A DNA stretch of 64,000 bases from an uncultured Chloroflexia bacterium (GCA_963814185.1 CAWFCF010000004.1:896358-960357); one strand, 5' to 3'; counted from the first letter of the stretch, positions 1 through 64,000 are shown. Numbers and translations are program-made. Notes: a model not told the origin generated them from the sequence alone.

Positions 1-523
1 AGCGCCGATCCGCCTGCACGCTGGTGAGCAGGTCGCGCCCGCGCGCGGTGAAGGGCAGAAACAGCCGATCCTGCGCGCGGCGGATCAAGAATTCGCCCGC
101 GAAGGTCGCAGCGGACAGGTCAGATGCCTGTCCCTGCCAGTCCTGCTCGGCGGCGGCTTCCGGCTGATCGGATTCGATGTCCGCGACCGTGCCGGACACG
201 TCGAGCAACTCCGCCTGCTGATCGATGAACTGCGGCAGCGCCAAATCGAGGTTTTCCCGCTTGAGCGCGATGCCTTCGATCACGCCGATGGCGCGCCCGG
301 CGTGGGTGCGCCCGCTGTTGTAATGCCGCAGCAGCAGCAGGTATTCGCCGAGCGGGAAATAGTACAGGCTCGGAAATTCCGCCGTCAGGCGCGACACGTC
401 GGTGACGTAGTTGAAGATCGCGCCGATGGCGCTCACGTCCTTGTTGGTCAGCAGCGCCGGGCGGACGAACGCCGTGAAGTCCTGCCGCTGATTGCGCGTA
501 AAGAGGAACGGTTCGTAACGCAT
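1..523 (-). CDS. hypothetical protein, N-terminal 174 aa only (gene runs off the left edge); second gene of the GTPase operon
   Basis: Absent from the ORF track because it has no stop in the window. My translation from ATG 523-521 (MRYEPFLFTRNQRQDFTAFVRPALLTNKDVSAIGAIFNYV...) stays open to nt 1. It starts 11 nt after the GTPase stop. No motif recognised. Confidence 0.5.
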   Translation of the reverse strand, partial: MRYEPFLFTRNQRQDFTAFVRPALLTNKDVSAIGAIFNYVTDVSRLTAEFPSLYYFPLGEYLLLLRHYNSGRTHAGRAIGVIEGIALKRENLDLALPQFIDQQAELLDVSGTVADIESDQPEAAAEQDWQGQASDLSAATFAGEFLIRRAQDRLFLPFTARGRDLLTSVQADRR

Positions 524-534
524 CGCGTCGTCGC

Positions 535-1566
535 CTAAACCAGCAGCGGACGCATCTTCTTATTGGCGGTGCGCGTCACCGTCCTGATCTTCGGCTCCAA
601 TTCTTTGAGGCGCTCGGCGGTGGTTTTGCGCTCGTCCTCAAGCTGGTGGATGGTGCGCCCACGCAAAATCCGCGAGAGGACGTTGCGATCCATCCGCGAG
701 AGCCGCAGTTCGAGGTCGCCGATTTCCTCCTCAAGCACCAGCGCGTTGCGGTCGAGTTCGTTGCCGATGGAATACAGGAACGGATACTGGATGTTCTCCG
801 GCTCCGGCGACCCCACCAGTTGGAAGCTGGCGAGGTCGTAGCCCTCGCCCTCGGTGGCGACGGCGGCGTTGCCATCCCCGACAATCGACACCGCCAGCAT
901 CGCCGAGGGGTAGAGCCACGGTCGCAGGCTGCTGACTTTGGCGCGCTCCTCCAGCACGAAATCGTGGATGCCGTAGAAGACCTCGCGGGCTTTGGCGTAG
1001 AGCTTCGCGTAGTCATTGGCTTTGTATTCGTCCGGCAGCACGTCGGCTTTGGTGAGGACGATGGCGACGGTAATGCCGCTGTTCAGCCCCTCGTCGCCTT
1101 CCTGCGCGGGCTTGAACTTATAGGTATTGAGCAGGTGGAAGATCAGCGGGGCGGAGGTGAGCATCCGCGCCTCGATCAGCGGGCGGGTGGCGATAGTGTA
1201 GGCATCCGCCACGATGATCACGGCGTTGCTCTCCTGAATGTCGGCGTGAAGCTGCGCCGCCGCGTCGGATTCGTCTGTCGGCTGGTTGATGGCGCCGCCC
1301 TGATAATCGACCCAGAGGAAATCGGTGATGAACTGATCCTGAAAGTAGAGCTTGAAGCGGTCTTCGCGCCGTCCCATGGTGGGCGCGGGCCACTGCTTGA
1401 CCATGACGAAATCGCTCCACGGCTTCATGTACTTGGTGGTCGTATCGACATCTTCGTCTTCGATGCGAAAGCCTTCGATGCCTTCGACCATCAGATACAG
1501 CAGCGCCAGCGTGTAACAGGTTTTCCCCTGACCCGTGCCTCCAAACAGCGTGACCTTAAGGGACAT
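535..1566 (-). CDS. stand-alone TRAFAC/Ras-like P-loop GTPase with charged coiled-coil-like C-terminal tail
   Basis: ORF 535..1593, with the start moved to ATG 1566 (AAGGAAA SD 7 nt upstream). G1 GGTGQGKT, G3 DYQG, G4 TKAD. The last ~70 aa are rich in E/R/K/L (LEEEIGDLELRLSRMDRN...ERLKELEPKIR). Confidence 0.7.
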   Translation of the reverse strand: MSLKVTLFGGTGQGKTCYTLALLYLMVEGIEGFRIEDEDVDTTTKYMKPWSDFVMVKQWPAPTMGRREDRFKLYFQDQFITDFLWVDYQGGAINQPTDESDAAAQLHADIQESNAVIIVADAYTIATRPLIEARMLTSAPLIFHLLNTYKFKPAQEGDEGLNSGITVAIVLTKADVLPDEYKANDYAKLYAKAREVFYGIHDFVLEERAKVSSLRPWLYPSAMLAVSIVGDGNAAVATEGEGYDLASFQLVGSPEPENIQYPFLYSIGNELDRNALVLEEEIGDLELRLSRMDRNVLSRILRGRTIHQLEDERKTTAERLKELEPKIRTVTRTANKKMRPLLV

Positions 1567-1602
1567 CGTGTTTTCCTTGTATGCGCAACTCAATGTGCCC
1601 TT

Positions 1603-1630
1603 AGTGTAACTTTTGTTCGGTTGCTGTCAA
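1603..1630 (-). promoter_or_regulatory. sigma70-type promoter of the GTPase operon (TTGACA-16 nt-TACACT)
   Basis: Reverse complement of 1603..1630 reads TTGACAgcaaccgaacaaaagtTACACT. It lies about 35 nt upstream of ATG 1566 and directly downstream of the hicA stop. Confidence 0.5.
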
Positions 1631-1680
1631 CGCGCGTGAGGTGATTGTTAATGTGGAAATTGTGACTACCGGGGCAGCCG

Positions 1681-1927
1681 CTAATCCGCATAAAATCGGT
1701 CGTGTATTTCCTCGTCTGACAGATATTCACTCGCCTGACGTAAGATACTTTTCAGCGTCCCAATGGGGATCGGCTGGTTGCCATGCACCGGGATATTTAG
1801 ATTTTGATGCTCCAGCGATGATTCGCTGTAAATGGGTGTGACTGCCACGTGTGCGGACGATCTCAAATCCATACTGCCTGAATATCTCAATCACCTGCTT
1901 GCCGTTTAGACGGCGCAGTTTAGGCAT
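1681..1927 (-). pseudogene. hicA: HicA-family mRNA-interferase toxin, frameshifted as sequenced
   Basis: MPKLRRLNGKQVIEIFRQYGFEIVRTRGSH lies in the frame of ORF 1727..1963. NIPVHGNQPIPIGTLKSILRQA lies in the frame of ORF 1681..1890. Together they form a complete HicA/YcfA-like protein. Length 247 nt (3n+1), with the frame switch near 1806-1816. Confidence 0.7.
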
Positions 1928-2180
1928 ACTGCGGCAGTTCCATAATAAGCTGCACTTTAGCACTCGGAGATACGCCGTACTCGGCAGCGCTGTCGGTATC
2001 CTTGAGGGTCAAGTCCAGACTTTCGCGGATATTGGTCAGCAGTTCTTCAAAGGTTTCGGCATCGGTCACAAAGTGCAGGTCGTCGCTGGACGCGACATAA
2101 TAGGGATGCCCGACATCGCCCTCGTCCCGACCGTCGAAGAACTCAACCTTCACGTATACTGTCTGTTTCAAGTTTCCCAC
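1920..2180 (-). CDS. hicB: HicB-like antitoxin (short UPF0150-type, no DNA-binding domain)
   Basis: 86-aa acidic protein (VYVKVEFFDGRDEGDVGHPYYVASSDDLHFVTDAETFEEL). Its stop overlaps the hicA ATG by 8 nt. GTG start with a GGAG SD. Confidence 0.55.
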   Translation of the reverse strand: MGNLKQTVYVKVEFFDGRDEGDVGHPYYVASSDDLHFVTDAETFEELLTNIRESLDLTLKDTDSAAEYGVSPSAKVQLIMELPQYA

Positions 2181-2203
2181 TTATTGATCTCCACAAACTA
2201 TTT

Positions 2204-2788
2204 TCACTCAAACAACTTAGGCAGTGGGATTTGAAAGCCGGGAATGACTTCGCCGAAGTCGAGAATATCGTCTCCGCTGAGAGAAAGAGCCTGCTTTAAA
2301 TTGGGGGCATAGACGAATGTTCGACGGCTCTGCGGATCAATGACGATGATCGGGCGCACACCATCGGTCAAATAGGCGTCCACTTTGTCGGTGACTTCCG
2401 TAAATTTGTCGGTAGGGGATACAACCTCAACCACGAGATCGGGCACAATTAAATACGGCGTTTTCCCGCAATCAGGATTTGCCTCACGATAAGCGACGAG
2501 ACGTTCGGTGGTAATGAACATCAAGTCCGGTGTGCGCGAGCCAGTGACCCAGTTCGAATCGTAATGATCGGGAAGAACGTAAGTAGCTTCGGGGCGGACG
2601 ATACCGAAGTTTTGCGTATTGACAGCGGCACTCAACATCATGAGAAGCCAATAAATTGTGTCATTATGATCAGTAATGGTAGGCAACCGAGGAATCCGTT
2701 CGCCGTTGATCAACTCAAACATTTCTTCATTGGTCTGGCGAATGAATTCGTCCAGCGGCATTCCGACTTTTTCGTGAACGGCAGACAT
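2204..2788 (-). CDS. Uma2-family (DUF820) restriction-endonuclease-fold protein
   Basis: ORF 2204..2797. ATG 2788 has a GAGGTG SD. PD-(D/E)xK-like core PDLMF...VPDLVVEVVSPTDK, typical of Uma2 proteins. Confidence 0.7.
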   Translation of the reverse strand: MSAVHEKVGMPLDEFIRQTNEEMFELINGERIPRLPTITDHNDTIYWLLMMLSAAVNTQNFGIVRPEATYVLPDHYDSNWVTGSRTPDLMFITTERLVAYREANPDCGKTPYLIVPDLVVEVVSPTDKFTEVTDKVDAYLTDGVRPIIVIDPQSRRTFVYAPNLKQALSLSGDDILDFGEVIPGFQIPLPKLFE

Positions 2789-2810
2789 ATGCCCCACCTC
2801 TCGGCTGGTT

Positions 2811-4316
2811 TTACTGCATTATAACGTTGGATACGCGGGTCGGTTCATGCGGGAGCGTCGCCAGTTGATCCAGCTTGGCGACCGCGCGCGGCAGCGTGAC
2901 CTGATGGTAAAGCATCGACGCAACCCGCCGCATCAGCGCCGGATTGAGTTGGCGCGGGTCGCGCAGCAGGCTTTGCAATTCGCGGCGGGTCTTGCGGGCG
3001 CGATACTCCTTATGAACGACGGTGTGCAACTGGCGATAGAACTCGGTTCGAAAGGGTCCGCGATACAGCATAGCGAGGTCTTCGCTGTCGATCCAGTTTT
3101 CGCGCTCGCCTAACTCATGCTTGACCGCCTCGTAAAACTTGGTGCCCGGCAGCGGATAGCTGACCGAGATGCCGATGTCGTCGGGCATCAGGTCGCGCAC
3201 CATTTGCAGGGTCAGCTCGATGTCGGCGCGAGTCTCGCCGGGGTAGCCGAACTGCAAGAAGAAGGCGACCTTGACGCCGTTTTCGTGCAGCTTACGAGTG
3301 GCGTCGTAAATCTGGGCGACAGTGGTGCCTTTCTCCATCGCGTCGAGGATTTTCTGCGATCCGCTTTCCGCGCCGACCCAGACAATCGACGCGCCCGCCC
3401 GCGCCAGCGCTGGGATGGTCTTGCCCCGCAGCAGCAGATCGACCCGGTTGAGGCTCTTGAATGGGATGCTCAGCTTACGCGCGTCCAGCAAGTCGGCGAA
3501 CTCCTCGATCCACCGATCCTGAATGCCCATGATGTCGTCCATGAACCAGATCGAGTCCGGGTTGAAGCGTTCTTTCAGCCACGCCATTTCCTCGACCACG
3601 TTCTGCGGGCTGCGGACGTTGTAACGCTGCCCCCAGATCGGCTTGGCGCACCAGTTGCAGTGAAACGGACAGCCGCGCGTCGTGACCAGATTCATCGAAT
3701 AGTAGCCGTGATGCTCGATCCACAGCGCGCGGTAGCGATCCCGATCCACCAAGTCCCACGCCGGGAAGGGGAGATCATCCAGCTTGGTGATCACCGGGCG
3801 CGGGAGCGTGCGAATGACCTCGCCTTCCGCTTTCCGGTAGGCGATTCCCTGAATCGATTCCAGCGAGGTCGCGCGCTTGCCTTCGAGGTGATCGATCAGT
3901 TCGGGTAAGGCGGCGTCGCCCTCGCCGATCAGCACGTAATCCGCGCCGCGCGCCAGATACAAATCGGCATGATCGGTTTCGTCCGCGCCGCAGCAGATCA
4001 CTACGCAGCCGCGCGCCTTCGCCGCGTCGATCATGGTGAAGGCGGCTTCGCGCATCCGCAGCAGCGACATTTTGCTCAGGTAGTTGAAATTATCCTCGAA
4101 CAGCAGCGCGTAACGCGGGCGCTCCCGGTCGAGCGCCGCCGCCCAGTCATCGGTCGATTGGGCGAGCATAGCGTCGAACAGCGCCGCGCTGTATCCGCGA
4201 TTCCGCATGATGCTGGCGGCGAAGAGCGTGCCCAGCGGCGGATAGGGCTGCATCGCCGCGTAGAGCTTGGGATCGAAGCGCGGATAATACGACTGCCCGA
4301 ACAATAGGTCAGTCAT
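2811..4316 (-). CDS. B12-binding-domain radical SAM protein
   Basis: CxxxCxxC cluster motif TTRGCPFHCNWCAKP, preceded by a Rossmann-like B12-binding N-domain (VVICCGADETDH...YVLIGEGD). The start is taken at ATG 4316, which forms an ATGA overlap with the upstream gene stop. Confidence 0.8.
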   Translation of the reverse strand: MTDLLFGQSYYPRFDPKLYAAMQPYPPLGTLFAASIMRNRGYSAALFDAMLAQSTDDWAAALDRERPRYALLFEDNFNYLSKMSLLRMREAAFTMIDAAKARGCVVICCGADETDHADLYLARGADYVLIGEGDAALPELIDHLEGKRATSLESIQGIAYRKAEGEVIRTLPRPVITKLDDLPFPAWDLVDRDRYRALWIEHHGYYSMNLVTTRGCPFHCNWCAKPIWGQRYNVRSPQNVVEEMAWLKERFNPDSIWFMDDIMGIQDRWIEEFADLLDARKLSIPFKSLNRVDLLLRGKTIPALARAGASIVWVGAESGSQKILDAMEKGTTVAQIYDATRKLHENGVKVAFFLQFGYPGETRADIELTLQMVRDLMPDDIGISVSYPLPGTKFYEAVKHELGERENWIDSEDLAMLYRGPFRTEFYRQLHTVVHKEYRARKTRRELQSLLRDPRQLNPALMRRVASMLYHQVTLPRAVAKLDQLATLPHEPTRVSNVIMQ

Positions 4317-4723
4317 TCGATGTCCCCGCGCACGTGCAGCGGCGTCACGCGAATCGGCAGCGACCACGTTTGGATGTAGGTTTCGAGTGTGTAACCGATC
4401 TCGGTGATCAGGTCTTTGTACTTCTGGAAATAGGCGGGCAATTGAGTGGCGGGCGGGATCAACTCGTCAATCTGTGCCTCACCTTGCAGCACGAAGTAAT
4501 CGCCCGCGTCCTGATTTGCCAAACTCAGCGCGACTTTAGGATTGGTGCGTATATTTTTGACTTTGAAAGCGTTGGGCATGGAATAGGTGATGAAGCTGTC
4601 GCCGTCGCGGACGAACCAGACCGGGGTCGGCTGCGGCATCCCGTCGGCGCGCACGGTCGTAAACCAGATGAATTCGGACTTGGCGATAATCTCATCGTAC
4701 TTTTCGGGAATAGTTACGCTCAT
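4313..4723 (-). CDS. pyridoxamine 5'-phosphate oxidase family protein (possibly F420-dependent class)
   Basis: 136 aa. FIWFTTVRADGMPQPTPVWFVRDGDSFITYS...KVKNIRTNPKVALSL fits the split-barrel PPOX pattern. Confidence 0.6.
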   Translation of the reverse strand: MSVTIPEKYDEIIAKSEFIWFTTVRADGMPQPTPVWFVRDGDSFITYSMPNAFKVKNIRTNPKVALSLANQDAGDYFVLQGEAQIDELIPPATQLPAYFQKYKDLITEIGYTLETYIQTWSLPIRVTPLHVRGDIE

Positions 4724-4742
4724 TTAATCTCGGCTCCTACCT

Positions 4743-4770
4743 GTAAGGCGGGTTTGATACCCGCCCCTAC
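4743..4770. repeat. degenerate copy of the GTAGGGGC...GCCCCTAC palindromic hairpin element
   Basis: GTAAGGCGGGTttgatACCCGCCCCTAC between the PPOX start and the amidohydrolase stop. The right arm contains the stop codon at 4767-4769. Confidence 0.5.
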
Positions 4771-5972
4771 AGAAGATACAATTTGCGTTTTTTAGGTGGG
4801 TCTTCCAGTAATTCTAGCCCCGGTTCTCGAAGTGTGCAGCGCGCAATCTGCCGGGCGAGCTTCAGGTTGATGCTCTTTTCCCTACCGTCCAGCCGGGCGA
4901 GGACGGTTTTCACGTGCGCAAAGCGCGCCATCACGTCGGGGTCGCCGATCTGCGGCTCGCCGCCGCGCACGACCAGCGGAATGTCGCGGCGGCAGTCTTC
5001 GCCGTCGGGCACGATGAACCAATCCGCAGAAGCGCCGGGTTGGAGATGACCTACATCACTCAGTCCCAAGATGTGCCCAACGTCCCGCACAAAAACCGGT
5101 TCATCATAGTCCGACGGAATAGCAGTTAGACGATCCACGAAGTCATCGAGCTTGCAGACAAACTCGTCCATGAGATCGCCGTCCGCTGTCAGGCGTAAAT
5201 CACTTCCGAGTGCGAATTTGCCGCCCAACTCGTCCCAAGCGACGACATTGGCGGTTTTGCCCAGCAGATAGAGATTAGTTGTCGGACACCACACCAGCCC
5301 GCGCACGCGCGGCGCGGCGTCGGCGATGTCCGCGTCGGTTAAGCCGACGCCGTGAACGATGACCGTATTCGAGCCGACACAGCCGAGCGCCTTGAGCCTC
5401 CGATACTCGCCTGCGGCGGCCGCGTCCGTGCCTTCGGCGAGGTGGATGAACCACGCCACGTCCGGCGGCGTGCGCCGATACGAGGCGACGATTTCCGCGT
5501 CGGTCGAGAGGTAGAGCGAGTGCGCCCAGCCGTACTTTCTCAGCACGCGCACCGGAAAATGCTTGCGAAACAGGCATCTGTGCGGCGGATTGTGATGGAC
5601 GACAGTGGTCGCGCCGCAGAGCAGGTTCTTCAGTCCGCCGATGAAGCAGCGATCTGCCAGCGGGTAGGCGCGCAGCTCCTTGAAGGGCGACTGGTTCAGA
5701 TGCGCGTTTACGTCGGCGCTCCACTGACTGGCGTTGTCGTAGCGCTCGCGGTACTTGGTGCGCGGGTAGTGGTTCAGTTCGAGGTGATCGTGGGCGTTGA
5801 TCAAGCCGGGGAAAATCGTGTGCCCGCTCAGGTCAACCGTGACGGCGTTATGCGGGCGCTCGGCAACCACGACATCGGTGGTGAACAGGTCGCGCTGCTC
5901 GAAGCCGCTGCCGTTCCAGATGTGGGCGTTTTGGATGTGCAGGGGCGAGAGACAAGGCGACCTCACCCCCAA
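4767..5972 (-). CDS. amidohydrolase-superfamily metallo-hydrolase
   Basis: N-terminal HxH metal motif PGLINAHDHLELNHYP. 401-aa ORF. The start codon is uncertain (TTG 5972 or an internal GTG). Confidence 0.65.
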   Translation of the reverse strand: MGVRSPCLSPLHIQNAHIWNGSGFEQRDLFTTDVVVAERPHNAVTVDLSGHTIFPGLINAHDHLELNHYPRTKYRERYDNASQWSADVNAHLNQSPFKELRAYPLADRCFIGGLKNLLCGATTVVHHNPPHRCLFRKHFPVRVLRKYGWAHSLYLSTDAEIVASYRRTPPDVAWFIHLAEGTDAAAAGEYRRLKALGCVGSNTVIVHGVGLTDADIADAAPRVRGLVWCPTTNLYLLGKTANVVAWDELGGKFALGSDLRLTADGDLMDEFVCKLDDFVDRLTAIPSDYDEPVFVRDVGHILGLSDVGHLQPGASADWFIVPDGEDCRRDIPLVVRGGEPQIGDPDVMARFAHVKTVLARLDGREKSINLKLARQIARCTLREPGLELLEDPPKKRKLYLL

Positions 5973-6023
5973 CCCCTCTCCATACGGAGAGGAGAGTCAA
6001 GCGTGGCGAGACGGGGTGAGGTC
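5959..6023. repeat. nested palindromic element (11-bp outer stem, 7-bp inner stem)
   Basis: GACCTCACCCC (5959-5969) pairs perfectly with GGGGTGAGGTC (6013-6023). Inside it, CCTCTCC-atac-GGAGAGG occupies 5975-5992. The element sits between the Zn-ribbon gene stop and the amidohydrolase start. Confidence 0.6.
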
Positions 6024-6029
6024 TGCGGT

Positions 6030-6326
6030 TCAGTCATATTTCGTATTCAACGTCGGCGCGTACTTGTTGACGGTTTCCTCGCCCAGCTTGCTGACCAGCG
6101 TCTCGCGCAGCTTAGGCGTTTCCTCCGCCCACTTTTCCTGAAGCTGTTGCTTGCTGGCGTTCTCGCCGAGGCTGGCGCTCATGCCCTGCATGACGGCGGG
6201 CGCGCTGGTGATCAAGCGCTGGACTTCGGCTGCGCCGCAGACCGGGCAGGCGGGCGCGGGATCGTCAAAGCCGTGACGCGCCTCGAAGCTGTGCCCGTTG
6301 GCGCAGCGATAATCATAAAGCGGCAT
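6030..6326 (-). CDS. FmdB-family zinc-ribbon protein
   Basis: MPLYDYRCANGHSFE...CPVCGAAEVQRLIS: a CxxC/CxxC zinc ribbon at the N-terminus. GAGGTG SD. Confidence 0.75.
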   Translation of the reverse strand: MPLYDYRCANGHSFEARHGFDDPAPACPVCGAAEVQRLITSAPAVMQGMSASLGENASKQQLQEKWAEETPKLRETLVSKLGEETVNKYAPTLNTKYD

Positions 6327-6441
6327 TGGATCACCTCATGATCGTGTGTACATCCATTGTAACCCAGATGCCGCGATCCGCGCGGAAGCCCATTGGGTGG
6401 GCGGAGAACACAACGGGATTCTTCTGGCGCTTGCAGCAGGC

Positions 6442-6708
6442 TTATCGAGCCGCGTGCTCCAAAATGAACACTGCGGCGAACGCGGCGATCACGATTCCCG
6501 CCTGAAGCGCCAGTATGGTGAGCGCTGATTTGGGCGCGCGTGGCAGCCACTTGACGGCGAAATAGGCGACAAAGGGTATCTGTGCGACCATTAAGAGCTG
6601 CCAGAGATGGGCTTCTGCGCCTTCATCTACCTGTCGAACGAACCCGTGAACAGCTATATAAATCAGGGGTATCGCCAGCGCGACCAACTCCATTGCAAGC
6701 GGAATCAC
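6442..6708 (-). CDS. small hypothetical membrane protein (3 predicted TM helices)
   Basis: 88-aa hydrophobic ORF with no competing gene on the other strand. No motif. Confidence 0.4.
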   Translation of the reverse strand: MIPLAMELVALAIPLIYIAVHGFVRQVDEGAEAHLWQLLMVAQIPFVAYFAVKWLPRAPKSALTILALQAGIVIAAFAAVFILEHAAR

Positions 6709-6829
6709 GGCGCTTGGCTTTCGGATCAGCGAGAATTCATCGCCACTCGACCTCCTTTACGCACGACTGACCTCATTCATGCTTACCACGAGGCGGCATC
6801 AGGCTCAAGCACCTGAGTGCATGGAAGGG

Positions 6830-7777
6830 CTATTCCAGCCGAATGCGCGGGTTGAGCAGGGCGTAAAGCAGGTCAGCGATCAGGTTCGCCAGCGCGAAGA
6901 AGAAGATCGTCACCATCACGGTCGCCTGCATCAGCGGGATGTCCTTGCTCTGGACGGCGTTGGTCATCAGCCGACCTAAGCCCGGATAGCTGAACACGTT
7001 CTCGATGATGATCAGCCCGCCGATCAGCCAGCCGAACGACAGCGCTATCACGGTGATGGTGGGCAGCAGGGCGTTGCGCAGCACGTGCTTGAAGATCACC
7101 TGACGCTGCGGCATCCCCTTCAGAATAGCGGTGCGGACGTAGGGCTTTTTGAGTTCGTCGATTACGCCCGCGCGAGTCATGCGGACGACGTAAGCCATCA
7201 GCACGAAGGTCGCCGCCAGCGCGGGCAGAATCAACTGGCGCAGCCAATCGCCAAAGCTGGAACCGGGCACCACGTTGGAGCTGGCGGGGAACCAGCCCAA
7301 GCCGAGCGCCAGCACGTTGATCAGCACCAGCCCGGTGACGAACTCCGGCAGTCCCACTACCGAGAGCGTCAGCACCGAAATCAGCGTATCCAGCCAGCGG
7401 TTCTCGTTCAGCCCGGCGATCACGCCCAGCAAAATCGAGATCGGGATGCTGATCAACATGGTCAGCAGGGCGAGCCGCATTGAATTGCCGAGCCGATCCA
7501 TCACCAGCGGGCGGATGGGCGCGTTGCCGCCGCTGAACGATCTGCCCCAGTCGCCCACCACGAAGCCTTTCAGCCAGTTCACGTACTGCATGGGCACGGG
7601 CTGGTTCAAGCCAAGCTGCTGGCGCAGGCTCTCGACTGCTTCCGGGCGGGCGTCGCGTCCGAGGATCAGGCGCGCCACGTCGCCGGGGAGAAGCTGGGTC
7701 AGCGCGAAGATCAGGATCGAAGTCAGCAGCAGCGTGATTGCCAGCAGGACGATGCGGCGGATCAGGTAGCGCAGCAT
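6830..7777 (-). CDS. peptide/nickel-type ABC transporter permease (DppB/OppB-like)
   Basis: 315 aa. MLRYLIRRIVLL N-terminus and the central EAA-type loop YVRTAILKGMPQRQVIFKHVLRNALLP. Confidence 0.85.
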   Translation of the reverse strand: MLRYLIRRIVLLAITLLLTSILIFALTQLLPGDVARLILGRDARPEAVESLRQQLGLNQPVPMQYVNWLKGFVVGDWGRSFSGGNAPIRPLVMDRLGNSMRLALLTMLISIPISILLGVIAGLNENRWLDTLISVLTLSVVGLPEFVTGLVLINVLALGLGWFPASSNVVPGSSFGDWLRQLILPALAATFVLMAYVVRMTRAGVIDELKKPYVRTAILKGMPQRQVIFKHVLRNALLPTITVIALSFGWLIGGLIIIENVFSYPGLGRLMTNAVQSKDIPLMQATVMVTIFFFALANLIADLLYALLNPRIRLE

Positions 7778-9848
7778 TTAGGACGACTCCGTTTCGCGCG
7801 GGGCGGGTAGGGTCTGCTGGAGCTGCTTGAGTTCATCCACCGGGATGTGGCAGCGAATGAAGTGTCCGTCGTCGGCTTCGCGCCACGGCGGGTTGACCTG
7901 CTCGCAGATCGTGCCGATTTTGCGCGGGCAGCGGGTGTGAAAGCGGCAGCCTTTGGGAAGGTCGGCGGGGCTGGGGATGTCGCCATCTAGCCGGATGCGC
8001 TTGCGGCTCACGGTCGGGTCGGCGACCGGGATCGCCGAAAGCAGCGCTTCGGTGTAGGGATGCGATGGCGCGGAGTAGACCTGCTTAACCGACCCCTGCT
8101 CGACGATTTCGCCCAGATACATCACCACAATCCAGTCGGCGAGGTAGCTCACCACGTCGAGATTGTGCGAGATCAGCAGATAAGACGCGCCCTGCTGCGC
8201 CCGCAGGTCCTTGAGCAGATTCAGCACCACCGACTGCACCGACACGTCCAGCGAGGAAGTCGGCTCGTCGCCCACGATCAGCGCCGGATTGGTGGCGAAG
8301 GCGCGGGCGATGGCGACCCGCTGCTTTTCGCCGCCGCTGAGTTCGGCAGGATAGCGGGTCGCGTAGGCGGCGGTGAGGCGCACCGCGTCCAGCAGGTGGA
8401 TCACCTGCTGCTGAATCTCGCTCTTGCTGCGCTTTTCCGGGACTGAGCCGCTGAATGGTGCGCCCGATCTGCTGCCCGATGGTCATGTAGGGGTTGAGCG
8501 CGTCGTTCGGATTCTGGAACACCATCTGAAGCTCGCGCAGGGCTTGACGCGGGCGCTTCCTGAGGTCGGGATCGAGCGGCAGATCGAGCAGCTCCATCTC
8601 GCCTTTGTCCGCGACTTCCAGCCCAACGATCAGCCGCGCCAGCGTGGTCTTGCCGCTGCCGCTTTCGCCGACCAAGCCGAGGGTCGAGCGGGCGCGCACC
8701 TTGACCGATACGTCGTCCACCGCGCGCACGACTTTGCCTTCAGCCATCGTCAGCCGATCCATCAAGGTCGGCTCGCCGAAATACTTGTACAGGTGGCTGG
8801 TTTGCAGCACGTAGCCCTCGCGCGGGGGCGCGCTGACTCCCTCCGCCTTCGGTGTGGTGTCGATCACCAGCGAGCCGTCGGCGATCTCGCGCCAGCGATG
8901 GCACTTGACGGTTTGACCGTCGGACGTGGTTTCCAGCGGCGGCTTGACTTGGTGGCAGATCGCCAGCGCGACCGGACAGCGCGGCGCGAACACGCAGGCG
9001 GGCGGTCGCTCCGCCAGCGACGGCGCGACGCCTTCGATGGTGGGCAGGCGAGTCTCGACGCCTTCGGTCGGGCGGGGCAGGCTCGCCAATAAGCTGATGG
9101 TGTAGGGGTGAACCGGCTGCTTGAACAGGTCGATCACCGAGGCGCTTTCCATGACCTCGCCGCCGTAGAGAACGGTCACGCGGTCGCACAACTGCGCGAC
9201 CAGCCCCAGATCGTGAGAGACGTAGAGCGCCGCCGCCTGATTGTCGCGGATCAGGTCGCGGAACAGGTCGATGATCACCGCCTGCGTGGTCACGTCGAGC
9301 GCGGTGGTCGGCTCGTCGAGGATCAGCAGGCGCGGCTGGGTGCTGAGCGCCATCGCAATGGTGACGCGCTGCTGCATCCCGCCACTCAGTTGATGGGGAT
9401 AGCGGCGCGCGGTCGCTTCGGGATCGGCGATTTTGACCTTGCGCAGCATCTCGACCGCCTGCCGCTCGGATTCGGCGTGGGACAAGCCTTGATGCAGCCG
9501 GGTCACTTCGGCGATCTGATCGACGATCTTGAAGGATGGATTGAGCGATGCCAGCGCGTCCTGCGGCACCAGACTGATCTGCTTGCCCCAGACGTGGCGC
9601 ATTTCGGCGGTGGATTTGCCGAGCAAGTCCTCGCCGTCCAGCAGCACGCGCCCGGAGGCGATCCGCTCGTTGGGCGCAAGATACTTCATCAGCGCCAGCG
9701 CCAGCGTGGATTTGCCGCTGCCACTTTCGCCGACCAGCCCGTGAATCTCCAGCGGATCGATGCTCAGCGACACATCGTTGATCACGCTCAGCCAGCGGCG
9801 GTCGAGCCGGTACTCGATATTCAGGTTTTCCGCCTGCATGACGCTCAT
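7778..9848 (-). pseudogene. fused double ATP-binding protein of the peptide ABC transporter (DppD-DppF fusion), frameshifted as sequenced
   Basis: Two Walker A sites (GESGSGKST, GESGSGKTT) and two signature motifs (LSGGMQQR, LSGGEKQR). The reading frame switches from ORF 8085..9848 to ORF 7778..8404 at ...TIQRLS/PEKRSKSEIQQQVIHLL, where there is an extra base in the GGG run 8439-8441. Length is 3n+1. Confidence 0.8.
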
Positions 9849-10780
9849 TCGATTTGACCCTCATAGCGGAAGATGCGCCGCAGCCCGTCGGCGACCAGAT
9901 TCACGCCGATGATCAGCAGGGCGATGGCTGCCGAGGGCGCCCACAGCGCCCAAGGGGTCAGCGCGTAGGAGGCGCGGGCTTCGTTGACCATGCGCCCCCA
10001 TTCCGGCGAGGGCGGCGGCACTCCCAAGCCCAGAAATCCGAGCGAGGCGGTCAGGAAGATCGCGTAGGAGAAGCGCAGCGCCGCTTCGACCGCCAGCGCG
10101 GGCAGCACGCCCGGCAGAATCTCGCGGAACAGGACGTACACGGTCAATTCGCCGCGCAGCTTCGCCGCCTCGATGAAGCCGTAGCTGCGAAGGTTCAGGG
10201 TCGCGCTGCGCACCACACGGGCGACAATCGGCGTGTAAAGCACCACGATCACGATCACGATGCCCGCCTGCGAGGGGCCGATGGTGCCGAGCATGACCAG
10301 CGCCAGCACCAGCGCCGGAATCGCCAGCAGCGCATCCAGCAGCCGCGAGATTAGGTCGTCGATCCAGCCGCCGTAGTAGCCGACGAACAAACCGAGACAG
10401 CTTCCGAAGATCACCGCCAGCAGGGTGGTGATCGCGGGCAAGCCAATCACGTCACGCGCGCCCACCAGAACCCGGCTGAACACGTCCCGCCCCAGCCGAT
10501 CCGCGCCGAAGATGAACTCCGGCGAGGGCGGGTGACGGGCGGCATGGGGGATCAGCGCGTCGTAGGGGTAGGGCGCGATCACCGGCCCGAAGATCGCCAT
10601 CAGCACGAACAGGGTGACAATGATCAAGCCGAGCAGGAAGATCGGGCGGCGGATCAGCGCGCGCAAAACCCCGCGCAGGGTGCGGAGCGCGCGCCGGGGA
10701 GCCGGGGCAAGGGTTGGGATTTCGGATTGCGCGGTCGTCATCCGGGAACAGGGGATGGGTGGGGCATGGCACAGCGCCAT
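9845..10780 (-). CDS. peptide/nickel-type ABC transporter permease (DppC/OppC-like)
   Basis: TASLGFLGLGVPPPSPEWG signature. ATGA overlap with the ATPase gene. Alternative start ATG 10741. Confidence 0.85.
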   Translation of the reverse strand: MALCHAPPIPCSRMTTAQSEIPTLAPAPRRALRTLRGVLRALIRRPIFLLGLIIVTLFVLMAIFGPVIAPYPYDALIPHAARHPPSPEFIFGADRLGRDVFSRVLVGARDVIGLPAITTLLAVIFGSCLGLFVGYYGGWIDDLISRLLDALLAIPALVLALVMLGTIGPSQAGIVIVIVVLYTPIVARVVRSATLNLRSYGFIEAAKLRGELTVYVLFREILPGVLPALAVEAALRFSYAIFLTASLGFLGLGVPPPSPEWGRMVNEARASYALTPWALWAPSAAIALLIIGVNLVADGLRRIFRYEGQIE

Positions 10781-10795
10781 GCCCCATCAAAGGCC

Positions 10796-12368
10796 TTAGC
10801 TGCCGACCGAGACCGTGCGGTAGTCGGTCAAGCCGGGGAACGGCGCCATCTCCAAGCCGTTCACGTTAGCAGCGACCGCCCCGTAGAGCGGCTCGAAGTA
10901 GGGGATAATGATCGGTCCCTGATCGGCGAAAATGGCGGCGATCTGCGAGTAGATGGCTTTACGAGCGCCGGTGTCGGCGGTCTGACTGGCTTGCGCGATC
11001 AGCGCGTCCAAATCCGAATTGCTCCAGTGGCTCTCGTTGTAGGCACCGTCGGTGGTGAATGCCTGCTGAAGCTCGCTCTGCGGCGAGGGCTGGGCGCTCC
11101 AGTTAGTCATCGCCAACTGCGCAGCGAGCCAGTTGTTCTCGTAGCCGGGATCGTAGTACTGGCTGGACGCGAGGTTTTGCAGGGTTACGTTGATGCAGCC
11201 GGTGCTGTTCCACATCTGCTGAAGCGCGGTCGCCAGATCGTTGAAGTCGAGCGTGTCCTGCGGATAGTAGAGAGTCACGTCCAGCGGATTCTTGCCCGCC
11301 TGCGTGAGCAGGTCGCACGCCATCTGCGGGTTGTAGCCCTGCGTGGCGATGCTGTCGTCGTAATAGTCCGCGAAGATCGGCGAAATCGGGTCGTTGTTAC
11401 CGACCAGCCCGTTGCCTTCCGCGACGATCTGGTTGAGCGAATCGCGGTCGGTGGCGTACTTGAACGCCTGACGCACGCGCACGTCCTCGCCCAGCGATCC
11501 GGCATCGGCGCGCACGCGGATCACCGCGTGAATGTCGCTGGCGATGTGGATCACGTTGACGCTGCTGCTGCCTTGCAGCCCGGCGACGATGGTGGTCGGG
11601 ATGCGGAATACGAAATCAACCTGACCGCTCTGAAGCGCGTCCACCTGCGCCTGCTGATCGTCCATGTAGACGAAATCCAGTTCGTCCAGCTTCGGCTCGC
11701 CCGCTTTCCAGTAATTCGGGTTGCGAACCAGCACCGCCCGCGAGCCGGGATCGAGCGATTGCAGCTTGAAGGGCCCGGTGCCGTTGAAATGGGTCAGGCT
11801 GCCGTCGCTGCCGATCACGTCGGGGGTGTCCTCGCCGTTCTTGAGGATGACCGCCTGCCGAGCGCCCACCCCGTAGAGGAAATCGGCGTTGGGCGTGGTG
11901 AGCGTGAACACCACCGTGTTATCGTCGGGCGCGCTAATGCTGAAATCGCCCAGCAGATTGAGCGCCTGCGAACTCTGGCTCACGAGGCGGTTATAAGTCC
12001 AGACCACATCCGCCGAGGTGAAGGGGGAGCCATCCTGAAAGGTGACGCCCTGCTGAAGCGTAAAGGTGTAGGTCAGCCCGTCGTCGCTGACCGTCCACGC
12101 GGACGCCAGATCGGGACCGATGGTCGAATCGGGCAGCACGTCCACCAAATAGTCGTAGATGGCGCGGTTCAGCGCGATTTCGGAGTCATCCGACTGCGCC
12201 GCCGGATCAAGCGTGCCGGGCGGCGTGTTTACCCCGACTCTGCAGCGTGCCGCCGCCTCCGGCGGTCATGTCCTGCGCGCTAACCACCAGCGCGCCCAAT
12301 AGGAACAGGGCAATGGTTACGAGAAACGCAATGTGGCGAAATGCGGTGCTGTTGAAACGAGACGCCAT
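10796..12368 (-). pseudogene. ABC transporter substrate-binding protein, family 5 (peptide/nickel), frameshifted as sequenced
   Basis: The signal-peptide part MASRFNSTAFRHIAFLVTIALFLLGALVVSAQ starts at ATG 12368 (GGAGG SD) and terminates early. The body (VGVNTPPGTLDPAAAQSDDSEIALNRAIYDYLVDVLPD...) continues in the frame of ORF 10796..12148. Frame switch near 12232-12245. Length is 3n+1. Confidence 0.8.
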
Positions 12369-12446
12369 GCTTGCCTCCATTGTGCAAAAACCGAACTCAT
12401 TTGGGTTGTGATCTGGACAGGCTCATGCAGCCTAGACGTTGATAAT

Positions 12447-12468
12447 ACGAATAATGTTACCTATTCGT
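12447..12468. promoter_or_regulatory. 7-8-7 inverted repeat (ACGAATA-N8-TATTCGT), candidate operator in the AT-rich leader of the peptide ABC operon
   Basis: Perfect 7-bp arms seen in the sequence. On the minus strand it adjoins a TATTAT -10-like hexamer, about 80-100 nt upstream of ATG 12368. Confidence 0.3.
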
Positions 12469-12588
12469 TCGATGGAGAAACCAACAACGGCACGAAATCC
12501 AATGTGTCCAGAGTTGTTTCCCCCGCGTTTCAGCGCGAACACACCCTCTCCTAATGTCTCTGTCCGTGACGAGTGTGAATTCGTTACA

Positions 12589-12786
12589 CTACTGAGGGCG
12601 GCGCATTCCGCTTTCGGAAATCAGCCCAACCACCACCACCAGCACGATGATGCCGCAGCAGACCAGCGCCACCGTCTTGCCCACGTCCGACGTGAAGAAG
12701 GCGATCACGCCCGCGACGATCATCAGCACGAGGACGATCCAGAAAATCATACGCGAACTGCTCGACAAATTCCGATACCGATTCAT
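12589..12786 (-). CDS. small hypothetical membrane protein (2 TM)
   Basis: 65 aa with two hydrophobic stretches. GAGGTG SD 5 nt before the ATG. Confidence 0.4.
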   Translation of the reverse strand: MNRYRNLSSSSRMIFWIVLVLMIVAGVIAFFTSDVGKTVALVCCGIIVLVVVVGLISESGMRRPQ

Positions 12787-13207
12787 GCGACACCTCGATC
12801 CGATTCGACGACCCCCTCAGCGCGAGGTTGTAGCACATCGTCGATTTGCTCGCCAGCGCGCCTTTACGAAATCTTGACGGCGTTTGTGCATACCCCCCAA
12901 ATTTGGGAGGTGATGTTTCTGGCAAATACCCTAGCTTTTAATAATACGTCTTGATAGAATCTTGACGCTTTCATCGTCCACAAAGATCATGTTGGCTAAT
13001 GGCTACCTTCGGATGGTCGCTGCCATCCCCAGTTGGATACTTCGTGAAATTAGCCCGGCAAATTGGGCTGGTGGTTTCACCATCCACAATCCGCAGCACA
13101 ACCCACTTTAGCAGACAGTCCCATTTATCTGGACTTCGCAGCGAGCGAGCGTGCGCTTCGGTGCGCGGATTTCCCGATCTTTGTGGCATCAAGAGGAAAA
13201 CAGAGCA

Positions 13208-15202
13208 ATGGCTGTAGACGTACGACGTTGGCTGCTTGGCAAACGGCTGCAAACCGAGGACTTACCCCATCAGTCCATCAGCAAGCGAGTGGGGCTTGCG
13301 GTCTTTGCGTCCGACGCGCTGTCCTCAACCGCCTATGCGACCGAAGAAATTCTGGTCATTCTTTCGGCGGCGGTGGGCGGCGGCGCGGTCGCATGGACGG
13401 CGCAAGGCACGACCATCTTCGGCTTGTCGATTCCGATAGCGATAGCGATTGCAATTCTGCTGGCGATTGTGACTATCTCCTACCGCCAGACCATCCTTGC
13501 CTATCCCAACGGTGGCGGCGCGTACATCGTCTCGCGCGACAATCTGGGCGAACTCCCGGCGCAGATCGCGGGGGCGGCGCTGCTCACCGACTACATCCTC
13601 ACGGTTGCCGTGAGTATTTCGTCTGGCGTTGCGCAGATTACCTCGGTGTTTCCGGGGCTGCTGTCGGTGCGCGTCGAGATCGCGGTGGTGGTCATCGGGT
13701 TGATGACGGTGGTCAATCTGCGCGGGGTCAAGGAAAGCGGGCGCATCTTCGCGGTGCCGACCTACTTCTTCCTGTCGATGATGTTCCTGACGCTGATCAT
13801 CGGGTTCGTGCGATTCATCACCGGGACGCTGCCGGTCGTGACCGGAGTTCAGGCGCTCACCAACGACGTGATCGAGCCGCTGGGCTTGTTCCTGATCCTT
13901 CGGGCATTTTCGAGCGGCTGTACGGCGCTCACCGGAATCGAGGCGATCTCGAACGGGATCACGGCGTTCAAGCAGCCGCGCAGCAAGAACGCCGCGCAGA
14001 CGCTGGTCGCCATGAGCACCATCCTGATCACCCTGTTCGTCGGCATCACCTTAATCGCCAACCAGATTCACGCGCTGCCCAGCGATACCGAAACCGTGAT
14101 CTCGCAGATGGGGCGCACGGTCTACGGCGACGGCAGCATCTTCTATCTGCTGCTGCAAGCCGGAACCGCGCTGATTCTGTTGATGGCGGGCAATACCAGC
14201 TACGCGGACTTCCCTCGATTGGCGTCGCTGGTGGCGGCGGACGGTTTCCTGCCGCGCCAACTGACCTTTCGCGGCGGGCGGCTGGTGTTCTCGTGGGGCA
14301 TCGTCGCGCTGGCGCTGCTGGCGATTGTGCTGGTGGTGGTTGCCGACGCACGCACCACTGCGCTGATCCCGCTGTACGCGATTGGCGTGTTCCTGAGCTT
14401 CACGCTCTCGCAGACCGGCATGGTGCGTCACCTGCGCAAGCTGGGTAGGATCAAGCCGGGTGAAAAAGCCGAAGGGCTGGAAACCACGCTGGAATACGAC
14501 CGCCATTGGAGGACCAAGAGCGTCATCAGCGCCGTCGGCGCGGTCAGTACCTTCGTGGTCATGCTGGTGTTTGCCATCACCAAGTTCACCAGCGGCGCGT
14601 GGTTCGTGGTGCTGCTGATCCCGACGCTGGTGTTGATCTTCTTCCGCATCCACCGCCATTACACCGAAGTCGCGCACGCCCTCAGCACCAGCGGCTTGAA
14701 CGTCACCGTTGATCTTCAGACCAGTCCGGTGCAAACGCTGATCCTCGTGGACGACGTTCACGCCGAAACCGTGCGGATGGTCAACTTCGCCAAGTCGCTC
14801 GGTCATCCGTGGCGCGCGGTGCATATCGGCGTGAATCCCGATAAGATCAAGACGGTGGAGGAGAAGTGGAAGAAGCGAATCGGCGAAGGCGAACTGGTGA
14901 TCATCCCCTCACCGTATCGTCAGCTTGCCGAGCCGCTGCGGGATTACATCCTCGGAATTCAGGAACAGCAGCCGGGCAGCTTCGTCCACGTGATCATGGG
15001 GCATCTGGTGATGGATACCTTCTGGGAGCAGGCGATGCATCAGAACAGCGCGCTGATGTTCACGCTGGCGCTGAGCCGCTTGGAGCGGGTTGCCGTGACC
15101 AGCGTCCCCTACCAGATTCACCGGTTGGACGAAGAAGGGCACGAGCAAACCAACCTCGACGGTACCGAGCAGGAAACCGAATCCGCCAAACTTTCGCACT
15201 AA
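13208..15202 (+). CDS. APC-superfamily transporter, KimA-like (putative K+/H+ symporter) with C-terminal cytoplasmic domain
   Basis: ORF 13151..15202, with the start taken at ATG 13208. Motifs LLGKRL, FASDALSSTAYATEEIL, SYRQTILAYPNGGGAYIVSRDNLGE, LLTDYILTVAVSISSG, AFSSGCTALTGIEAISNG, LIPLYAIGVFLSFTLSQTGM and HQNSALMF match my recollection of B. subtilis KimA. Confidence 0.8.
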   Translation: MAVDVRRWLLGKRLQTEDLPHQSISKRVGLAVFASDALSSTAYATEEILVILSAAVGGGAVAWTAQGTTIFGLSIPIAIAIAILLAIVTISYRQTILAYPNGGGAYIVSRDNLGELPAQIAGAALLTDYILTVAVSISSGVAQITSVFPGLLSVRVEIAVVVIGLMTVVNLRGVKESGRIFAVPTYFFLSMMFLTLIIGFVRFITGTLPVVTGVQALTNDVIEPLGLFLILRAFSSGCTALTGIEAISNGITAFKQPRSKNAAQTLVAMSTILITLFVGITLIANQIHALPSDTETVISQMGRTVYGDGSIFYLLLQAGTALILLMAGNTSYADFPRLASLVAADGFLPRQLTFRGGRLVFSWGIVALALLAIVLVVVADARTTALIPLYAIGVFLSFTLSQTGMVRHLRKLGRIKPGEKAEGLETTLEYDRHWRTKSVISAVGAVSTFVVMLVFAITKFTSGAWFVVLLIPTLVLIFFRIHRHYTEVAHALSTSGLNVTVDLQTSPVQTLILVDDVHAETVRMVNFAKSLGHPWRAVHIGVNPDKIKTVEEKWKKRIGEGELVIIPSPYRQLAEPLRDYILGIQEQQPGSFVHVIMGHLVMDTFWEQAMHQNSALMFTLALSRLERVAVTSVPYQIHRLDEEGHEQTNLDGTEQETESAKLSH

Positions 15203-15209
15203 CGTCTGC

Positions 15210-15241
15210 GAGACGCGGGCAGCCCCCGCGTCTCGTTTTTT
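15210..15241 (+). terminator. rho-independent terminator of the KimA-like gene
   Basis: GAGACGCGGG-cagcc-CCCGCGTCTC (10 bp perfect) followed by gTTTTTT. Confidence 0.8.
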
Positions 15242-17282
15242 ATCCCGCGTAAATGGGCAGGGTGACGTAGAAGGTGGTGCCTTCGCCCAGCCCGCTTTCC
15301 AGCCCGATTTGCCCGTGATGGGCTTCGATCAGCTTCTTGACGATGGCGAGTTCCAGACCCGTCCCCTCGATGTTCTCGGTTTCCGGGCGGCGCACGCGAT
15401 AGAAGCGGTCGAAGATGCGCGCCTGATCTTCCGGGCTGATGCCAATCCCGTTGTCCTTGACCATGAAGCGCAGGCTACGATCCAGCCGCTCGACCGAGAC
15501 TTTCACCCGTCCCTGCGCCTGCGTATACTTCACCGCGTTGCCGACCAGATTGCTGAAAATCTGCTGCAAGCGTTCGGGATCGCCCGCGATCTGCGGCAGA
15601 CTGTCGCTCATGGTCAGGTCGATCTGCATCGCCTTGCTTTCCGCCAGCGGCTTCACTTCGTCGATGCATTCCTGAATCAGCTTGTCCACTAGCACCGCCT
15701 GAACTTCCAACTCGATGCCCGACTCGATCTTGGCGAGGTCGAGCACGTCGTCGATCAGATGGCGCATGTGTTCAATCGAGCGCCCGATCATCTGGGCGAA
15801 GTTCTCGCCGCGAATGTCCAGCTTCTGGCTCATTTGCAGCAGTTCGAGGTAGCCGTTCATCACGCTGAGCGGCTGCTTGAGGTCGTGCGAGACGGTGGCG
15901 ACCAGCTCGCGCTTGAGTTCGTCGGTCTGCTTCAGCGGCGTGATGTCGTGCATCACAATGATCCAGCCGATGTCCGGGTGGGGCGAGAGTTCGGCGTAGT
16001 AGCTGCGCCCGTCGTTGATGGTGATCTCCTCCAGCATGATCTGCCCGGAAGAAGTCGCCTGCTGGATCACCGGGAGCAGCGGGGTATCGCTCAGCGCTTC
16101 GCTAAACGGTCGCCCGACGTAGCTTCCGTCGGGATGCAGACTCAGCGCGGCGATTGCCGACTGGTTGATCAGCACCATGCGGTCATCCTCGCCAATGACG
16201 ATCACGATGTCCGCGATTTCGCTGAGGATGTGCGACAGCTTTTCGCGCTCCCGCACCGATTCGCTGTACAGGCGCGCATTGTCGATGGCGACGCCCGCCC
16301 GCGCCGCGAGCTTGGCGACGAAGCCCAAGTGCTCGTCGGTGAAGGCGTTGAGGCGGCGGCTTTCCAGCGTAATCACGGCGATCACGCGGTCTTCGCGCAT
16401 CACCGGAACCGACATGTGCGCGCGAATCACGCTGGAGACAGCGATGTAATCGCTGTCGGTGGACACGTCCGGGATCAGTTCGGCGTGACCGGAGCGGGCG
16501 ACCCGCAGCGCGATTCCGCCATAGCTGGCGCGCAGGGTGGTGGCTTCGTCCACGCCGCCTTCGTAACCCATGTCGGCGACGAAGCGCAGTTCATCACTGG
16601 CTTCGTTGTACAGCGAAAGCGATGCGCTCTGCGCCAGCGTGTAGCGCTGCGCCCAGTCCAGCGTGAGGTCGAACACGCGCTGCAAGCGAATGGTGTCGCT
16701 CAGTTCGCGGTCGATCTGGCGCATGGTTTCCAGCTCGCGCATCCGGGCGTCGAGTTCGGTGACGGTTTCGGTGTACAGCCGCGCGTTGGCGCAGGCGATT
16801 TCGGCGTTGACCTGAATCCCGTCGATCAGATCGCGGGCGTCGGACGTAATCGGCACTCGATTGGACGGATTGTCCGCAAGGATCACGCCCGCCAGCGTCT
16901 CCGAGTTGTGCAGGGGCAGGCTGTAGAAGCCGTCCATTCCCAGCGCTTGCAGAAACGGTTGCAGCGGCGACTGGTCGGTGACTTCGCCAGGCACCGACCT
17001 GTAAGACCGATGCTGTAGCCACGCATCGATCACCGGATCGTTCTGGTGGTAGATGGAAAAGCTGCTCTCAACTTCCGAGTTGTCCTCGTCGGCAATCGCC
17101 GCGATTGAGAGCGTCGCATTTTCATCGTCGGCAATGAGCACCACGACTCGCTCGCAGTGGGCGAGTTCGCGGGTGAACCGCGCCAATTCGGACACGGCGG
17201 CTTTCAGGCTCAAGACCTTGCCGATACGGATCGTGAGCGCATTTGCGGCTTGCAATTGATCAGTCAAAGCGAACGCTTCCAT
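15240..17282 (-). CDS. sensor histidine kinase with GAF and PAS domains
   Basis: H-box VSHDLKQPLSVMNGYLELL, N-box NLVGNAVKYT, G1 DNGIGI, G2 GTGLELAIV. The N-terminal two-thirds are GAF/PAS-like. No TM segment seen. Confidence 0.85.
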   Translation of the reverse strand: MEAFALTDQLQAANALTIRIGKVLSLKAAVSELARFTRELAHCERVVVLIADDENATLSIAAIADEDNSEVESSFSIYHQNDPVIDAWLQHRSYRSVPGEVTDQSPLQPFLQALGMDGFYSLPLHNSETLAGVILADNPSNRVPITSDARDLIDGIQVNAEIACANARLYTETVTELDARMRELETMRQIDRELSDTIRLQRVFDLTLDWAQRYTLAQSASLSLYNEASDELRFVADMGYEGGVDEATTLRASYGGIALRVARSGHAELIPDVSTDSDYIAVSSVIRAHMSVPVMREDRVIAVITLESRRLNAFTDEHLGFVAKLAARAGVAIDNARLYSESVREREKLSHILSEIADIVIVIGEDDRMVLINQSAIAALSLHPDGSYVGRPFSEALSDTPLLPVIQQATSSGQIMLEEITINDGRSYYAELSPHPDIGWIIVMHDITPLKQTDELKRELVATVSHDLKQPLSVMNGYLELLQMSQKLDIRGENFAQMIGRSIEHMRHLIDDVLDLAKIESGIELEVQAVLVDKLIQECIDEVKPLAESKAMQIDLTMSDSLPQIAGDPERLQQIFSNLVGNAVKYTQAQGRVKVSVERLDRSLRFMVKDNGIGISPEDQARIFDRFYRVRRPETENIEGTGLELAIVKKLIEAHHGQIGLESGLGEGTTFYVTLPIYAG

Positions 17283-17350
17283 CGGGAGCTTATTAATTGC
17301 TATCCTCTAATGTCTATTATACGCATGACCTGATTTCCTACGTGTCTAAA

Positions 17351-17379
17351 TTGTCGATTTACGCAAAGTTTTGTAAGAT
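17351..17379 (+). promoter_or_regulatory. candidate promoter of the XRE/TPR genes (TTGTCG-17 nt-TAAGAT)
   Basis: Hexamers read from the sequence, with a GGAGGTG SD at 17391-17397. A TATAAT on the opposite strand at 17316-17321 may serve the kinase gene. Confidence 0.35.
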
Positions 17380-17399
17380 AACAGGCAAACGGAGGTGCG

Positions 17400-18146
17400 A
17401 TGAGCGAATTCAAAGAGATTTCGGCGCGCTTCAAAAAGGCGCAGGAACAGCAAGCCGAGCCGCCGCCCGCCATCGACTTTGACGAATCATTTCGGATTCG
17501 CGCCAAGATGGTCGGTGTGCTGCTGATGGACGCTCGTCGCAAAGCCGGGCGCTCGGTGGAGGACTGCGCCAATCTGATCCACGTGAGTGCGGATCAGCTC
17601 CAGCGCTGGGAATACGGCGAAGACGCGCCCTCGCTGCCGCAGTTGGAGCTGCTGGCGTTCTACCTCGACGTTCCGGTCAGCCATTTCTGGGGCATGGATA
17701 CGCTAAAATTGAGCGGCGAGAAATACGACAGCGCCCAGAGCGAGTATCTGTCCCTGCGCGACCGGATGATCGGTGCGCTGCTGGGCATCGCCCGCGAAGA
17801 AGCCGGGATCACGGTCGAGACGCTTGCCGAAGAAACCGGTGTCCCGGCGGAGCAGATCATCCGCTACGAATTGGGCGAGGCGTCGGTGCCGATGCACGAA
17901 CTCACCGTGCTTTCCAACGCGCTCAAGAAGAACATCAGCTATTTCCTCGAAAGCGGGAGTCATTTAGGCGACTGGCTGGCGATGCGCGAGGAGTGGAAAC
18001 ACTTCACCGAACTGCCGCCCGATCTGCGTAAGTTCGCCGCCAACCCGCTCAATATCGGCTTTCTCGAAATCGCTATCCTGTTTAGCCAAATGCCCGCCGA
18101 CAAGCTCCGTCGCGTCGGCGAAAGTGTTCTGAATATCTCGATGTAG
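17400..18146 (+). CDS. XRE-family transcriptional regulator with two helix-turn-helix domains
   Basis: Two HTH_XRE-like units: RKAGRSVEDCANLIHVSADQLQRWEYGEDAPSLPQLELLAFYLDV and REEAGITVETLAEETGVPAEQIIRYELGEASVPMHELTVLSNAL. Confidence 0.75.
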   Translation: MSEFKEISARFKKAQEQQAEPPPAIDFDESFRIRAKMVGVLLMDARRKAGRSVEDCANLIHVSADQLQRWEYGEDAPSLPQLELLAFYLDVPVSHFWGMDTLKLSGEKYDSAQSEYLSLRDRMIGALLGIAREEAGITVETLAEETGVPAEQIIRYELGEASVPMHELTVLSNALKKNISYFLESGSHLGDWLAMREEWKHFTELPPDLRKFAANPLNIGFLEIAILFSQMPADKLRRVGESVLNISM

Positions 18147-18154
18147 GGGGTGGA

Positions 18155-18688
18155 ATGAGCAGCGCGAAGGAACTGCAAGATCAGGGCGTCAAGCTGTTTG
18201 ACCAGAAGGAATACGAAGCGGCGGCGCGCACGTTTGCGCAGTCGATGGAGCAGTACGAAGCCGACGGACAGCCGGACATGGCAGCCGAAATGCAGGTCAA
18301 CGTGGGGCTGGTGCATCGCGCGCTGGGCGAGCATCAGCAGGCGCTCGACGCGATGCAGGCAGCGCTGCACGCCTTCCAAACCACCAATGATCGCCTGCGC
18401 ACCGCCATGACGCTGGGCAACATCGGCGGTGTGTATGCGGCGTTGGGCGACAAAGAGCAGGCGTACAACTGTTATCGCAGCGCCGCCGACCTGTTCGACG
18501 AACTGGGCGAGACCAAGATGCACGGCGAGACCATGGTGGCGATGGCGAGCTTGCAGGTGCGCGATGGCAAGCTCTCGATGGGCGCGGCGACCTATGAAGT
18601 CGGCTTGAGCGAGCTGGACGACCTCAGCGCCGGACAAAAAGTCCTGAAGGGGCTGATCGGCGTGCGCAAGAAACTGATGGGCGGCTGA
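18155..18688 (+). CDS. tetratricopeptide-repeat protein
   Basis: 177 aa with repeated A-x-x-x-Y/F...A...ALG-type TPR units (EYEAAARTFAQSMEQY, QQALDAMQAALHAF, KEQAYNCYRSAADLF). Confidence 0.7.
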   Translation: MSSAKELQDQGVKLFDQKEYEAAARTFAQSMEQYEADGQPDMAAEMQVNVGLVHRALGEHQQALDAMQAALHAFQTTNDRLRTAMTLGNIGGVYAALGDKEQAYNCYRSAADLFDELGETKMHGETMVAMASLQVRDGKLSMGAATYEVGLSELDDLSAGQKVLKGLIGVRKKLMGG

Positions 18689-18719
18689 TCTGACTGCATC
18701 GTTATTCAGCCAGCAGCGC

Positions 18720-21046
18720 TTGCGCCTGCTGGTCTTGCTGTTTGTGCTGCTGAGCAGCGTTTATCTGATCACCTACAACGCGCGGATCGAGAGCGGCGAT
18801 ACTCGCCGCTTTTTCGATGCCGTCAGCAGTTTTGCCGATTACGGCGATTTCGACCTCGATCAATCCGCGTGGGCATTTCCGCCGCAGGACTTCGACCCGC
18901 ACCTGAGCTATCCCCTGCAAAGCGCGGACGTGGAGCCGCTGCAAGTGATCCTCGCTTCACCACTTTATCTGCTGGCGCGGGCGATTCCGGGGATCGGGCT
19001 GGTTCAGACCGTCTACCTGTTCAACCTGCTGGTGAGCGCGGCGGCGGGCTGCGTGCTGTTCCTGTACGGGCTGGCACTCGGCTATCAGGAGCGGACGGCG
19101 GCGCTGACGGTGCTAGCGTTCGGAGTTGGCACGGCGATTTTCCCCTACACCAAAACTTTTTTCCGCGAGCCGCTGGTGCTGCTGGCGCTGCTGATCTGCG
19201 GGCTGCTGATCGAGCGGCTGCGGGCGGGCGGCTACCGCTCACTGCCGCTGCTGATCGGCGTCGCGCTGGCGGTGGTCGCGCTGATGCTGGCGAAAGCCTC
19301 GGCGCTGCTGGCGCTCCCGGCGCTGCTGGTGATCGCGCTGCCCGACTTCCGGCTCACGCGCCGCGCGCTGCTGCTGATCGGCTTGATCGGGCTGCTGGCG
19401 GCGGGCGTGTTCGTCGTCCTCAATATGCTGCCGTCTTTCAGCGTGCGCTACGATTTAGCGCGCCTATTCGCGCCGGATTCGGCGTCCTATCTGCTGCCCG
19501 CGCTGCAAGCCTATCTGCTGAGCGTGGGCGGGAGCGTCTGGGGCACATCGCCGATCCTGCTGCTGGCGCTGCCGGGCGTGATTCTGTGGCTGCGCGATCC
19601 GCGTCGCGTCACCCGCTGGCGCTATCCGGTGGCGATTGGGCTGCTGGTGGGCGCGTTCGCGGTCGGCTACGCCGGACTCAACGGCATACACTGGTTCGGC
19701 GGGCTGTCGTGGCCCCGCGCTTTTTGATCCCGGTGCTGCCCTTCGTGATGCTGGCAACGCTGCCCGTATTTGAGCGGATGGAGAAGCAGCCACTCTGGGC
19801 GGCGCTGGGCGCGGCGCTGATGATCTACAGCCTGTGGGTGCAGTTGAGCGGCGTCACGCTGGACTGGAGCGAATACGCCAGTCATCTGCCGCCTGAATCC
19901 GGTGGGCTGATCGAGTGGGGACCCGGCTTGAACGACCTGCGCTACCTGCGCTGGGTGATCATCCCGTCGCTCTGGGGCACGATTCCGCTGGACATCGCGT
20001 GGACGATCATCGGCGTGCCGGGCATGATGATCGGCTTCGCGGCGCTGGCGCTGGCATCGGGCGCGGCGCTGATTCGCGGGCTGCGGAGCAGGCTGGTTTA
20101 CCTGCTGCCGCTGGCGCTGATCGTGCTGATTGGGATCGGGCTGCACCTGCTGTACCTCAACGACCCGCGCTATCTGTCCGGCGACCAGACGCTCTACGCG
20201 ATGCTGCCGATCCTCGACGCCGAAACCGACCCCGGCGACGTGATTCTGCTCAGCAGCCCGCGCTACGAGCCGTTCTTCTCCAATGCGGGCAAGCTCAACG
20301 GGGCGGGGCGGGTGATTACGCTGCCCTTGCAGCCGGGCGAGACCCCCAGCCCGGAGTCGCCGCCGCTGGTTCGCTCGGACGACCCGGCGGCGCTGCTGAC
20401 CAACCCGACCATTCAGTTGATCTACAACCTCGCCGCGACTCGAAGCCGCTTGTGGCTGCTGGTCAACGGCGGACCCGATCTCACGTGGGACGTGCGCCCG
20501 GTCGAGCGCTTCATGGACTCACATTATTATCCGATCCGCACGCTGGCGACCGGACCGGAAACCCGGCTGATCGAGTACAGCACGATCAGCGCGCCGGACA
20601 TGTTTGCCTTCCGCCAGCCCGATCACCTGACCGATCTCGCCTTCGACAGTCACATTCGGCTGGTCGGCTACGATCTGCCCGGCGGCGCGGATTATGTGGC
20701 GGGCGGGGTGGTCGCTTTATCCACCTACTGGACGACTGATACGCTGCTGGCGGGCAGCGACACCATCGGCGTGTACCTGCGGGATGCGAACGGCGCGGCG
20801 GTCGCTCAGGTGGACGATCGGCCGGGCGGCGGCTTCTTCCCGACTAATCAATGGCAGCCGGGCGTCCCGGTGTGGGACAACCGCGCGATTCGGCTGCCCG
20901 ACGATCTCCCGCCGGGCGACTACCAACTGTGGATCAAGCTGTACGACTTCGGGCAGGATCAAACCGTCCACGATCTGCCGGTTACCAGCGGCGATAAAAT
21001 TGACGACAGCATCGGCGTGCTGCCAGTGACGCTGCACGTCAGGTAA
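18720..21046 (+). pseudogene. polytopic membrane protein, GT-C/ArnT-like putative glycosyltransferase with C-terminal extracytoplasmic domain (paralogue A), frameshifted as sequenced
   Basis: ORF 18720..19727 (many TM helices) ends at ...WFGGLSWPRAF*. The +2 frame (part of ORF 18869..21046) continues APRFLIPVLPFVMLATLP.... One G is missing at 19710-19716. Length is 3n+2. Confidence 0.6.
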
Positions 21047-21108
21047 GGACGGACGGTGATCGTCGCGTCCAATCCATCATGCTTTCTGGAACTCAAAGGA
21101 TAATTTGG

Positions 21109-21534
21109 ATGACTCAGGTCAAACACTACGACGACGCGGCGCAGCGCGAAATCCTCGAACATGCCCGCGTGATCGCCGTCGTCGGCTACTCGGACGATCC
21201 CAGCCGCACCAGCAACCAGATCGGGCGCTTTCTCAAGAACGCGGGCTACAAGGTCTATGCGGTCAACCCGACTGCCGAGACGGTGGATGGCGAGAAAGCC
21301 TATCGGACGCTGGCGGACGTGCCGGAGCCGATTGACATCGTGGACGTGTTCCGCCGCTCGGAGTTTCTGCCGGGCGTGGTGGATGACGCGATTGCGGTCG
21401 GCGCGAAAGTGGTCTGGGCGCAGTTGGGCGTCTCCGACGAGGCAGCCGCTCAAAAAGGCGAGCAAGCCGGGCTGAAGGTGATCATGGATACCTGCATCAA
21501 GGTGTCGTATCAGCGGGTGCAGCCGAAGCGCTAG
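21109..21534 (+). CDS. CoA-binding domain protein (YccU/YneT-like)
   Basis: VIAVVGYSDDPSRTSNQIGRFLKNAGYKVYAVNP...IDIVDVFRRSE. The start is taken at ATG 21109 (AAGGA SD). Confidence 0.75.
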   Translation: MTQVKHYDDAAQREILEHARVIAVVGYSDDPSRTSNQIGRFLKNAGYKVYAVNPTAETVDGEKAYRTLADVPEPIDIVDVFRRSEFLPGVVDDAIAVGAKVVWAQLGVSDEAAAQKGEQAGLKVIMDTCIKVSYQRVQPKR

Positions 21535-22922
21535 TGCCCGACCACCGCGTGCTTGTCGGCGTCGCTCATGAGCGGGTGCTGCACCAGCGCGACTTTGTAC
21601 TCGACCGCGTTCCATAGAATCGGCGCGACGAGGATCAGGGTTAGCAGGATCAGCAGGATTCGGGCGCGGGGTTGCCACGCCCCCAGCCGATCCCAGAGCC
21701 ACACCAACGGATCGCTCGCCAGCACGCACAGCGGCGGCAGGAACAGCAGCAGAAAGCGCGGATCGTAGGACGCGAACGCCCACCACGCCGCGAAGAACGG
21801 CAGTGTCCACCCCAGCAGCAGACTCACGCCCAGATCGCGCCGCCGCACCGCCGGGATCGCCGCGATCACGCCGAAAACCAGCAGCCAGCCGGGCAGCCCA
21901 AAATCCTGCGGGCGGGTCACGAACACCAACGCCGTGCTCAGCGTCCGCTGCGCTTGATCGACCCACGCGGTCGCCGGGATGATGAAACCCGCGCCGATCT
22001 GGTTGCGCAGGTACCAGGGCGCGGCGACAACGGCGCCGGCGATCAGGCTGAGCGCCGCCGCGCGCCAGCCGATCCGCCGCGTGATCCAGCACCAGACCAG
22101 CCACACAGTCAGCAGCGGGACGCCGATCAGCGCGGCGTTTTTCGTCCATGCCGCCAATCCGACCAGCGTGCCCGCCAGCACCGCGTCCCGCGCGCGGCGC
22201 GACTCCCACAGCCGCAGCGCGAAAATCAGCGCCAGCGTATAGAAAAACGCCATCGGCAGATCGACGTAGCCGGAGGACGCCCAGCGGATGAAGAAGGTCG
22301 TCAGGGCGAGGATCAGCGCCGCCAGCCAGCCGACTCGCGCGTCCTCCCGAAGCTGCACACCCAGCAGGTAAGCCGCCGGGATACAGGCGAGGCTGAGCAG
22401 GGTGGCGATAGTCTTGGCGAGGTACTGGTTTTCCCAACCCGCCGCGAAATAGGCGTAGCTGTAGCTGAGCGGGATCAGCACCGGGTAGGCGCGGTAGAGG
22501 CTGTCCGCGCCGGTCAGCGGCACCAGCGCGCCGGTCTGGTAGATGGCGTCGGCGGCGGGCTGATAGATGCTGAGCGCGTCGTCGCGGAAGAAGGGCCAGT
22601 AGGCGCCGTTGAACAGCACCGCCGCGCTGATCGCCAGCAGAATTAGCAACGCGAAGCGCCGATCCCATGAAGTCGGAAAATGCGGGCGTGCCAGCTTAAT
22701 CCGCCACCAACCGGGCAGCATCAGCGCGAAATAGGGCAGGGCGATGCCGAGCAGCGTCAGCCGAACGCCGAGCAGACTCTCCCAGAGCATGAGCAGGGTC
22801 AGCGCGCCGATGCTGATCGCCAAGCCGAGCAGGACGGTCAGCCAGCCCGACTGATTCAGCAGCCGCGCCGACCAGCCGTACCCGGCGCAAAGCGTGAGGG
22901 CGACCAGCAGCCAGCCGATCAT
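21531..22922 (-). CDS. polytopic membrane protein, GT-C/ArnT-like putative glycosyltransferase (paralogue B)
   Basis: 463 aa with about 12 TM helices. First-loop acidic motif WPFFRDDALSIY, then AWTKNAAL. Confidence 0.55.
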   Translation of the reverse strand: MIGWLLVALTLCAGYGWSARLLNQSGWLTVLLGLAISIGALTLLMLWESLLGVRLTLLGIALPYFALMLPGWWRIKLARPHFPTSWDRRFALLILLAISAAVLFNGAYWPFFRDDALSIYQPAADAIYQTGALVPLTGADSLYRAYPVLIPLSYSYAYFAAGWENQYLAKTIATLLSLACIPAAYLLGVQLREDARVGWLAALILALTTFFIRWASSGYVDLPMAFFYTLALIFALRLWESRRARDAVLAGTLVGLAAWTKNAALIGVPLLTVWLVWCWITRRIGWRAAALSLIAGAVVAAPWYLRNQIGAGFIIPATAWVDQAQRTLSTALVFVTRPQDFGLPGWLLVFGVIAAIPAVRRRDLGVSLLLGWTLPFFAAWWAFASYDPRFLLLFLPPLCVLASDPLVWLWDRLGAWQPRARILLILLTLILVAPILWNAVEYKVALVQHPLMSDADKHAVVGH

Positions 22923-22929
22923 GTTGACA

Positions 22930-23886
22930 TCAGCCGACCGCGTGCGGGAGCGGCTGACCGCTTACCCCGGCGATCAGGTTATCGACGGCGATCTGCGCCA
23001 TTTTGCCGCGCGTGCCCACGGTCGCGCTGCCGACGTGGGGCACCACGATCACGTTGGGGAGCGTCAGCAGCGGATCGTCGGCGGGCAGCGGCTCAGGATC
23101 GGTTACGTCCAGCGCCGCACCAGCGATCACGCCGCTGGTGAGCGCCGCGTAGAGCGCGGCTTGATCCACGACCGGTCCGCGCGTGGTGTTGATCAGGATG
23201 GCGCTCGGCTTCATCTGCGCCAGCGTCTCCCGGTTGATCAGGTGGCGGGTCTCGTGCGTCAGCGGGCAGTGGAGCGAGACGAAATCGGCTTGACGCAGCA
23301 GATCGCCCAGTTCGACCGGCTGCACGCCGCTGGCTGCCGCTTCCGCGCCGGTGAGGTTTGGGCTGGCGGCGAGGATGTGCATGTCGAAGCCCGCCGCGCG
23401 CCGGGCGACGGCTCTGCCGATGCGTCCAAAGCCGACGATGCCGAGGGTCGCCCCGGTCAGGTCCTGACCGAGCAGCGCAGTCGGCTTCCACGTGATCCAC
23501 TGACCGTCTTGAATGTAGCGGACGCCTTCCAGTAGGCGGCGCGCCGCCGCCAGCAGCAGCGCGAAGGCGAGATCGGCGGTGGTTTCGGTCAGCACGCCGG
23601 GCGTGTTGCCGACGATGATCCCGCGCTCGCGGGCGGCGCGCAGGTCGATGTTATCGTAGCCCACCGCCATCTGACTGATCACCTTCAACTGCGCGCCCGC
23701 CGCGTCCATCAGCGCGCCGTCGATGCGGTCGGTGAGCATACAGAGCAAGCCCTCGACGCCGCGCACGCGCTCGGTCAAGTCCGGGTAGGGTGGCGGGGAA
23801 TCCTCCTGCCAGATGTCCACCTCAAACTGGTCATTCAGGCGTTCAAGTCCGGGGATCATGCGGGTGACGAAGATTTTCGGCTTCAT
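22930..23886 (-). CDS. D-2-hydroxyacid dehydrogenase / glyoxylate-hydroxypyruvate reductase-like
   Basis: ORF 22930..24078 trimmed to ATG 23886 (MKPKIFVTR). NAD motif LGIVGFGRIGRAVARR, and C-terminal VVPHVGSATVGTR. Confidence 0.8.
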   Translation of the reverse strand: MKPKIFVTRMIPGLERLNDQFEVDIWQEDSPPPYPDLTERVRGVEGLLCMLTDRIDGALMDAAGAQLKVISQMAVGYDNIDLRAARERGIIVGNTPGVLTETTADLAFALLLAAARRLLEGVRYIQDGQWITWKPTALLGQDLTGATLGIVGFGRIGRAVARRAAGFDMHILAASPNLTGAEAAASGVQPVELGDLLRQADFVSLHCPLTHETRHLINRETLAQMKPSAILINTTRGPVVDQAALYAALTSGVIAGAALDVTDPEPLPADDPLLTLPNVIVVPHVGSATVGTRGKMAQIAVDNLIAGVSGQPLPHAVG

Positions 23887-23985
23887 GGCGAACCTTTCGA
23901 GCAGGCGGTAACTATACCACAGGTTCGGGGTAGTATATGCGCGGCTTTGGTCTAGAATCGTGCCGATGATCGAGGGGAAAGAGAT

Positions 23986-25780
23986 ATGTTGAGTCGGCGA
24001 GCATGGCTGCTGACGCTTCCGGCGCTGCTCCTGCTGATGTTCCTGCTGCTGCGGGTCGCGTGGGGAACGTCCATGCACCCCGACGAGACGCTGGTCTACC
24101 AGTTCACGCGCTACGACCTCCCCTACACCGTGCGCTATCTAGGCGAGCAGGACGTTCACCCGCCGCTCTGGTTCAGCTTCTTCTGGGTGTGGCGGCATCT
24201 GGCGGGCGACAGCGAGTTCGCCGGGCGGATGCAGGCGCTCCTGTTCAGCCTGATCACGCTGGCGATGACCTACCGCATCGGGCGCGACTGGTTCGGCAAA
24301 GCCCGCTACGGCTTATTTTCGCTGGCGATCCTCGGCGTCAGCGCTTATTTCCTCGACTACGCGCTGGAAATTCGCCCTTACGCGCTGGTGATGCTGCTGG
24401 CGGCGGTCTCGATGGGACTGTTCGCGCGCTGGATCAAGCGCGGCACGTGGCGGCTGGCGGTCGCATACGGCGTGGTCACGGCGATCATGTTTTACGTCCA
24501 TTACTTTCTGGCGTTTCTGGTCGTCGTCCAAATCCTCTACTTCCTGCTCAGCCGTCCCTCACGCCGCCTGCTGACTCAGGGGATCGGCGCGGCGGCGCTG
24601 GCGTTCGTGCTCTGGCTGCCGTGGCTGCCCTCGTTCCTGAATCAGGTGGGCGTGCTGCGGGGGCTGGCGCAGCAGGCGGGGCAGAGCTACGGGCTGAACA
24701 TGGGCACGCCCGCCACCACTCAGGCGACCAACCTCGACACCGCGTTCAAGCTGGCGCAGCTTGCGACCAACGGGCAAGTCCTGCTTTATGGGCTGGCGCT
24801 GGTGATCGGGATCGCGCTGTTCTGGCGCAAGCCGCGTTATCGGCTGGCGCTGCTGTGGGCGCTGGGAGTCCCGGCGGTGGCGCTGGCGGCGAACATGCTG
24901 CTGGCGGTCTATTCGCAGCGCTACGTCTCCTATCTGGCGGTCGGGCTGGCGCTGACGCTGGGCGCGGCGCTGGCGGCGCTCCCCCTGCGTGATCTGGCGC
25001 TCACCGCTTTCGCCGCCGTGAGCCTGTGGCAGGCGCCTGCGTGGCTGCCGGTGCGCGTCCCCTTCCGCGATCTGTACGCGCAGGTTTCGGCGCAGGGGCA
25101 GGCGGGCGACGCGGTGCTGTACGCCCCGGCGAGCAGCTACGAGCAGTTCATGCAGTGGGAGCAGCAGCAGTATCTCGCGCCGCAGGTCGCCGCCGGAGCG
25201 ACCACCGACCTCGATCAGGCGCAGGCGGCGCGTCGAGTCTGGTTCATGACCGGAGACTGGTTCGATCCGGCGGTGCAGGCGCAGTTCCATGCGCTTGAGC
25301 CGACTCATCCGGTGCAGCAGGTGATCGGTCAATGCCCGGAGCGCGGCTGGTGCTATTTGGCGCAGTTGATGGAAGCGCCGCCGCTGACCGAGCCGCAGCG
25401 TTTCGGCGTGAACATGGACTTCTGGGGCGCGGACATCATCGACCAGACCGGTATACCAACTCACGGCGCATCTGTGGTGGCGGGTCGAGCAGGCGCCCAG
25501 CCTCGACTACTCGATCAGCCTGCGGCTGATTGCGCGCGACGGGACGCTGGTCGCGCAGAAGGACGGCCCGATTGACCACTACGGCGCGCAGGTCGTGCAG
25601 ACCTCGCAGCTTGAGCCGGGTAAGATTTACATCGACTGGCGCACGCTCGACCTGCCGCCCAACCTCGCGCCCGGCGCGTACCGGCTCGACTTGGTGGTCT
25701 ATCAATCGTGGGATAACACCCGCCTGACGCTGCCGGACGGCTCGGATTCGTTAACGCTCTATACATTCAGCCGGGACTAA
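23986..25780 (+). pseudogene. polytopic membrane protein, GT39/ArnT-like putative glycosyltransferase with C-terminal extracytoplasmic domain (paralogue C), frameshifted as sequenced
   Basis: N-terminal HPDET loop motif and many TM helices. Frame switch near 25441-25452: ...FWGADIIDQ / PVYQLTAHLWWRVEQAPSLDYSISLRLIARDG..., ending with ORF 25595..25780. Length is 3n+1. Confidence 0.6.
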
Positions 25781-25808
25781 GCTAAAATATACAGGTTTCC
25801 TGTAGATT

Positions 25809-25863
25809 AGACCAAATTGGCGTTACTTGGTCTGCTGATGTTTGCATTAGGATAGATTGGTCT
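25809..25863. promoter_or_regulatory. candidate operator: AGACCAA-N11-TTGGTCT inverted repeat plus a third TTGGTCT half-site
   Basis: AGACCAA 25809-25815, TTGGTCT 25827-25833, TTGGTCT 25857-25863. The outer two sites are each preceded by TAGATT. They lie immediately upstream of or over the ABC exporter start. Confidence 0.35.
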
Positions 25864-27665
25864 CCCAATCACCCTCAGGTAAAGGAATGGCTTCCGAATT
25901 TATCGCGCGTCGGTCGTTTCATACTGACCACAGCAGTCCAGTCCGTTTTGTCATTTCCCACATCCGTCGTCACTGGGTATTCGGGATCACGATGGTGGCG
26001 GGCGCCTTCTGCAACGCGGCACTGGCGACGGCGGTGCCGTATTACGTCGGCATCGCGTTCAACGCCATCACCGGGGGACAGGGGCTAGCGGCGGTTCTGC
26101 CGATGGCGTTCGCCATCATCGGGTCGCAGCTTCTGCGCGGCGGCTTGCAGTTGATGCGTAACTGCTCCGCCGAGGTATTCGCGCAGCGCATCGAGCGCGA
26201 CGTGCGGGACGAACTCTACGCCAGCTTGCTGGGCAAGAGCATGTCCTTCCACGACACGCAGCCCGTCGGCGAGATCATGGCGCGCGTCAGCAACGACGTG
26301 CGCGAAATGAACTTCATGATGAATCCGGGCATGAACATGCTGGTCGGGTCGGGGATGTTCCTGATCGCACCGATGATCGCCGCGCCGCGCATGTATCCCC
26401 CGCTGATCATCGCGCCTGCGATCTTCGTGTGCGTCTACGTGATCGTGCAGGTGCGCTACACCCGCTTGCTCAGCCCGGTGGCGCAGGATGTGCGCGCCAG
26501 CTTCGGGCGCATGAACGCCAGCGTCGCCGAAACCCTCGACGGCTTGCAGGTGGTCAAGGGCGCGGCGAAAGAGGACTTCGAGCGCAGCAAATTCAGCCGT
26601 CTAGTGGACGAAGTTCGCAATTTCACGGTCAAGCAGGGCGACATCGAAGCGGTGTACCTGCCGATTCTGCTGCTCGGCTTGGTGATCTTCGGCGGCTTCA
26701 CCCACGCGGTGTATCTGTACCAGCAGGGCTTGATCCCGATTGGCACGGTGATCGCCTTCAACGGGCAGCTTGCGCTGTTCGGCTTCCCGGTGATGTCGTC
26801 GCTGTTCTCCTACTCGCAGATCGCCAGCGGCATCGCCAGTGCCAAGCGCATCCTGTCGATCATCAACATCGAAACGCCGCTCGACCAGAACGTGAACGGC
26901 TACGACCAGCCGATCAAGGGGCAGGTCGATTTCGATCACGTCAATTTTGGCTACGCGACCGGGCACACGCAGGTGCTGCACGACATCACTTTCACCATCG
27001 AAGCGGGCAAGACCGTCGCCATCGTCGGGCAGACCGGCACCGGCAAGACCACGATCACCAAGCTGATCAACCGTACCTACGACGTGAACGAGGGGCGAGT
27101 GCTGGTCGATGGCGTGGACGTGCGCGACTGGAAATTGGCGTCGCTGCGCTCGCAGATCAGCATCATCGAGCAGGATATTTTCCTGTTCAGCCGCACGATT
27201 GCCGACAACATTCGCTTTGGCAGACCGGACGCCACGCTAGAAGAAGTCGAGGACGCGGCGCGCAAGGCGCAGGCGCACGAATTCATCCTCAGCTTCCCGC
27301 AGGGCTACCAGACCGTGATCGGGCAGCGCGGCGTGACCCTCAGCGGCGGTCAGCGGCAGCGCTTGGCGCTGGCACGCGCCTTCGTCACCAACCCGCCGAT
27401 CTTGATACTGGACGACAGCACCAGCGCCATCGACAGCGCCACCGAGGACGAAATCCAGAAAGCCATCTGGTCGGCGGCGAAGGGACGCACTACCATCCTG
27501 ATCACGCACCGCCTGTCGCAAATCCGCTGGGCGGATCACATCGTCGTGCTGCGGCAGGGACGGGTGGTCGCGCAGGGCACGCACGATGAGCTTCTGCGCA
27601 CGTCCGACGCCTATCGACGGATTTTCGCGCGCTACGAAGAACCGGAACGCGCGGCTAACGCTTAA
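25857..27665 (+). CDS. ABC exporter, fused permease/ATPase subunit 1 of a heterodimer
   Basis: Six-TM N-domain, Walker A GQTGTGKTT, signature LSGGQRQRLALAR, Walker B ILILDD. Alternative start ATG 25887. Confidence 0.85.
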   Translation: MVSQSPSGKGMASEFIARRSFHTDHSSPVRFVISHIRRHWVFGITMVAGAFCNAALATAVPYYVGIAFNAITGGQGLAAVLPMAFAIIGSQLLRGGLQLMRNCSAEVFAQRIERDVRDELYASLLGKSMSFHDTQPVGEIMARVSNDVREMNFMMNPGMNMLVGSGMFLIAPMIAAPRMYPPLIIAPAIFVCVYVIVQVRYTRLLSPVAQDVRASFGRMNASVAETLDGLQVVKGAAKEDFERSKFSRLVDEVRNFTVKQGDIEAVYLPILLLGLVIFGGFTHAVYLYQQGLIPIGTVIAFNGQLALFGFPVMSSLFSYSQIASGIASAKRILSIINIETPLDQNVNGYDQPIKGQVDFDHVNFGYATGHTQVLHDITFTIEAGKTVAIVGQTGTGKTTITKLINRTYDVNEGRVLVDGVDVRDWKLASLRSQISIIEQDIFLFSRTIADNIRFGRPDATLEEVEDAARKAQAHEFILSFPQGYQTVIGQRGVTLSGGQRQRLALARAFVTNPPILILDDSTSAIDSATEDEIQKAIWSAAKGRTTILITHRLSQIRWADHIVVLRQGRVVAQGTHDELLRTSDAYRRIFARYEEPERAANA

Positions 27666-27674
27666 GAGGGAAAC

Positions 27675-29501
27675 ATGGGTGTTCTGGGCGGACTCGGCGC
27701 AGATACATACGACCGTCAATACGAAGACAGCTATCTGATCAAGCGGCTCGCCAGCTATTTCGTGCCGCACAAGCGGCGGCTGCTGACCATCATCGGCTTG
27801 CTGATGGTGTTCGCGTGCGTAGCGGCGTCCAGCCCGGTGATCATTTCGGCGGCGGTGCAGGCGCTGGAAGATCAGAATCAGGGCAGCGAACTCAAGCTGA
27901 TTATCGCAGGCTTGTTCGCAATTGCGCTGATCAACTACAGCGTCTACTGGCTGCGCCGCCGCTTGACCGTGCGCATCGTCGCCGACGTGATCAGCCAACT
28001 GCGCAAGGATGCTTTCAACGCGGCGGTCGAGCGCGACCTCGCTTTCTACGACGAGAACAAGTCCGGCAAAATTGTCAGCCGCATCACCAGCGACACGCAG
28101 GATTTGAGCCAGATCATCGTGATCGTGGGCGACCTGTTCGAGCAGATGATCGAGTTTTTCATCATCTTTCTGGTGCTGGTTACGCGCGAATGGCGCTTGA
28201 CCCTGATCCTGCTGGCGATGATGCCGGTCGTGTTCGGCTTGACGCTGGTCTTTCGGCACTTCGCGCGCATCGCCACCCGGCAGGGATCGCGGGCGATGGC
28301 GGCGGTCAACGACAACATTCAGGAGACCGTCACCGGAATCAGCGTCGCCAAGAACTTCCGTCAGGAAGCGATGATTTACGACGACTTCGACGCCATCAAC
28401 TACCAGTCCTACCGCATCAATCTGCGGCGCGGCTTCGTGCTGGCGATGATCTTCCCGGCGCTGAACGCGCTGGCGGGCTTCGTGATCGCCTCGCTGCTGT
28501 ACGTCGGCGCGATTGCGGTGCTGGGCGCGGCGATTGACATCGGCTCGTGGTATCTGTTCATTCAGGGCGTGGATCGCTTCTGGCAGCCCGTGATCAACCT
28601 GTCGTCTTACTGGAGCCAGCTTCAGCAGGGCTTGAGCGCGGTCGAGCGTATTTTCGCGCTGATCGACGCGCAGAACGTGTTGAAGCAGGACGGTGACGAC
28701 CTGCCGCCCGCTCATCTGCGCGGCGAGGTAGAGTTCGACGACGTGGTGTTCCAATACAAGACTGGTGAGCGCGTGCTCGATCATTTCAATCTGAAGATCA
28801 AGCCGGGTGAGAGCCTCGCCTTCGTCGGTCACACGGGCGCGGGCAAAAGCACGATTGCGAAAGCGCTGGCGCGTTTCTACGAGTTCCAGAGCGGCGTGAT
28901 CCGCGTGGACGGCTACGACATCCGCAAGTTCAATCTGCAAGCCTACCGCAGCCGCTTGGGGATTGTGCCGCAAGCGCCGTTTCTGTTCAGCGGCACGGTG
29001 ATGGACAACATCCGCTACGCGCGCCCGGAAGCCACCGACGACGAAATCCGCGAGATTGCCCACAGCATCGGCGGCGGCGAATGGCTGGAAACGCTGCCAG
29101 ACGGTCTGCAAAGCGACGTGGGCGAGCGCGGCGCGCGCCTGAGCATGGGGCAGCGGCAACTGGTCAGCCTGCTGCGGGTGCTGGTGCAGAAGCCCGCCAT
29201 TTTCATCCTCGATGAAGCCACCGCCAGCATCGACCCGTTCACCGAAACCCAGATTCAAGAGGCGCTCGAACTGATCCTGTCGCAGTCCACCTCGATTTTG
29301 ATCGCGCACCGCCTCAGCACGGTTCGCAGCGCCGACCGGATCATCGTGCTGCGAAATGGTAAAATCATTGAGGAAGGCAATCACGAGCAGTTAATCGAGC
29401 AGGGCGGGCATTACGCCGAACTGTACAATACTTACTTCCGCCACCAATCGCTGAGCTACATCGAGAACGCCAAAGAGATGTTCGCGGAGGGGACGGATTA
29501 G
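27675..29501 (+). CDS. ABC exporter, fused permease/ATPase subunit 2 of a heterodimer
   Basis: Walker A GHTGAGKST, signature LSMGQRQLVSLLR, Walker B IFILDEAT. 9-nt gap to subunit 1. Confidence 0.85.
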   Translation: MGVLGGLGADTYDRQYEDSYLIKRLASYFVPHKRRLLTIIGLLMVFACVAASSPVIISAAVQALEDQNQGSELKLIIAGLFAIALINYSVYWLRRRLTVRIVADVISQLRKDAFNAAVERDLAFYDENKSGKIVSRITSDTQDLSQIIVIVGDLFEQMIEFFIIFLVLVTREWRLTLILLAMMPVVFGLTLVFRHFARIATRQGSRAMAAVNDNIQETVTGISVAKNFRQEAMIYDDFDAINYQSYRINLRRGFVLAMIFPALNALAGFVIASLLYVGAIAVLGAAIDIGSWYLFIQGVDRFWQPVINLSSYWSQLQQGLSAVERIFALIDAQNVLKQDGDDLPPAHLRGEVEFDDVVFQYKTGERVLDHFNLKIKPGESLAFVGHTGAGKSTIAKALARFYEFQSGVIRVDGYDIRKFNLQAYRSRLGIVPQAPFLFSGTVMDNIRYARPEATDDEIREIAHSIGGGEWLETLPDGLQSDVGERGARLSMGQRQLVSLLRVLVQKPAIFILDEATASIDPFTETQIQEALELILSQSTSILIAHRLSTVRSADRIIVLRNGKIIEEGNHEQLIEQGGHYAELYNTYFRHQSLSYIENAKEMFAEGTD

Positions 29502-29545
29502 CTCAGCACGCCTTTTGCCACAATAATGAGAATAGGTTCGGGCGC

Positions 29546-30764
29546 ATGACCACCACGATAGACGAATTTCGGCTCTCCCCGGTGATCGAGCTGGCGAACG
29601 CGGTCAGCCGCCCGTTCGAGCGCGTGATCAACCTGACGCCGGATGCGCTGCGGGCGGCGGCGGAGAAGCAAACCGGGCTGAGCGACTGGGGCAGCGATGA
29701 TTTTTGGCCCGGCTTCGAGGCGCTGTTCAACGCCACCGACGCCGACAACTCGCTAACGTTGGTCGGGCGCATAAGTATGCGAGTCGAGGGGCTGCACCGT
29801 CTCAAGAATCGGCTGCTGCTGGAGCAGGCGCTCAAGCGCGAGCCGGAAATTCTCAATAACCCGGTACGGCGACCGCTGTTTATCATCGGCTTTCCGCGCA
29901 CCGGAACCACGCTGCTGCACAAGCTGCTCACCCAAGACCCAGACGTTCACGTGCCGCTGCATTGGCGGCTGTACTCGCCGCTGCCGCAGAACGTGTCGCA
30001 GGCGGAGATCGACCGCCGAGTCAAGGAATCGGAGAGCCTGATGCGCTTCGCCGACTTCATCGCCCCCCAGTGGAAGGTCATCCATCCCACCGGCGCGCAC
30101 GAGCCGGAAGAATGTGTCTTTCTGCTCACCGATAACCTGACCTACGCGGTGCGCACCAACATCCCCGATTACGTGAATTTCTACCTTCACGAAGACCTGA
30201 ATCCCGGTCTACCGGAATTTCAAGCAGCATTTGCAGGCGCTTCAGTGGCAGCAGCCGGATCGCTCGTGGGTGCTGAAGTCACCGCTGCATCTGTGGTCGC
30301 TGAGCGCGCTGCTGACGGTGTTCCCGGACGCGCGGATCGTGCAGACCCACCGCGATCCGCAAAAAGCCTATGCCTCGTGGTGCAGCCTTGCGGCGGCGCT
30401 CGGCAAAATGGCGCGCAAGAACGTCGATCTGGAAGCCATCGCGCAGTACTGGCTGCCGCTGTGGAAGATCGGTTTTGAGCGGACGCAGGCGGCGCGCGCC
30501 GCCATCGATCCGAGCCAATGCTTCGACCTTCAGTACGTCGATCTGATGGCGGACCCGATGGCGGCGGTCAAGCGGGTTTACGCGCACTTCGGCGACGAAC
30601 TCTCGCCGGAAGCCGAAACCGCTATGACCCGCTGGCTGGCGGAACACGCGCACGGATCGCACGAGAGCCACCGCTACAACCTGAGCGAGTACGGCATCAC
30701 CGCCGAGCAGGTCGAGCGTGAATTGGGCGATTACGCCCACACCTATGCTATTCCGCGCGAATAA
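29546..30764 (+). pseudogene. sulfotransferase-family protein, frameshifted as sequenced
   Basis: PAPS-binding loop IGFPRTGTTLLHKLL. The frame switches at ...HEDLNP/VYRNFKQHLQALQWQQPDRSWVLKSPLHL, where there is an extra C in the CCC run 30203-30205. Length is 3n+1. Confidence 0.7.
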
Positions 30765-31747
30765 CTACGAATGCCCTAACACCCGGTGCGGCTGATAGGG
30801 CGCTTCGAGCCGCGTCATTTCCTCATTGCTGAGTTCGATCTCAGTGGCGGCGACCGACTCTTCGAGGTGCTTCATCTTGCTCGCGCCGATAATGGGCGAG
30901 GTGATGGCGGGCTTGTGCAGCATCCACGCCAGCGCGATCTGCGCCGGGCTGCACCCGTGATCGGCTGCCACCGCCTCCACCTGATCCAGCGTCTCGAAGT
31001 CGTTATCGGCATAGTACATGCTGTGCGCGAATCCGTCACTTTTCGCCCGCGTGGTGTCGCCGCTTTTGTCGGGCGTGCGATTGCCTGCCAGAAAGCCGCG
31101 CGCCAGCGGACTCCACGGGATCACGGCGATGCCCTGATCCTCGCAGAGCGGGTTCATCTCGCGGTCTTCCTCGCGGTAAATCAGGTTGTAGTGGTTCTGC
31201 ATGGAGACGAAGCGCGTCCAGCCGTTGAGGTCAGCGGTGTAGAGCGCCTGCGCGAACTGCCATGCATACATGCTGCTCGCGCCGATGTAGCGCGCCTTGC
31301 CCGCCTTGACCACATCGTGCAGGGCTTCGAGCGTCTCCTCAATCGGCGTCTCGCTGTCCCAGCGATAGAATCTGGTACAGATCGACGTAATCGGTGCCCA
31401 AGCCGCCGCAGCGAGTCGTCGATGGCGTGCAGGATGTGCTTGCGGGATAAGCCGCGTTGGTTGGGCGTATCGCCCATCGCCCCATGCACTTTGGTGGCGA
31501 TCACCACCTCGTCGCGCTTGGCGAAGTCCTTGAGCGCCCGCCCGGTGATCTCCTCGCTCACGCCCCGCGAGTACACGTCGGCGGTGTCGAAGAAGTTGAT
31601 GCCCAGTTCCAGCGCCCGCTGGTAGAAGGGGCGGGCGGCATCCTCGCCCAGAAACCAATCGCGCTGATTCGGATCGCCGTAGGTCATGCAGCCGAGGCAG
31701 ACGCGCGAGACTTTCAGCCCGGTGCTGCCGAGATTCACGTAGTCCAT
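30765..31747 (-). pseudogene. aldo/keto reductase, disrupted by two indels as sequenced
   Basis: MDYVNLGSTGLKVSRVCLGCMTYG...DTADVYSRGVSEE...SLRRLG is in frame 1, TDYVDLYQI in frame 2, and RWDSETPIEETLEALHDVVKAGKARYIGASS... in frame 3. Extra bases lie near 31397-31399 and 31365-31370. Length is 3n+2. Confidence 0.8.
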
Positions 31748-31857
31748 GATTCATATCCTCGCTTTGAAAGATGAAAAGACATTATAACCACAGAGGACGC
31801 AAAGATCACCGAGGAATAAATCCAATTTTCCTCTGCGTCCTTTGCGGTTGAGGTAGT

Positions 31858-33060
31858 TTAGCTTTCGAGTTCCACCGCCAGCGCGACCGCTTCCGCCCCG
31901 CCGAGGCACAGCGCCGCAACTCCGCGCTTCAACCCGCGCTGCCGGAGCGCGTAGATCAGCGTGATCAGCACGCGCGCGCCGCTCGCGCCCAGCGGATGAC
32001 CGAGCGCAATCGCGCCGCCGTTGACGTTCAGCTTGTCCATCGGCAGATGATAGCCGTCGCGTTCTAGCCCCTTGATGTCCGCCAACACCTGCGCGGCGAA
32101 CGCTTCGTTGACCTCGAACAAGTCTACGTCGTCCATCGACCAGCCCGCGCGCGCCAGCGCCACCGGGATGGCTTTGACGGGTGCGTAGAAAATGTAGGAC
32201 GGCTCGACCGCCGCCTGCCCGTAGCCCACGATTCGAGCGAGCGGCTGATGCCCGTGATGCTCGGCGTAGTCGCGCGAGGCGACCACCAGCGCCGCCGCGC
32301 CGTCATTCATGCCGGGGGCGTTGCCCGCCGTGACCTTGCCGTTCGCTTCGAAGGCGGGCGCGAGTTTCGCCAGCGCTTCGAGCGTAGTGTCGGGTCGGAT
32401 CGACTCGTCGCGGTCGATGATGGTGTCGCCTTTGCGTCCGTGAAGGGTCACCGGCGCGATCTCGCCGCTGAACCGACCGCTGTCGGTCGCGTCCGCCGCT
32501 TTCATGTGGCTGTCGTAGGCGAGTTGATCCATTTCCTCGCGCCCCACGCCGATCTCGCGGGCGATGAATTCGGCGGCGTTGCCCATGCCCCAATCGCAGA
32601 GCGAACACCACAGCCCATCGCTTTGCAGCGAGTCACGAAGCTGCACGTGCCCGTACTTGTGCCCCATGCGGGTCGAGTCGTCGAGGTAAGGCGCGCGGCT
32701 CATGCTCTCAACGCCGCCCGCCACGTACAGATCGCCATCCTCGGCGCGAATCATCGCGGACGCCAGCATCACCGACTTCAAGCCGCTGCCGCAGACCTTG
32801 TTGACCGCCACGCCGCCGACTCGTTCTGGCAAGCCCGCCGCGAAGCTGACCTGTCGCGGGAGCGCCTGACCGACGCCCGCGCTGACCACGTTGCCCAGCA
32901 CCAGCTCGGCGATGTCGTCTTTCTCGACGCCGCTGCGCTCGACGGCGGCGCGAACCGCCACCTGCCCCAGTTCGGCGGCGCTCTGCGACGAGAGCGCGCC
33001 CAGAAATTTCCCGACCGGCGTGCGCGCCGCGCCGAGGATCACTGCTTCACGATGAGCCAT
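31858..33060 (-). CDS. acetyl-CoA C-acetyltransferase (thiolase)
   Basis: Active-site Cys motif VNKVCGSGLKS. C-terminal NVNGGAIALGHPLGASG and LCLGGAEAVA. Confidence 0.9.
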   Translation of the reverse strand: MAHREAVILGAARTPVGKFLGALSSQSAAELGQVAVRAAVERSGVEKDDIAELVLGNVVSAGVGQALPRQVSFAAGLPERVGGVAVNKVCGSGLKSVMLASAMIRAEDGDLYVAGGVESMSRAPYLDDSTRMGHKYGHVQLRDSLQSDGLWCSLCDWGMGNAAEFIAREIGVGREEMDQLAYDSHMKAADATDSGRFSGEIAPVTLHGRKGDTIIDRDESIRPDTTLEALAKLAPAFEANGKVTAGNAPGMNDGAAALVVASRDYAEHHGHQPLARIVGYGQAAVEPSYIFYAPVKAIPVALARAGWSMDDVDLFEVNEAFAAQVLADIKGLERDGYHLPMDKLNVNGGAIALGHPLGASGARVLITLIYALRQRGLKRGVAALCLGGAEAVALAVELES

Positions 33061-33544
33061 AGAGTTCCTGCCATGCTGCTTTCAAATCCCGGTAGATGTT
33101 TTCGAGCGAGTCGGGGATCACGCGGGTGTCACCGATCACGCTCATGAAGTTGGCGTCGCCGTTCCAGCGCGGAACGACGTGAAAGTGGTAATGCTCGGCG
33201 ATGCCCGCGCCCGCCGCCGCGCCGATGTTCGCGCCGATGTTAAAGGCGGCGGGATTGTACGCCTTGCGCAGCGCGGTCAGCGCCCGGTTGACGGTCACGG
33301 TCAGGTCGGTGAGCGCCTCAGTCGAGAGCGCTTCCTGCGACTGGACGTGCTGATAAGGCACGACCATCAGATGACCGTTGTTGTAGGGGTACAGGTTCAG
33401 GGTCACGAACACGTACTGCGAGCGCGCGATCACCTGCGTGTCGTTGTCTGCGTCGGCGGCGAGCTTGCAGAAAACGCATTCGCCGTCCGGCTGCTTGTCA
33501 CCTCGAATGTACGCCATGCGCCACGGTGTCCAGAGATGATCCAT
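33047..33544 (-). CDS. HIT-family (histidine triad) nucleotide hydrolase/transferase
   Basis: Histidine triad EHYHFHVVPRW. Overlaps the thiolase start by 14 nt. Confidence 0.8.
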   Translation of the reverse strand: MDHLWTPWRMAYIRGDKQPDGECVFCKLAADADNDTQVIARSQYVFVTLNLYPYNNGHLMVVPYQHVQSQEALSTEALTDLTVTVNRALTALRKAYNPAAFNIGANIGAAAGAGIAEHYHFHVVPRWNGDANFMSVIGDTRVIPDSLENIYRDLKAAWQELYGSS

Positions 33545-33569
33545 CGGCTAATCCCGTTATTTCGTGTCG

Positions 33570-33578
33570 ATTATAGCA
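33570..33578 (-). promoter_or_regulatory. extended -10 promoter element TGCTATAAT for the HIT-thiolase operon
   Basis: Reverse complement of 33570..33578 is TGCTATAAT, 25 nt upstream of ATG 33544. Confidence 0.45.
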
Positions 33579-33642
33579 CGCACAGACGGCGGTAAGGCGG
33601 TTTGACGGCAAACGTTTCTATCGAAATCGCTCGACTTTGCCG

Positions 33643-34467
33643 TCATCCCTTCAGCGCGCCGGAGATGATCCCTTCGATGAAGCTGCGCTGAAACAGGACG
33701 TAGATCACCAGCACGGGCAGAAACACCATGATCGACGCGGCAGCCATCACCGGAACGTCCGCCGAGTAGCGCCCGCGCAGCAGCGCCAAGCCGACCGGGA
33801 GCGTCCGCAGATCGCCGGACGCCATCACCAGCACCAGAAAGAACTCGTTCCACGTCCACATGAACAGCAGCACCACCAGCGACAGCAGCGCCGGGCGCGA
33901 AAGCGGAAACAGGATGCGCCAGAGCACGCCCCACGTCGAGCAGCCGTCCACTACTGCCGCGTCGATCAACTCGCGGGGCATGTTCTTGAAGTTGGCGCGC
34001 ATCCAGAAGGTGCCAAAGGCGAAGCTGAGCGCCACCTGCGGCAGAATCAGCGCCCAGTAGGTATTGAGCAGACCCAGATCGTTCATGATCTGCCAGAGCG
34101 GGATGATCACCGCCTCGAACGGCACCATCAAGCCGAGCAGGATGATCAGCAGCAGCAGATTATCGCCGGGGAAGCGGAACATGCCGAAGCCGAAGCCGGA
34201 CATGGTCGACAGGATGGTCGAGATGATCACCACCGGGACGACCACGATCACGCTGGACGCAAAATAGCTGCCGAAGCGCGCGCCGTTCCACGCCTCGACG
34301 AAGTTCTCGAAATGCCACTCGGTCGGCAGCGCGAACGGGCTGCTGGAAAGCTGAGCGGTGGTCTTGAAAGCGGTGAAGATGATGCCGACGAAGGGCAGCA
34401 GCGCCGCGAGCAGGAATATCGAGAGGATCAGGTAGGTCATGAGGCTGCGCGGCTGACGCTTAGACAT
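33643..34467 (-). CDS. carbohydrate ABC transporter permease (MalG-like)
   Basis: 274 aa with six TM helices. EAA-type loop ELIDAAVVDGCSTWGVLWRILFPLSRPAL. Confidence 0.85.
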   Translation of the reverse strand: MSKRQPRSLMTYLILSIFLLAALLPFVGIIFTAFKTTAQLSSSPFALPTEWHFENFVEAWNGARFGSYFASSVIVVVPVVIISTILSTMSGFGFGMFRFPGDNLLLLIILLGLMVPFEAVIIPLWQIMNDLGLLNTYWALILPQVALSFAFGTFWMRANFKNMPRELIDAAVVDGCSTWGVLWRILFPLSRPALLSLVVLLFMWTWNEFFLVLVMASGDLRTLPVGLALLRGRYSADVPVMAAASIMVFLPVLVIYVLFQRSFIEGIISGALKG

Positions 34468-35386
34468 CGGCTTCGCCCCGCTGCTGCATCCAGGTGACCG
34501 CCGCCGAAACCAGCGCGATCACCAGCGCCAGCGCCACCGCAATCGCCGCGCCGTAGCCCGCCCGGTTGCGCTGAAAGGTCTGCTGGTAGACCAGATAGCT
34601 GGTGACGTAGGTCTGCTTGCCGGGGCCGCCGTTGGTCAGCACGAACACGGTGTCGAACACCCGCAGCGCGGCGATGAAGGTCAGTACGAAGGCGACCAAA
34701 ATCTGCTGGCGCAAGCCGGGCAGGGTCACGTAGCGAAATTCCTGCCACGCATTCGCGCCGAACACCTTCGCCGCATCGTACAGTTCCTCGTCGATATTCT
34801 GCATCCCGGCGATGAACAGCACCATGCACAAGCCGTACTCGATCCACGAGCCGACCACGCCGACCGCGTAGCGCGCGTAGGTGAAATCGCCCAGCCACGG
34901 GCGCGCCCACGACGCCAGCCCGATCTGCGTGAGCAGTTGGTTGATGGGCCCGTCGAGCGTGAACAGCCAGCGCCAGATGATGCCCACCACCACCGGACTC
35001 ATCACCTGCGGGATGAACAACCCGGTGCGGAAGAACGCCATCCCACGCAGGCGGCTGCGGGTCATCAGCGAAGTGAGGAACAAGCCCAGCAGGATCGGGA
35101 TGATGGTGTAGAAGATCACGAACAGGGCGTTGTTGCTGATCGCGCGCCAGAAATCCGGGTCGTGCGCGAGTTCGAGGTAGTTGTCGAAGCCGATGTAGGT
35201 CGGCGGGCTGAAGCCAGTCCAGTCGAAGAAGCTGTAGCGGACGGTGCTGACAATCGGCAGCAGCACGAACAGCGCGTAGATCACGAAGCCGGGCAGGATG
35301 AACAGATATGCCTGCCTGCCGTTCCGCAGCGCGCCGCTGCGTTCTGTCGAAACTCGCCGGGGCAGGCTGGGCGCAGACTCGGTCAT
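34460..35386 (-). CDS. carbohydrate ABC transporter permease (MalF-like)
   Basis: 308 aa. EELYDAAKVFGANAWQEFRYVTLPGLRQ loop. 8-nt overlap with the next permease. Confidence 0.85.
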   Translation of the reverse strand: MTESAPSLPRRVSTERSGALRNGRQAYLFILPGFVIYALFVLLPIVSTVRYSFFDWTGFSPPTYIGFDNYLELAHDPDFWRAISNNALFVIFYTIIPILLGLFLTSLMTRSRLRGMAFFRTGLFIPQVMSPVVVGIIWRWLFTLDGPINQLLTQIGLASWARPWLGDFTYARYAVGVVGSWIEYGLCMVLFIAGMQNIDEELYDAAKVFGANAWQEFRYVTLPGLRQQILVAFVLTFIAALRVFDTVFVLTNGGPGKQTYVTSYLVYQQTFQRNRAGYGAAIAVALALVIALVSAAVTWMQQRGEADV

Positions 35387-35416
35387 CGGCTTGATCTCGC
35401 CCGGCGACGATCCGGT

Positions 35417-35445
35417 GTAGGGGCAGGTTTTAAACCTGCCCCTAC
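35417..35445. repeat. GTAGGGGC...GCCCCTAC palindromic hairpin element (intra-operon)
   Basis: GTAGGGGCAGG-ttttaaa-CCTGCCCCTAC, an 11-bp perfect stem, between the sugar-binding-protein gene and the first permease gene. Confidence 0.7.
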
Positions 35446-35470
35446 CAAAACCTTCGTCATGCGATTACTG

Positions 35471-36757
35471 CTACTGCCCGGCTTGATAGTCCTGCTCCAC
35501 TTCATCGACGAACTGCTCCGGCGTGACCTGCTTGCCCGCCAGTTCCTGAATCCGCGCGCCGATGTCGGGCAGCGTCCAGTCGAAATACTGCCCGACTTTA
35601 TCCGCCGCGCTGATGGTGTTCCACGCATGAACCAGATCGGCGGTGAGCGTGCCTTCGGTCAGCTTGGAGTCATCGACCGCAATCGCGGGCAGGAAGCCGT
35701 TGTCGAACAGAACGTTGGCGGCGTCCGGGCTGCTGATGAAGTCGATGTACTGCGCCGCGAGGTCGGCGTTGGCGCTGGTCTTGCGGATGCCGTAGCCCAA
35801 ACCGATCCCGCCGATGGTGGGCGCGACCTCGTCGCCGATGGGCGAGGGCAGCAGGAAGAAGCCGACGGAGGTCTCGCCCAGCGCGTCGATGATCGAGCCA
35901 GAGTTCCAGCTTCCCGCCAGCCACATGGCGCTTTTGCCGCCGGTGAACTCGCCCAGCGCGGCGGCGTCGTTGTCCATCCCGGCGAAACCGGGCGAGAAGT
36001 AGCCCGCGTCAATCCAATCGACGAAGGTCTGCGCGCCTTCGAGGTTGCCTTCGGTCAGGAAGGTGCCGCCCGGATTGCGGTAGATCATGTCGTTGATCTG
36101 GCTCATGTCCGAATAGACGTGCGCCAGCGCGCCGTAGGTGTGGATTCCGGGCCACGCTTCCAGATTGCCGAAGGTGATGGGCACGAAACCGCCGTCCTTG
36201 ATGGTCTGGAGGTCGGTTTCGAGGTCGTCCCACGTGGCGGGCACCTGAAGGTTCAACTGGCTGAAGATGTCCTTGTTGTAGAACATGGCGACCACTTCCG
36301 AAGTGATCGACATGCCGTAGAGCTTGCCGCTGCCGACCTTCGAGCCGTCGTCGGTGACGCTGTTGCGGGCGTGCAGCCCCGCCCCGTAGCGACTCCACCA
36401 GCCGTATTGATCGGCGTAGTCGTTGAGCGGCAGCAGCAGCCCGGCTTGCACCAGCGCCGCCATGTTGGTCAAGCCCTGATTGATCATGGCAACGTCAGGA
36501 CCGGTGGACTGGGAAAGCTCGCGCGGGAGGGTCAAGCCGAGGTCGTCGGTGCTGTAGGCTTCCCGCTGGATGGTGACGCCGGGATGGGCGTCCTCGAACT
36601 GCGCGTCCAACTGGTCGATCATCGCCTGCTCGGAGTCGCGCGTCCAGTTATCCCACACCACCAGCGTGACGTTGGTCTGCGCGGCGGCGGGGCTGACGAC
36701 GATCAGGACGGCGACCATCAGCGCCGCGAGGATGAACGGATATTTAGAGACTTTCAT
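35471..36757 (-). CDS. carbohydrate ABC transporter substrate-binding protein
   Basis: ORF 35471..36784 trimmed to ATG 36757 (AAGGA SD). Signal peptide MKVSKYPFILAALMVAVLIVVSPAAAQ. Family-1 SBP-like body. Confidence 0.8.
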   Translation of the reverse strand: MKVSKYPFILAALMVAVLIVVSPAAAQTNVTLVVWDNWTRDSEQAMIDQLDAQFEDAHPGVTIQREAYSTDDLGLTLPRELSQSTGPDVAMINQGLTNMAALVQAGLLLPLNDYADQYGWWSRYGAGLHARNSVTDDGSKVGSGKLYGMSITSEVVAMFYNKDIFSQLNLQVPATWDDLETDLQTIKDGGFVPITFGNLEAWPGIHTYGALAHVYSDMSQINDMIYRNPGGTFLTEGNLEGAQTFVDWIDAGYFSPGFAGMDNDAAALGEFTGGKSAMWLAGSWNSGSIIDALGETSVGFFLLPSPIGDEVAPTIGGIGLGYGIRKTSANADLAAQYIDFISSPDAANVLFDNGFLPAIAVDDSKLTEGTLTADLVHAWNTISAADKVGQYFDWTLPDIGARIQELAGKQVTPEQFVDEVEQDYQAGQ

Positions 36758-36864
36758 CGAAAAATCCTTTCCATCAAAAAGCACTATCCAAGCCTATGCT
36801 AACATATCCGGCGGGAAATTCCTTCGTCCACGCCAGTCCATCGCTGTGATACAATCGCAGCGAA

Positions 36865-37615
36865 ATGGGTCAAGGGATCGCAATGGATCGACTGGAAAGC
36901 GCGCTGAAGCCGCGCTCATACGAGTATTATCCGCAGATCGGCAGCACTAACGACCGGGCAATGGCGTGGCTGCGCGAAGGCGCGGCGGCGGGCAGCGTGG
37001 TGATCGCGGACGAGCAGACGGCGGGTCGCGGGCGCATGGGGCGGGCGTGGTACGCGCCGCCGGGCACGGCGTTGATGCTTTCGTATCTGCTTCGCCCCAA
37101 CCCGGATGATCTCACTTACGTGGGCATGATGGGCGCGCTGGCGGTCTGCGAAACGGTGGAGGCGCTGGGCGCGCATCCGGGGATCAAGTGGCCCAACGAC
37201 GTGCAGATCGACGGGCGCAAGCTGTGCGGCGTGCTGCCTGAAGCCTCGTGGCAGGACGAAACCCTGATCGGCGCGGTGCTGGGCATCGGCTTGAACCTGC
37301 GGATCGACTTCCGCGAGACCGCCTTTGCTAAAACTGCCATCAGCCTTGAAATCGGTGGTTGGCGCGGTGGATCAGGTCGATGTGCTGGTGCGGCTGCTGG
37401 ATCGGCTGGATGACTGGTCGGCGCGGCTGGCGTCGGACGCGCTGTTCGAGGCGTGGCGCAGCCATCTTTCGATGCTCGGCAAGCAGGTCATCACCAGCGA
37501 GGGTGTGCAGGGCGCAGCCGAAGCGGTGGATCGGCAGGGCGCGCTGCTGATCCGCGATCCAACTGGCGCGCTCCGGCGGGTGATCGCCGGAGACATCACG
37601 CTCCGCAAGGACTGA
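36865..37615 (+). pseudogene. birA: biotin--[acetyl-CoA-carboxylase] ligase (group I, no HTH), frameshifted as sequenced
   Basis: QTAGRGRMGRAWYAPPG and GIKWPNDV motifs. The frame switches at ...AISLE/SVVGAVDQVDVLVRLLDRLDDW, where there is an extra A in the AAA run 37349-37351. Length is 3n+1. Confidence 0.8.
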
Positions 37616-37794
37616 GGACTGAGGTTCGAGGACTGAGCAAGAACGCCTTATAACGGTGGTATTTCGCCTGAGACGTGGTTTTGTTTCACCGTTAAAAGGT
37701 GAAAGTTAAAAGTGAAAGACGTATGGACTCGCTACTTTTAACTTTCTACTTTTGACTGTTTTACTCTCAGTCCTCAGTCCTCGTCCCTCAGTCC
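37609..37794. repeat. 186-nt composite inverted repeat built from tandem heptamers (STRR-like palindromic element)
   Basis: Left arm GGACTGAGGACTGAGGTTCGAGGACTGAG (37609-37637) against right arm CTCAGTCCTCAGTCCTCGTCCCTCAGTCC (37766-37794): 22 Watson-Crick + 2 GU pairs of 29. Inner perfect 13-bp stem GAAAGTTAAAAGT (37701-37713) / ACTTTTAACTTTC (37734-37746). Period-7 units GGACTGA, GTTAAAA, GTGAAAG, ACTTTTA, AGTCCTC. Confidence 0.8.
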
Positions 37795-37813
37795 TGAATT
37801 TAGGAGGTAAGGA

Positions 37814-39163
37814 ATGGGAATTCGGCTGGATTGGGAAATTGAAGCCGAACAGGAACACTATCAGCAGAGCGGCGGCGAAGACCCGGACGCCAAGCGCAAG
37901 CGGCGACGCGCCCGCGCGCGCTTTCTGGTGGTACTGTTCATCATGCTGGCGCTGGTGGGCGCGGGCGTGGGGGTGGTAGCGCTACGAATTCGGCAGGTGC
38001 AGTTGGATACCGAGCAGGTGGTGCGCGACAGCGTGACCGCCGAGGTTGCCGCGCTGCGGTTGGGCGACCGGAATGCGTTCATGGACATGCAGCGCAGCGC
38101 CAGCGACGACTGGCTTCAGCAGCAGGGCGCGGTTTTCGACCGCTATCAGGCGCTCAAGCAAACCGAAGACGTGAACCTCACCGGGCAGGTGTTGAACGTA
38201 CAGGTGGACGACGCGCGGGCGCGGGTCGAGGTCGAGGAGATCATCGGCGGCGTCCCCTACGGGCGCATCTGGTTCTACTGGCATTATGCGGACGGTTGGC
38301 GGCACGTCCCGCCGGATTACACCTTCTGGGGCGACTCGCGCACGGTCACGGCGGACAACGCGCTGGTGAATTACCGCGCGGTGGACGAGCCGGTCGCGCA
38401 GGCGGCGGCCCTGATGCTTGCCAATTGGCTAAAGCAGGGCTGCGCCGCGCTCGGCTGCGGCAGTTTGCCCCATTTGACCCTCGACATTCTGCCCGCTCCC
38501 ACTCAGCAGATCGCGTGGTCAGCCTCGGATTCGTGGACGCTGCAAATGCCGTCGCCCTTCGTCAACTCGGCGCGACTGGATACGCCTTTCGATCTGGGCA
38601 CGCAGATCAAGGTGGCGAATCTGGTGGCGGATCATCTGTTGAGCAGCTTCAGCCCGACTTATCCCACCGACGCCTACTATCTCCGTCAGGGCATCGTCTC
38701 GTGGCTGGTCAAGCAGTTCGCGCAGGTGGAAACCAACTCGTTCCTGATCAGCAGCCTCGCCCAGAACTACGGCGATACGTCGGTCGGTCGGCTGCTGCAA
38801 GCCATGCAGCCCACCTCCAACATCAGCATCATCACCAGCATCACCGGGACAACGCTGGACGGCGCGAATCTCGATTGGCGCGACTTCCTCACGTGGCGGC
38901 TGGCGCTGGAAAACGAGCTGATCACGCGCGGCGATCAGGCGGATTTCATGCTGCTGTACGATCCCGGCGCGCAGGATCAAGCGTCGGCGCGCTATGCCGC
39001 CGGAGCCAGCAGCGATACGCGCACCGTGATTTCGGCGATCCCGGAGCAGGGCAGCGGCGGCACGCCACAGCTTCACGCGGTGGTGCAGGTGGGCAGCCCG
39101 GCGACTTCGCAGGAAGACGTGATCTTCCGGCTGGTGGACGGCGTTTGGAAGCGTTCCAGCTAA
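37814..39163 (+). CDS. hypothetical single-pass membrane protein
   Basis: 449 aa. Basic stretch KRKRRRARARF followed by one TM helix (LVVLFIMLALVGAGVGVVAL). Strong AGGAGG SD. No catalytic motif recognised. Confidence 0.6.
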   Translation: MGIRLDWEIEAEQEHYQQSGGEDPDAKRKRRRARARFLVVLFIMLALVGAGVGVVALRIRQVQLDTEQVVRDSVTAEVAALRLGDRNAFMDMQRSASDDWLQQQGAVFDRYQALKQTEDVNLTGQVLNVQVDDARARVEVEEIIGGVPYGRIWFYWHYADGWRHVPPDYTFWGDSRTVTADNALVNYRAVDEPVAQAAALMLANWLKQGCAALGCGSLPHLTLDILPAPTQQIAWSASDSWTLQMPSPFVNSARLDTPFDLGTQIKVANLVADHLLSSFSPTYPTDAYYLRQGIVSWLVKQFAQVETNSFLISSLAQNYGDTSVGRLLQAMQPTSNISIITSITGTTLDGANLDWRDFLTWRLALENELITRGDQADFMLLYDPGAQDQASARYAAGASSDTRTVISAIPEQGSGGTPQLHAVVQVGSPATSQEDVIFRLVDGVWKRSS

Positions 39164-39224
39164 ACGTTTACGCGGGTGGGGCAAATTTGGGCTAAAATCG
39201 GTACAAAGTCTTGGGAGCAGAATC

Positions 39225-39434
39225 ATGAATCTGGATGAACTGCGCAGCAGTACCAGTCAGCCCGCGCCTGACGAATTTGATGTGGACGCTTTCGATTTCG
39301 GCGAGATTCCAGAAGAACGCCACTTCCTCGGCATGTCAGCAGTCGAGCGCATGTTCCTGTCGATCTTCCTGTTCATGAACGTGGTGGTGCTGGGGATCGC
39401 GCTGCTGCTGGCGACCGGGCGGCTGGTGTTGTAA
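39225..39434 (+). CDS. small hypothetical membrane protein
   Basis: 69 aa with an acidic N-terminus and one or two TM helices (MFLSIFLFMNVVVLGIALLLATG). Confidence 0.4.
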   Translation: MNLDELRSSTSQPAPDEFDVDAFDFGEIPEERHFLGMSAVERMFLSIFLFMNVVVLGIALLLATGRLVL

Positions 39435-39454
39435 GCGAAGAATGGTGTTTTCGC

Positions 39455-39478
39455 AGGGGCGCAGCGCGCTGCGCCCCT
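39455..39478. repeat. perfect 24-nt palindrome AGGGGCGCAGCG/CGCTGCGCCCCT between convergent genes
   Basis: All 12 pairs are Watson-Crick. It is flanked by ..CGC and AC.., so on the minus strand it reads GTAGGGGCGC...GCGCCCCT and resembles the GTAGGGGC element family. No U-tract on either strand. Confidence 0.6.
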
Positions 39479-39489
39479 ACATGAGGTGC

Positions 39490-42046
39490 CTAACTCCCCG
39501 GATTCAGCACCAGCCGATCCACCGCCGCTGCTTCGACGCGGTCGCGGCTCCACAGCATCGGATGGTACTGGATCATGCGCCACGAGTTGATCATGTCGTT
39601 GTAATGCGGGCTGGACGGATGCCCGCTCTGCCCGGTGGTGTGCATGGTGACGCTGTTGTCGAAGTTCGCCACGTCCACGATCATGCGCATCGACGGCAGC
39701 GAAGTCACGCCGAAATTCCCTGACGGCACGTCCCAACTGGTCGCATTCACGCTGTCGTTGCCGCCGCTGACCGCGACCGGACCGCGATTGACCATCTGCT
39801 CGATCAGGTCGATGCCGCTGGCTCCGAGCGGATTGCTGACGAAAGTCGCCGTATGCAACTTGCCCCACTGCCAGCCCGCCGGATCGCTGCCGAGCGCGTC
39901 AGTGGTCGCCTGAAGCCCTTGTTGCAGCGCCTTGAGCAGGATGTCGTCACGGGTTTCCACCTTGTCGGTGGTGCTGGCGTCGTCCCACCAGACGTTATCC
40001 GGCTGATCCATCAGCGCGGCAACCGACCAAAGCTCGTGATTGTCCGCCGGAATGTCCGCCGGCAGTTGATCGTCGAACAAGTCGTGCAGCAACTTGTCGT
40101 CGAATTCCCCGAACAGCGCCGCCGCGCCGCTGTTCATGTTCATCTGAAAGTCCCAGTTGACCAACAGGTCTCGCGCGTCCGCCAGCGCGCCGGGCTGGAG
40201 CTGCAAATTGGCGAGGTAGGGCACGATCAACTTGGCATCCAGATTCTCGTTGTCGCCCTGAATGGTCTGGTAGGTCTGCACGGTGTTGGGCGCGTTCTGC
40301 TTGAGCAGCTCGGTGATGCGCTGCGCCCGCTCGCCGTATGCCCAGTCGTAGCTGAACAGATAGTTGGCATCCGCGCCGAGCTTGGTGGCAAGCTGATCGT
40401 AGTACGCCATCGGCACGGTCGCTTGATTCGCGGTGACGATGTAGTCGCGCGCCGGGTTGTAGATGCGCGGCAGATCGTCGTAGGGGATGAAGCCCTGCCA
40501 CACGTCGGCGTCGCTGCTGACTGGATAGGGGGTCAAGCCATCCACTCCGGCGGGGCGGATGGGGATATTCCCCGGCATCTGATAGCCGATGTTGCCGTGA
40601 ACGTCGGCGTAGATGAAGTTCTGCGAGGGGATGTCCCATTCGCTGAGCGCGGCGCGGAATTCGTCCCAGTTCGAGGCTTGATCCAGCTTGATCACCGAGT
40701 TCGAACAGTGTGCCCGGATCATTGCCGGTCCAGCGCAGCACCAGCGGATCGGTATTGTTGAAGCCTTCCACCTCGCCGGTTTGGTCGTTGATCTGGTTGT
40801 CGTTGATCACCGGCCCCAGATGGGTCAGGCGCACCTGAATGGTGAGCGGCGCGGCGCCGTCGCCGAAGTTGATGGTCTCTTTGGCGACGGTCATGTCGCG
40901 CCATTCGCCGTTCCACTGGTACTGGAGCGGGTTATCCGGATTGACGGTAATGGCGTAGAGGTCTTGTACGTCGGCTTCGGCGTTGGTCACGCCCCACGCG
41001 ATGTTGGCGTTGTGCCCGATGATCACGCCGGGCGCGGGCGCGAGCGCGAAGCCGACTACGTCCAGCGGACAGGTATCGGTCACCGGCTGGCAGTGAAGCC
41101 CGATCTCGTACCAGATCGACGGCATTTGAATGCCGAGGTGCGGATCGTTGGCGAGCAGGGGCGTGCCGCTGGCGGTCATGCTGCCGGTGGCGACCCAGTT
41201 GTTGCTGCCCACCCCGGCATCGCCGCTGAAGGCGAAATCGCCGGGGCGCACGTTGCCCGCCATCAATGGATCAATCGCGTGGTCAATCGGCAGGCTGCTG
41301 CTCGACTGACTGCCGGAGGCGCTGGCGTCGCTGATGGGCAGGTCTTCGGGGTAGAGGATGGTCGGGCGGTCGCTGTCGTAGGGCCACGGCGGCGTGAAAT
41401 CCATCGTCATGTCGCGTCCGAGGGTCTGAAACAGGGTCTGCCGGGTGTATTTGTATCCGGTGCTGTCGGTGAGGTTCCACGCCATCACCTTGCCCCACAC
41501 CAGCGAATCGGCGGGCGTCCACGGCTGAATCGGGATGTTCACCCCGGTCACGCCCAGTAGCCGATACTGCATCGCCAGATCGTTTGGCGGGCGGTTGAGG
41601 ATGTAGGCGTTCACGCCATCGGAGAAGGCTTGCAGCGCCTCGCGCTCCTGATCGGTCATCCCGGTGACTTCAGCTTCGGCGGTGCGCCGCCAGCCGACCG
41701 TGCGAATGAAGATGTCGGTGCCGATCAGGTCACTGTTCTTCCCGGTCAGTTCCTCGATGGAGCCGTCCCCGGTGTGGCGGAAGAACTCCATCTGCCACCA
41801 GCGATCCTGCGCCTGCACGTAGCCCTGCGAGAAGAACAGGTCGTGGACGGTGCTCGCGTAAATGTGGGGGATGCCCCAATTGTCGCGCAGCACTTCGACC
41901 TGCGCGTCCAGCCCCTTCACGTCCAGCGAGCCGCTGGTCTGGGGCAGCGGACCGCGCATGGTGTCGGTGTAGATCACGAAGCCGCCGACCGCCACGACCA
42001 CGATGACCAGCAGCAGAATCAAGAGAATAATCCGAATAATTCGCAT
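39490..42046 (-). pseudogene. penicillin-acylase-family Ntn hydrolase (secreted/membrane-anchored), frameshifted as sequenced
   Basis: N-terminal TM anchor. Nucleophile motif GVGSNNWV...LLANDPHL. The frame switches at ...LRWTGNDPGTLF(E)/SVIKLDQASNWDEFRAALSEW near 40699-40706. Length is 3n+1. Confidence 0.8.
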
Positions 42047-42163
42047 CTATTTACGCTCCAGTTTATTCGTCAAAGCGATTTTATTGAACCAAGATTTGAT
42101 TCTAGATGTTTTTACCCCGGTTAACGATCTAGGACAAGGGGGCTGGAGAAGTTTTTGAAAGCG

Positions 42164-42781
42164 TTAGACGGTCGTGTCCGGCGCGTTGGCGAATAAATCG
42201 CTTACCTTGAGGGAGATGTCGGGCAGGCAGGCGAAGCTCAGCGAGTCGCCTTCGCCGTACTCGCGCGGCTCGGCGAATTTGCCCGGCGCTGCCAGCGCGT
42301 AGAGGCGCAGCTTGCGGGCGGCGGGATCGACCACGACGTATTCCGGCACGCCCGCTTTGGCGTAAGCGTCCAGCTTCACGCCTTCGTCGTAATCCGAACT
42401 GCCCGGCGAAATGACTTCGACGATCAAGTCGGGGACGCCGCGTATCCGCCGATCATGAATAATCGCGGCGTTTTGCTTCAGAACCAGCACAAAGTCAGGC
42501 TGCACCGGATCGCAGCCGGGCATGAGGACGCCAACAGGAGCGGTAGCGGCAAAGCCAAGTCCCTGCTGCTCTGCCGGGATGCCAACATATTGGTCGAACC
42601 GCCGGATAATCCATTGGTGGAAAAAACTGGGCGCGGTGGTCATATAGAGCACCCCCTCGATGATTTCGTAGCGGTTGCCATCGTCTGGGAGCTGCTCCCA
42701 ATCGGCATGGGTCCAGTTGCCCTGTGCCGGACCGCGCACGCTGTATCCGGCTGCGGTGAGAATGGGTAACGTGATCATCAT
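42164..42781 (-). CDS. Uma2-family (DUF820) restriction-endonuclease-fold protein, second copy
   Basis: ORF 42164..42796. ATG 42781 has a GAGGA SD. Motifs YEIIEGVLYM, PDFVLV and VPDLIVEVISPGS..D..K. Confidence 0.7.
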   Translation of the reverse strand: MMITLPILTAAGYSVRGPAQGNWTHADWEQLPDDGNRYEIIEGVLYMTTAPSFFHQWIIRRFDQYVGIPAEQQGLGFAATAPVGVLMPGCDPVQPDFVLVLKQNAAIIHDRRIRGVPDLIVEVISPGSSDYDEGVKLDAYAKAGVPEYVVVDPAARKLRLYALAAPGKFAEPREYGEGDSLSFACLPDISLKVSDLFANAPDTTV

Positions 42782-42861
42782 CGGTTCCTCGTCCATCCTG
42801 CCTACAGTTTAGCATAGACCTGCGAAGACTGAACAGTCGGTCGCCCCGATCCGATAATGGC

Positions 42862-42890
42862 TTGAGAATCTAGCTCAAATGTGCTAAAGT
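42862..42890 (+). promoter_or_regulatory. candidate gyrA promoter TTGAGA-17 nt-(TGc)TAAAGT
   Basis: -35 at 42862-42867, extended -10 TGCTAAAGT at 42882-42890. It would give a leader of about 245 nt. A second TATAAT lies at 42953-42958. Confidence 0.4.
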
Positions 42891-43141
42891 GGAGCGTATT
42901 AACACGGTGGCTACGAGTGCAGGTCAGGCTGGCTTTTGAAGCCTAAGTCAGGTATAATAAAAGGGTGAAACGAGACACCTCTTGTCCATTGAATCCGTGT
43001 TTGATCTTGATCCGTTCTTATTGCTTTTGTCCGCCATTTACCTGCTACGCTCACCGTAACCCAGCTTGATCGAAAGGAGTTGGCGCTTGTGCTGCTTTCC
43101 AAGCAGCCTCTGCACCGCAGGGCACAAGCGCAGTGAACCCT

Positions 43142-45654
<2,513 letters not shown>

Positions 45655-45673
45655 TTTAAAGCCCACTGAAATG

Positions 45674-45701
45674 AAAAATCCCGCCTCGAGGCGGGATTTT
45701 T
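45674..45701. terminator. bidirectional rho-independent terminator between gyrA and rplY
   Basis: AAAAATCCCGCC-tcga-GGCGGGATTTTT. A 7-bp GC-rich stem with an A-run upstream and a T-run downstream. Confidence 0.8.
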
Positions 45702-45727
45702 GTTTGCAGATGGTCTGAAGCAGGAAG

Positions 45728-46384
45728 TTATTCTTCCTCTTCTTCCTCGGGTTTGCCGCGCGCGATCACTTCGGGTTCGGAAGCAGCGGTTTCGCCTTCT
45801 TCGGCTGCCCCTTCTTCCTCGATCAGTTCGCGGATCGGGCTAATGCGCACGACCAAATCTTCGGGGTCGTCCAGCACGGTGATATTCGGGCTGATGTTGA
45901 GGTCATGGACGTGAATGGCGTCACCGACTGCTTTCAGCCCGGAAATATCCACTTCAATCTCGTCGATCAGGTCGGCAGACACCGCCTCAATTGAGAGCGC
46001 CGCCATCTGCTGAATCAGTTCGCCGACGCGGGTTTCCGCCGCCGGGCTGGCGCCAACCAACCGAATCGGCACGTCCGCCGTGATACGGGTCGAAGCGTCC
46101 ACCGCGAGGAAATCGACGTGCATGATGGTTCCGCGCAGCACGTCACGCTGAACCGCGCGGGCGATGACGCTCTGGGTCTTGCCGTCAAAGTTGACGTTGA
46201 TCAGGTGGGTGCCGCCCGCGTGCATCAGCGCAAGTTCGAGCGGGCGATAGGGAATTTGGAGATTGACCGGCTCAAACCGCGCGCCGTAAACCACCGCCGG
46301 GACGAAGCCCTGAACGCGGAGCTGACCCACTTTTTTGCCGACGAGCGAGCGCGCCTGCGCGTCTAAGTTGAATATTTCTGCCAC
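45728..46384 (-). CDS. rplY: 50S ribosomal protein L25 / general stress protein Ctc form
   Basis: 218 aa. RVQGFVPAVVYG...NLQI...L...H L25 fold signature plus a Ctc C-domain and an acidic tail. GTG start with an AAGGAG SD. Confidence 0.85.
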   Translation of the reverse strand: MAEIFNLDAQARSLVGKKVGQLRVQGFVPAVVYGARFEPVNLQIPYRPLELALMHAGGTHLINVNFDGKTQSVIARAVQRDVLRGTIMHVDFLAVDASTRITADVPIRLVGASPAAETRVGELIQQMAALSIEAVSADLIDEIEVDISGLKAVGDAIHVHDLNISPNITVLDDPEDLVVRISPIRELIEEEGAAEEGETAASEPEVIARGKPEEEEEE

Positions 46385-46538
46385 AACACGAACTCCTTAA
46401 CTCAGGACGCCGCCTGAGGAATTGATGTGATCGCGTCCGAAAGTAAGAGCATTCTAGCGACAGCATGGATGATCGTCAATGCTGAATGCTTCAGGGGCGG
46501 CGAATTCGGGCTGCGGAACGCCGCGCTCCGGCTGCCGC

Positions 46539-46928
46539 TTATTCAGGGATCGGCTGGTTCAAGCTGGTCAGGTCGAGCGCCATGAACGCGAACAGCAAGC
46601 CGATCACGAACAGCGCGAATAAAAGATACTGCCACCTATATTGGTAATTGATCTGCCAGAAGCGGCGCACGCTGTAGATGGCGGAGACGATGGCGGCGAG
46701 GTTGATGATCAGCATGAGCGGCAGGGTAAGCTCCGCCGCAATCCCGATCAGCGGCAGGAGGAAGGGCAGGATGATGTACTGCAAGATGCAGCGGATGCCC
46801 GTGAAAATGAGCGAGAAGCTGAAGGCGCGCTGCGCGTCGCTTTCGGCGAGGGCGGCGGCAGACGTGGGCTGACCTTTCACCCACAGCAGATGACCGATCC
46901 ATTGGTCGAGGCGTGACGGCTGCTGCAT
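46539..46928 (-). CDS. hypothetical membrane protein (3-4 TM)
   Basis: 129-aa hydrophobic ORF. No motif. Confidence 0.45.
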   Translation of the reverse strand: MQQPSRLDQWIGHLLWVKGQPTSAAALAESDAQRAFSFSLIFTGIRCILQYIILPFLLPLIGIAAELTLPLMLIINLAAIVSAIYSVRRFWQINYQYRWQYLLFALFVIGLLFAFMALDLTSLNQPIPE

Positions 46929-47131
46929 AGGTTCCCTTTCCAGTGAGCAGAATTGCCCCGATTGTATCAGATGCAGTCGCTCGATTTCTATAGAAACTAT
47001 CGAGAAAAATTGAGAATTATGTAGAAAAAGCTGCGTCGGGATAGCTTAAGCACGAACTGGCATTTTGGCGACCACTTCTGATAAAATAAATATAGTCACA
47101 ACGTTATGGCTTTCTTAAGGGGGCGGGCAAC

Positions 47132-49325
47132 ATGGACGAACGACCGAGTAGGCTGCGTCCGTTCCTGAGTTACGGCTTGGCGCTGTTTATCACTGCCATC
47201 GCCTTTCTCCTGACGCTGCTGCTGCCCGGTATATTCGAGCCGAACCCGTTTCTCCTGTTTTTTGCGGCTGCCGCTCTGAGCGCGTGGTATGGCGGGTTGG
47301 GTCCGGGGCTGCTGGCGTCGATTCTGTCGCTGCTGCTGGTGAGGCTGCTGCTGGCACGCTCAAGCACTCCGCTGGTGGTCAGCGCGGATGATTTGGGGCG
47401 CATTGTGGCGCTTCTGGTGATCACCGGGGTGGTGAGCCTGCTGCATCGCCAATATCAGCGGACGCTGAAATCGCTCCGGCGCTCGCGGGATCAGCTCGAT
47501 ATTTACCTGCGGGACATGGCGAACGGGATCACGGTGCAGGATCGCAGCGGCAAGCTGATTTACGCGAACTACGAGGCGGCAAAGCTGATGGGATTCGCCT
47601 CAGCGGAAAGCCTGATCAATGCCTCTGGCGACGACCTGCTGGAGCGGTTCGAAATCTTCGACGAATTCGGAGAGCGGTTCCCGGCGAGCAGCCTGCCGGG
47701 GCGCTTGGCGCTGCTGGGGATGCACTACCCCGAAGCGATGCTGCGCTATCACTTCAAGGATACCGGAAGAGAGCAGTGGTCGTATACGAAGGCGCGACCG
47801 CTATTTGACGAGAAGGGGCAGGTGCAAGCCGCGATCAGCCTGTTTTTGGACATCACCGAGGTGAAGCAGGCGCAGCAGGCGCTCGCCGCTCAGCGTGAGC
47901 AGCTTCGGGTGACGCTGCGGAGCATCGGCGACGCGGTGATCGCCACCGATCTCGGAAGGCAAGATCACGTTCGTCAATCCGCTGGCGTCCACCATGACCG
48001 GCTGGGACGAAACCAGCGCCCTAGAGAAACCGATCACCGAGATCGTGCAGATCGTGCGGGAGCCGAGCCATCAAGTGCTGGCAGACCCGGTCATGCGGGT
48101 GCTGAACGACCGCACTCCGCTGCGCCTGACCGATCCGCTGCTGCTGGTGTCGCAGGATGGTCGAGAATACCCGATTGAAGTCACGGTGACGCCGATCCGC
48201 GACCAGCAGGATCGGTCGGTGGGAGCGGTGATGGTGTTCCGGGATATGACTCAGCGACAGCAGGCGGAAGCCAGCCTGCGCGCCCGCGTGAATCAGCAGG
48301 AAGTGGTGGCGCGGCTGGGGCTGCGAGCGCTGGAAGGCGGCGATCTGCAAAGCCTGATGCAGGAAGTCGCCGCGCAGCTTGCGGAAACCATCCGCACCGA
48401 ATACGTCGAGATTCTGGAACTGATGCCGGATGGCAAAACCCTGCTGCTGCGCGCCGGAGTCGGCTGGCACGCCGGACTGGTAGGGACTTCCACCGTCGAT
48501 GCGGGCGCGGATTCGCAGGGCGGCTTTACGCTGCTTGCCAACGAGCCGGTGATCGTCGAAGACCTGCGCACCGAAACCCGCTTCAATGGCTCATGGCTGC
48601 TCAAGCAGCATCAAGTCGTCAGCGGCATGAGCGTGGTGATCGGGGGGAAGGAGGGCGCGTGGGGCGCGCTGGGCGCGGATACGCAGCAGCGGCGCAGCTT
48701 CACGATGGACGACATTCATTTTCTGCAATCGCTGGCGAACCTGTTGGCGTCCGCCATCAGCCGCGAAGAGGTGGAGCGCGCGGAACGCGAACAGCGAGTC
48801 TTTGGCGAGGCGCTGCGGGATACCGCCGAGGCGCTGACGACCACGCTCGATCTGGGGCAGGTGCTCGACCGGATTTTGGAGAACGTCGGGCGAGTCGTGC
48901 CGCACGACGCCGCCGACATCATGCTGGTAGAGGGCGACAGCGCGCGGCTGGTTCGGTATCGCGGTTACGAAGATTATCGCCTGACCGAAAAGTTGGTCGA
49001 TCTCAAGCTGCCGCTGAATAACACCGCCACCCTGAAAGAAATGATCAGCACCGGAGCGCCGCTGCTGATCAACGAGACCCACGCCTATAATGGATGGGTC
49101 AAGCTGCCCGGCATGGAATGGCTGCGCGCCTATCTATCCGTCCCGCTGATCGTAGATGGACAGATCAAAGGCTTCCTCAACGTATCCAGCACCAGCCCCA
49201 ACTTCTTTACGCCGGAGCAGAAATTCCGGCTGGAGGCGTTCGCGGCACAGGCAACTCTCGCCATCCGCAGCGCTGAGCTTTACGCCGCCGCTCAGCGGAA
49301 CGGTCACGAGCCGCGCGCCTCCTGA
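47132..49325 (+). pseudogene. membrane-anchored PAS-PAS-GAF-GAF sensor protein without recognisable output domain, frameshifted as sequenced
   Basis: DUF4118-like TM N-terminus, then PAS-like (GITVQDRSGKLIYAN; IATDLEGKITFVNPLASTMTGW) and GAF-like regions. There is an extra G at 47953-47956 (DL/EGKITFVNP). Length is 3n+1. No H-box, GGDEF, EAL or HTH seen. Confidence 0.65.
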
Positions 49326-49595
49326 ACCTAAACCCCGCGTCAACAATTGATCAATGAATTCGCGCTCGCTTCGGCTCAGCCGACCTGAGCCTGGTGCAGA
49401 ATCCGCGTATATCCTGACACTTTCTTTACGTGGATCGACCTATTTCTGACCTTTCCTTGAGGTTATTTCTGCTAACATGATGGCTCATCCCGCGACTTTA
49501 TGGCGAACTAATTTTGCTTGGAAGAGACCCACTTTTATGGAAACGCACGTGGGGTCTGTTTGCCTGTTGGCAGCCGGAGTCATAAGGGTCATTGA

Positions 49596-51572
49596 ATGCA
49601 GAAGCTTAACGTCAGTCGGTTATTGATCGGGAAACCGCTGGAAACGCGCGAACTGCCCGATCAAGCCATTAGCAAGCCTATCGGATTAGCAGTCTTTGCC
49701 TCCGATGCGCTGTCCTCAACCGCATACGCCACCCAAGAAATGCTGATTATCTTGTCGCTCGCCGGGGGCGGAGCGATGGTTCTGGGTCTGTCGATCCCGC
49801 TGGCGATTGCGATTTCCGTACTGCTGATTATCGTCACGCTGTCGTATCGGCAGACGATTTACGCCTATCCCAACGGCGGCGGCGCGTACATCGTCGCGCG
49901 CGACAACTTGGGCGAGCTTCCGGCGCAGATCGCCGGAGCGGCGCTGCTCACGGACTATATCCTAACGGTCGCAGTCAGTATCTCGGCGGGCGTCGAGCAG
50001 ATCACGTCCGGCTTTCAGGGGTTGCTCCCGTATCGGGTCGAAATCGCGGTCGGCGTGATCATCCTGATGACCGTCATCAATTTGCGCGGGGTCAAGGAAA
50101 GCGGGCGGGTGTTCGCCATCCCGACCTACTTCTTCCTTTCGACCATGTTCCTGACGCTGGGCATCGGCTTGGTCCGCTATTTCACCGGGACGCTGGGCAC
50201 GGTTCAGGGAGTCGAGGTGATGCAGCACGATCTGCTGGAGCCGCTTTCGCTGTTCCTGATCCTGCGGGCGTTTTCAAGCGGCTGTACGGCGCTGACCGGG
50301 ATCGAAGCCATCTCCAACGGCATTACCGCCTTCAAGAAGCCGCGCAGTCATAACGCCGCGACCACACTGATCTGGATGAGCAGCATCCTGATCACCCTGT
50401 TTTTGGGGATCACCTTTCTGGCGCATCAAATTTCGGCTCAGCCGAGCGACGTTGAGACGGTGATTTCGCAGCTTTCGCGCACCATTTTTGGGAATGGCAC
50501 CGTGTTCTACTTCATGGTGCTGGCGGGGACGGCACTGATCCTGCTGATGGCAGCCAATACCAGCTACGCCGACTTCCCACGCCTTGCTGCCCTGCACGCA
50601 GGCGACGGCTTTCTACCGCGCCAACTGACTTATCGCGGCGGACGGTTGGTGTTCGCGTGGGGGATCGTGGTGCTGGCGGTTGCCGCCTCGACGCTGGTGA
50701 TCCTCGCCGGAGCGAACACGACCGCGTTGATACCGCTGTACGCGATTGGCGTGTTCCTGAGCTTCACCATCTCGCAGACGGGCATGGTGGTTCGGCTGCG
50801 CAAGATCGCCAAGCTGAAGCCGGGCGAGAAGGTTCAAGGCTTGGAAACCGAGCTGGAGTACGACCCGAACGTGAAGCGGCACATCGCCTTGAGCGCGGTG
50901 GGCGCGTGCTGCACCTTCGTCGTCCTGCTGATCTTCGCCATCACCAAGTTCGCCAGCGGCGCGTGGATCGTGGTGATCCTGATCCCGACGCTGGTGTTCA
51001 TCTTCTTCCGCATCCACCACCACTATAAGGACGTAGCGCACGCCCTGAGTTTGCGCGGCAAGCGACCGGAACTGCACAAGCATCCGGTTCGCACCCTGAT
51101 TCTGGTGGACGACGTTCACGCCGAAACCGTGCGCATGGTCGATTTCGCCAAGTCGCTCGATCACCCGTGGCAGGCGATTCACGTCGCCATTCACCCGGAG
51201 AAAGCCGAATTGGTCAAGCACAAGTGGCAGGAGCGGATTGGCGAGGGCGAGATCTTCATGCTGGAGTCGCCGTACCGGATGCTGGTCGAGCCGATCAAAG
51301 AGTACATCGAGACGCTTCAGCGGGAGATACCCGGCTGCTTCGTCCACGTGATTATGGGGCAGTTGGTGATGAACAGCTTCTGGACACAGGCGCTCCACCA
51401 AAACAGCGCGTTCATCTTCAACTTGGCGCTGAGCGGCATGGAGCGAGTGGTGGTGACCACCGTCCCCTACCAAATCCATCGTGGCGAGGGTGAGGACGAA
51501 GGCAAGGAAGTCGCCGAGGCGGAAGAACCCAACGACGTGTGGCGCGAGAAAGAACCGCAGCAGCAAGCCTAA
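49596..51572 (+). CDS. APC-superfamily transporter, KimA-like (putative K+/H+ symporter), second paralogue
   Basis: 658 aa, collinear with 13208..15202 and carrying the same motifs (LLIGKPL, FASDALSSTAYATQEML, SYRQTIYAYPNGGGAYIVARDNLGE, HQNSAFIF). Confidence 0.8.
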   Translation: MQKLNVSRLLIGKPLETRELPDQAISKPIGLAVFASDALSSTAYATQEMLIILSLAGGGAMVLGLSIPLAIAISVLLIIVTLSYRQTIYAYPNGGGAYIVARDNLGELPAQIAGAALLTDYILTVAVSISAGVEQITSGFQGLLPYRVEIAVGVIILMTVINLRGVKESGRVFAIPTYFFLSTMFLTLGIGLVRYFTGTLGTVQGVEVMQHDLLEPLSLFLILRAFSSGCTALTGIEAISNGITAFKKPRSHNAATTLIWMSSILITLFLGITFLAHQISAQPSDVETVISQLSRTIFGNGTVFYFMVLAGTALILLMAANTSYADFPRLAALHAGDGFLPRQLTYRGGRLVFAWGIVVLAVAASTLVILAGANTTALIPLYAIGVFLSFTISQTGMVVRLRKIAKLKPGEKVQGLETELEYDPNVKRHIALSAVGACCTFVVLLIFAITKFASGAWIVVILIPTLVFIFFRIHHHYKDVAHALSLRGKRPELHKHPVRTLILVDDVHAETVRMVDFAKSLDHPWQAIHVAIHPEKAELVKHKWQERIGEGEIFMLESPYRMLVEPIKEYIETLQREIPGCFVHVIMGQLVMNSFWTQALHQNSAFIFNLALSGMERVVVTTVPYQIHRGEGEDEGKEVAEAEEPNDVWREKEPQQQA

Positions 51573-51590
51573 TCGGCAAGAGATAAACCG

Positions 51591-51621
51591 AGCGCCCCTG
51601 ACTATCGGGGGCGTTTTTTTA
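51591..51621 (+). terminator. rho-independent terminator of the second KimA-like gene
   Basis: CGCCCC-loop-GGGGCG stem followed by TTTTTTT. Confidence 0.7.
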
Positions 51622-51622
51622 T

Positions 51623-52411
51623 TTACGCAATCGCCCAGCGGCGGCGCGGGAAATCGAATATCCAGTTCGCGCGGCTGATTAGGTTGTAGCCGAGGATCAG
51701 GTCCATCGGCAGGTCGAGCGTGGCGTTCACGGCGCTGAGATCGACGGCGGCGACCCGATGGGGCGGAAAGGCGTGACCGCCGATGCGCGCTTCCGCCATG
51801 ACGTACAGGGGCGTTTCCATTACCGAGCCGCTGGAATCGGTGCCGGTCGAAGCGCCTGCTTCGGCGAAGGAATCCGGGTTCTGCTGGATTAGGCTCAAAT
51901 CCACGACCGTCAGGCTTGCGCCCGTGTCCCAGACGGCACGGACGGTCAGGCTGCCGATTTGAACGTCCACGTAGGGATGGAATTTCGGGTCAAGCAGCAG
52001 GTCTTGATCAGGATAATCGGCTTCGGCGTCCGCGTTCACCAATAGACGATTGCGATCAAATCGGAAATAGCAGCGGTGATCTTTGAGGAAGTCCATGCCG
52101 ATCAAACTGCCCACCGGGGAATCGGGTTGCGCCATGCGGACGATGGGGAAGTTCGGTTTGGCGATGGTTCCAAGCTCAAGGCTGGGGACGACGATCAGGT
52201 CTTCGCTGCTCTTGGCGAACACGCCGGACGAATCGTGTTTTTCACTGCTGGGGAAGGTCGCAGTGTACTGGTCGGCGACCACGCGGGAGCGGGCGGCGCC
52301 GGTATCCAGCAGAAAGCGATAGGCTCGGCTGCCGATGCGCCCATCCACGTAAATCTGCGCGGTCTCCGGCTCGTCGGCGTCCGGCGTGATGATCAGCGGG
52401 ATTTCGCTCAT
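51623..52411 (-). CDS. two-lobed retropepsin-like (clan AA) aspartic protease
   Basis: Two D-T-G-A catalytic motifs (FLLDTGAARS and AVWDTGASLT). Each is followed about 55-90 aa later by a hydrophobic-G motif (LIGMDFL, ILGYNLI). No signal peptide. Confidence 0.65.
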   Translation of the reverse strand: MSEIPLIITPDADEPETAQIYVDGRIGSRAYRFLLDTGAARSRVVADQYTATFPSSEKHDSSGVFAKSSEDLIVVPSLELGTIAKPNFPIVRMAQPDSPVGSLIGMDFLKDHRCYFRFDRNRLLVNADAEADYPDQDLLLDPKFHPYVDVQIGSLTVRAVWDTGASLTVVDLSLIQQNPDSFAEAGASTGTDSSGSVMETPLYVMAEARIGGHAFPPHRVAAVDLSAVNATLDLPMDLILGYNLISRANWIFDFPRRRWAIA

Positions 52412-52421
52412 GCTGCCTCAG

Positions 52422-52450
52422 CAAACAAAACGCCCGGCATAGACCGGGCG
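52422..52450 (-). terminator. rho-independent terminator following tRNA-Gly
   Basis: The minus strand reads CGCCCGG-tctatg-CCGGGCG-TTTTGTTTG. It ends 10 nt before the protease ATG. Confidence 0.65.
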
Positions 52451-52468
52451 AAGCGTCACAACTATAGA

Positions 52469-52541
52469 AGCGGGTGAAGGGACTCGGACCCTCGACATTT
52501 TGCTTGGGAAGCAAACGCTCTACCAACTGAGCTACACCCGC
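52469..52541 (-). tRNA. tRNA-Gly (anticodon CCC)
   Basis: Hand-folded cloverleaf: acceptor GCGGGTG/CACCCGC, D-arm GCTC-AGTTGGTA-GAGC, anticodon arm TTTGC-TTCCCAA-GCAAA, variable loop ATGTC, T-arm GAGGG-TCCGAGT-CCCTT, discriminator U. No encoded CCA. The T-loop has C where U55 is expected. Confidence 0.85.
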
Positions 52542-52553
52542 AGCATGAGGATC

Positions 52554-52582
52554 ATTGTATGCGGCGGGCAGGAGGATGTCAA
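52554..52582 (-). promoter_or_regulatory. consensus sigma70-type promoter of tRNA-Gly (TTGACA-17 nt-TACAAT)
   Basis: Reverse complement reads TTGACAtcctcctgcccgccgcaTACAAT. The -10 ends 12 nt before tRNA position 1. Confidence 0.65.
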
Positions 52583-52617
52583 GATAGCGCGTTAAGGCTC
52601 CATCGCGGGGTTAACCA

Positions 52618-52626
52618 TGCTATAAT
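52618..52626 (+). promoter_or_regulatory. extended -10 element TGCTATAAT for the flippase-like/GT4/MT/GT-C operon
   Basis: TGCTATAAT lies 20 nt upstream of TTG 52647. GGAGG SD at 52634-52638. Confidence 0.45.
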
Positions 52627-52646
52627 CGCCAGCGGAGGTCTCAATC

Positions 52647-53660
52647 TTGAAAGCCGCAAGATATTGGCGTGCCGGATTGCTAGGGGTGGGTGCGAGCCTG
52701 TTGGCAATCTATTTTATTGCTTCGCAGATGCAGGATGTCGATCAGATGTGGTCGGCGCTGCGCCGCGCCGATTTCCGCTGGATTTTGATCAGCATGGGGA
52801 TCATCGTGATCGGGCTGTTCGCGCGCGGGGCGCGCTGGCGCGTACTCCTGGGCGGAGCGCTTCCATTTTGGCGTTCTTTCAGCATAACCAACGTGTCTTA
52901 CCTCGTGAATGGCGTCGTTCCGCTGCGGATAGGCGAAGTAGTGCGCGTGTATCTGGCGACGCAGGCGAAGCCGCCTGTCCCGGTCATGAAATCGGTTGGG
53001 ACGATTGTTTTGGAGCGGCTGATCGACGTGTTTTCGGTGCTGCTGATCCTGATTATTGCCTTATCTTCGGGACCGCTGCCTGACCAATTTCGTGCTTCTG
53101 CCTACTTCTTCGGCGCAGGTTTGATCATTGGCTGCGTGGTGAGCTTGGTGATGGTATTTCATCGAGAACAAAGTATTCGGCTTGCAGACAAGGTTGAACA
53201 AAAGCTTCCTTTGTTCAAGCGATTACACCTGAGTACATGGCTGGCGAATTTTCTCGATGGGCTGAAGTCTCTTACGGAAGTGAAGTCGATTGGACAGGCG
53301 TTAGGCTGGGCGGCGGCAAGCTGGGCATGTTCGCTGGCGAGCGGCTACGTGCTGATGATCGCCTTTTTCGGTCATGGGGAGTGGGCGACCACCTTCCTGT
53401 TCTCGGCGGCGGCGTCGCTGGCGGTGGCAGTTCCGGCGGTTCCCGGCAACCTCGGCACCTACGAGCTGTCGATTTTGCTGGCGCTGCGGGCGATGGGCTA
53501 CGGCGACCCGATGGCGACCGCGACCGCGTTCGCCATCGCGGTTCACGCGGTCAATCTGCTGGTGAACAGCACCTTGGGCGTGTATGGATTTATTCAGGAA
53601 GGCGTTTCGCTGGATCAGCTTTCGCAGGGCGTCCGCGAGATGAAAACACCACTGGGTTAG
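52647..53660 (+). CDS. UPF0104 / lysylphosphatidylglycerol-synthase-TM-region family protein (flippase-like domain)
   Basis: 337 aa with about 8 TM helices. Family motifs ARGARWRVLL, VPLRIGEVVRVYL and VPAVPGNLGTYE. Confidence 0.7.
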   Translation: MKAARYWRAGLLGVGASLLAIYFIASQMQDVDQMWSALRRADFRWILISMGIIVIGLFARGARWRVLLGGALPFWRSFSITNVSYLVNGVVPLRIGEVVRVYLATQAKPPVPVMKSVGTIVLERLIDVFSVLLILIIALSSGPLPDQFRASAYFFGAGLIIGCVVSLVMVFHREQSIRLADKVEQKLPLFKRLHLSTWLANFLDGLKSLTEVKSIGQALGWAAASWACSLASGYVLMIAFFGHGEWATTFLFSAAASLAVAVPAVPGNLGTYELSILLALRAMGYGDPMATATAFAIAVHAVNLLVNSTLGVYGFIQEGVSLDQLSQGVREMKTPLG

Positions 53661-53661
53661 C

Positions 53662-54839
53662 ATGTCCGGGCAAAAGCTGAAGATTTCTCATCTGTCTGCT
53701 GTACTACTTCCCGCACCGAACCGGGCTGACCATCCACGTGCAGCGGGTCGCGGAGGAACTGGTGCGGCGCGGTCACGAGGTCACGGTGCTGACGGCGCGC
53801 TACAGCAACGATCTGCCGCGCGACGAAACCACCATGCATCAGGGCGTGCGGATCGTGCGGCTGTGGGCGCCGATCCGGGTGAGCCGGGGCATGGTCATGC
53901 CCGCCTATCCATGGGCGCTGTACAAGCTGATGCGCGAGCATGACGTAGTGAGCGTGCATACGCCGACCCCGGAAACCGCGCTGATCGCCGCGATCTCCAA
54001 GCTGACTCAGCGCAACATCGTGGTCACACATCACGGCGACCTGATCCTGCCGGACGGATCTGACCAACCGGATGATTCAAGGCGGGATGTACGCCATGTA
54101 TACGGTGCTGGCGAAGCGCGCCAGCCACATCCTCGCCTACAGCCAAGATTATGCTGATCATTCGTATTATTTGCAGCCGTTTATGGATAAAGTCACGCCG
54201 GTCTACCCGCCGATCCAGATGCCGCCGCCGAATCCTCAGCGGGTGGTAGAGATGCGCGCCGAGTGGTCACAAGGCGATGGGACATCGCCCGATGCGCCGC
54301 TGATCGGGTTCGCCCACCGCTTCGTGGAAGAAAAACGCCCGGATTTGGCGATCCGCGCGCTGGAGGTGGTCACGCGCAAATACCCCAACGCTCGGCTGGT
54401 GTTCGCCGGGCAGTACAATATCCCTTACGAAAATACGTGGGAACGCCAGCAGGCGTTGGTCAACCAGTTCCGGGATCGGCTGACGTTTCTCGGCTTGATA
54501 CAAGATACGCAGGAACTCGCCAACTTTTACGCCGCCTGCGACGTGCAGGTGTTGTCCAGCGACACTGAATGCTTCGCGCTGGCGCAGGTCGAAGCCATGC
54601 TCTGCGGCACGCCGGTGGTAGCAACCGACATCCCCGGCGCGCGCGTCCCGGTGCGCGAAACCGGGATGGGCAAGCTGGCGCGCGCGGGCGACTGGCAGTC
54701 CATCGGCGAGGCGCTGGTCGAGGTGCTGGATCACCCGGAGCAGTATCGCAAGCCGCGCGAGCAAATTGAGCAGACATTTTCATTTCAAGAGACGGTTGAT
54801 TGCTATGAGCAGGAGTTCCGAACCTACGCCCGCCGTTGA
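53662..54839 (+). pseudogene. GT-B fold glycosyltransferase, family 4-like, disrupted by two +1 indels as sequenced
   Basis: MSGQKLKI / LICLLYYFPHRTGLTIHVQRVAEELVRRGHEVTVLT... / LTNRMIQGGMY...GFAHRFVEEKRPD...LVFAGQ...FYAACDVQVLSS..ECFALAQVEAMLCGTPVVATDIPG (E-x7-E-like motif). Extra bases lie in the TTT run 53684-53686 and near 54056-54060. Length is 3n+2. Confidence 0.75.
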
Positions 54840-55683
54840 TCCGCAGGTCATCACACACATGACCCGCAACGAGGCGGACATGGCGTTCAAGAAGCGGGTG
54901 CAGACCATCTTCGAGTGGATCGAGCCGAGCGACGACAAGCTGATCCTCGACATGCCCTGCGGGCGCGGCTTCTACCTCAACATGATCCGCTACGTGAGCC
55001 GCTGCAAACTGGCGGGCGCGGATTTGGACTGGGAGGTGATGCTCAAGGCGCAGCGGAACGTCGGCAGCTTGCCGGATATTACGCTGAGCAACGCCAGTAT
55101 CTACGCGCTGCCCTATGCAGAGAACTGCTTCGACGCGGTGATCCTCTCGGAAATCCTCGAACACATCGATGACGACGTTGCCGGGCTGAAAGAGGTCTAC
55201 CGGGTGCTGAAGCCGGGCGGCGTGGTGGCGATCACCGTGCCCAACGCGAATTATCCCTTCTGGTGGGACCCGATCAACAAGACGCTGGAAACTGCCTTCC
55301 ACCGCCACATTCAGCATGGAACCTTCGCGGGCATCTGGGCGAATCACGTGCGGCTGTACCGCCGCGATCAACTGCGCGAGGCGGTGCTGGCGGCTGGCTT
55401 TCTGCTGGAAGAAGAACGCGCCTTCACCCACGACAGCTTCCCGTTTATCCACAATCTGGTCTACGGGTTCGGCAAGCCGCTGCTGGAATCGGGCGCGCTG
55501 CCCAAGTCGATGGCGAACGCCGCCGACCGCACCACCTTCGACCAAAATGACGGGAGCTTGCTGAATCCGATAAATCTCGGTATCAACGTGTTGAATTGGT
55601 TCGACCGCAACAACCCGATCAACGAGCCTGTCGGTCGGTCGACGGTGAATCTGGCTGCGAAGGGGCGCAAACCGCAATCATGA
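54805..55683 (+). CDS. class I SAM-dependent methyltransferase with C-terminal extension
   Basis: Motif I ILDMPCGRGFY, post-I LAGADLD, motif II/III AVILSEILEHI...VLKPGGVVAITVP. The start is uncertain (TTG 54766, ATG 54805 or ATG 54859). Confidence 0.75.
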   Translation: MSRSSEPTPAVDPQVITHMTRNEADMAFKKRVQTIFEWIEPSDDKLILDMPCGRGFYLNMIRYVSRCKLAGADLDWEVMLKAQRNVGSLPDITLSNASIYALPYAENCFDAVILSEILEHIDDDVAGLKEVYRVLKPGGVVAITVPNANYPFWWDPINKTLETAFHRHIQHGTFAGIWANHVRLYRRDQLREAVLAAGFLLEEERAFTHDSFPFIHNLVYGFGKPLLESGALPKSMANAADRTTFDQNDGSLLNPINLGINVLNWFDRNNPINEPVGRSTVNLAAKGRKPQS

Positions 55684-58175
55684 GCGAGCAACCGCCGCAC
55701 GACATCCCTGCCGAACCGGAAGCGGAGCGCGACTTTGAAGACCTGACGCTCGAAGAAGCGGTCGGGCTGCTGTGGCGCAAGCCGTTCTCGACGTGGCGAG
55801 CGATTTCCGCGGTCGCGCGGACGCCCGCCTTCACCCAGAATCGTGCCGAGCCGCCCTCGGTGTTCGCCCCGCCTGTGCCCGCTTACGCGCCGCCGATGCT
55901 GCCGCCGAAGCCGCGCGTTCCGGCGTTCGTCAGCGAGCTGCCCGCCGCAGCGGTTCCCGCAACCCTCGAAGCCGCCGACGAGTTCCCAAGCTCGCGCTTG
56001 ATCGTGTTTGTGCAGTTGATCCTGCGGCTGGTCGCGCTCGGTCTGGCGATCTGGGGCGGGGTGATCATGTTCCAGTCGCCGATTCGCTCGGAGCAGACCG
56101 GGCTGGACATGGGCGCGCCTTATCTGCTGACCGGCTTCCTGCTCTGGCTGCTCAGCGAACTGCTGAAGCCGATCTTCGACCGCCGCCCGCGTCCCGCCCG
56201 AATCCCGCAGGCGCGGCGGCGCGAAGCCACCCTGATTTTGTCCACCGAGCGGCTGGCGGTGATCCTCGGCGGGCTGATCACCTCGGCGCTGGCGTGGATG
56301 CTCAACGGCGGCAACCTGTTCACGCTGCCGGGCGTGATCGTGTGGTTCGCCAGCATCCTGCTGTGGGTATGGGCGTTCGCGCCGCGCGGCTGGACTCCGT
56401 TGGTGGGGCTGCGAATCGGCTGGAACTGGCTGCGCCATCTGCGAATTCGGCTCAGTTGGACGCTGCTGGTGCTGCTGGCGATCATGGCGATTGGCACCTA
56501 CTTCCGGCTGACCGATCTGGACGGCACGCCGCCGGAGATGACCAGCGATCACGTCGAGAAGCTGCTGGACGTGAACCGGGTGCTGCACGGCGAGACCAAC
56601 GTCTTTTTCGCCAACAATCACGGGCGCGAGGCGATTCAGTTTTACGCGCTGGCGCTGATGTCGTATCTGCCGGGCGCGAGCCTCGACTTCCATCTGCTCA
56701 AGCTGCTGACCGTGATCGAGGGCTTGATCACGCTGCCGATCCTGTGGTGGATGGGCAAGGAGGTGATCGGCAAGGACGAGCCGCAACTCGGTAACGCGGT
56801 CGGCTTGACCCTAGCGGCGCTGGTGGCGGTGAGCTACTGGCACGAGATGCTCAGCCGACTAGGGCTGCGGATCGTGCTGACGCCGCTGTTCGCGGCGCTG
56901 GTGATCCTGTTTCTGGCGCGGGGCGTGCGCTACAACCGCCGCAGCGACTTCATTTATGCGGGGCTGGCGCTGGGCATCGGCGTATACGCCTATCAAGCGA
57001 TCCGAATGCTCCCGGTGGCGGTGCTGTTCGCGGTAGGGATCGCTTTCCTCTTTTGGATGCGCCGCGAGCGGGTTCACCTGCTGATGAATCTGGTGGTGCT
57101 GGTGCTGGTCTCGTTCGCGGTATTCGTGCCGCTGGCGCGCTACTCGGTCGAATACCCGGAGAGCTTCTGGAGCCGAACCTCCGGGCGGTTGTTCGGCGAC
57201 GCGATCACCGAGACCACCGACGAGAACGGCAATCTGATCCAGCGCACGCCGACGGTTCAGGAGCAGTTGACCGCCTTCAACAAGAACGTCCCGGTGCTGC
57301 TGGACAACTTCCGCAACGCGCTGCTGATGTACAACTGGAAAGGCGACGTGGCGTGGATCAACAACGCGCCCAACGATCCCGCCTTCGACCCGATAACTGG
57401 GGCGCTGCTGATCCTCGGCGTTGCGGCGTGGCTGGCGCGGATGCTGCGCCGCCGGGATGCCTTCGACTGGGCGCTGATCCCGCTGATCTTGATCATGATG
57501 CTGCCCTCGGCGCTCTCGATTGCCTATCCGATTGAAAATCCCAGTGCGACCCGCATGAGCGGCACGCTGCCCGGCGTGTATCTGCTGGCGGCGCTGCCGC
57601 TGGCGCTGATGGTGCTGGCGCTGCCCAAGCTGATCGGGCGGGTCGGCGCGTTTATCGCGCTGATCGGCGCAGCGGGCTTGGTCTTTTTCAGCTACAGCGC
57701 CAACTCCAAGACCTATTTTCAGGATTTCCGCTCGTCTTACATCGCCAACTCGCTGCCTTACAGCAGCGGCGGTCAAGTGCTGCGCGCGTTCGCTCAGCAG
57801 AACGGGTACGGGAACGCCTTCATTCTGGCGTATCCGTATTGGTGGGATCACCGCGCGCTCGCCATCGACGGCGGAGACATCGACTGGGCGAACACCATCC
57901 TGTCGCTGGACGACGTGCCCAGCTTCCTGCTCCAGTCCAGCCAGCGGAATGATAGTCTGCGGCTGGACATGACCAAAGACCTGCTGTTCTTCTATTCGCC
58001 GGACGATACGCAGGCGCAGCAGTGGCTGCTGACCACCTTCCCGCAGGGCTACTGGGAGAACGTGCCCACTTATCAGCCGGGGCACAGCTTCAACCTGTAC
58101 CACATCCCGGCGCTGGGCGTGGATGGATTCGTGTATTTCTTGCAGCAGCACGGGTTAGCCGCGCAGGGGCGGTGA
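55680..58175 (+). CDS. large polytopic membrane protein, GT-C/ArnT-like putative glycosyltransferase (paralogue D) with Pro-rich cytoplasmic N-terminus
   Basis: ORF 55596..58175 trimmed to ATG 55680 (ATGA overlap with the methyltransferase stop). More than 12 TM helices, a FRLTDLDGTPPEMTSDHVEK loop, and a C-terminal soluble domain. Confidence 0.55.
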   Translation: MSEQPPHDIPAEPEAERDFEDLTLEEAVGLLWRKPFSTWRAISAVARTPAFTQNRAEPPSVFAPPVPAYAPPMLPPKPRVPAFVSELPAAAVPATLEAADEFPSSRLIVFVQLILRLVALGLAIWGGVIMFQSPIRSEQTGLDMGAPYLLTGFLLWLLSELLKPIFDRRPRPARIPQARRREATLILSTERLAVILGGLITSALAWMLNGGNLFTLPGVIVWFASILLWVWAFAPRGWTPLVGLRIGWNWLRHLRIRLSWTLLVLLAIMAIGTYFRLTDLDGTPPEMTSDHVEKLLDVNRVLHGETNVFFANNHGREAIQFYALALMSYLPGASLDFHLLKLLTVIEGLITLPILWWMGKEVIGKDEPQLGNAVGLTLAALVAVSYWHEMLSRLGLRIVLTPLFAALVILFLARGVRYNRRSDFIYAGLALGIGVYAYQAIRMLPVAVLFAVGIAFLFWMRRERVHLLMNLVVLVLVSFAVFVPLARYSVEYPESFWSRTSGRLFGDAITETTDENGNLIQRTPTVQEQLTAFNKNVPVLLDNFRNALLMYNWKGDVAWINNAPNDPAFDPITGALLILGVAAWLARMLRRRDAFDWALIPLILIMMLPSALSIAYPIENPSATRMSGTLPGVYLLAALPLALMVLALPKLIGRVGAFIALIGAAGLVFFSYSANSKTYFQDFRSSYIANSLPYSSGGQVLRAFAQQNGYGNAFILAYPYWWDHRALAIDGGDIDWANTILSLDDVPSFLLQSSQRNDSLRLDMTKDLLFFYSPDDTQAQQWLLTTFPQGYWENVPTYQPGHSFNLYHIPALGVDGFVYFLQQHGLAAQGR

Positions 58176-58276
58176 GCGCCATCAGTTTTGAGGAAAATCG
58201 CTTGTTTCTCTGTACAATGACAACGGTCGCGCAGGACAGTAAGCTACGGCTGACGTGCCGCTAACAAAGGTTCCGT

Positions 58277-61200
58277 ATGCAAGAAGTTCAGCGCCTGCCT
58301 GAATTCGCCATCCCGGAGCGCCGCAGCGTCGTCCGAACCGACGCACTGGTCGGCGTTTTGCTGATACTGGTGATGGTGATCGGCGGGTATTTTCGGTTTA
58401 CCGGATTAAACTGGGACGATTTCACCCATCTGCACCCGGATGAGCGGTTTCTCACCGACGTGGCGCAGGGATTGGGTCGCCAGTTGAGTCCGAGCGGGGA
58501 CTCCAACGCTGCCGCCGCTCAAATGGCGGACTGTCTGGCGCGCTACCCAGACTCCGGCGGGATGGGTCCCTACTTCGATACCGAATGCTCGGCGCTGAAC
58601 CCGCTCAACGCGAATTCGGCGCATGGGCTGTACGTCTACGGGACGCTGCCGCTGTTCATCACCGAAGCCGCCGCCGATTTCACGGTGCAGGCGACCGAGT
58701 GGTATGCGCACAATATCCTCGCGCGCAGCAACCCGATTTACGCCACTTACGACGGCTCGCAGTGGGCGACCTACGACGGCATCCAACTGGTCTGGCGGTT
58801 CCTGTCCGCGCTCGCGGAAATGGGAATTATCCTGATCGTGTTCGTGATTGGCACCAAGCTGCACGACAAGTGGATCGGGCTGCTGGCGGCGTTCTTCTAC
58901 TCCGTCACCGTGTTTTCGATCCAGATGGCGCACTTCGGCACGGTGGACGCGATGGCGAACCTGTTCAGCGCGCTTTCGATTCTGTTTGCCGTGCTGGTGC
59001 AGCGCGAAGGCAAGCTGATCAATTACGCGCTGTTCGGCGTGTTCTTCGGCTGCGCGGTGGCGAGCCGGATCAATCTGGTGCCGCTGGCGGCGCTGATTGC
59101 AATCGCGGCGTTGATCCAGATCATGCCCGCGTTCGAGAGCCGCCTCGCGCCGGGCGAGCGCAGCCACGCGCTGATCTATCACGGCGGCGGGCTGCTGCTG
59201 GCGGCTTTTTTGTCGCTGCTCGCCTTCCGCATTTTCAACCCGTATGCCTTCAACGGGCCCGGCTTCTTCGGCTTGTCGCTGAACAGCCGCTGGCTCGACA
59301 ACATGAACTACGCGCAGGCGCTCAACGCGGGCATCGGCGACAGCCCGCCGAACTATCAATGGGTGGCGCGGCTGCCCTACATCTTCCCGCTGGACAACAT
59401 GGTGCTGTGGGGGATCGGCATCCCGCTGGGCATCATCGCGTGGCTGGGCTGGCTGTGGTCGGGCTATCGACTGGTGCGAGGTAAGCCCGGCGCGATCAAC
59501 AACGCGGTGCTGGTGGTGTGGGTGCTGATCTACTTCGGCTGGCTGGGGCGCAACTGGGTCACGACCATGCGCTACTTCCTGCCGCTCTATCCGGTGCTGA
59601 TGGTGCTGGCGGCGTGGGCGCTGGTGTCACTGGTGCGCTACGCGCGCGGGCACCTCTGGCGGCGGCGATTCTTCCGGGTGCTGCTCTACGGAACCGCCGT
59701 GATTGCGCTGCTGTGGTCAGCCATGTTCACCAACGTCTATCGCCACCTGCTGACGCGGGTACAGGCGACCTACTGGGTGTGGGAACACGTCCCCGGCGAC
59801 TTCGCCATGCAGATCAACAGCCCGGATGATCCGGCGCCCGTGATCAACATTGGGCTGCCCAACAACGGGATCGGCACGCGGCACGTTTACGACGACGCGC
59901 ACGCCGGGTCGGAGCATCAGTTCACCGCGCCAGTGACCGGCACCATCAGCGCGGTGTACATCGACTACATGGATGACCCCAACCACGACCTCGACCCGGA
60001 GATGATCTACTTCACCATCACGCGGGTGAGCGACAACCAGCAGATGGCGGACGCGGTTTACTCCGGCGATTTGACTCACGCGCAGAACGATCAACTGCCG
60101 CCCGCCTACACGATTCCGTTCACGCAGTTCGAGGTACAGCAGGGCGAGCTGTATCAACTGAACGTGCTGCTGATCAGCGGGGGACCGGTGGTGCTGGGCA
60201 GCTTCGTGATTCCGATTCAGCCGGACGCGCCCTCGCAGACGCCGCTGATCAACATCCCGCTGATGAACAACAACTACGGCGGGTCGGACGACGATCTGGT
60301 GTCGCGGGTGACGCGGCTGGACAGCACCTACAACAGCAGCGCGTCGGTCAGCTTCACCGCGCCCGCCAGCGGCACCGTGACCAGCATCTACGCGCCGCAT
60401 CTGGGCGACCCGAACGACGATCCGCAGCCGGAAGTGCTGCAATTCACCATCACCAAATCGGGCGACAGCACGCCGCTGGCGACGGCGACGCTCAATACCA
60501 ATCTGCCGCGCGACGAGAACAACATCCTCGGCACCAGCTACAACATCCCACTGGATGCGCCGCTGGAGGTGACACAGGGCGACCAGTACGATTTCAACGT
60601 GCAGTTGGTGTCCGGCGGCGCGGTGATCAGCGGCGGATCGGTGTTCACGTGGGAAGGGGCGTGGGACGACCCGGTTCCGACCGGAGTCTGCGCGCTGCCC
60701 ATCGGCACGACGCTGGAGGACGATCCGGCGCCGGGCATTTACATGGATCGACGGGACTGCAAGCAGTGGCTCGATCCGTGGTACGGGCTGGTCAACGGCT
60801 ACGAGCAGAACATCGTCTACGAGGATGAGCCGTCCAAGCGCGATCACCTGCTGCTGACGCTGGACAACAGCGACTACCTTGCCATCACCAGCAACCGCTT
60901 CTACGACCCAATGGCGCGCAACCCGATGCGCTGGCCCCTGACCAACTTCTACTACCAGCAGTTATTCGCCGGGAAGCTCGGCTACGATCTGGTCGCTACC
61001 TTTCAGGAGACCTTCCAACTGGGTCCGCTGAGAATCAGCGACCAGTATTTGCCGACTTACACGGGTCCCAAGTGGCTGAACGAACTGGAATCGGAAGAAG
61101 CGTTCAGCGTCTACGATCACCCGGTGGTGTTCATCTTCCAGAAGCGCGCGGATTACAGCGCCGAGCAGGTGCATCAACTGCTGGACAGCGTGCCGCTGAC

Positions 61201-64000
61201 CCGCGTGGGCAGCAGCGCGACCCTCAACATCTGCCCCGGCACGACTTCCGCCCTGTGCGACCCGACTATCGTCAACGTGGCGACCCTGAGTTCGGATCAA
61301 GCGGCGAAAGCGCCCACCGATTTGCAGTTCACGTCCGCAATGCAGCAGATTCAATCCAGCGGCGGCACGTGGTCGGATCGGTTCGACGAGACCAGCATCG
61401 TCAACACCAATCCGGTGGCGGCGGTGGTGATCTGGTGGCTGACCATCATGGTGTTCGGGTTCGCCGCCTTCCCGCTGCTGTTCGTGCTGCTGCCGGGCTT
61501 CGCCGACCGGGGCTACGCTTTCGCCAAATTCGCCGGGATGCTGCTGGCAGGATGGGGGACGTGGTATCTCGCCAGCCTGCGGATTCCGGTATGGTCGCAG
61601 GTAGGGATCGCCGGGGCGATGCTGCTCCTGTTCCTGATCGGACTGGCGCTGATGTGGCGCAGGCGCGACGCCTTCGTGGACTTTTTGCGCGAACACTGGA
61701 AGCGGCTGGCGCTGATCGAGCTGATCACGCTGATCGCCTTCCTCGCGTTCGTGGGCGTGCGGCTGACCAATCCCGACTTGTGGCAGCCGACCTTCGGCGG
61801 CGAAAAGCCGATGGACTTCGCCTATTTCAACGGCGTGCTGCGCAGCACCATCTTCCCGCCGATTGATCCTTGGTACTCCGGCGGCTACATCAATTACTAC
61901 TACTTCGGCTACGTGATCGTGGGGACGCCGGTGCTGCTGCTGAAGATGATCCCGTCGATTGCCTACAACCTGATCCTGCCGACCCTGTTCGCGCTGACCG
62001 GAATCTCGGCGTTTTCGGTGGCGTTCACGCTGGTCAATTCGCTGCGCGAGCGAGTTTCCTCCGACAGCGGCACGATTCGGCGAGTGAAGCGGCTGGGCAA
62101 TCCTTGGGTCGCGGGGATCGCGGCGCTGATGCTGGCGGTGGTGCTGGGCAATCTGGATACGCCGCACGTGTTTTTGAGCGGAGTCGCTAACGCGGGCGGC
62201 TACGCGCCGCCGCCGAGTATGCAGGATTATCTGATTCAGCAGTACAGCAGCGCGCATGACGGCAACGCCCCCGACGACGCGACGCTGCTCCAGATCGCCG
62301 CCGAAGCGCAGTCGCCGCCGCTGAGCGATCAGGTTCAGTACGAGATCAGCACCACCGGGGCGGCGCTCGGCAGCCTGCTGAACGGATTCTCCAAGATGCT
62401 CAGCGGTCAGGCTCTGTACGTCAGCCCGGATCGCTGGTTCTGGGGACCGACGCGGGTGCTGGCGGAACCTCCGGTCGATTCGGGCGGCGCGATTGCCGAA
62501 ATGCCGATCTTCACCTACGTCTACGGCGACATGCACGCCCACATGATCGCCATGCCGATGCAGCTTGCGGTGATGGGGCTGATCCTCAACGAAGTGCTGC
62601 TGGCGGGCAGCGATCTGCGGCGGCGGCGCACGGTGATCGCGGCGCTGGCGGTGCTGGGCATCTATGTGGGGATGCTGCGCGCGACCAACACGTGGGACTG
62701 GGTGACGTTCATGCTGCTGAGCGTGGTCGGGCTGGTCTTCGCGTGGTGGCTGGGGCTGGTGGCGCGCGACCCGGATCGGTCGTTCATGGCGCGGTTCACG
62801 CGGCGGTCGCTGATCGGGCTGACGTGGTACTTGGGCGGGTTCGCGCTGTTCAGCTTGATCGCGGCGCTGCCTTACAATATGTGGTTCGCATCGGCGTACA
62901 ACAGCGTCTCGCCGTGGACGGACGCCAAGACCCCGCTGTGGGCGTATTTCGACATTCACGGGCTGTTCCTGTTCTTGGTGGTCTCGCTGCTGGTGTGGGA
63001 TACGGCGCGCTGGCTGCGCAGCCTCTACGTGCGACAACTGCGGGGCACGTGGCTGCTGCTGATCAGCGGGCTGGTGATTCTGGCGGTGATTCTGCTCGGA
63101 TCGCTGATGCTGGCGGTGGCGAGCTATCAGGTGACGCTGGTGGTGCTGCCGCTGCTGATCTGGATCGCGCTGCTGTTCTTCCGCTCCGGGCAGTCGCGGG
63201 TGATGCAGTTCGTGCTGATTCTGACGGGGCTGGCGCTGGGCTTGACGCTGGGCGTCGAATACGTGGTGCTGGACGGCGACATCGGGCGGCAGAACACCGT
63301 GTTCAAGTTCTACATTCAGGCGTGGCTGCTGCTGAGCGTGGTTGGCGGGGCGGCGTTCGCGTGGCTGATCGCGCACGCCCCGCGCTGGCGACCGGGAATC
63401 CGCAGCGCGTGGATGTTCGTAGCGGTGGCGCTGATCGGGGTCGCGTCGCTGTTCCCGATCATGGCGATTCGCGGCAAGGCGGCGTTCCGGTTCGACCTGA
63501 ACACCTGCGCCCCGACCACGCTGGATGGCATGGATTACATGAAGTGCGCGATGGAATACGAGGGCGACGATCAACTGATGGCGCAAGACCCGACGCTGGC
63601 GCCGTTCCCGCTCTCGGAAGATTACGCCATGATCCGCTGGCTGCAAGATCACGTTCGCGGGACGCCGACCATCATCGAAGGCTTGAGCGAGCGCTCGCTG
63701 TACGTGTGGAACGACCGGATCGCCATCTACACCGGGCTGCCGACCGTGATCGGCTGGAACTTCCACCAGAAGCAGCAGCGCAGCCTCGACCCGTTCGGTC
63801 AGTTGGTGGATGACCGGATCGCCAACGTGAACGACTTCTACGACTCCACCAGCATCGACGATGCGTGGCGGATGCTGCAATACTATCACGTCACCTACGT
63901 GATCGTCGGGCGGCTGGAGCAGGCGTACTATCAGCAGGCGGGGCTGGCGAAATTCCCGGAGATGGCGCGCGAGGGCTTGCTGATCCCGGTGTTCCAGCAG
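58277..64000 (+). CDS. giant DUF2298 / 'Chlor_Arch_YYY' family membrane protein, two-module class, 3' end outside the window (more than 1908 aa)
   Basis: Not in the ORF track because it has no stop before 64000. No listed + strand ORF after 58277 shares its frame, consistent with frame 2 staying open from ATG 58277 to the window end. HPDERF loop motif at 58433-58450, GGEKPMDFAYFNG, and the eponymous GGYINYYYFGY (YYY codons 61895-61903). Dozens of TM helices. Confidence 0.75.
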   Translation, partial: MQEVQRLPEFAIPERRSVVRTDALVGVLLILVMVIGGYFRFTGLNWDDFTHLHPDERFLTDVAQGLGRQLSPSGDSNAAAAQMADCLARYPDSGGMGPYFDTECSALNPLNANSAHGLYVYGTLPLFITEAAADFTVQATEWYAHNILARSNPIYATYDGSQWATYDGIQLVWRFLSALAEMGIILIVFVIGTKLHDKWIGLLAAFFYSVTVFSIQMAHFGTVDAMANLFSALSILFAVLVQREGKLINYALFGVFFGCAVASRINLVPLAALIAIAALIQIMPAFESRLAPGERSHALIYHGGGLLLAAFLSLLAFRIFNPYAFNGPGFFGLSLNSRWLDNMNYAQALNAGIGDSPPNYQWVARLPYIFPLDNMVLWGIGIPLGIIAWLGWLWSGYRLVRGKPGAINNAVLVVWVLIYFGWLGRNWVTTMRYFLPLYPVLMVLAAWALVSLVRYARGHLWRRRFFRVLLYGTAVIALLWSAMFTNVYRHLLTRVQATYWVWEHVPGDFAMQINSPDDPAPVINIGLPNNGIGTRHVYDDAHAGSEHQFTAPVTGTISAVYIDYMDDPNHDLDPEMIYFTITRVSDNQQMADAVYSGDLTHAQNDQLPPAYTIPFTQFEVQQGELYQLNVLLISGGPVVLGSFVIPIQPDAPSQTPLINIPLMNNNYGGSDDDLVSRVTRLDSTYNSSASVSFTAPASGTVTSIYAPHLGDPNDDPQPEVLQFTITKSGDSTPLATATLNTNLPRDENNILGTSYNIPLDAPLEVTQGDQYDFNVQLVSGGAVISGGSVFTWEGAWDDPVPTGVCALPIGTTLEDDPAPGIYMDRRDCKQWLDPWYGLVNGYEQNIVYEDEPSKRDHLLLTLDNSDYLAITSNRFYDPMARNPMRWPLTNFYYQQLFAGKLGYDLVATFQETFQLGPLRISDQYLPTYTGPKWLNELESEEAFSVYDHPVVFIFQKRADYSAEQVHQLLDSVPLTRVGSSATLNICPGTTSALCDPTIVNVATLSSDQAAKAPTDLQFTSAMQQIQSSGGTWSDRFDETSIVNTNPVAAVVIWWLTIMVFGFAAFPLLFVLLPGFADRGYAFAKFAGMLLAGWGTWYLASLRIPVWSQVGIAGAMLLLFLIGLALMWRRRDAFVDFLREHWKRLALIELITLIAFLAFVGVRLTNPDLWQPTFGGEKPMDFAYFNGVLRSTIFPPIDPWYSGGYINYYYFGYVIVGTPVLLLKMIPSIAYNLILPTLFALTGISAFSVAFTLVNSLRERVSSDSGTIRRVKRLGNPWVAGIAALMLAVVLGNLDTPHVFLSGVANAGGYAPPPSMQDYLIQQYSSAHDGNAPDDATLLQIAAEAQSPPLSDQVQYEISTTGAALGSLLNGFSKMLSGQALYVSPDRWFWGPTRVLAEPPVDSGGAIAEMPIFTYVYGDMHAHMIAMPMQLAVMGLILNEVLLAGSDLRRRRTVIAALAVLGIYVGMLRATNTWDWVTFMLLSVVGLVFAWWLGLVARDPDRSFMARFTRRSLIGLTWYLGGFALFSLIAALPYNMWFASAYNSVSPWTDAKTPLWAYFDIHGLFLFLVVSLLVWDTARWLRSLYVRQLRGTWLLLISGLVILAVILLGSLMLAVASYQVTLVVLPLLIWIALLFFRSGQSRVMQFVLILTGLALGLTLGVEYVVLDGDIGRQNTVFKFYIQAWLLLSVVGGAAFAWLIAHAPRWRPGIRSAWMFVAVALIGVASLFPIMAIRGKAAFRFDLNTCAPTTLDGMDYMKCAMEYEGDDQLMAQDPTLAPFPLSEDYAMIRWLQDHVRGTPTIIEGLSERSLYVWNDRIAIYTGLPTVIGWNFHQKQQRSLDPFGQLVDDRIANVNDFYDSTSIDDAWRMLQYYHVTYVIVGRLEQAYYQQAGLAKFPEMAREGLLIPVFQQ
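59840..60650 (+). repeat. intragenic tandem duplication of a ~135-aa extracytoplasmic domain inside the YYY protein
   Basis: Copy 1 starts at 59840 (VINIGLPNNG...FTAPVTGTISAVY...DPEMIYFTITR...YTIPF...VQQGELYQLNVLLISGGPVV). Copy 2 starts at 60245 (LINIPLMNNN...FTAPASGTVTSIY...QPEVLQFTITK...YNIPL...VTQGDQYDFNVQLVSGGAVI). Confidence 0.7.

Follow-up and report, generated by a model that had tools for sequence, protein, structure and literature searches.

A conserved gene cluster of Anaerolineae places the YYY/DUF2298 membrane proteins beside GT-C glycosyltransferases in a candidate envelope-glycan pathway

The synthesis of polyprenyl-phosphate-monosaccharide donors is the task of inverting GT-A enzymes of family GT2, such as DPM1, ArnC, GtrB and AglD. 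GT4 enzymes are retaining glycosyltransferases of the GT-B type and use PI, PG, DAG, inositol phosphate and lipid-linked oligosaccharides as acceptors. In the mycobacterial PIM/LM/LAM and arabinan pathways the GT4 enzymes PimA and PimB act first, flipping follows, and the GT-Cs PimE, MptA/B, EmbA-C and AftA-D come into play thereafter. The gpgSDF operon of P. aeruginosa (GlcN-phosphatidylglycerol) and the hexSDF operon of C. difficile each combine a GT4 synthase that glycosylates a membrane lipid, a deacetylase, and a UPF0104 protein that is the predicted flippase (PMC12713373). Chloroflexi have proteins in which a PplT domain and a GT-B domain are joined (10.1101/2022.03.11.483950), and archaeal UPF0104 genes adjoin those of AglD-like glycosyltransferases and PMT/STT3-like proteins (PMC5898192). 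Three-component systems such as Gtr and ArnC/ArnEF/ArnT (PMC11127046) consist of a GT2 polyprenyl-phosphate glycosyltransferase, a small flippase of the GtrA or SMR type and one GT-C. The DUF2298/TIGR03662 ('YYY') family is assigned no function in the literature searched, which holds incidental mentions only; we note that the 'YYY domain' of the literature is an unrelated regulator domain.

The locus described here shares the adjacent GT4 and UPF0104 genes with gpgSDF and hexSDF, but its flippase gene comes first, a methyltransferase stands in place of the deacetylase, and gpgSDF is without the four GT-C and two YYY modules of our cluster. It would follow the same logic as the three-component systems, i.e. 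cytoplasmic glycosyltransferase, flippase and outside GT-C, but with GT4, UPF0104 and several GT-C/YYY modules. The archaeal AglD neighbourhoods likewise link UPF0104 to a cytoplasmic glycosyltransferase and a distant PMT/STT3-like protein (arCOG00563), whereas their glycosyltransferase is a GT2 (AglD being a GT2–UPF0104 fusion) and, as described, they are without a YYY module or methyltransferase (PMC5898192). In MprF the flippase domain is fused to an aminoacyl-PG synthase domain; the UPF0104 protein of the window has the flippase-like domain only. The mycobacterial pathway would work alike, with a GT4-made glycolipid anchor inside and large GT-Cs, some with carbohydrate-binding domains, that extend it outside, and two of its enzymes, EmbC and EmbB, turn up in the structural matches of one module reported below. 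However, it belongs to another phylum and another envelope and has no YYY-type module, and the likeness would be one of function.

The window, i.e. the whole stretch of 64,000 nucleotides that was analysed, ends with five co-directional genes on the + strand (52647-64000). These make up the 5' half of a cluster of ~10 genes and ~21 kb that is conserved throughout the class Anaerolineae, which are filamentous bacteria. The five genes encode a UPF0104 protein (52647..53660), a GT4 glycosyltransferase whose gene is interrupted (53662..54839, with the Glyco_transf_4 and Glycos_transf_1 halves in different frames), a SAM methyltransferase (54805..55683, or from the alternative start at 54859), an 831-aa PMT_2-like GT-C protein (55680..58175) and a giant membrane protein, read by translation, whose gene is open at the window end (58277..64000). 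The genes are closely packed: there is a 1-nt gap at 53660/53662, a 35-nt overlap or a 19-nt gap before the methyltransferase depending on whether it starts at 54805 or 54859, an ATGA overlap at 55680-55683, and a 101-nt gap before the giant gene. An extended -10-like element, TGCTATAAT, was read from the sequence upstream (52618..52626, + strand), with GGAGG (52633-52637) and then the TTG start (52647) behind it. The pattern TGnTATAAT, the GGAGG and the TTG start are kept in two to three relatives, the loci L001 and L064 being named, where the surrounding intergenic DNA is otherwise diverged. A sigma-70 consensus scan made no call at this element because it has no -35 match. The first-pass annotation had described the same five genes, junctions and -10 element, and all of these were recovered.

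The cluster was compared with the best 80 loci of one genome scan, all of them Chloroflexota-like, and upstream genes were counted at the loci with at least 6.2 kb of sequence before the giant gene (n=55). Among these best 80 loci, the GT-C gene was found upstream of the giant in 55/55, GT4 in 54/55, UPF0104 in 44/55 and the methyltransferase, which lies between the GT4 and GT-C genes, in 38/55 at the threshold used. Again among the best 80, the gene order is preserved in 44/44 and a second YYY gene follows the giant in 54/61. The co-directional order UPF0104–GT4–methyltransferase–GT-C–giant–second YYY is kept down to ~35% identity of the YYY module, and the arrangement is far beyond chance, as dozens of diverged genomes have these genes in the same order. 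Two relatives (L082 and L083) show the full cluster in called genes with Pfam domains, i.e. UPF0104, GT4, methyltransferase, PMT_2, giant and DUF2298, then a ~618-aa weak PMT_2 protein, an ECF sigma factor, a zf-HC2 anti-sigma factor and a PMT-NHL protein, with NusA coming after these. Gene fusions link the parts further. L085 has the 831-aa GT-C and the giant as one protein, L001 has the second YYY joined to the PMT_2-like protein, and of the homologues for which Pfam domains are listed, essentially all carry PMT_2 and YYY in a single chain. The cluster is carried by a cultured species, Bellilinea caldifistulae, where it contains an NDP-sugar epimerase/dehydratase gene. One contig labelled Methanosarcinales shows Anaerolineae synteny and is probably mis-binned.

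The linkage of DUF2298 with UPF0104, GT4 and methyltransferase genes that the first-pass annotation expected is thus strong within the Anaerolineae but does not extend to three Chloroflexia-type loci, where only the PMT_2–YYY protein and the second YYY gene remain and the other three genes were not found. YYY function therefore has no strict need of these three genes in cis.

The UPF0104 protein (337 aa) belongs to the LPG_synthase_TM family of MprF-flippase-like, or PplT, membrane proteins (PF03706, E 5.3e-45). It also matches the 'flippase-like' model TIGR00374 (E 3.6e-19), and scores 19.4 bits against the MprF equivalog NF033480, where the cutoff is 600. The methyltransferase is a class I SAM-dependent enzyme (Methyltransf_11, E 1.3e-16) for which no specific equivalog was found in NCBIfam. 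Both proteins had been assigned to these classes from the sequence alone, and the Pfam results agree.

A GT4-type enzyme is present as had been proposed, but not as a single ORF, a reading that was rejected: because of two 1-nt insertions the sequence runs through three frames, and their removal gives a GT-B glycosyltransferase of 391 aa. The first site is a TTT run (53684..53686, + strand) where TT restores MSGQKLKILICLLYYFP, and the second is one extra base within CCGGACGGATCTG (54050..54062, + strand), which shifts the reading from frame 2 to frame 0 between 'LILPDG' and 'LTNRMIQ'; both extra bases are apparent from the DNA alignment with L001. The repaired protein is most like BshA, MshA and GlcNAc-PG synthase, with scores far under their cutoffs. 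The match to GlcNAc-PG synthase (NF053787) is partial, and at 49.6 bits against a cutoff of 480 the protein is not an orthologue of that enzyme. Programmed frameshifting was rejected since the shift sites of the window and of L001 differ and 54 of 58 orthologues among the best 80 loci need none.

It is conspicuous that the two frameshifts fall within 1.2 kb whereas the other ~10 kb of the operon has none, a density above the window-wide level of ~1 split gene per 10 kb, and that the GT4 orthologue of L001 has two further frameshifts at different sites while the other nine called genes of its cluster are complete. Both observations would fit a genuine pseudogene that decays separately in the two organisms, with the cytoplasmic step gone or provided in trans and a partly defunct operon. 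We consider this very unlikely. Removal of four single bases, in the window and L001 together, gives full-length GT4 ORFs without stops, and at the first site a homopolymer has merely changed in length, from TT to TTT. Broken copies occur, among the best 80 loci, only in MAG assemblies with 'contig_' names, and one of these (L064) has shifts in its UPF0104 and GT-C genes, too. The frameshifts are probably assembly errors rather than signs of decay, since at least four unrelated genes of the window are split alike (penicillin amidase, Opp ATPase, sulfotransferase and PAS/GAF kinase), the gene is uninterrupted in 54/58 related loci among the best 80, and its dN/dS of 0.21 is similar to the 0.12-0.30 of the neighbouring genes. 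The pathway is therefore probably intact in the organism; if the frameshifts were real, its cytoplasmic glycosyl transfer would be absent here.

In full the giant protein has 1926 aa (P0001, 100% identical), of which 1908 codons are in the window; 18 are missing and the gene ends ~57 nt past the window, in line with the earlier estimate of more than 1900 aa. From the N-terminus on it has a GT-C module of the PMT_2 type, then two beta-sandwich repeats and an alpha/beta domain, and finally a single YYY/DUF2298 module. The N-terminal transmembrane module (aa 1-508, 58277..59800, + strand) matches PMT_2 with E 1e-8 and 35.9 bits, and its AF2 model (pLDDT 88) has 48 PDB matches at E<1e-3 in Foldseek, mostly AglB, Pmt4, EmbA/B/C, STT3, ALG9/12, PglB and ArnT, with AglB at the top, a best E of 6e-8 and target-normalised TM values up to 0.56. 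Judged from the model, the GT-C fold of this module is clear. The HPDERF motif (aa 53-58, 58433..58450, + strand), placed by alignment and model, lies where the first extracytoplasmic helix (54-65) begins, directly after TM1 (15-41); across 94 homologues there is no variation at W46, D47, H53, P54, D55, E56 and R57.

Behind this module follow two internal repeats that are all-beta in the AF2 model and resemble each other with a local BLOSUM62 score of 202 (aa 549-644, 59921..60208, and aa 693-789, 60353..60643, both + strand); homologues have about one to four of them. The extracytoplasmic alpha/beta domain (aa ~800-1040, 60674..61396, + strand) was delimited by alignment and by the AF2 model, in which it is mixed alpha/beta. 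It contains the motifs SNRFYD and WLNExExEEAFxVYDHP, and N873, R874, Y876, E936, E938, E941, D947, H948 and P949 are invariant. The repeats, the alpha/beta domain and the C-terminal domain of the YYY module have no Pfam match.

The 831-aa polytopic protein scores 24.6 bits against PMT_2, under the gathering score of 26.1. The family is matched weakly by 15/17 of its orthologues, and the Bellilinea orthologue passes the gathering score with E 3.6e-10. The 831-aa family also aligns with the N-module of the giant (hhalign probability 96%, E 4e-9, 229 columns), and on this profile comparison the protein is a paralogue of that module. The proposed GT-C assignment of the 831-aa protein holds by this homology, although the evidence for it as a whole is weak. 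After its core TM1 the alignment shows the loop motif E-M-T-S-D-H-V-E (aa 286-293, 56535..56558, + strand), in which E286, M287, T288, D290, H291, V292 and E293 are invariant among the 17 orthologues.

The N-module and the 831-aa protein are thus like the GT-Cs of the PMT_2/ArnT, PMT, STT3/AglB/PglB and Emb/Aft types in that they are polytopic, match by fold or profile, carry invariant acidic residues in the first outside loop and end in an outside domain. Unlike known GT-Cs, that of the giant is joined to another large membrane module, itself of marginal GT-C likeness, PMT_2 scores are near or below the threshold, and neither protein has a sequence-level match to solved GT-Cs: phmmer with both giant modules and the profiles of the whole giant family and of the 831-aa family gave no match to solved structures.

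The YYY module (aa 1048-1908 and beyond, 61418..64000, + strand), delimited by HMMs and AF2, makes the C-terminal 870 aa of the giant a full-length, very hydrophobic member of the DUF2298/TIGR03662 family with the YYYxG motif. Both curated cutoffs are exceeded: TIGR03662 scores 487.5 bits (cutoff 300.25) over one stretch (aa 1048-1916, profile positions 3-726 of 727), and PF10060 has a single match with E 9e-102 and 341.9 bits (cutoff 27.8). The protein had been described as a double 'YYY'. This was rejected, i.e. each of the two profiles matches once, the N-terminal module matches PMT_2, and the profiles of the two modules align with an hhalign probability of 1%. YYY proteins of the Roseiflexus type have two copies and TPR, whereas the giant has one copy behind the PMT_2 GT-C, the beta-sandwich repeats and the alpha/beta domain.

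Four conserved motifs of the YYY module, all on the + strand, were located by alignment, the topology being predicted. GGEKPMD (61796..61816) opens an extracytoplasmic helix, with G115, G116, E117, K118, P119, M120 and D121 invariant (YYY-module numbering, as for the following residues). At the YYYFGY signature noted earlier (aa 1207-1212, 61895..61912), N147, Y148, Y149, Y150 and G152 are invariant in 94 sequences. The stretch AIAEMP...GDMHAHM (62489..62545) is an outside-facing acid/histidine cluster (I347, E349, P351, D359, H361 and H363 invariant), and DIGRQN (63278..63295) is likewise outside-facing (D609, R612, Q613 and N614 invariant). The K+R content of the loops is 26.6% inside vs 4.3% outside, and the positive-inside analysis predicts every conserved polar motif of the module to lie outside.

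The AF2 model of the module is of high quality (pLDDT 91.3, pTM 0.92) and shows ~15 TM helices and a C-terminal outside domain. Foldseek returned AglB with E 1.6e-3 and 2.6e-3 (probability 1.0) and ArnT with 0.039 (probability 0.98); TM values were only 0.29-0.42 and all other matches had a probability <0.25. The GT-C likeness of the YYY model is therefore weak but specific, as AglB and ArnT are the sole credible matches. At the sequence level, hhalign between YYY and GT-C, with whole modules and with the TM-plus-first-loop regions, gave noise only, and a Pfam search at E up to 10 returned DUF2298 alone. The GT-C fold and the acidic loop that the first-pass annotation proposed to look for are both present in the N-module, where the acidic first loop is invariant, whereas the fold of the YYY module is GT-C-like only weakly. 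Two findings that would have told against the first-pass reading, a lack of conserved linkage and a lack of any GT-C-like fold, were thus not made.

That the genes share a pathway is very likely since they form one conserved, co-directional unit, and the YYY family thereby obtains the functional context that had been hoped for, i.e. a conserved glycosylation neighbourhood. We propose, at slightly better than even confidence, that the product of the cluster is an envelope glycoconjugate, be it a lipoglycan, a polysaccharide of the wall or sheath, or a glycan attached to surface proteins, and that the work is split across the cytoplasmic membrane. On the cytoplasmic face, GT4 would glycosylate a membrane-lipid acceptor with a nucleotide sugar as donor, and the methyltransferase would modify the product. 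The UPF0104/PplT protein may then bring this lipid-linked product into the outer leaflet, a role suggested by analogous proteins, namely MprF and the predicted flippases GpgF and AglD (C-terminal domain). Outside, the 831-aa protein and the giant N-module, each with its invariant acidic first loop, would add sugars as PMT_2-type GT-Cs. Their donors are assumed to be polyprenyl-phosphate-linked and made elsewhere in the genome, because neither a GT2 nor a priming enzyme was found in the cluster, window or relatives. The YYY module, which almost always has a PMT_2-type GT-C fused to it or encoded next to it and carries its own invariant outward-facing acid/histidine motifs, could act alongside that GT-C as a transferase, polymerase or ligase for the same substrate, and the beta-sandwich repeats and the alpha/beta domain may hold the glycan or the acceptor.

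The first-pass annotation had seen a complete route in the five genes, in which GT4 and the methyltransferase make a lipid-carrier-linked donor that UPF0104 flips and the GT-C and YYY proteins use; the cluster would then be a self-contained system of the three-component type, with GT4 in place of GT2 and UPF0104 in place of GtrA or ArnE/F. The five genes are not complete in this sense, as relatives have five further conserved genes past the position equivalent to 64000 and no GT2 polyprenyl-phosphate glycosyltransferase is encoded in the cluster, the window or five relatives (L001, L060, L082, L083 and L085), nor a priming phosphoglycosyltransferase in the cluster, the window or four relatives. 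The donor route draws on the same linkage data as our proposal, and GT4 is the sole candidate in cis since the cluster has no other donor-making gene. Three-component systems are a common design (PMC11127046), and archaeal AglD, in which a Dol-P-sugar synthase domain and a UPF0104 domain are joined, adjoins PMT/STT3-like proteins (PMC5898192). We nevertheless regard a GT4-made donor as unlikely, for it fits known chemistry poorly: such donors come from GT2 enzymes, GT4 enzymes are retaining GT-Bs with other acceptors, and the repaired protein is closest to BshA, MshA and GlcNAc-PG synthase. The experimentally supported GT4 and UPF0104 pair, moreover, yields a glycosylated membrane lipid (PMC12713373). 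By analogy with PimA, GpgS and HexS, the GT4 product is more likely to be an anchor or acceptor glycolipid than a polyprenyl-phosphate donor.

The acceptor could also be protein. The PMT_2 and PMT GT-Cs, including PMT-NHL, would then O-glycosylate proteins that are secreted or belong to the S-layer or sheath, the substrates would be bound by the beta-sandwich and NHL domains, and GT4, methyltransferase and UPF0104 would supply or modify a lipid-linked glycan. Homologues are indeed annotated in the sources as 'glycosyltransferase family 39 protein', and PF02366 (PMT) matches the PMT-NHL gene, the last of the cluster in relatives, and the L085 giant; the window proteins, however, match PMT_2 only, with no match to PF02366 or MIR and no other PMT hallmark. 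PMT_2 itself also covers ArnT-like lipid and glycan transferases. PMT enzymes have a 'DE' motif, which the invariant D-E pair in loop 1 of the N-module resembles. In Foldseek Pmt4 ranks fourth for the N-module, with the best target-normalised TM (0.56), and AglB, an oligosaccharyltransferase, is the top structural match of both modules, but Foldseek cannot separate the acceptor classes of GT-Cs. With its four GT-C and two YYY modules, the cluster is more suggestive of a line that assembles a polymer than of one enzyme that modifies proteins, and it encodes no candidate substrate protein. Dedicated protein O-glycosylation is in our opinion improbable.

Within the favoured scheme of a glycolipid that is made inside, flipped and extended outside, a more specific reading of the YYY family is possible, though we hold it tentatively and with some doubt. 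DUF2298 may be an unrecognised, very divergent GT-C-like branch, nearest to AglB/STT3 and ArnT, with a PMT_2 GT-C as its obligate partner (fused or adjacent, and usually with a second YYY). It would build a Chloroflexota-specific envelope polymer, which in the Anaerolineae would grow on a GT4-made, methylated and UPF0104-flipped glycolipid primer.

The family is large: when clustered at 50% identity, its public sequences give 6106 clusters. Its members almost always occur with a PMT_2-type GT-C, carry an outward acid/histidine set and, in the Anaerolineae, belong to a fixed ~10-gene cluster. This turns the label 'function unknown' into a testable hypothesis of envelope-glycan assembly in filamentous bacteria that are poorly understood and abundant in the environment. 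If the proposal is true, the 'make glycolipid, flip' module of GT4 and UPF0104 would extend past gpgSDF and hexSDF. If the GT-C-like reading of YYY is also true, these bacteria would have a lipoglycan pathway analogous to that of mycobacterial LM/LAM, which evolved independently and works via fused two-enzyme 'megasynthases'.

The five genes of the cluster all lie on the forward strand, from 52647 to the window end. They encode a UPF0104 flippase-like protein (LPG_synthase_TM, 52647-53660, Pfam E 5e-45), a GT4 glycosyltransferase with Glyco_transf_4 and Glycos_transf_1 halves (53662-54839), an enzyme matching the Pfam family Methyltransf_11 (from 54805 or 54859 to 55683), an 831-aa polytopic PMT_2-like protein (55680-58175) and a giant membrane protein whose open frame begins at 58277 and runs off the window. 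Gene calls and Pfam matches agree here with the first-pass annotation, both in the co-directional arrangement and in the junctions, i.e. a 1-nt gap, an overlap or 19-nt gap, an ATGA overlap and a 101-nt gap, in this order. The full giant product has 1926 aa (database protein P0001, encoded on a 3.74-Mb contig); 18 codons are missing from the window.

The cluster starts at the UPF0104 gene, because a divergent tRNA-Gly(CCC) gene (52469-52541, reverse strand) sits just upstream with its own promoter (52582..52554, an 11/12 match to the sigma-70 consensus, TTGACA-17-TACAAT) and terminator (52450..52431, a hairpin plus T-run). The extended -10 element claimed ahead of the operon is present as TGCTATAAT (52618-52626, forward strand). 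TGnTATAAT, GGAGG and a TTG start are found again in the two closest relatives while the remaining spacer has diverged, and this conservation is the best available evidence that the element may be a real promoter. The same tRNA sequence also lies upstream of the cluster in L001, a related locus. Also in the window, flanked by the tRNA and an amino-acid permease gene, is a gene (51623-52411, reverse strand) whose 262-aa product has two domains of the retropepsin-like aspartyl protease type (two Asp_protease_2 matches); it is not at the equivalent position in L001.

The giant protein had been described as a double YYY protein, a description that has to be abandoned. There is a single match to TIGR03662 and a single one to PF10060, both covering aa 1048-1916. 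The N-terminal 500 aa are assigned to PMT_2 (E 1e-8), and profile comparison of the N-module with the YYY module by hhalign gave no similarity (probability 1%). The protein was modelled with AlphaFold2 in two pieces from a 94-sequence alignment, and the models are confident (pLDDT 88.1 for aa 1-1075 and 91.3 for aa 1060-1908). They show a multi-helix N-module (aa 1-508), two beta-sandwich repeats (cores aa 549-644 and 693-789, also seen as an internal repeat with a score of 202), an alpha/beta domain (aa about 800-1040) and a YYY module of about 15 transmembrane helices with a C-terminal soluble domain. Homologues vary chiefly in the number of beta-sandwich repeats.

A Foldseek search of the PDB with the N-terminal model returned 48 hits at E < 1e-3. 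Nearly all are GT-C enzymes, including AglB (E 6e-8), Pmt4 (E 5e-7, target-normalised TM 0.56), ArnT (E 8e-5), EmbC, STT3, ALG9 and PglB; the remainder are beta-sandwich proteins aligned to the repeats. Residues D47, H53, P54, D55, E56 and R57 are the same in all 94 homologues, and the model places D55/E56 at the start of the first outside helix, straight after TM1. The GT-C fold and acidic loop expected of this module are thus both found. The 831-aa protein is, as judged from profile comparison with the N-module (hhalign probability 96%, E 4e-9), its paralogue; PMT_2 is matched by 15 of 17 orthologues, the one from Bellilinea scoring above the gathering score, and the protein has an invariant loop of its own, E-M-T-x-D-H-V-E.

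For the YYY module, the likeness to the GT-C fold is weaker. AglB (E 1.6e-3 and 2.6e-3, probability 1.0) and ArnT (E 0.039, probability 0.98) were the sole Foldseek hits with meaningful probability, the rest being noise, but their TM values are 0.29-0.42 and sequence methods found no link between YYY and GT-C proteins. The topology of the model fits the positive-inside rule, with K+R at 26.6% in inside loops vs 4.3% in outside loops. All invariant polar motifs (GGEKPMD, DPW, NYYY, GNLD, AIxE, GDxHAH, NTWDW and DIGRQN) fall at the outer face in this topology, and for this reason the modelled module resembles an enzyme whose active site is extracytoplasmic. Plausibly, it is a GT-C that has diverged very far. 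The YYY family is large, with 6106 representatives at E ≤ 1e-3. Annotation pipelines name homologues 'glycosyltransferase family 39' or 'DUF2298/YYY domain-containing'.

The conservation of the cluster was investigated by scanning the YYY alignment against species-representative genomes, which gave 596 relatives. The best 80 loci, all Chloroflexota-like, span Aggregatilineales, Phototrophicaceae, Anaerolineales (including Bellilinea caldifistulae), Thermoflexia and Ardenticatenia, and their neighbours were counted by tblastn of the window proteins. Of these 80 loci, 55 have 6.2 kb or more of sequence on the upstream side of the giant gene; in this set the 831-aa GT-C is found upstream in 55, GT4 in 54, UPF0104 in 44 and the methyltransferase in 38, so that the proposed linkage with DUF2298 holds within Anaerolineae. 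Gene order is identical and co-directional in 44/44 of the best-80 loci having UPF0104, GT4 and GT-C, and 54/61 loci have a second DUF2298 gene downstream of the giant. Gene calls and Pfam matches in four relatives gave the full cluster: UPF0104, GT4, methyltransferase, PMT_2-like GT-C and giant, then a standalone DUF2298 protein (~840 aa), a ~618-aa weak PMT_2 protein, an ECF sigma factor, a zf-HC2 anti-sigma factor and a PMT/PMT_2–NHL protein (~1300 aa), beyond which the genes are unrelated (NusA). The distal part lies at 15791-25190 in L001, 15269-24780 in L082 and 15435-25018 in L083, and very probably the window's contig carries the same genes past the window end.

Two fusions strengthen the functional link among these genes. 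In L085, from another Anaerolineae lineage, the 831-aa GT-C is apparently fused to the giant (10001-17305; 2434 aa with PMT, PMT_2 and DUF2298), with UPF0104, GT4 and methyltransferase directly upstream, and L001 has a 1467-aa fusion of the second YYY with the 618-aa PMT_2-like protein. Three Chloroflexia-type loci have a standalone DUF2298 gene behind one for a PMT_2–DUF2298–TPR protein 2600-2800 aa in length, and no UPF0104, GT4 or methyltransferase gene was found near their YYY genes. Since these loci keep the PMT_2/YYY pair without the other genes, the widely conserved core appears to be a PMT_2-type GT-C, a YYY module and a second YYY gene, whereas the UPF0104–GT4–methyltransferase–GT-C block appears to be an Anaerolineae trait. 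We note that five loci with a giant gene of Anaerolineae type (L078, L022, L006, L024 and L048) are labelled as a Methanosarcinales archaeon, Bacteroidetes, Pleurocapsa or Acidobacteriota. Flanks are present in the first four, with the cluster in its usual order, and all five are probably mis-binned Chloroflexota contigs.

The GT4 gene had been taken to be intact; its coordinates and family stand, its single reading frame does not. It lies in three successive frames (the first 7 codons, the Glyco_transf_4 half and the Glycos_transf_1 half), and alignment with the L001 orthologue shows two single-base insertions in the window copy, TT to TTT at 53684-53686 and one extra base within 54050-54062. 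The L001 gene (5333-6520) has two single-base insertions of its own at different sites. With the insertions removed, the window gene encodes 391 aa with zero stops. Is this a pseudogene? The clustering of the shifts, two in a 1.2-kb gene in each of two genomes whose clusters are otherwise intact, exceeds the window-wide rate of roughly one per 10 kb (Poisson P ~0.007 for the window alone). Against this, dN/dS of the repaired gene vs L001 is 0.21, within the 0.12-0.30 of its neighbours. Of 58 related loci, 54 have GT4 as one unbroken match, and the exceptions are the window, L001 (same contig as L002) and L064, all from 'contig_'-named MAG assemblies; L064 has shifts in UPF0104 and the GT-C gene too. 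Moreover, at least four further genes of the window are split between two frames: a penicillin amidase (39490-42046, reverse strand, break near 40710, with one ORF covering Pfam positions 1-316 and another 319-675), an Opp-type ABC ATPase (7778-9848, reverse, break near 8440), a sulfotransferase (29546-30764, forward, break near 30215) and a PAS/GAF sensor kinase (47132-49325, forward, break near 47950; one 751-aa gene in L001). This suggests residual indel errors of the assembly, a pseudogene-rich genome being less likely. Given the dN/dS value, the intact relatives and the other split genes, assembly indels are the likely source of the GT4 shifts and a real pseudogene is less likely.

The logic of the cluster is that of split-membrane glycan assembly. 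In the first-pass annotation the GT4 product served as donor for the GT-C and YYY enzymes. The split-membrane logic is shared with that proposal, but the known polyprenyl-phosphate-sugar donors of GT-C enzymes are products of GT2 enzymes, and there is no GT2 in the cluster; a GT4-made donor is possible, and fits GT4 chemistry less well. The closest models to the repaired GT4 are BshA, MshA and GlcNAc-PG synthase, with all scores far below cutoff. GT4 and UPF0104 genes are paired, with experimental support, in the operons gpgSDF (P. aeruginosa) and hexSDF (C. difficile), where the GT4 glycosylates a membrane lipid and UPF0104 is a predicted flippase (PMC12713373). Chloroflexi have fusions of PplT (UPF0104) with GT-B domains (preprint 10.1101/2022.03.11.483950), and the archaeal GT2 AglD is fused to UPF0104, with PMT/STT3-like proteins encoded nearby (PMC5898192). 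In view of the missing GT2 and the membrane-lipid precedent we favour a route in which GT4 with the methyltransferase would produce a glycolipid, UPF0104 would flip it, and the flipped glycolipid would be the anchor or acceptor for the outside GT-C and YYY enzymes. Such a route is functionally like mycobacterial PIM to LM/LAM assembly, in which a glycolipid is flipped and extended outside. Another rival to this glycolipid route is that the cluster serves protein O-glycosylation.

In Bellilinea caldifistulae (L060 1768-2793) an NAD-dependent NDP-sugar epimerase/dehydratase gene lies between UPF0104 and GT4, which could be a clue to the sugar used by GT4; several other Anaerolineales loci have a ~1 kb gap at the same position. 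The window has two additional genes for PMT_2-type GT-Cs, and a trio made up of PMT_2, ABC exporter and ABC exporter genes (21531-22922, reverse; 23986-25575 and 25857-29501, forward). A homologous trio (48%, 64% and 45% identity) is divergent and directly upstream of the cluster in L082, which may point to a functional link, such as the export of a product or a substrate. A PIG-L/LmbE-family gene (GlcNAc-lipid or inositol de-N-acetylase type; L084 24690-25625, reverse) lies a few kb from a Roseiflexus-type YYY pair, at this one locus only.

Each protein family involved is already known, as is the design cytoplasmic GT, flippase, GT-C. Within the searchable literature, what appears to be new is the conserved cluster, about 10 genes long, the finding that YYY is systematically paired with PMT_2-type GT-Cs, and the structural and topological case, drawn from models, for YYY as an outward-facing, AglB/ArnT-like enzyme. 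Resting on sequence and predicted structure, and not surprising in kind, the cluster nevertheless provides a solid, testable context for the orphan YYY family.
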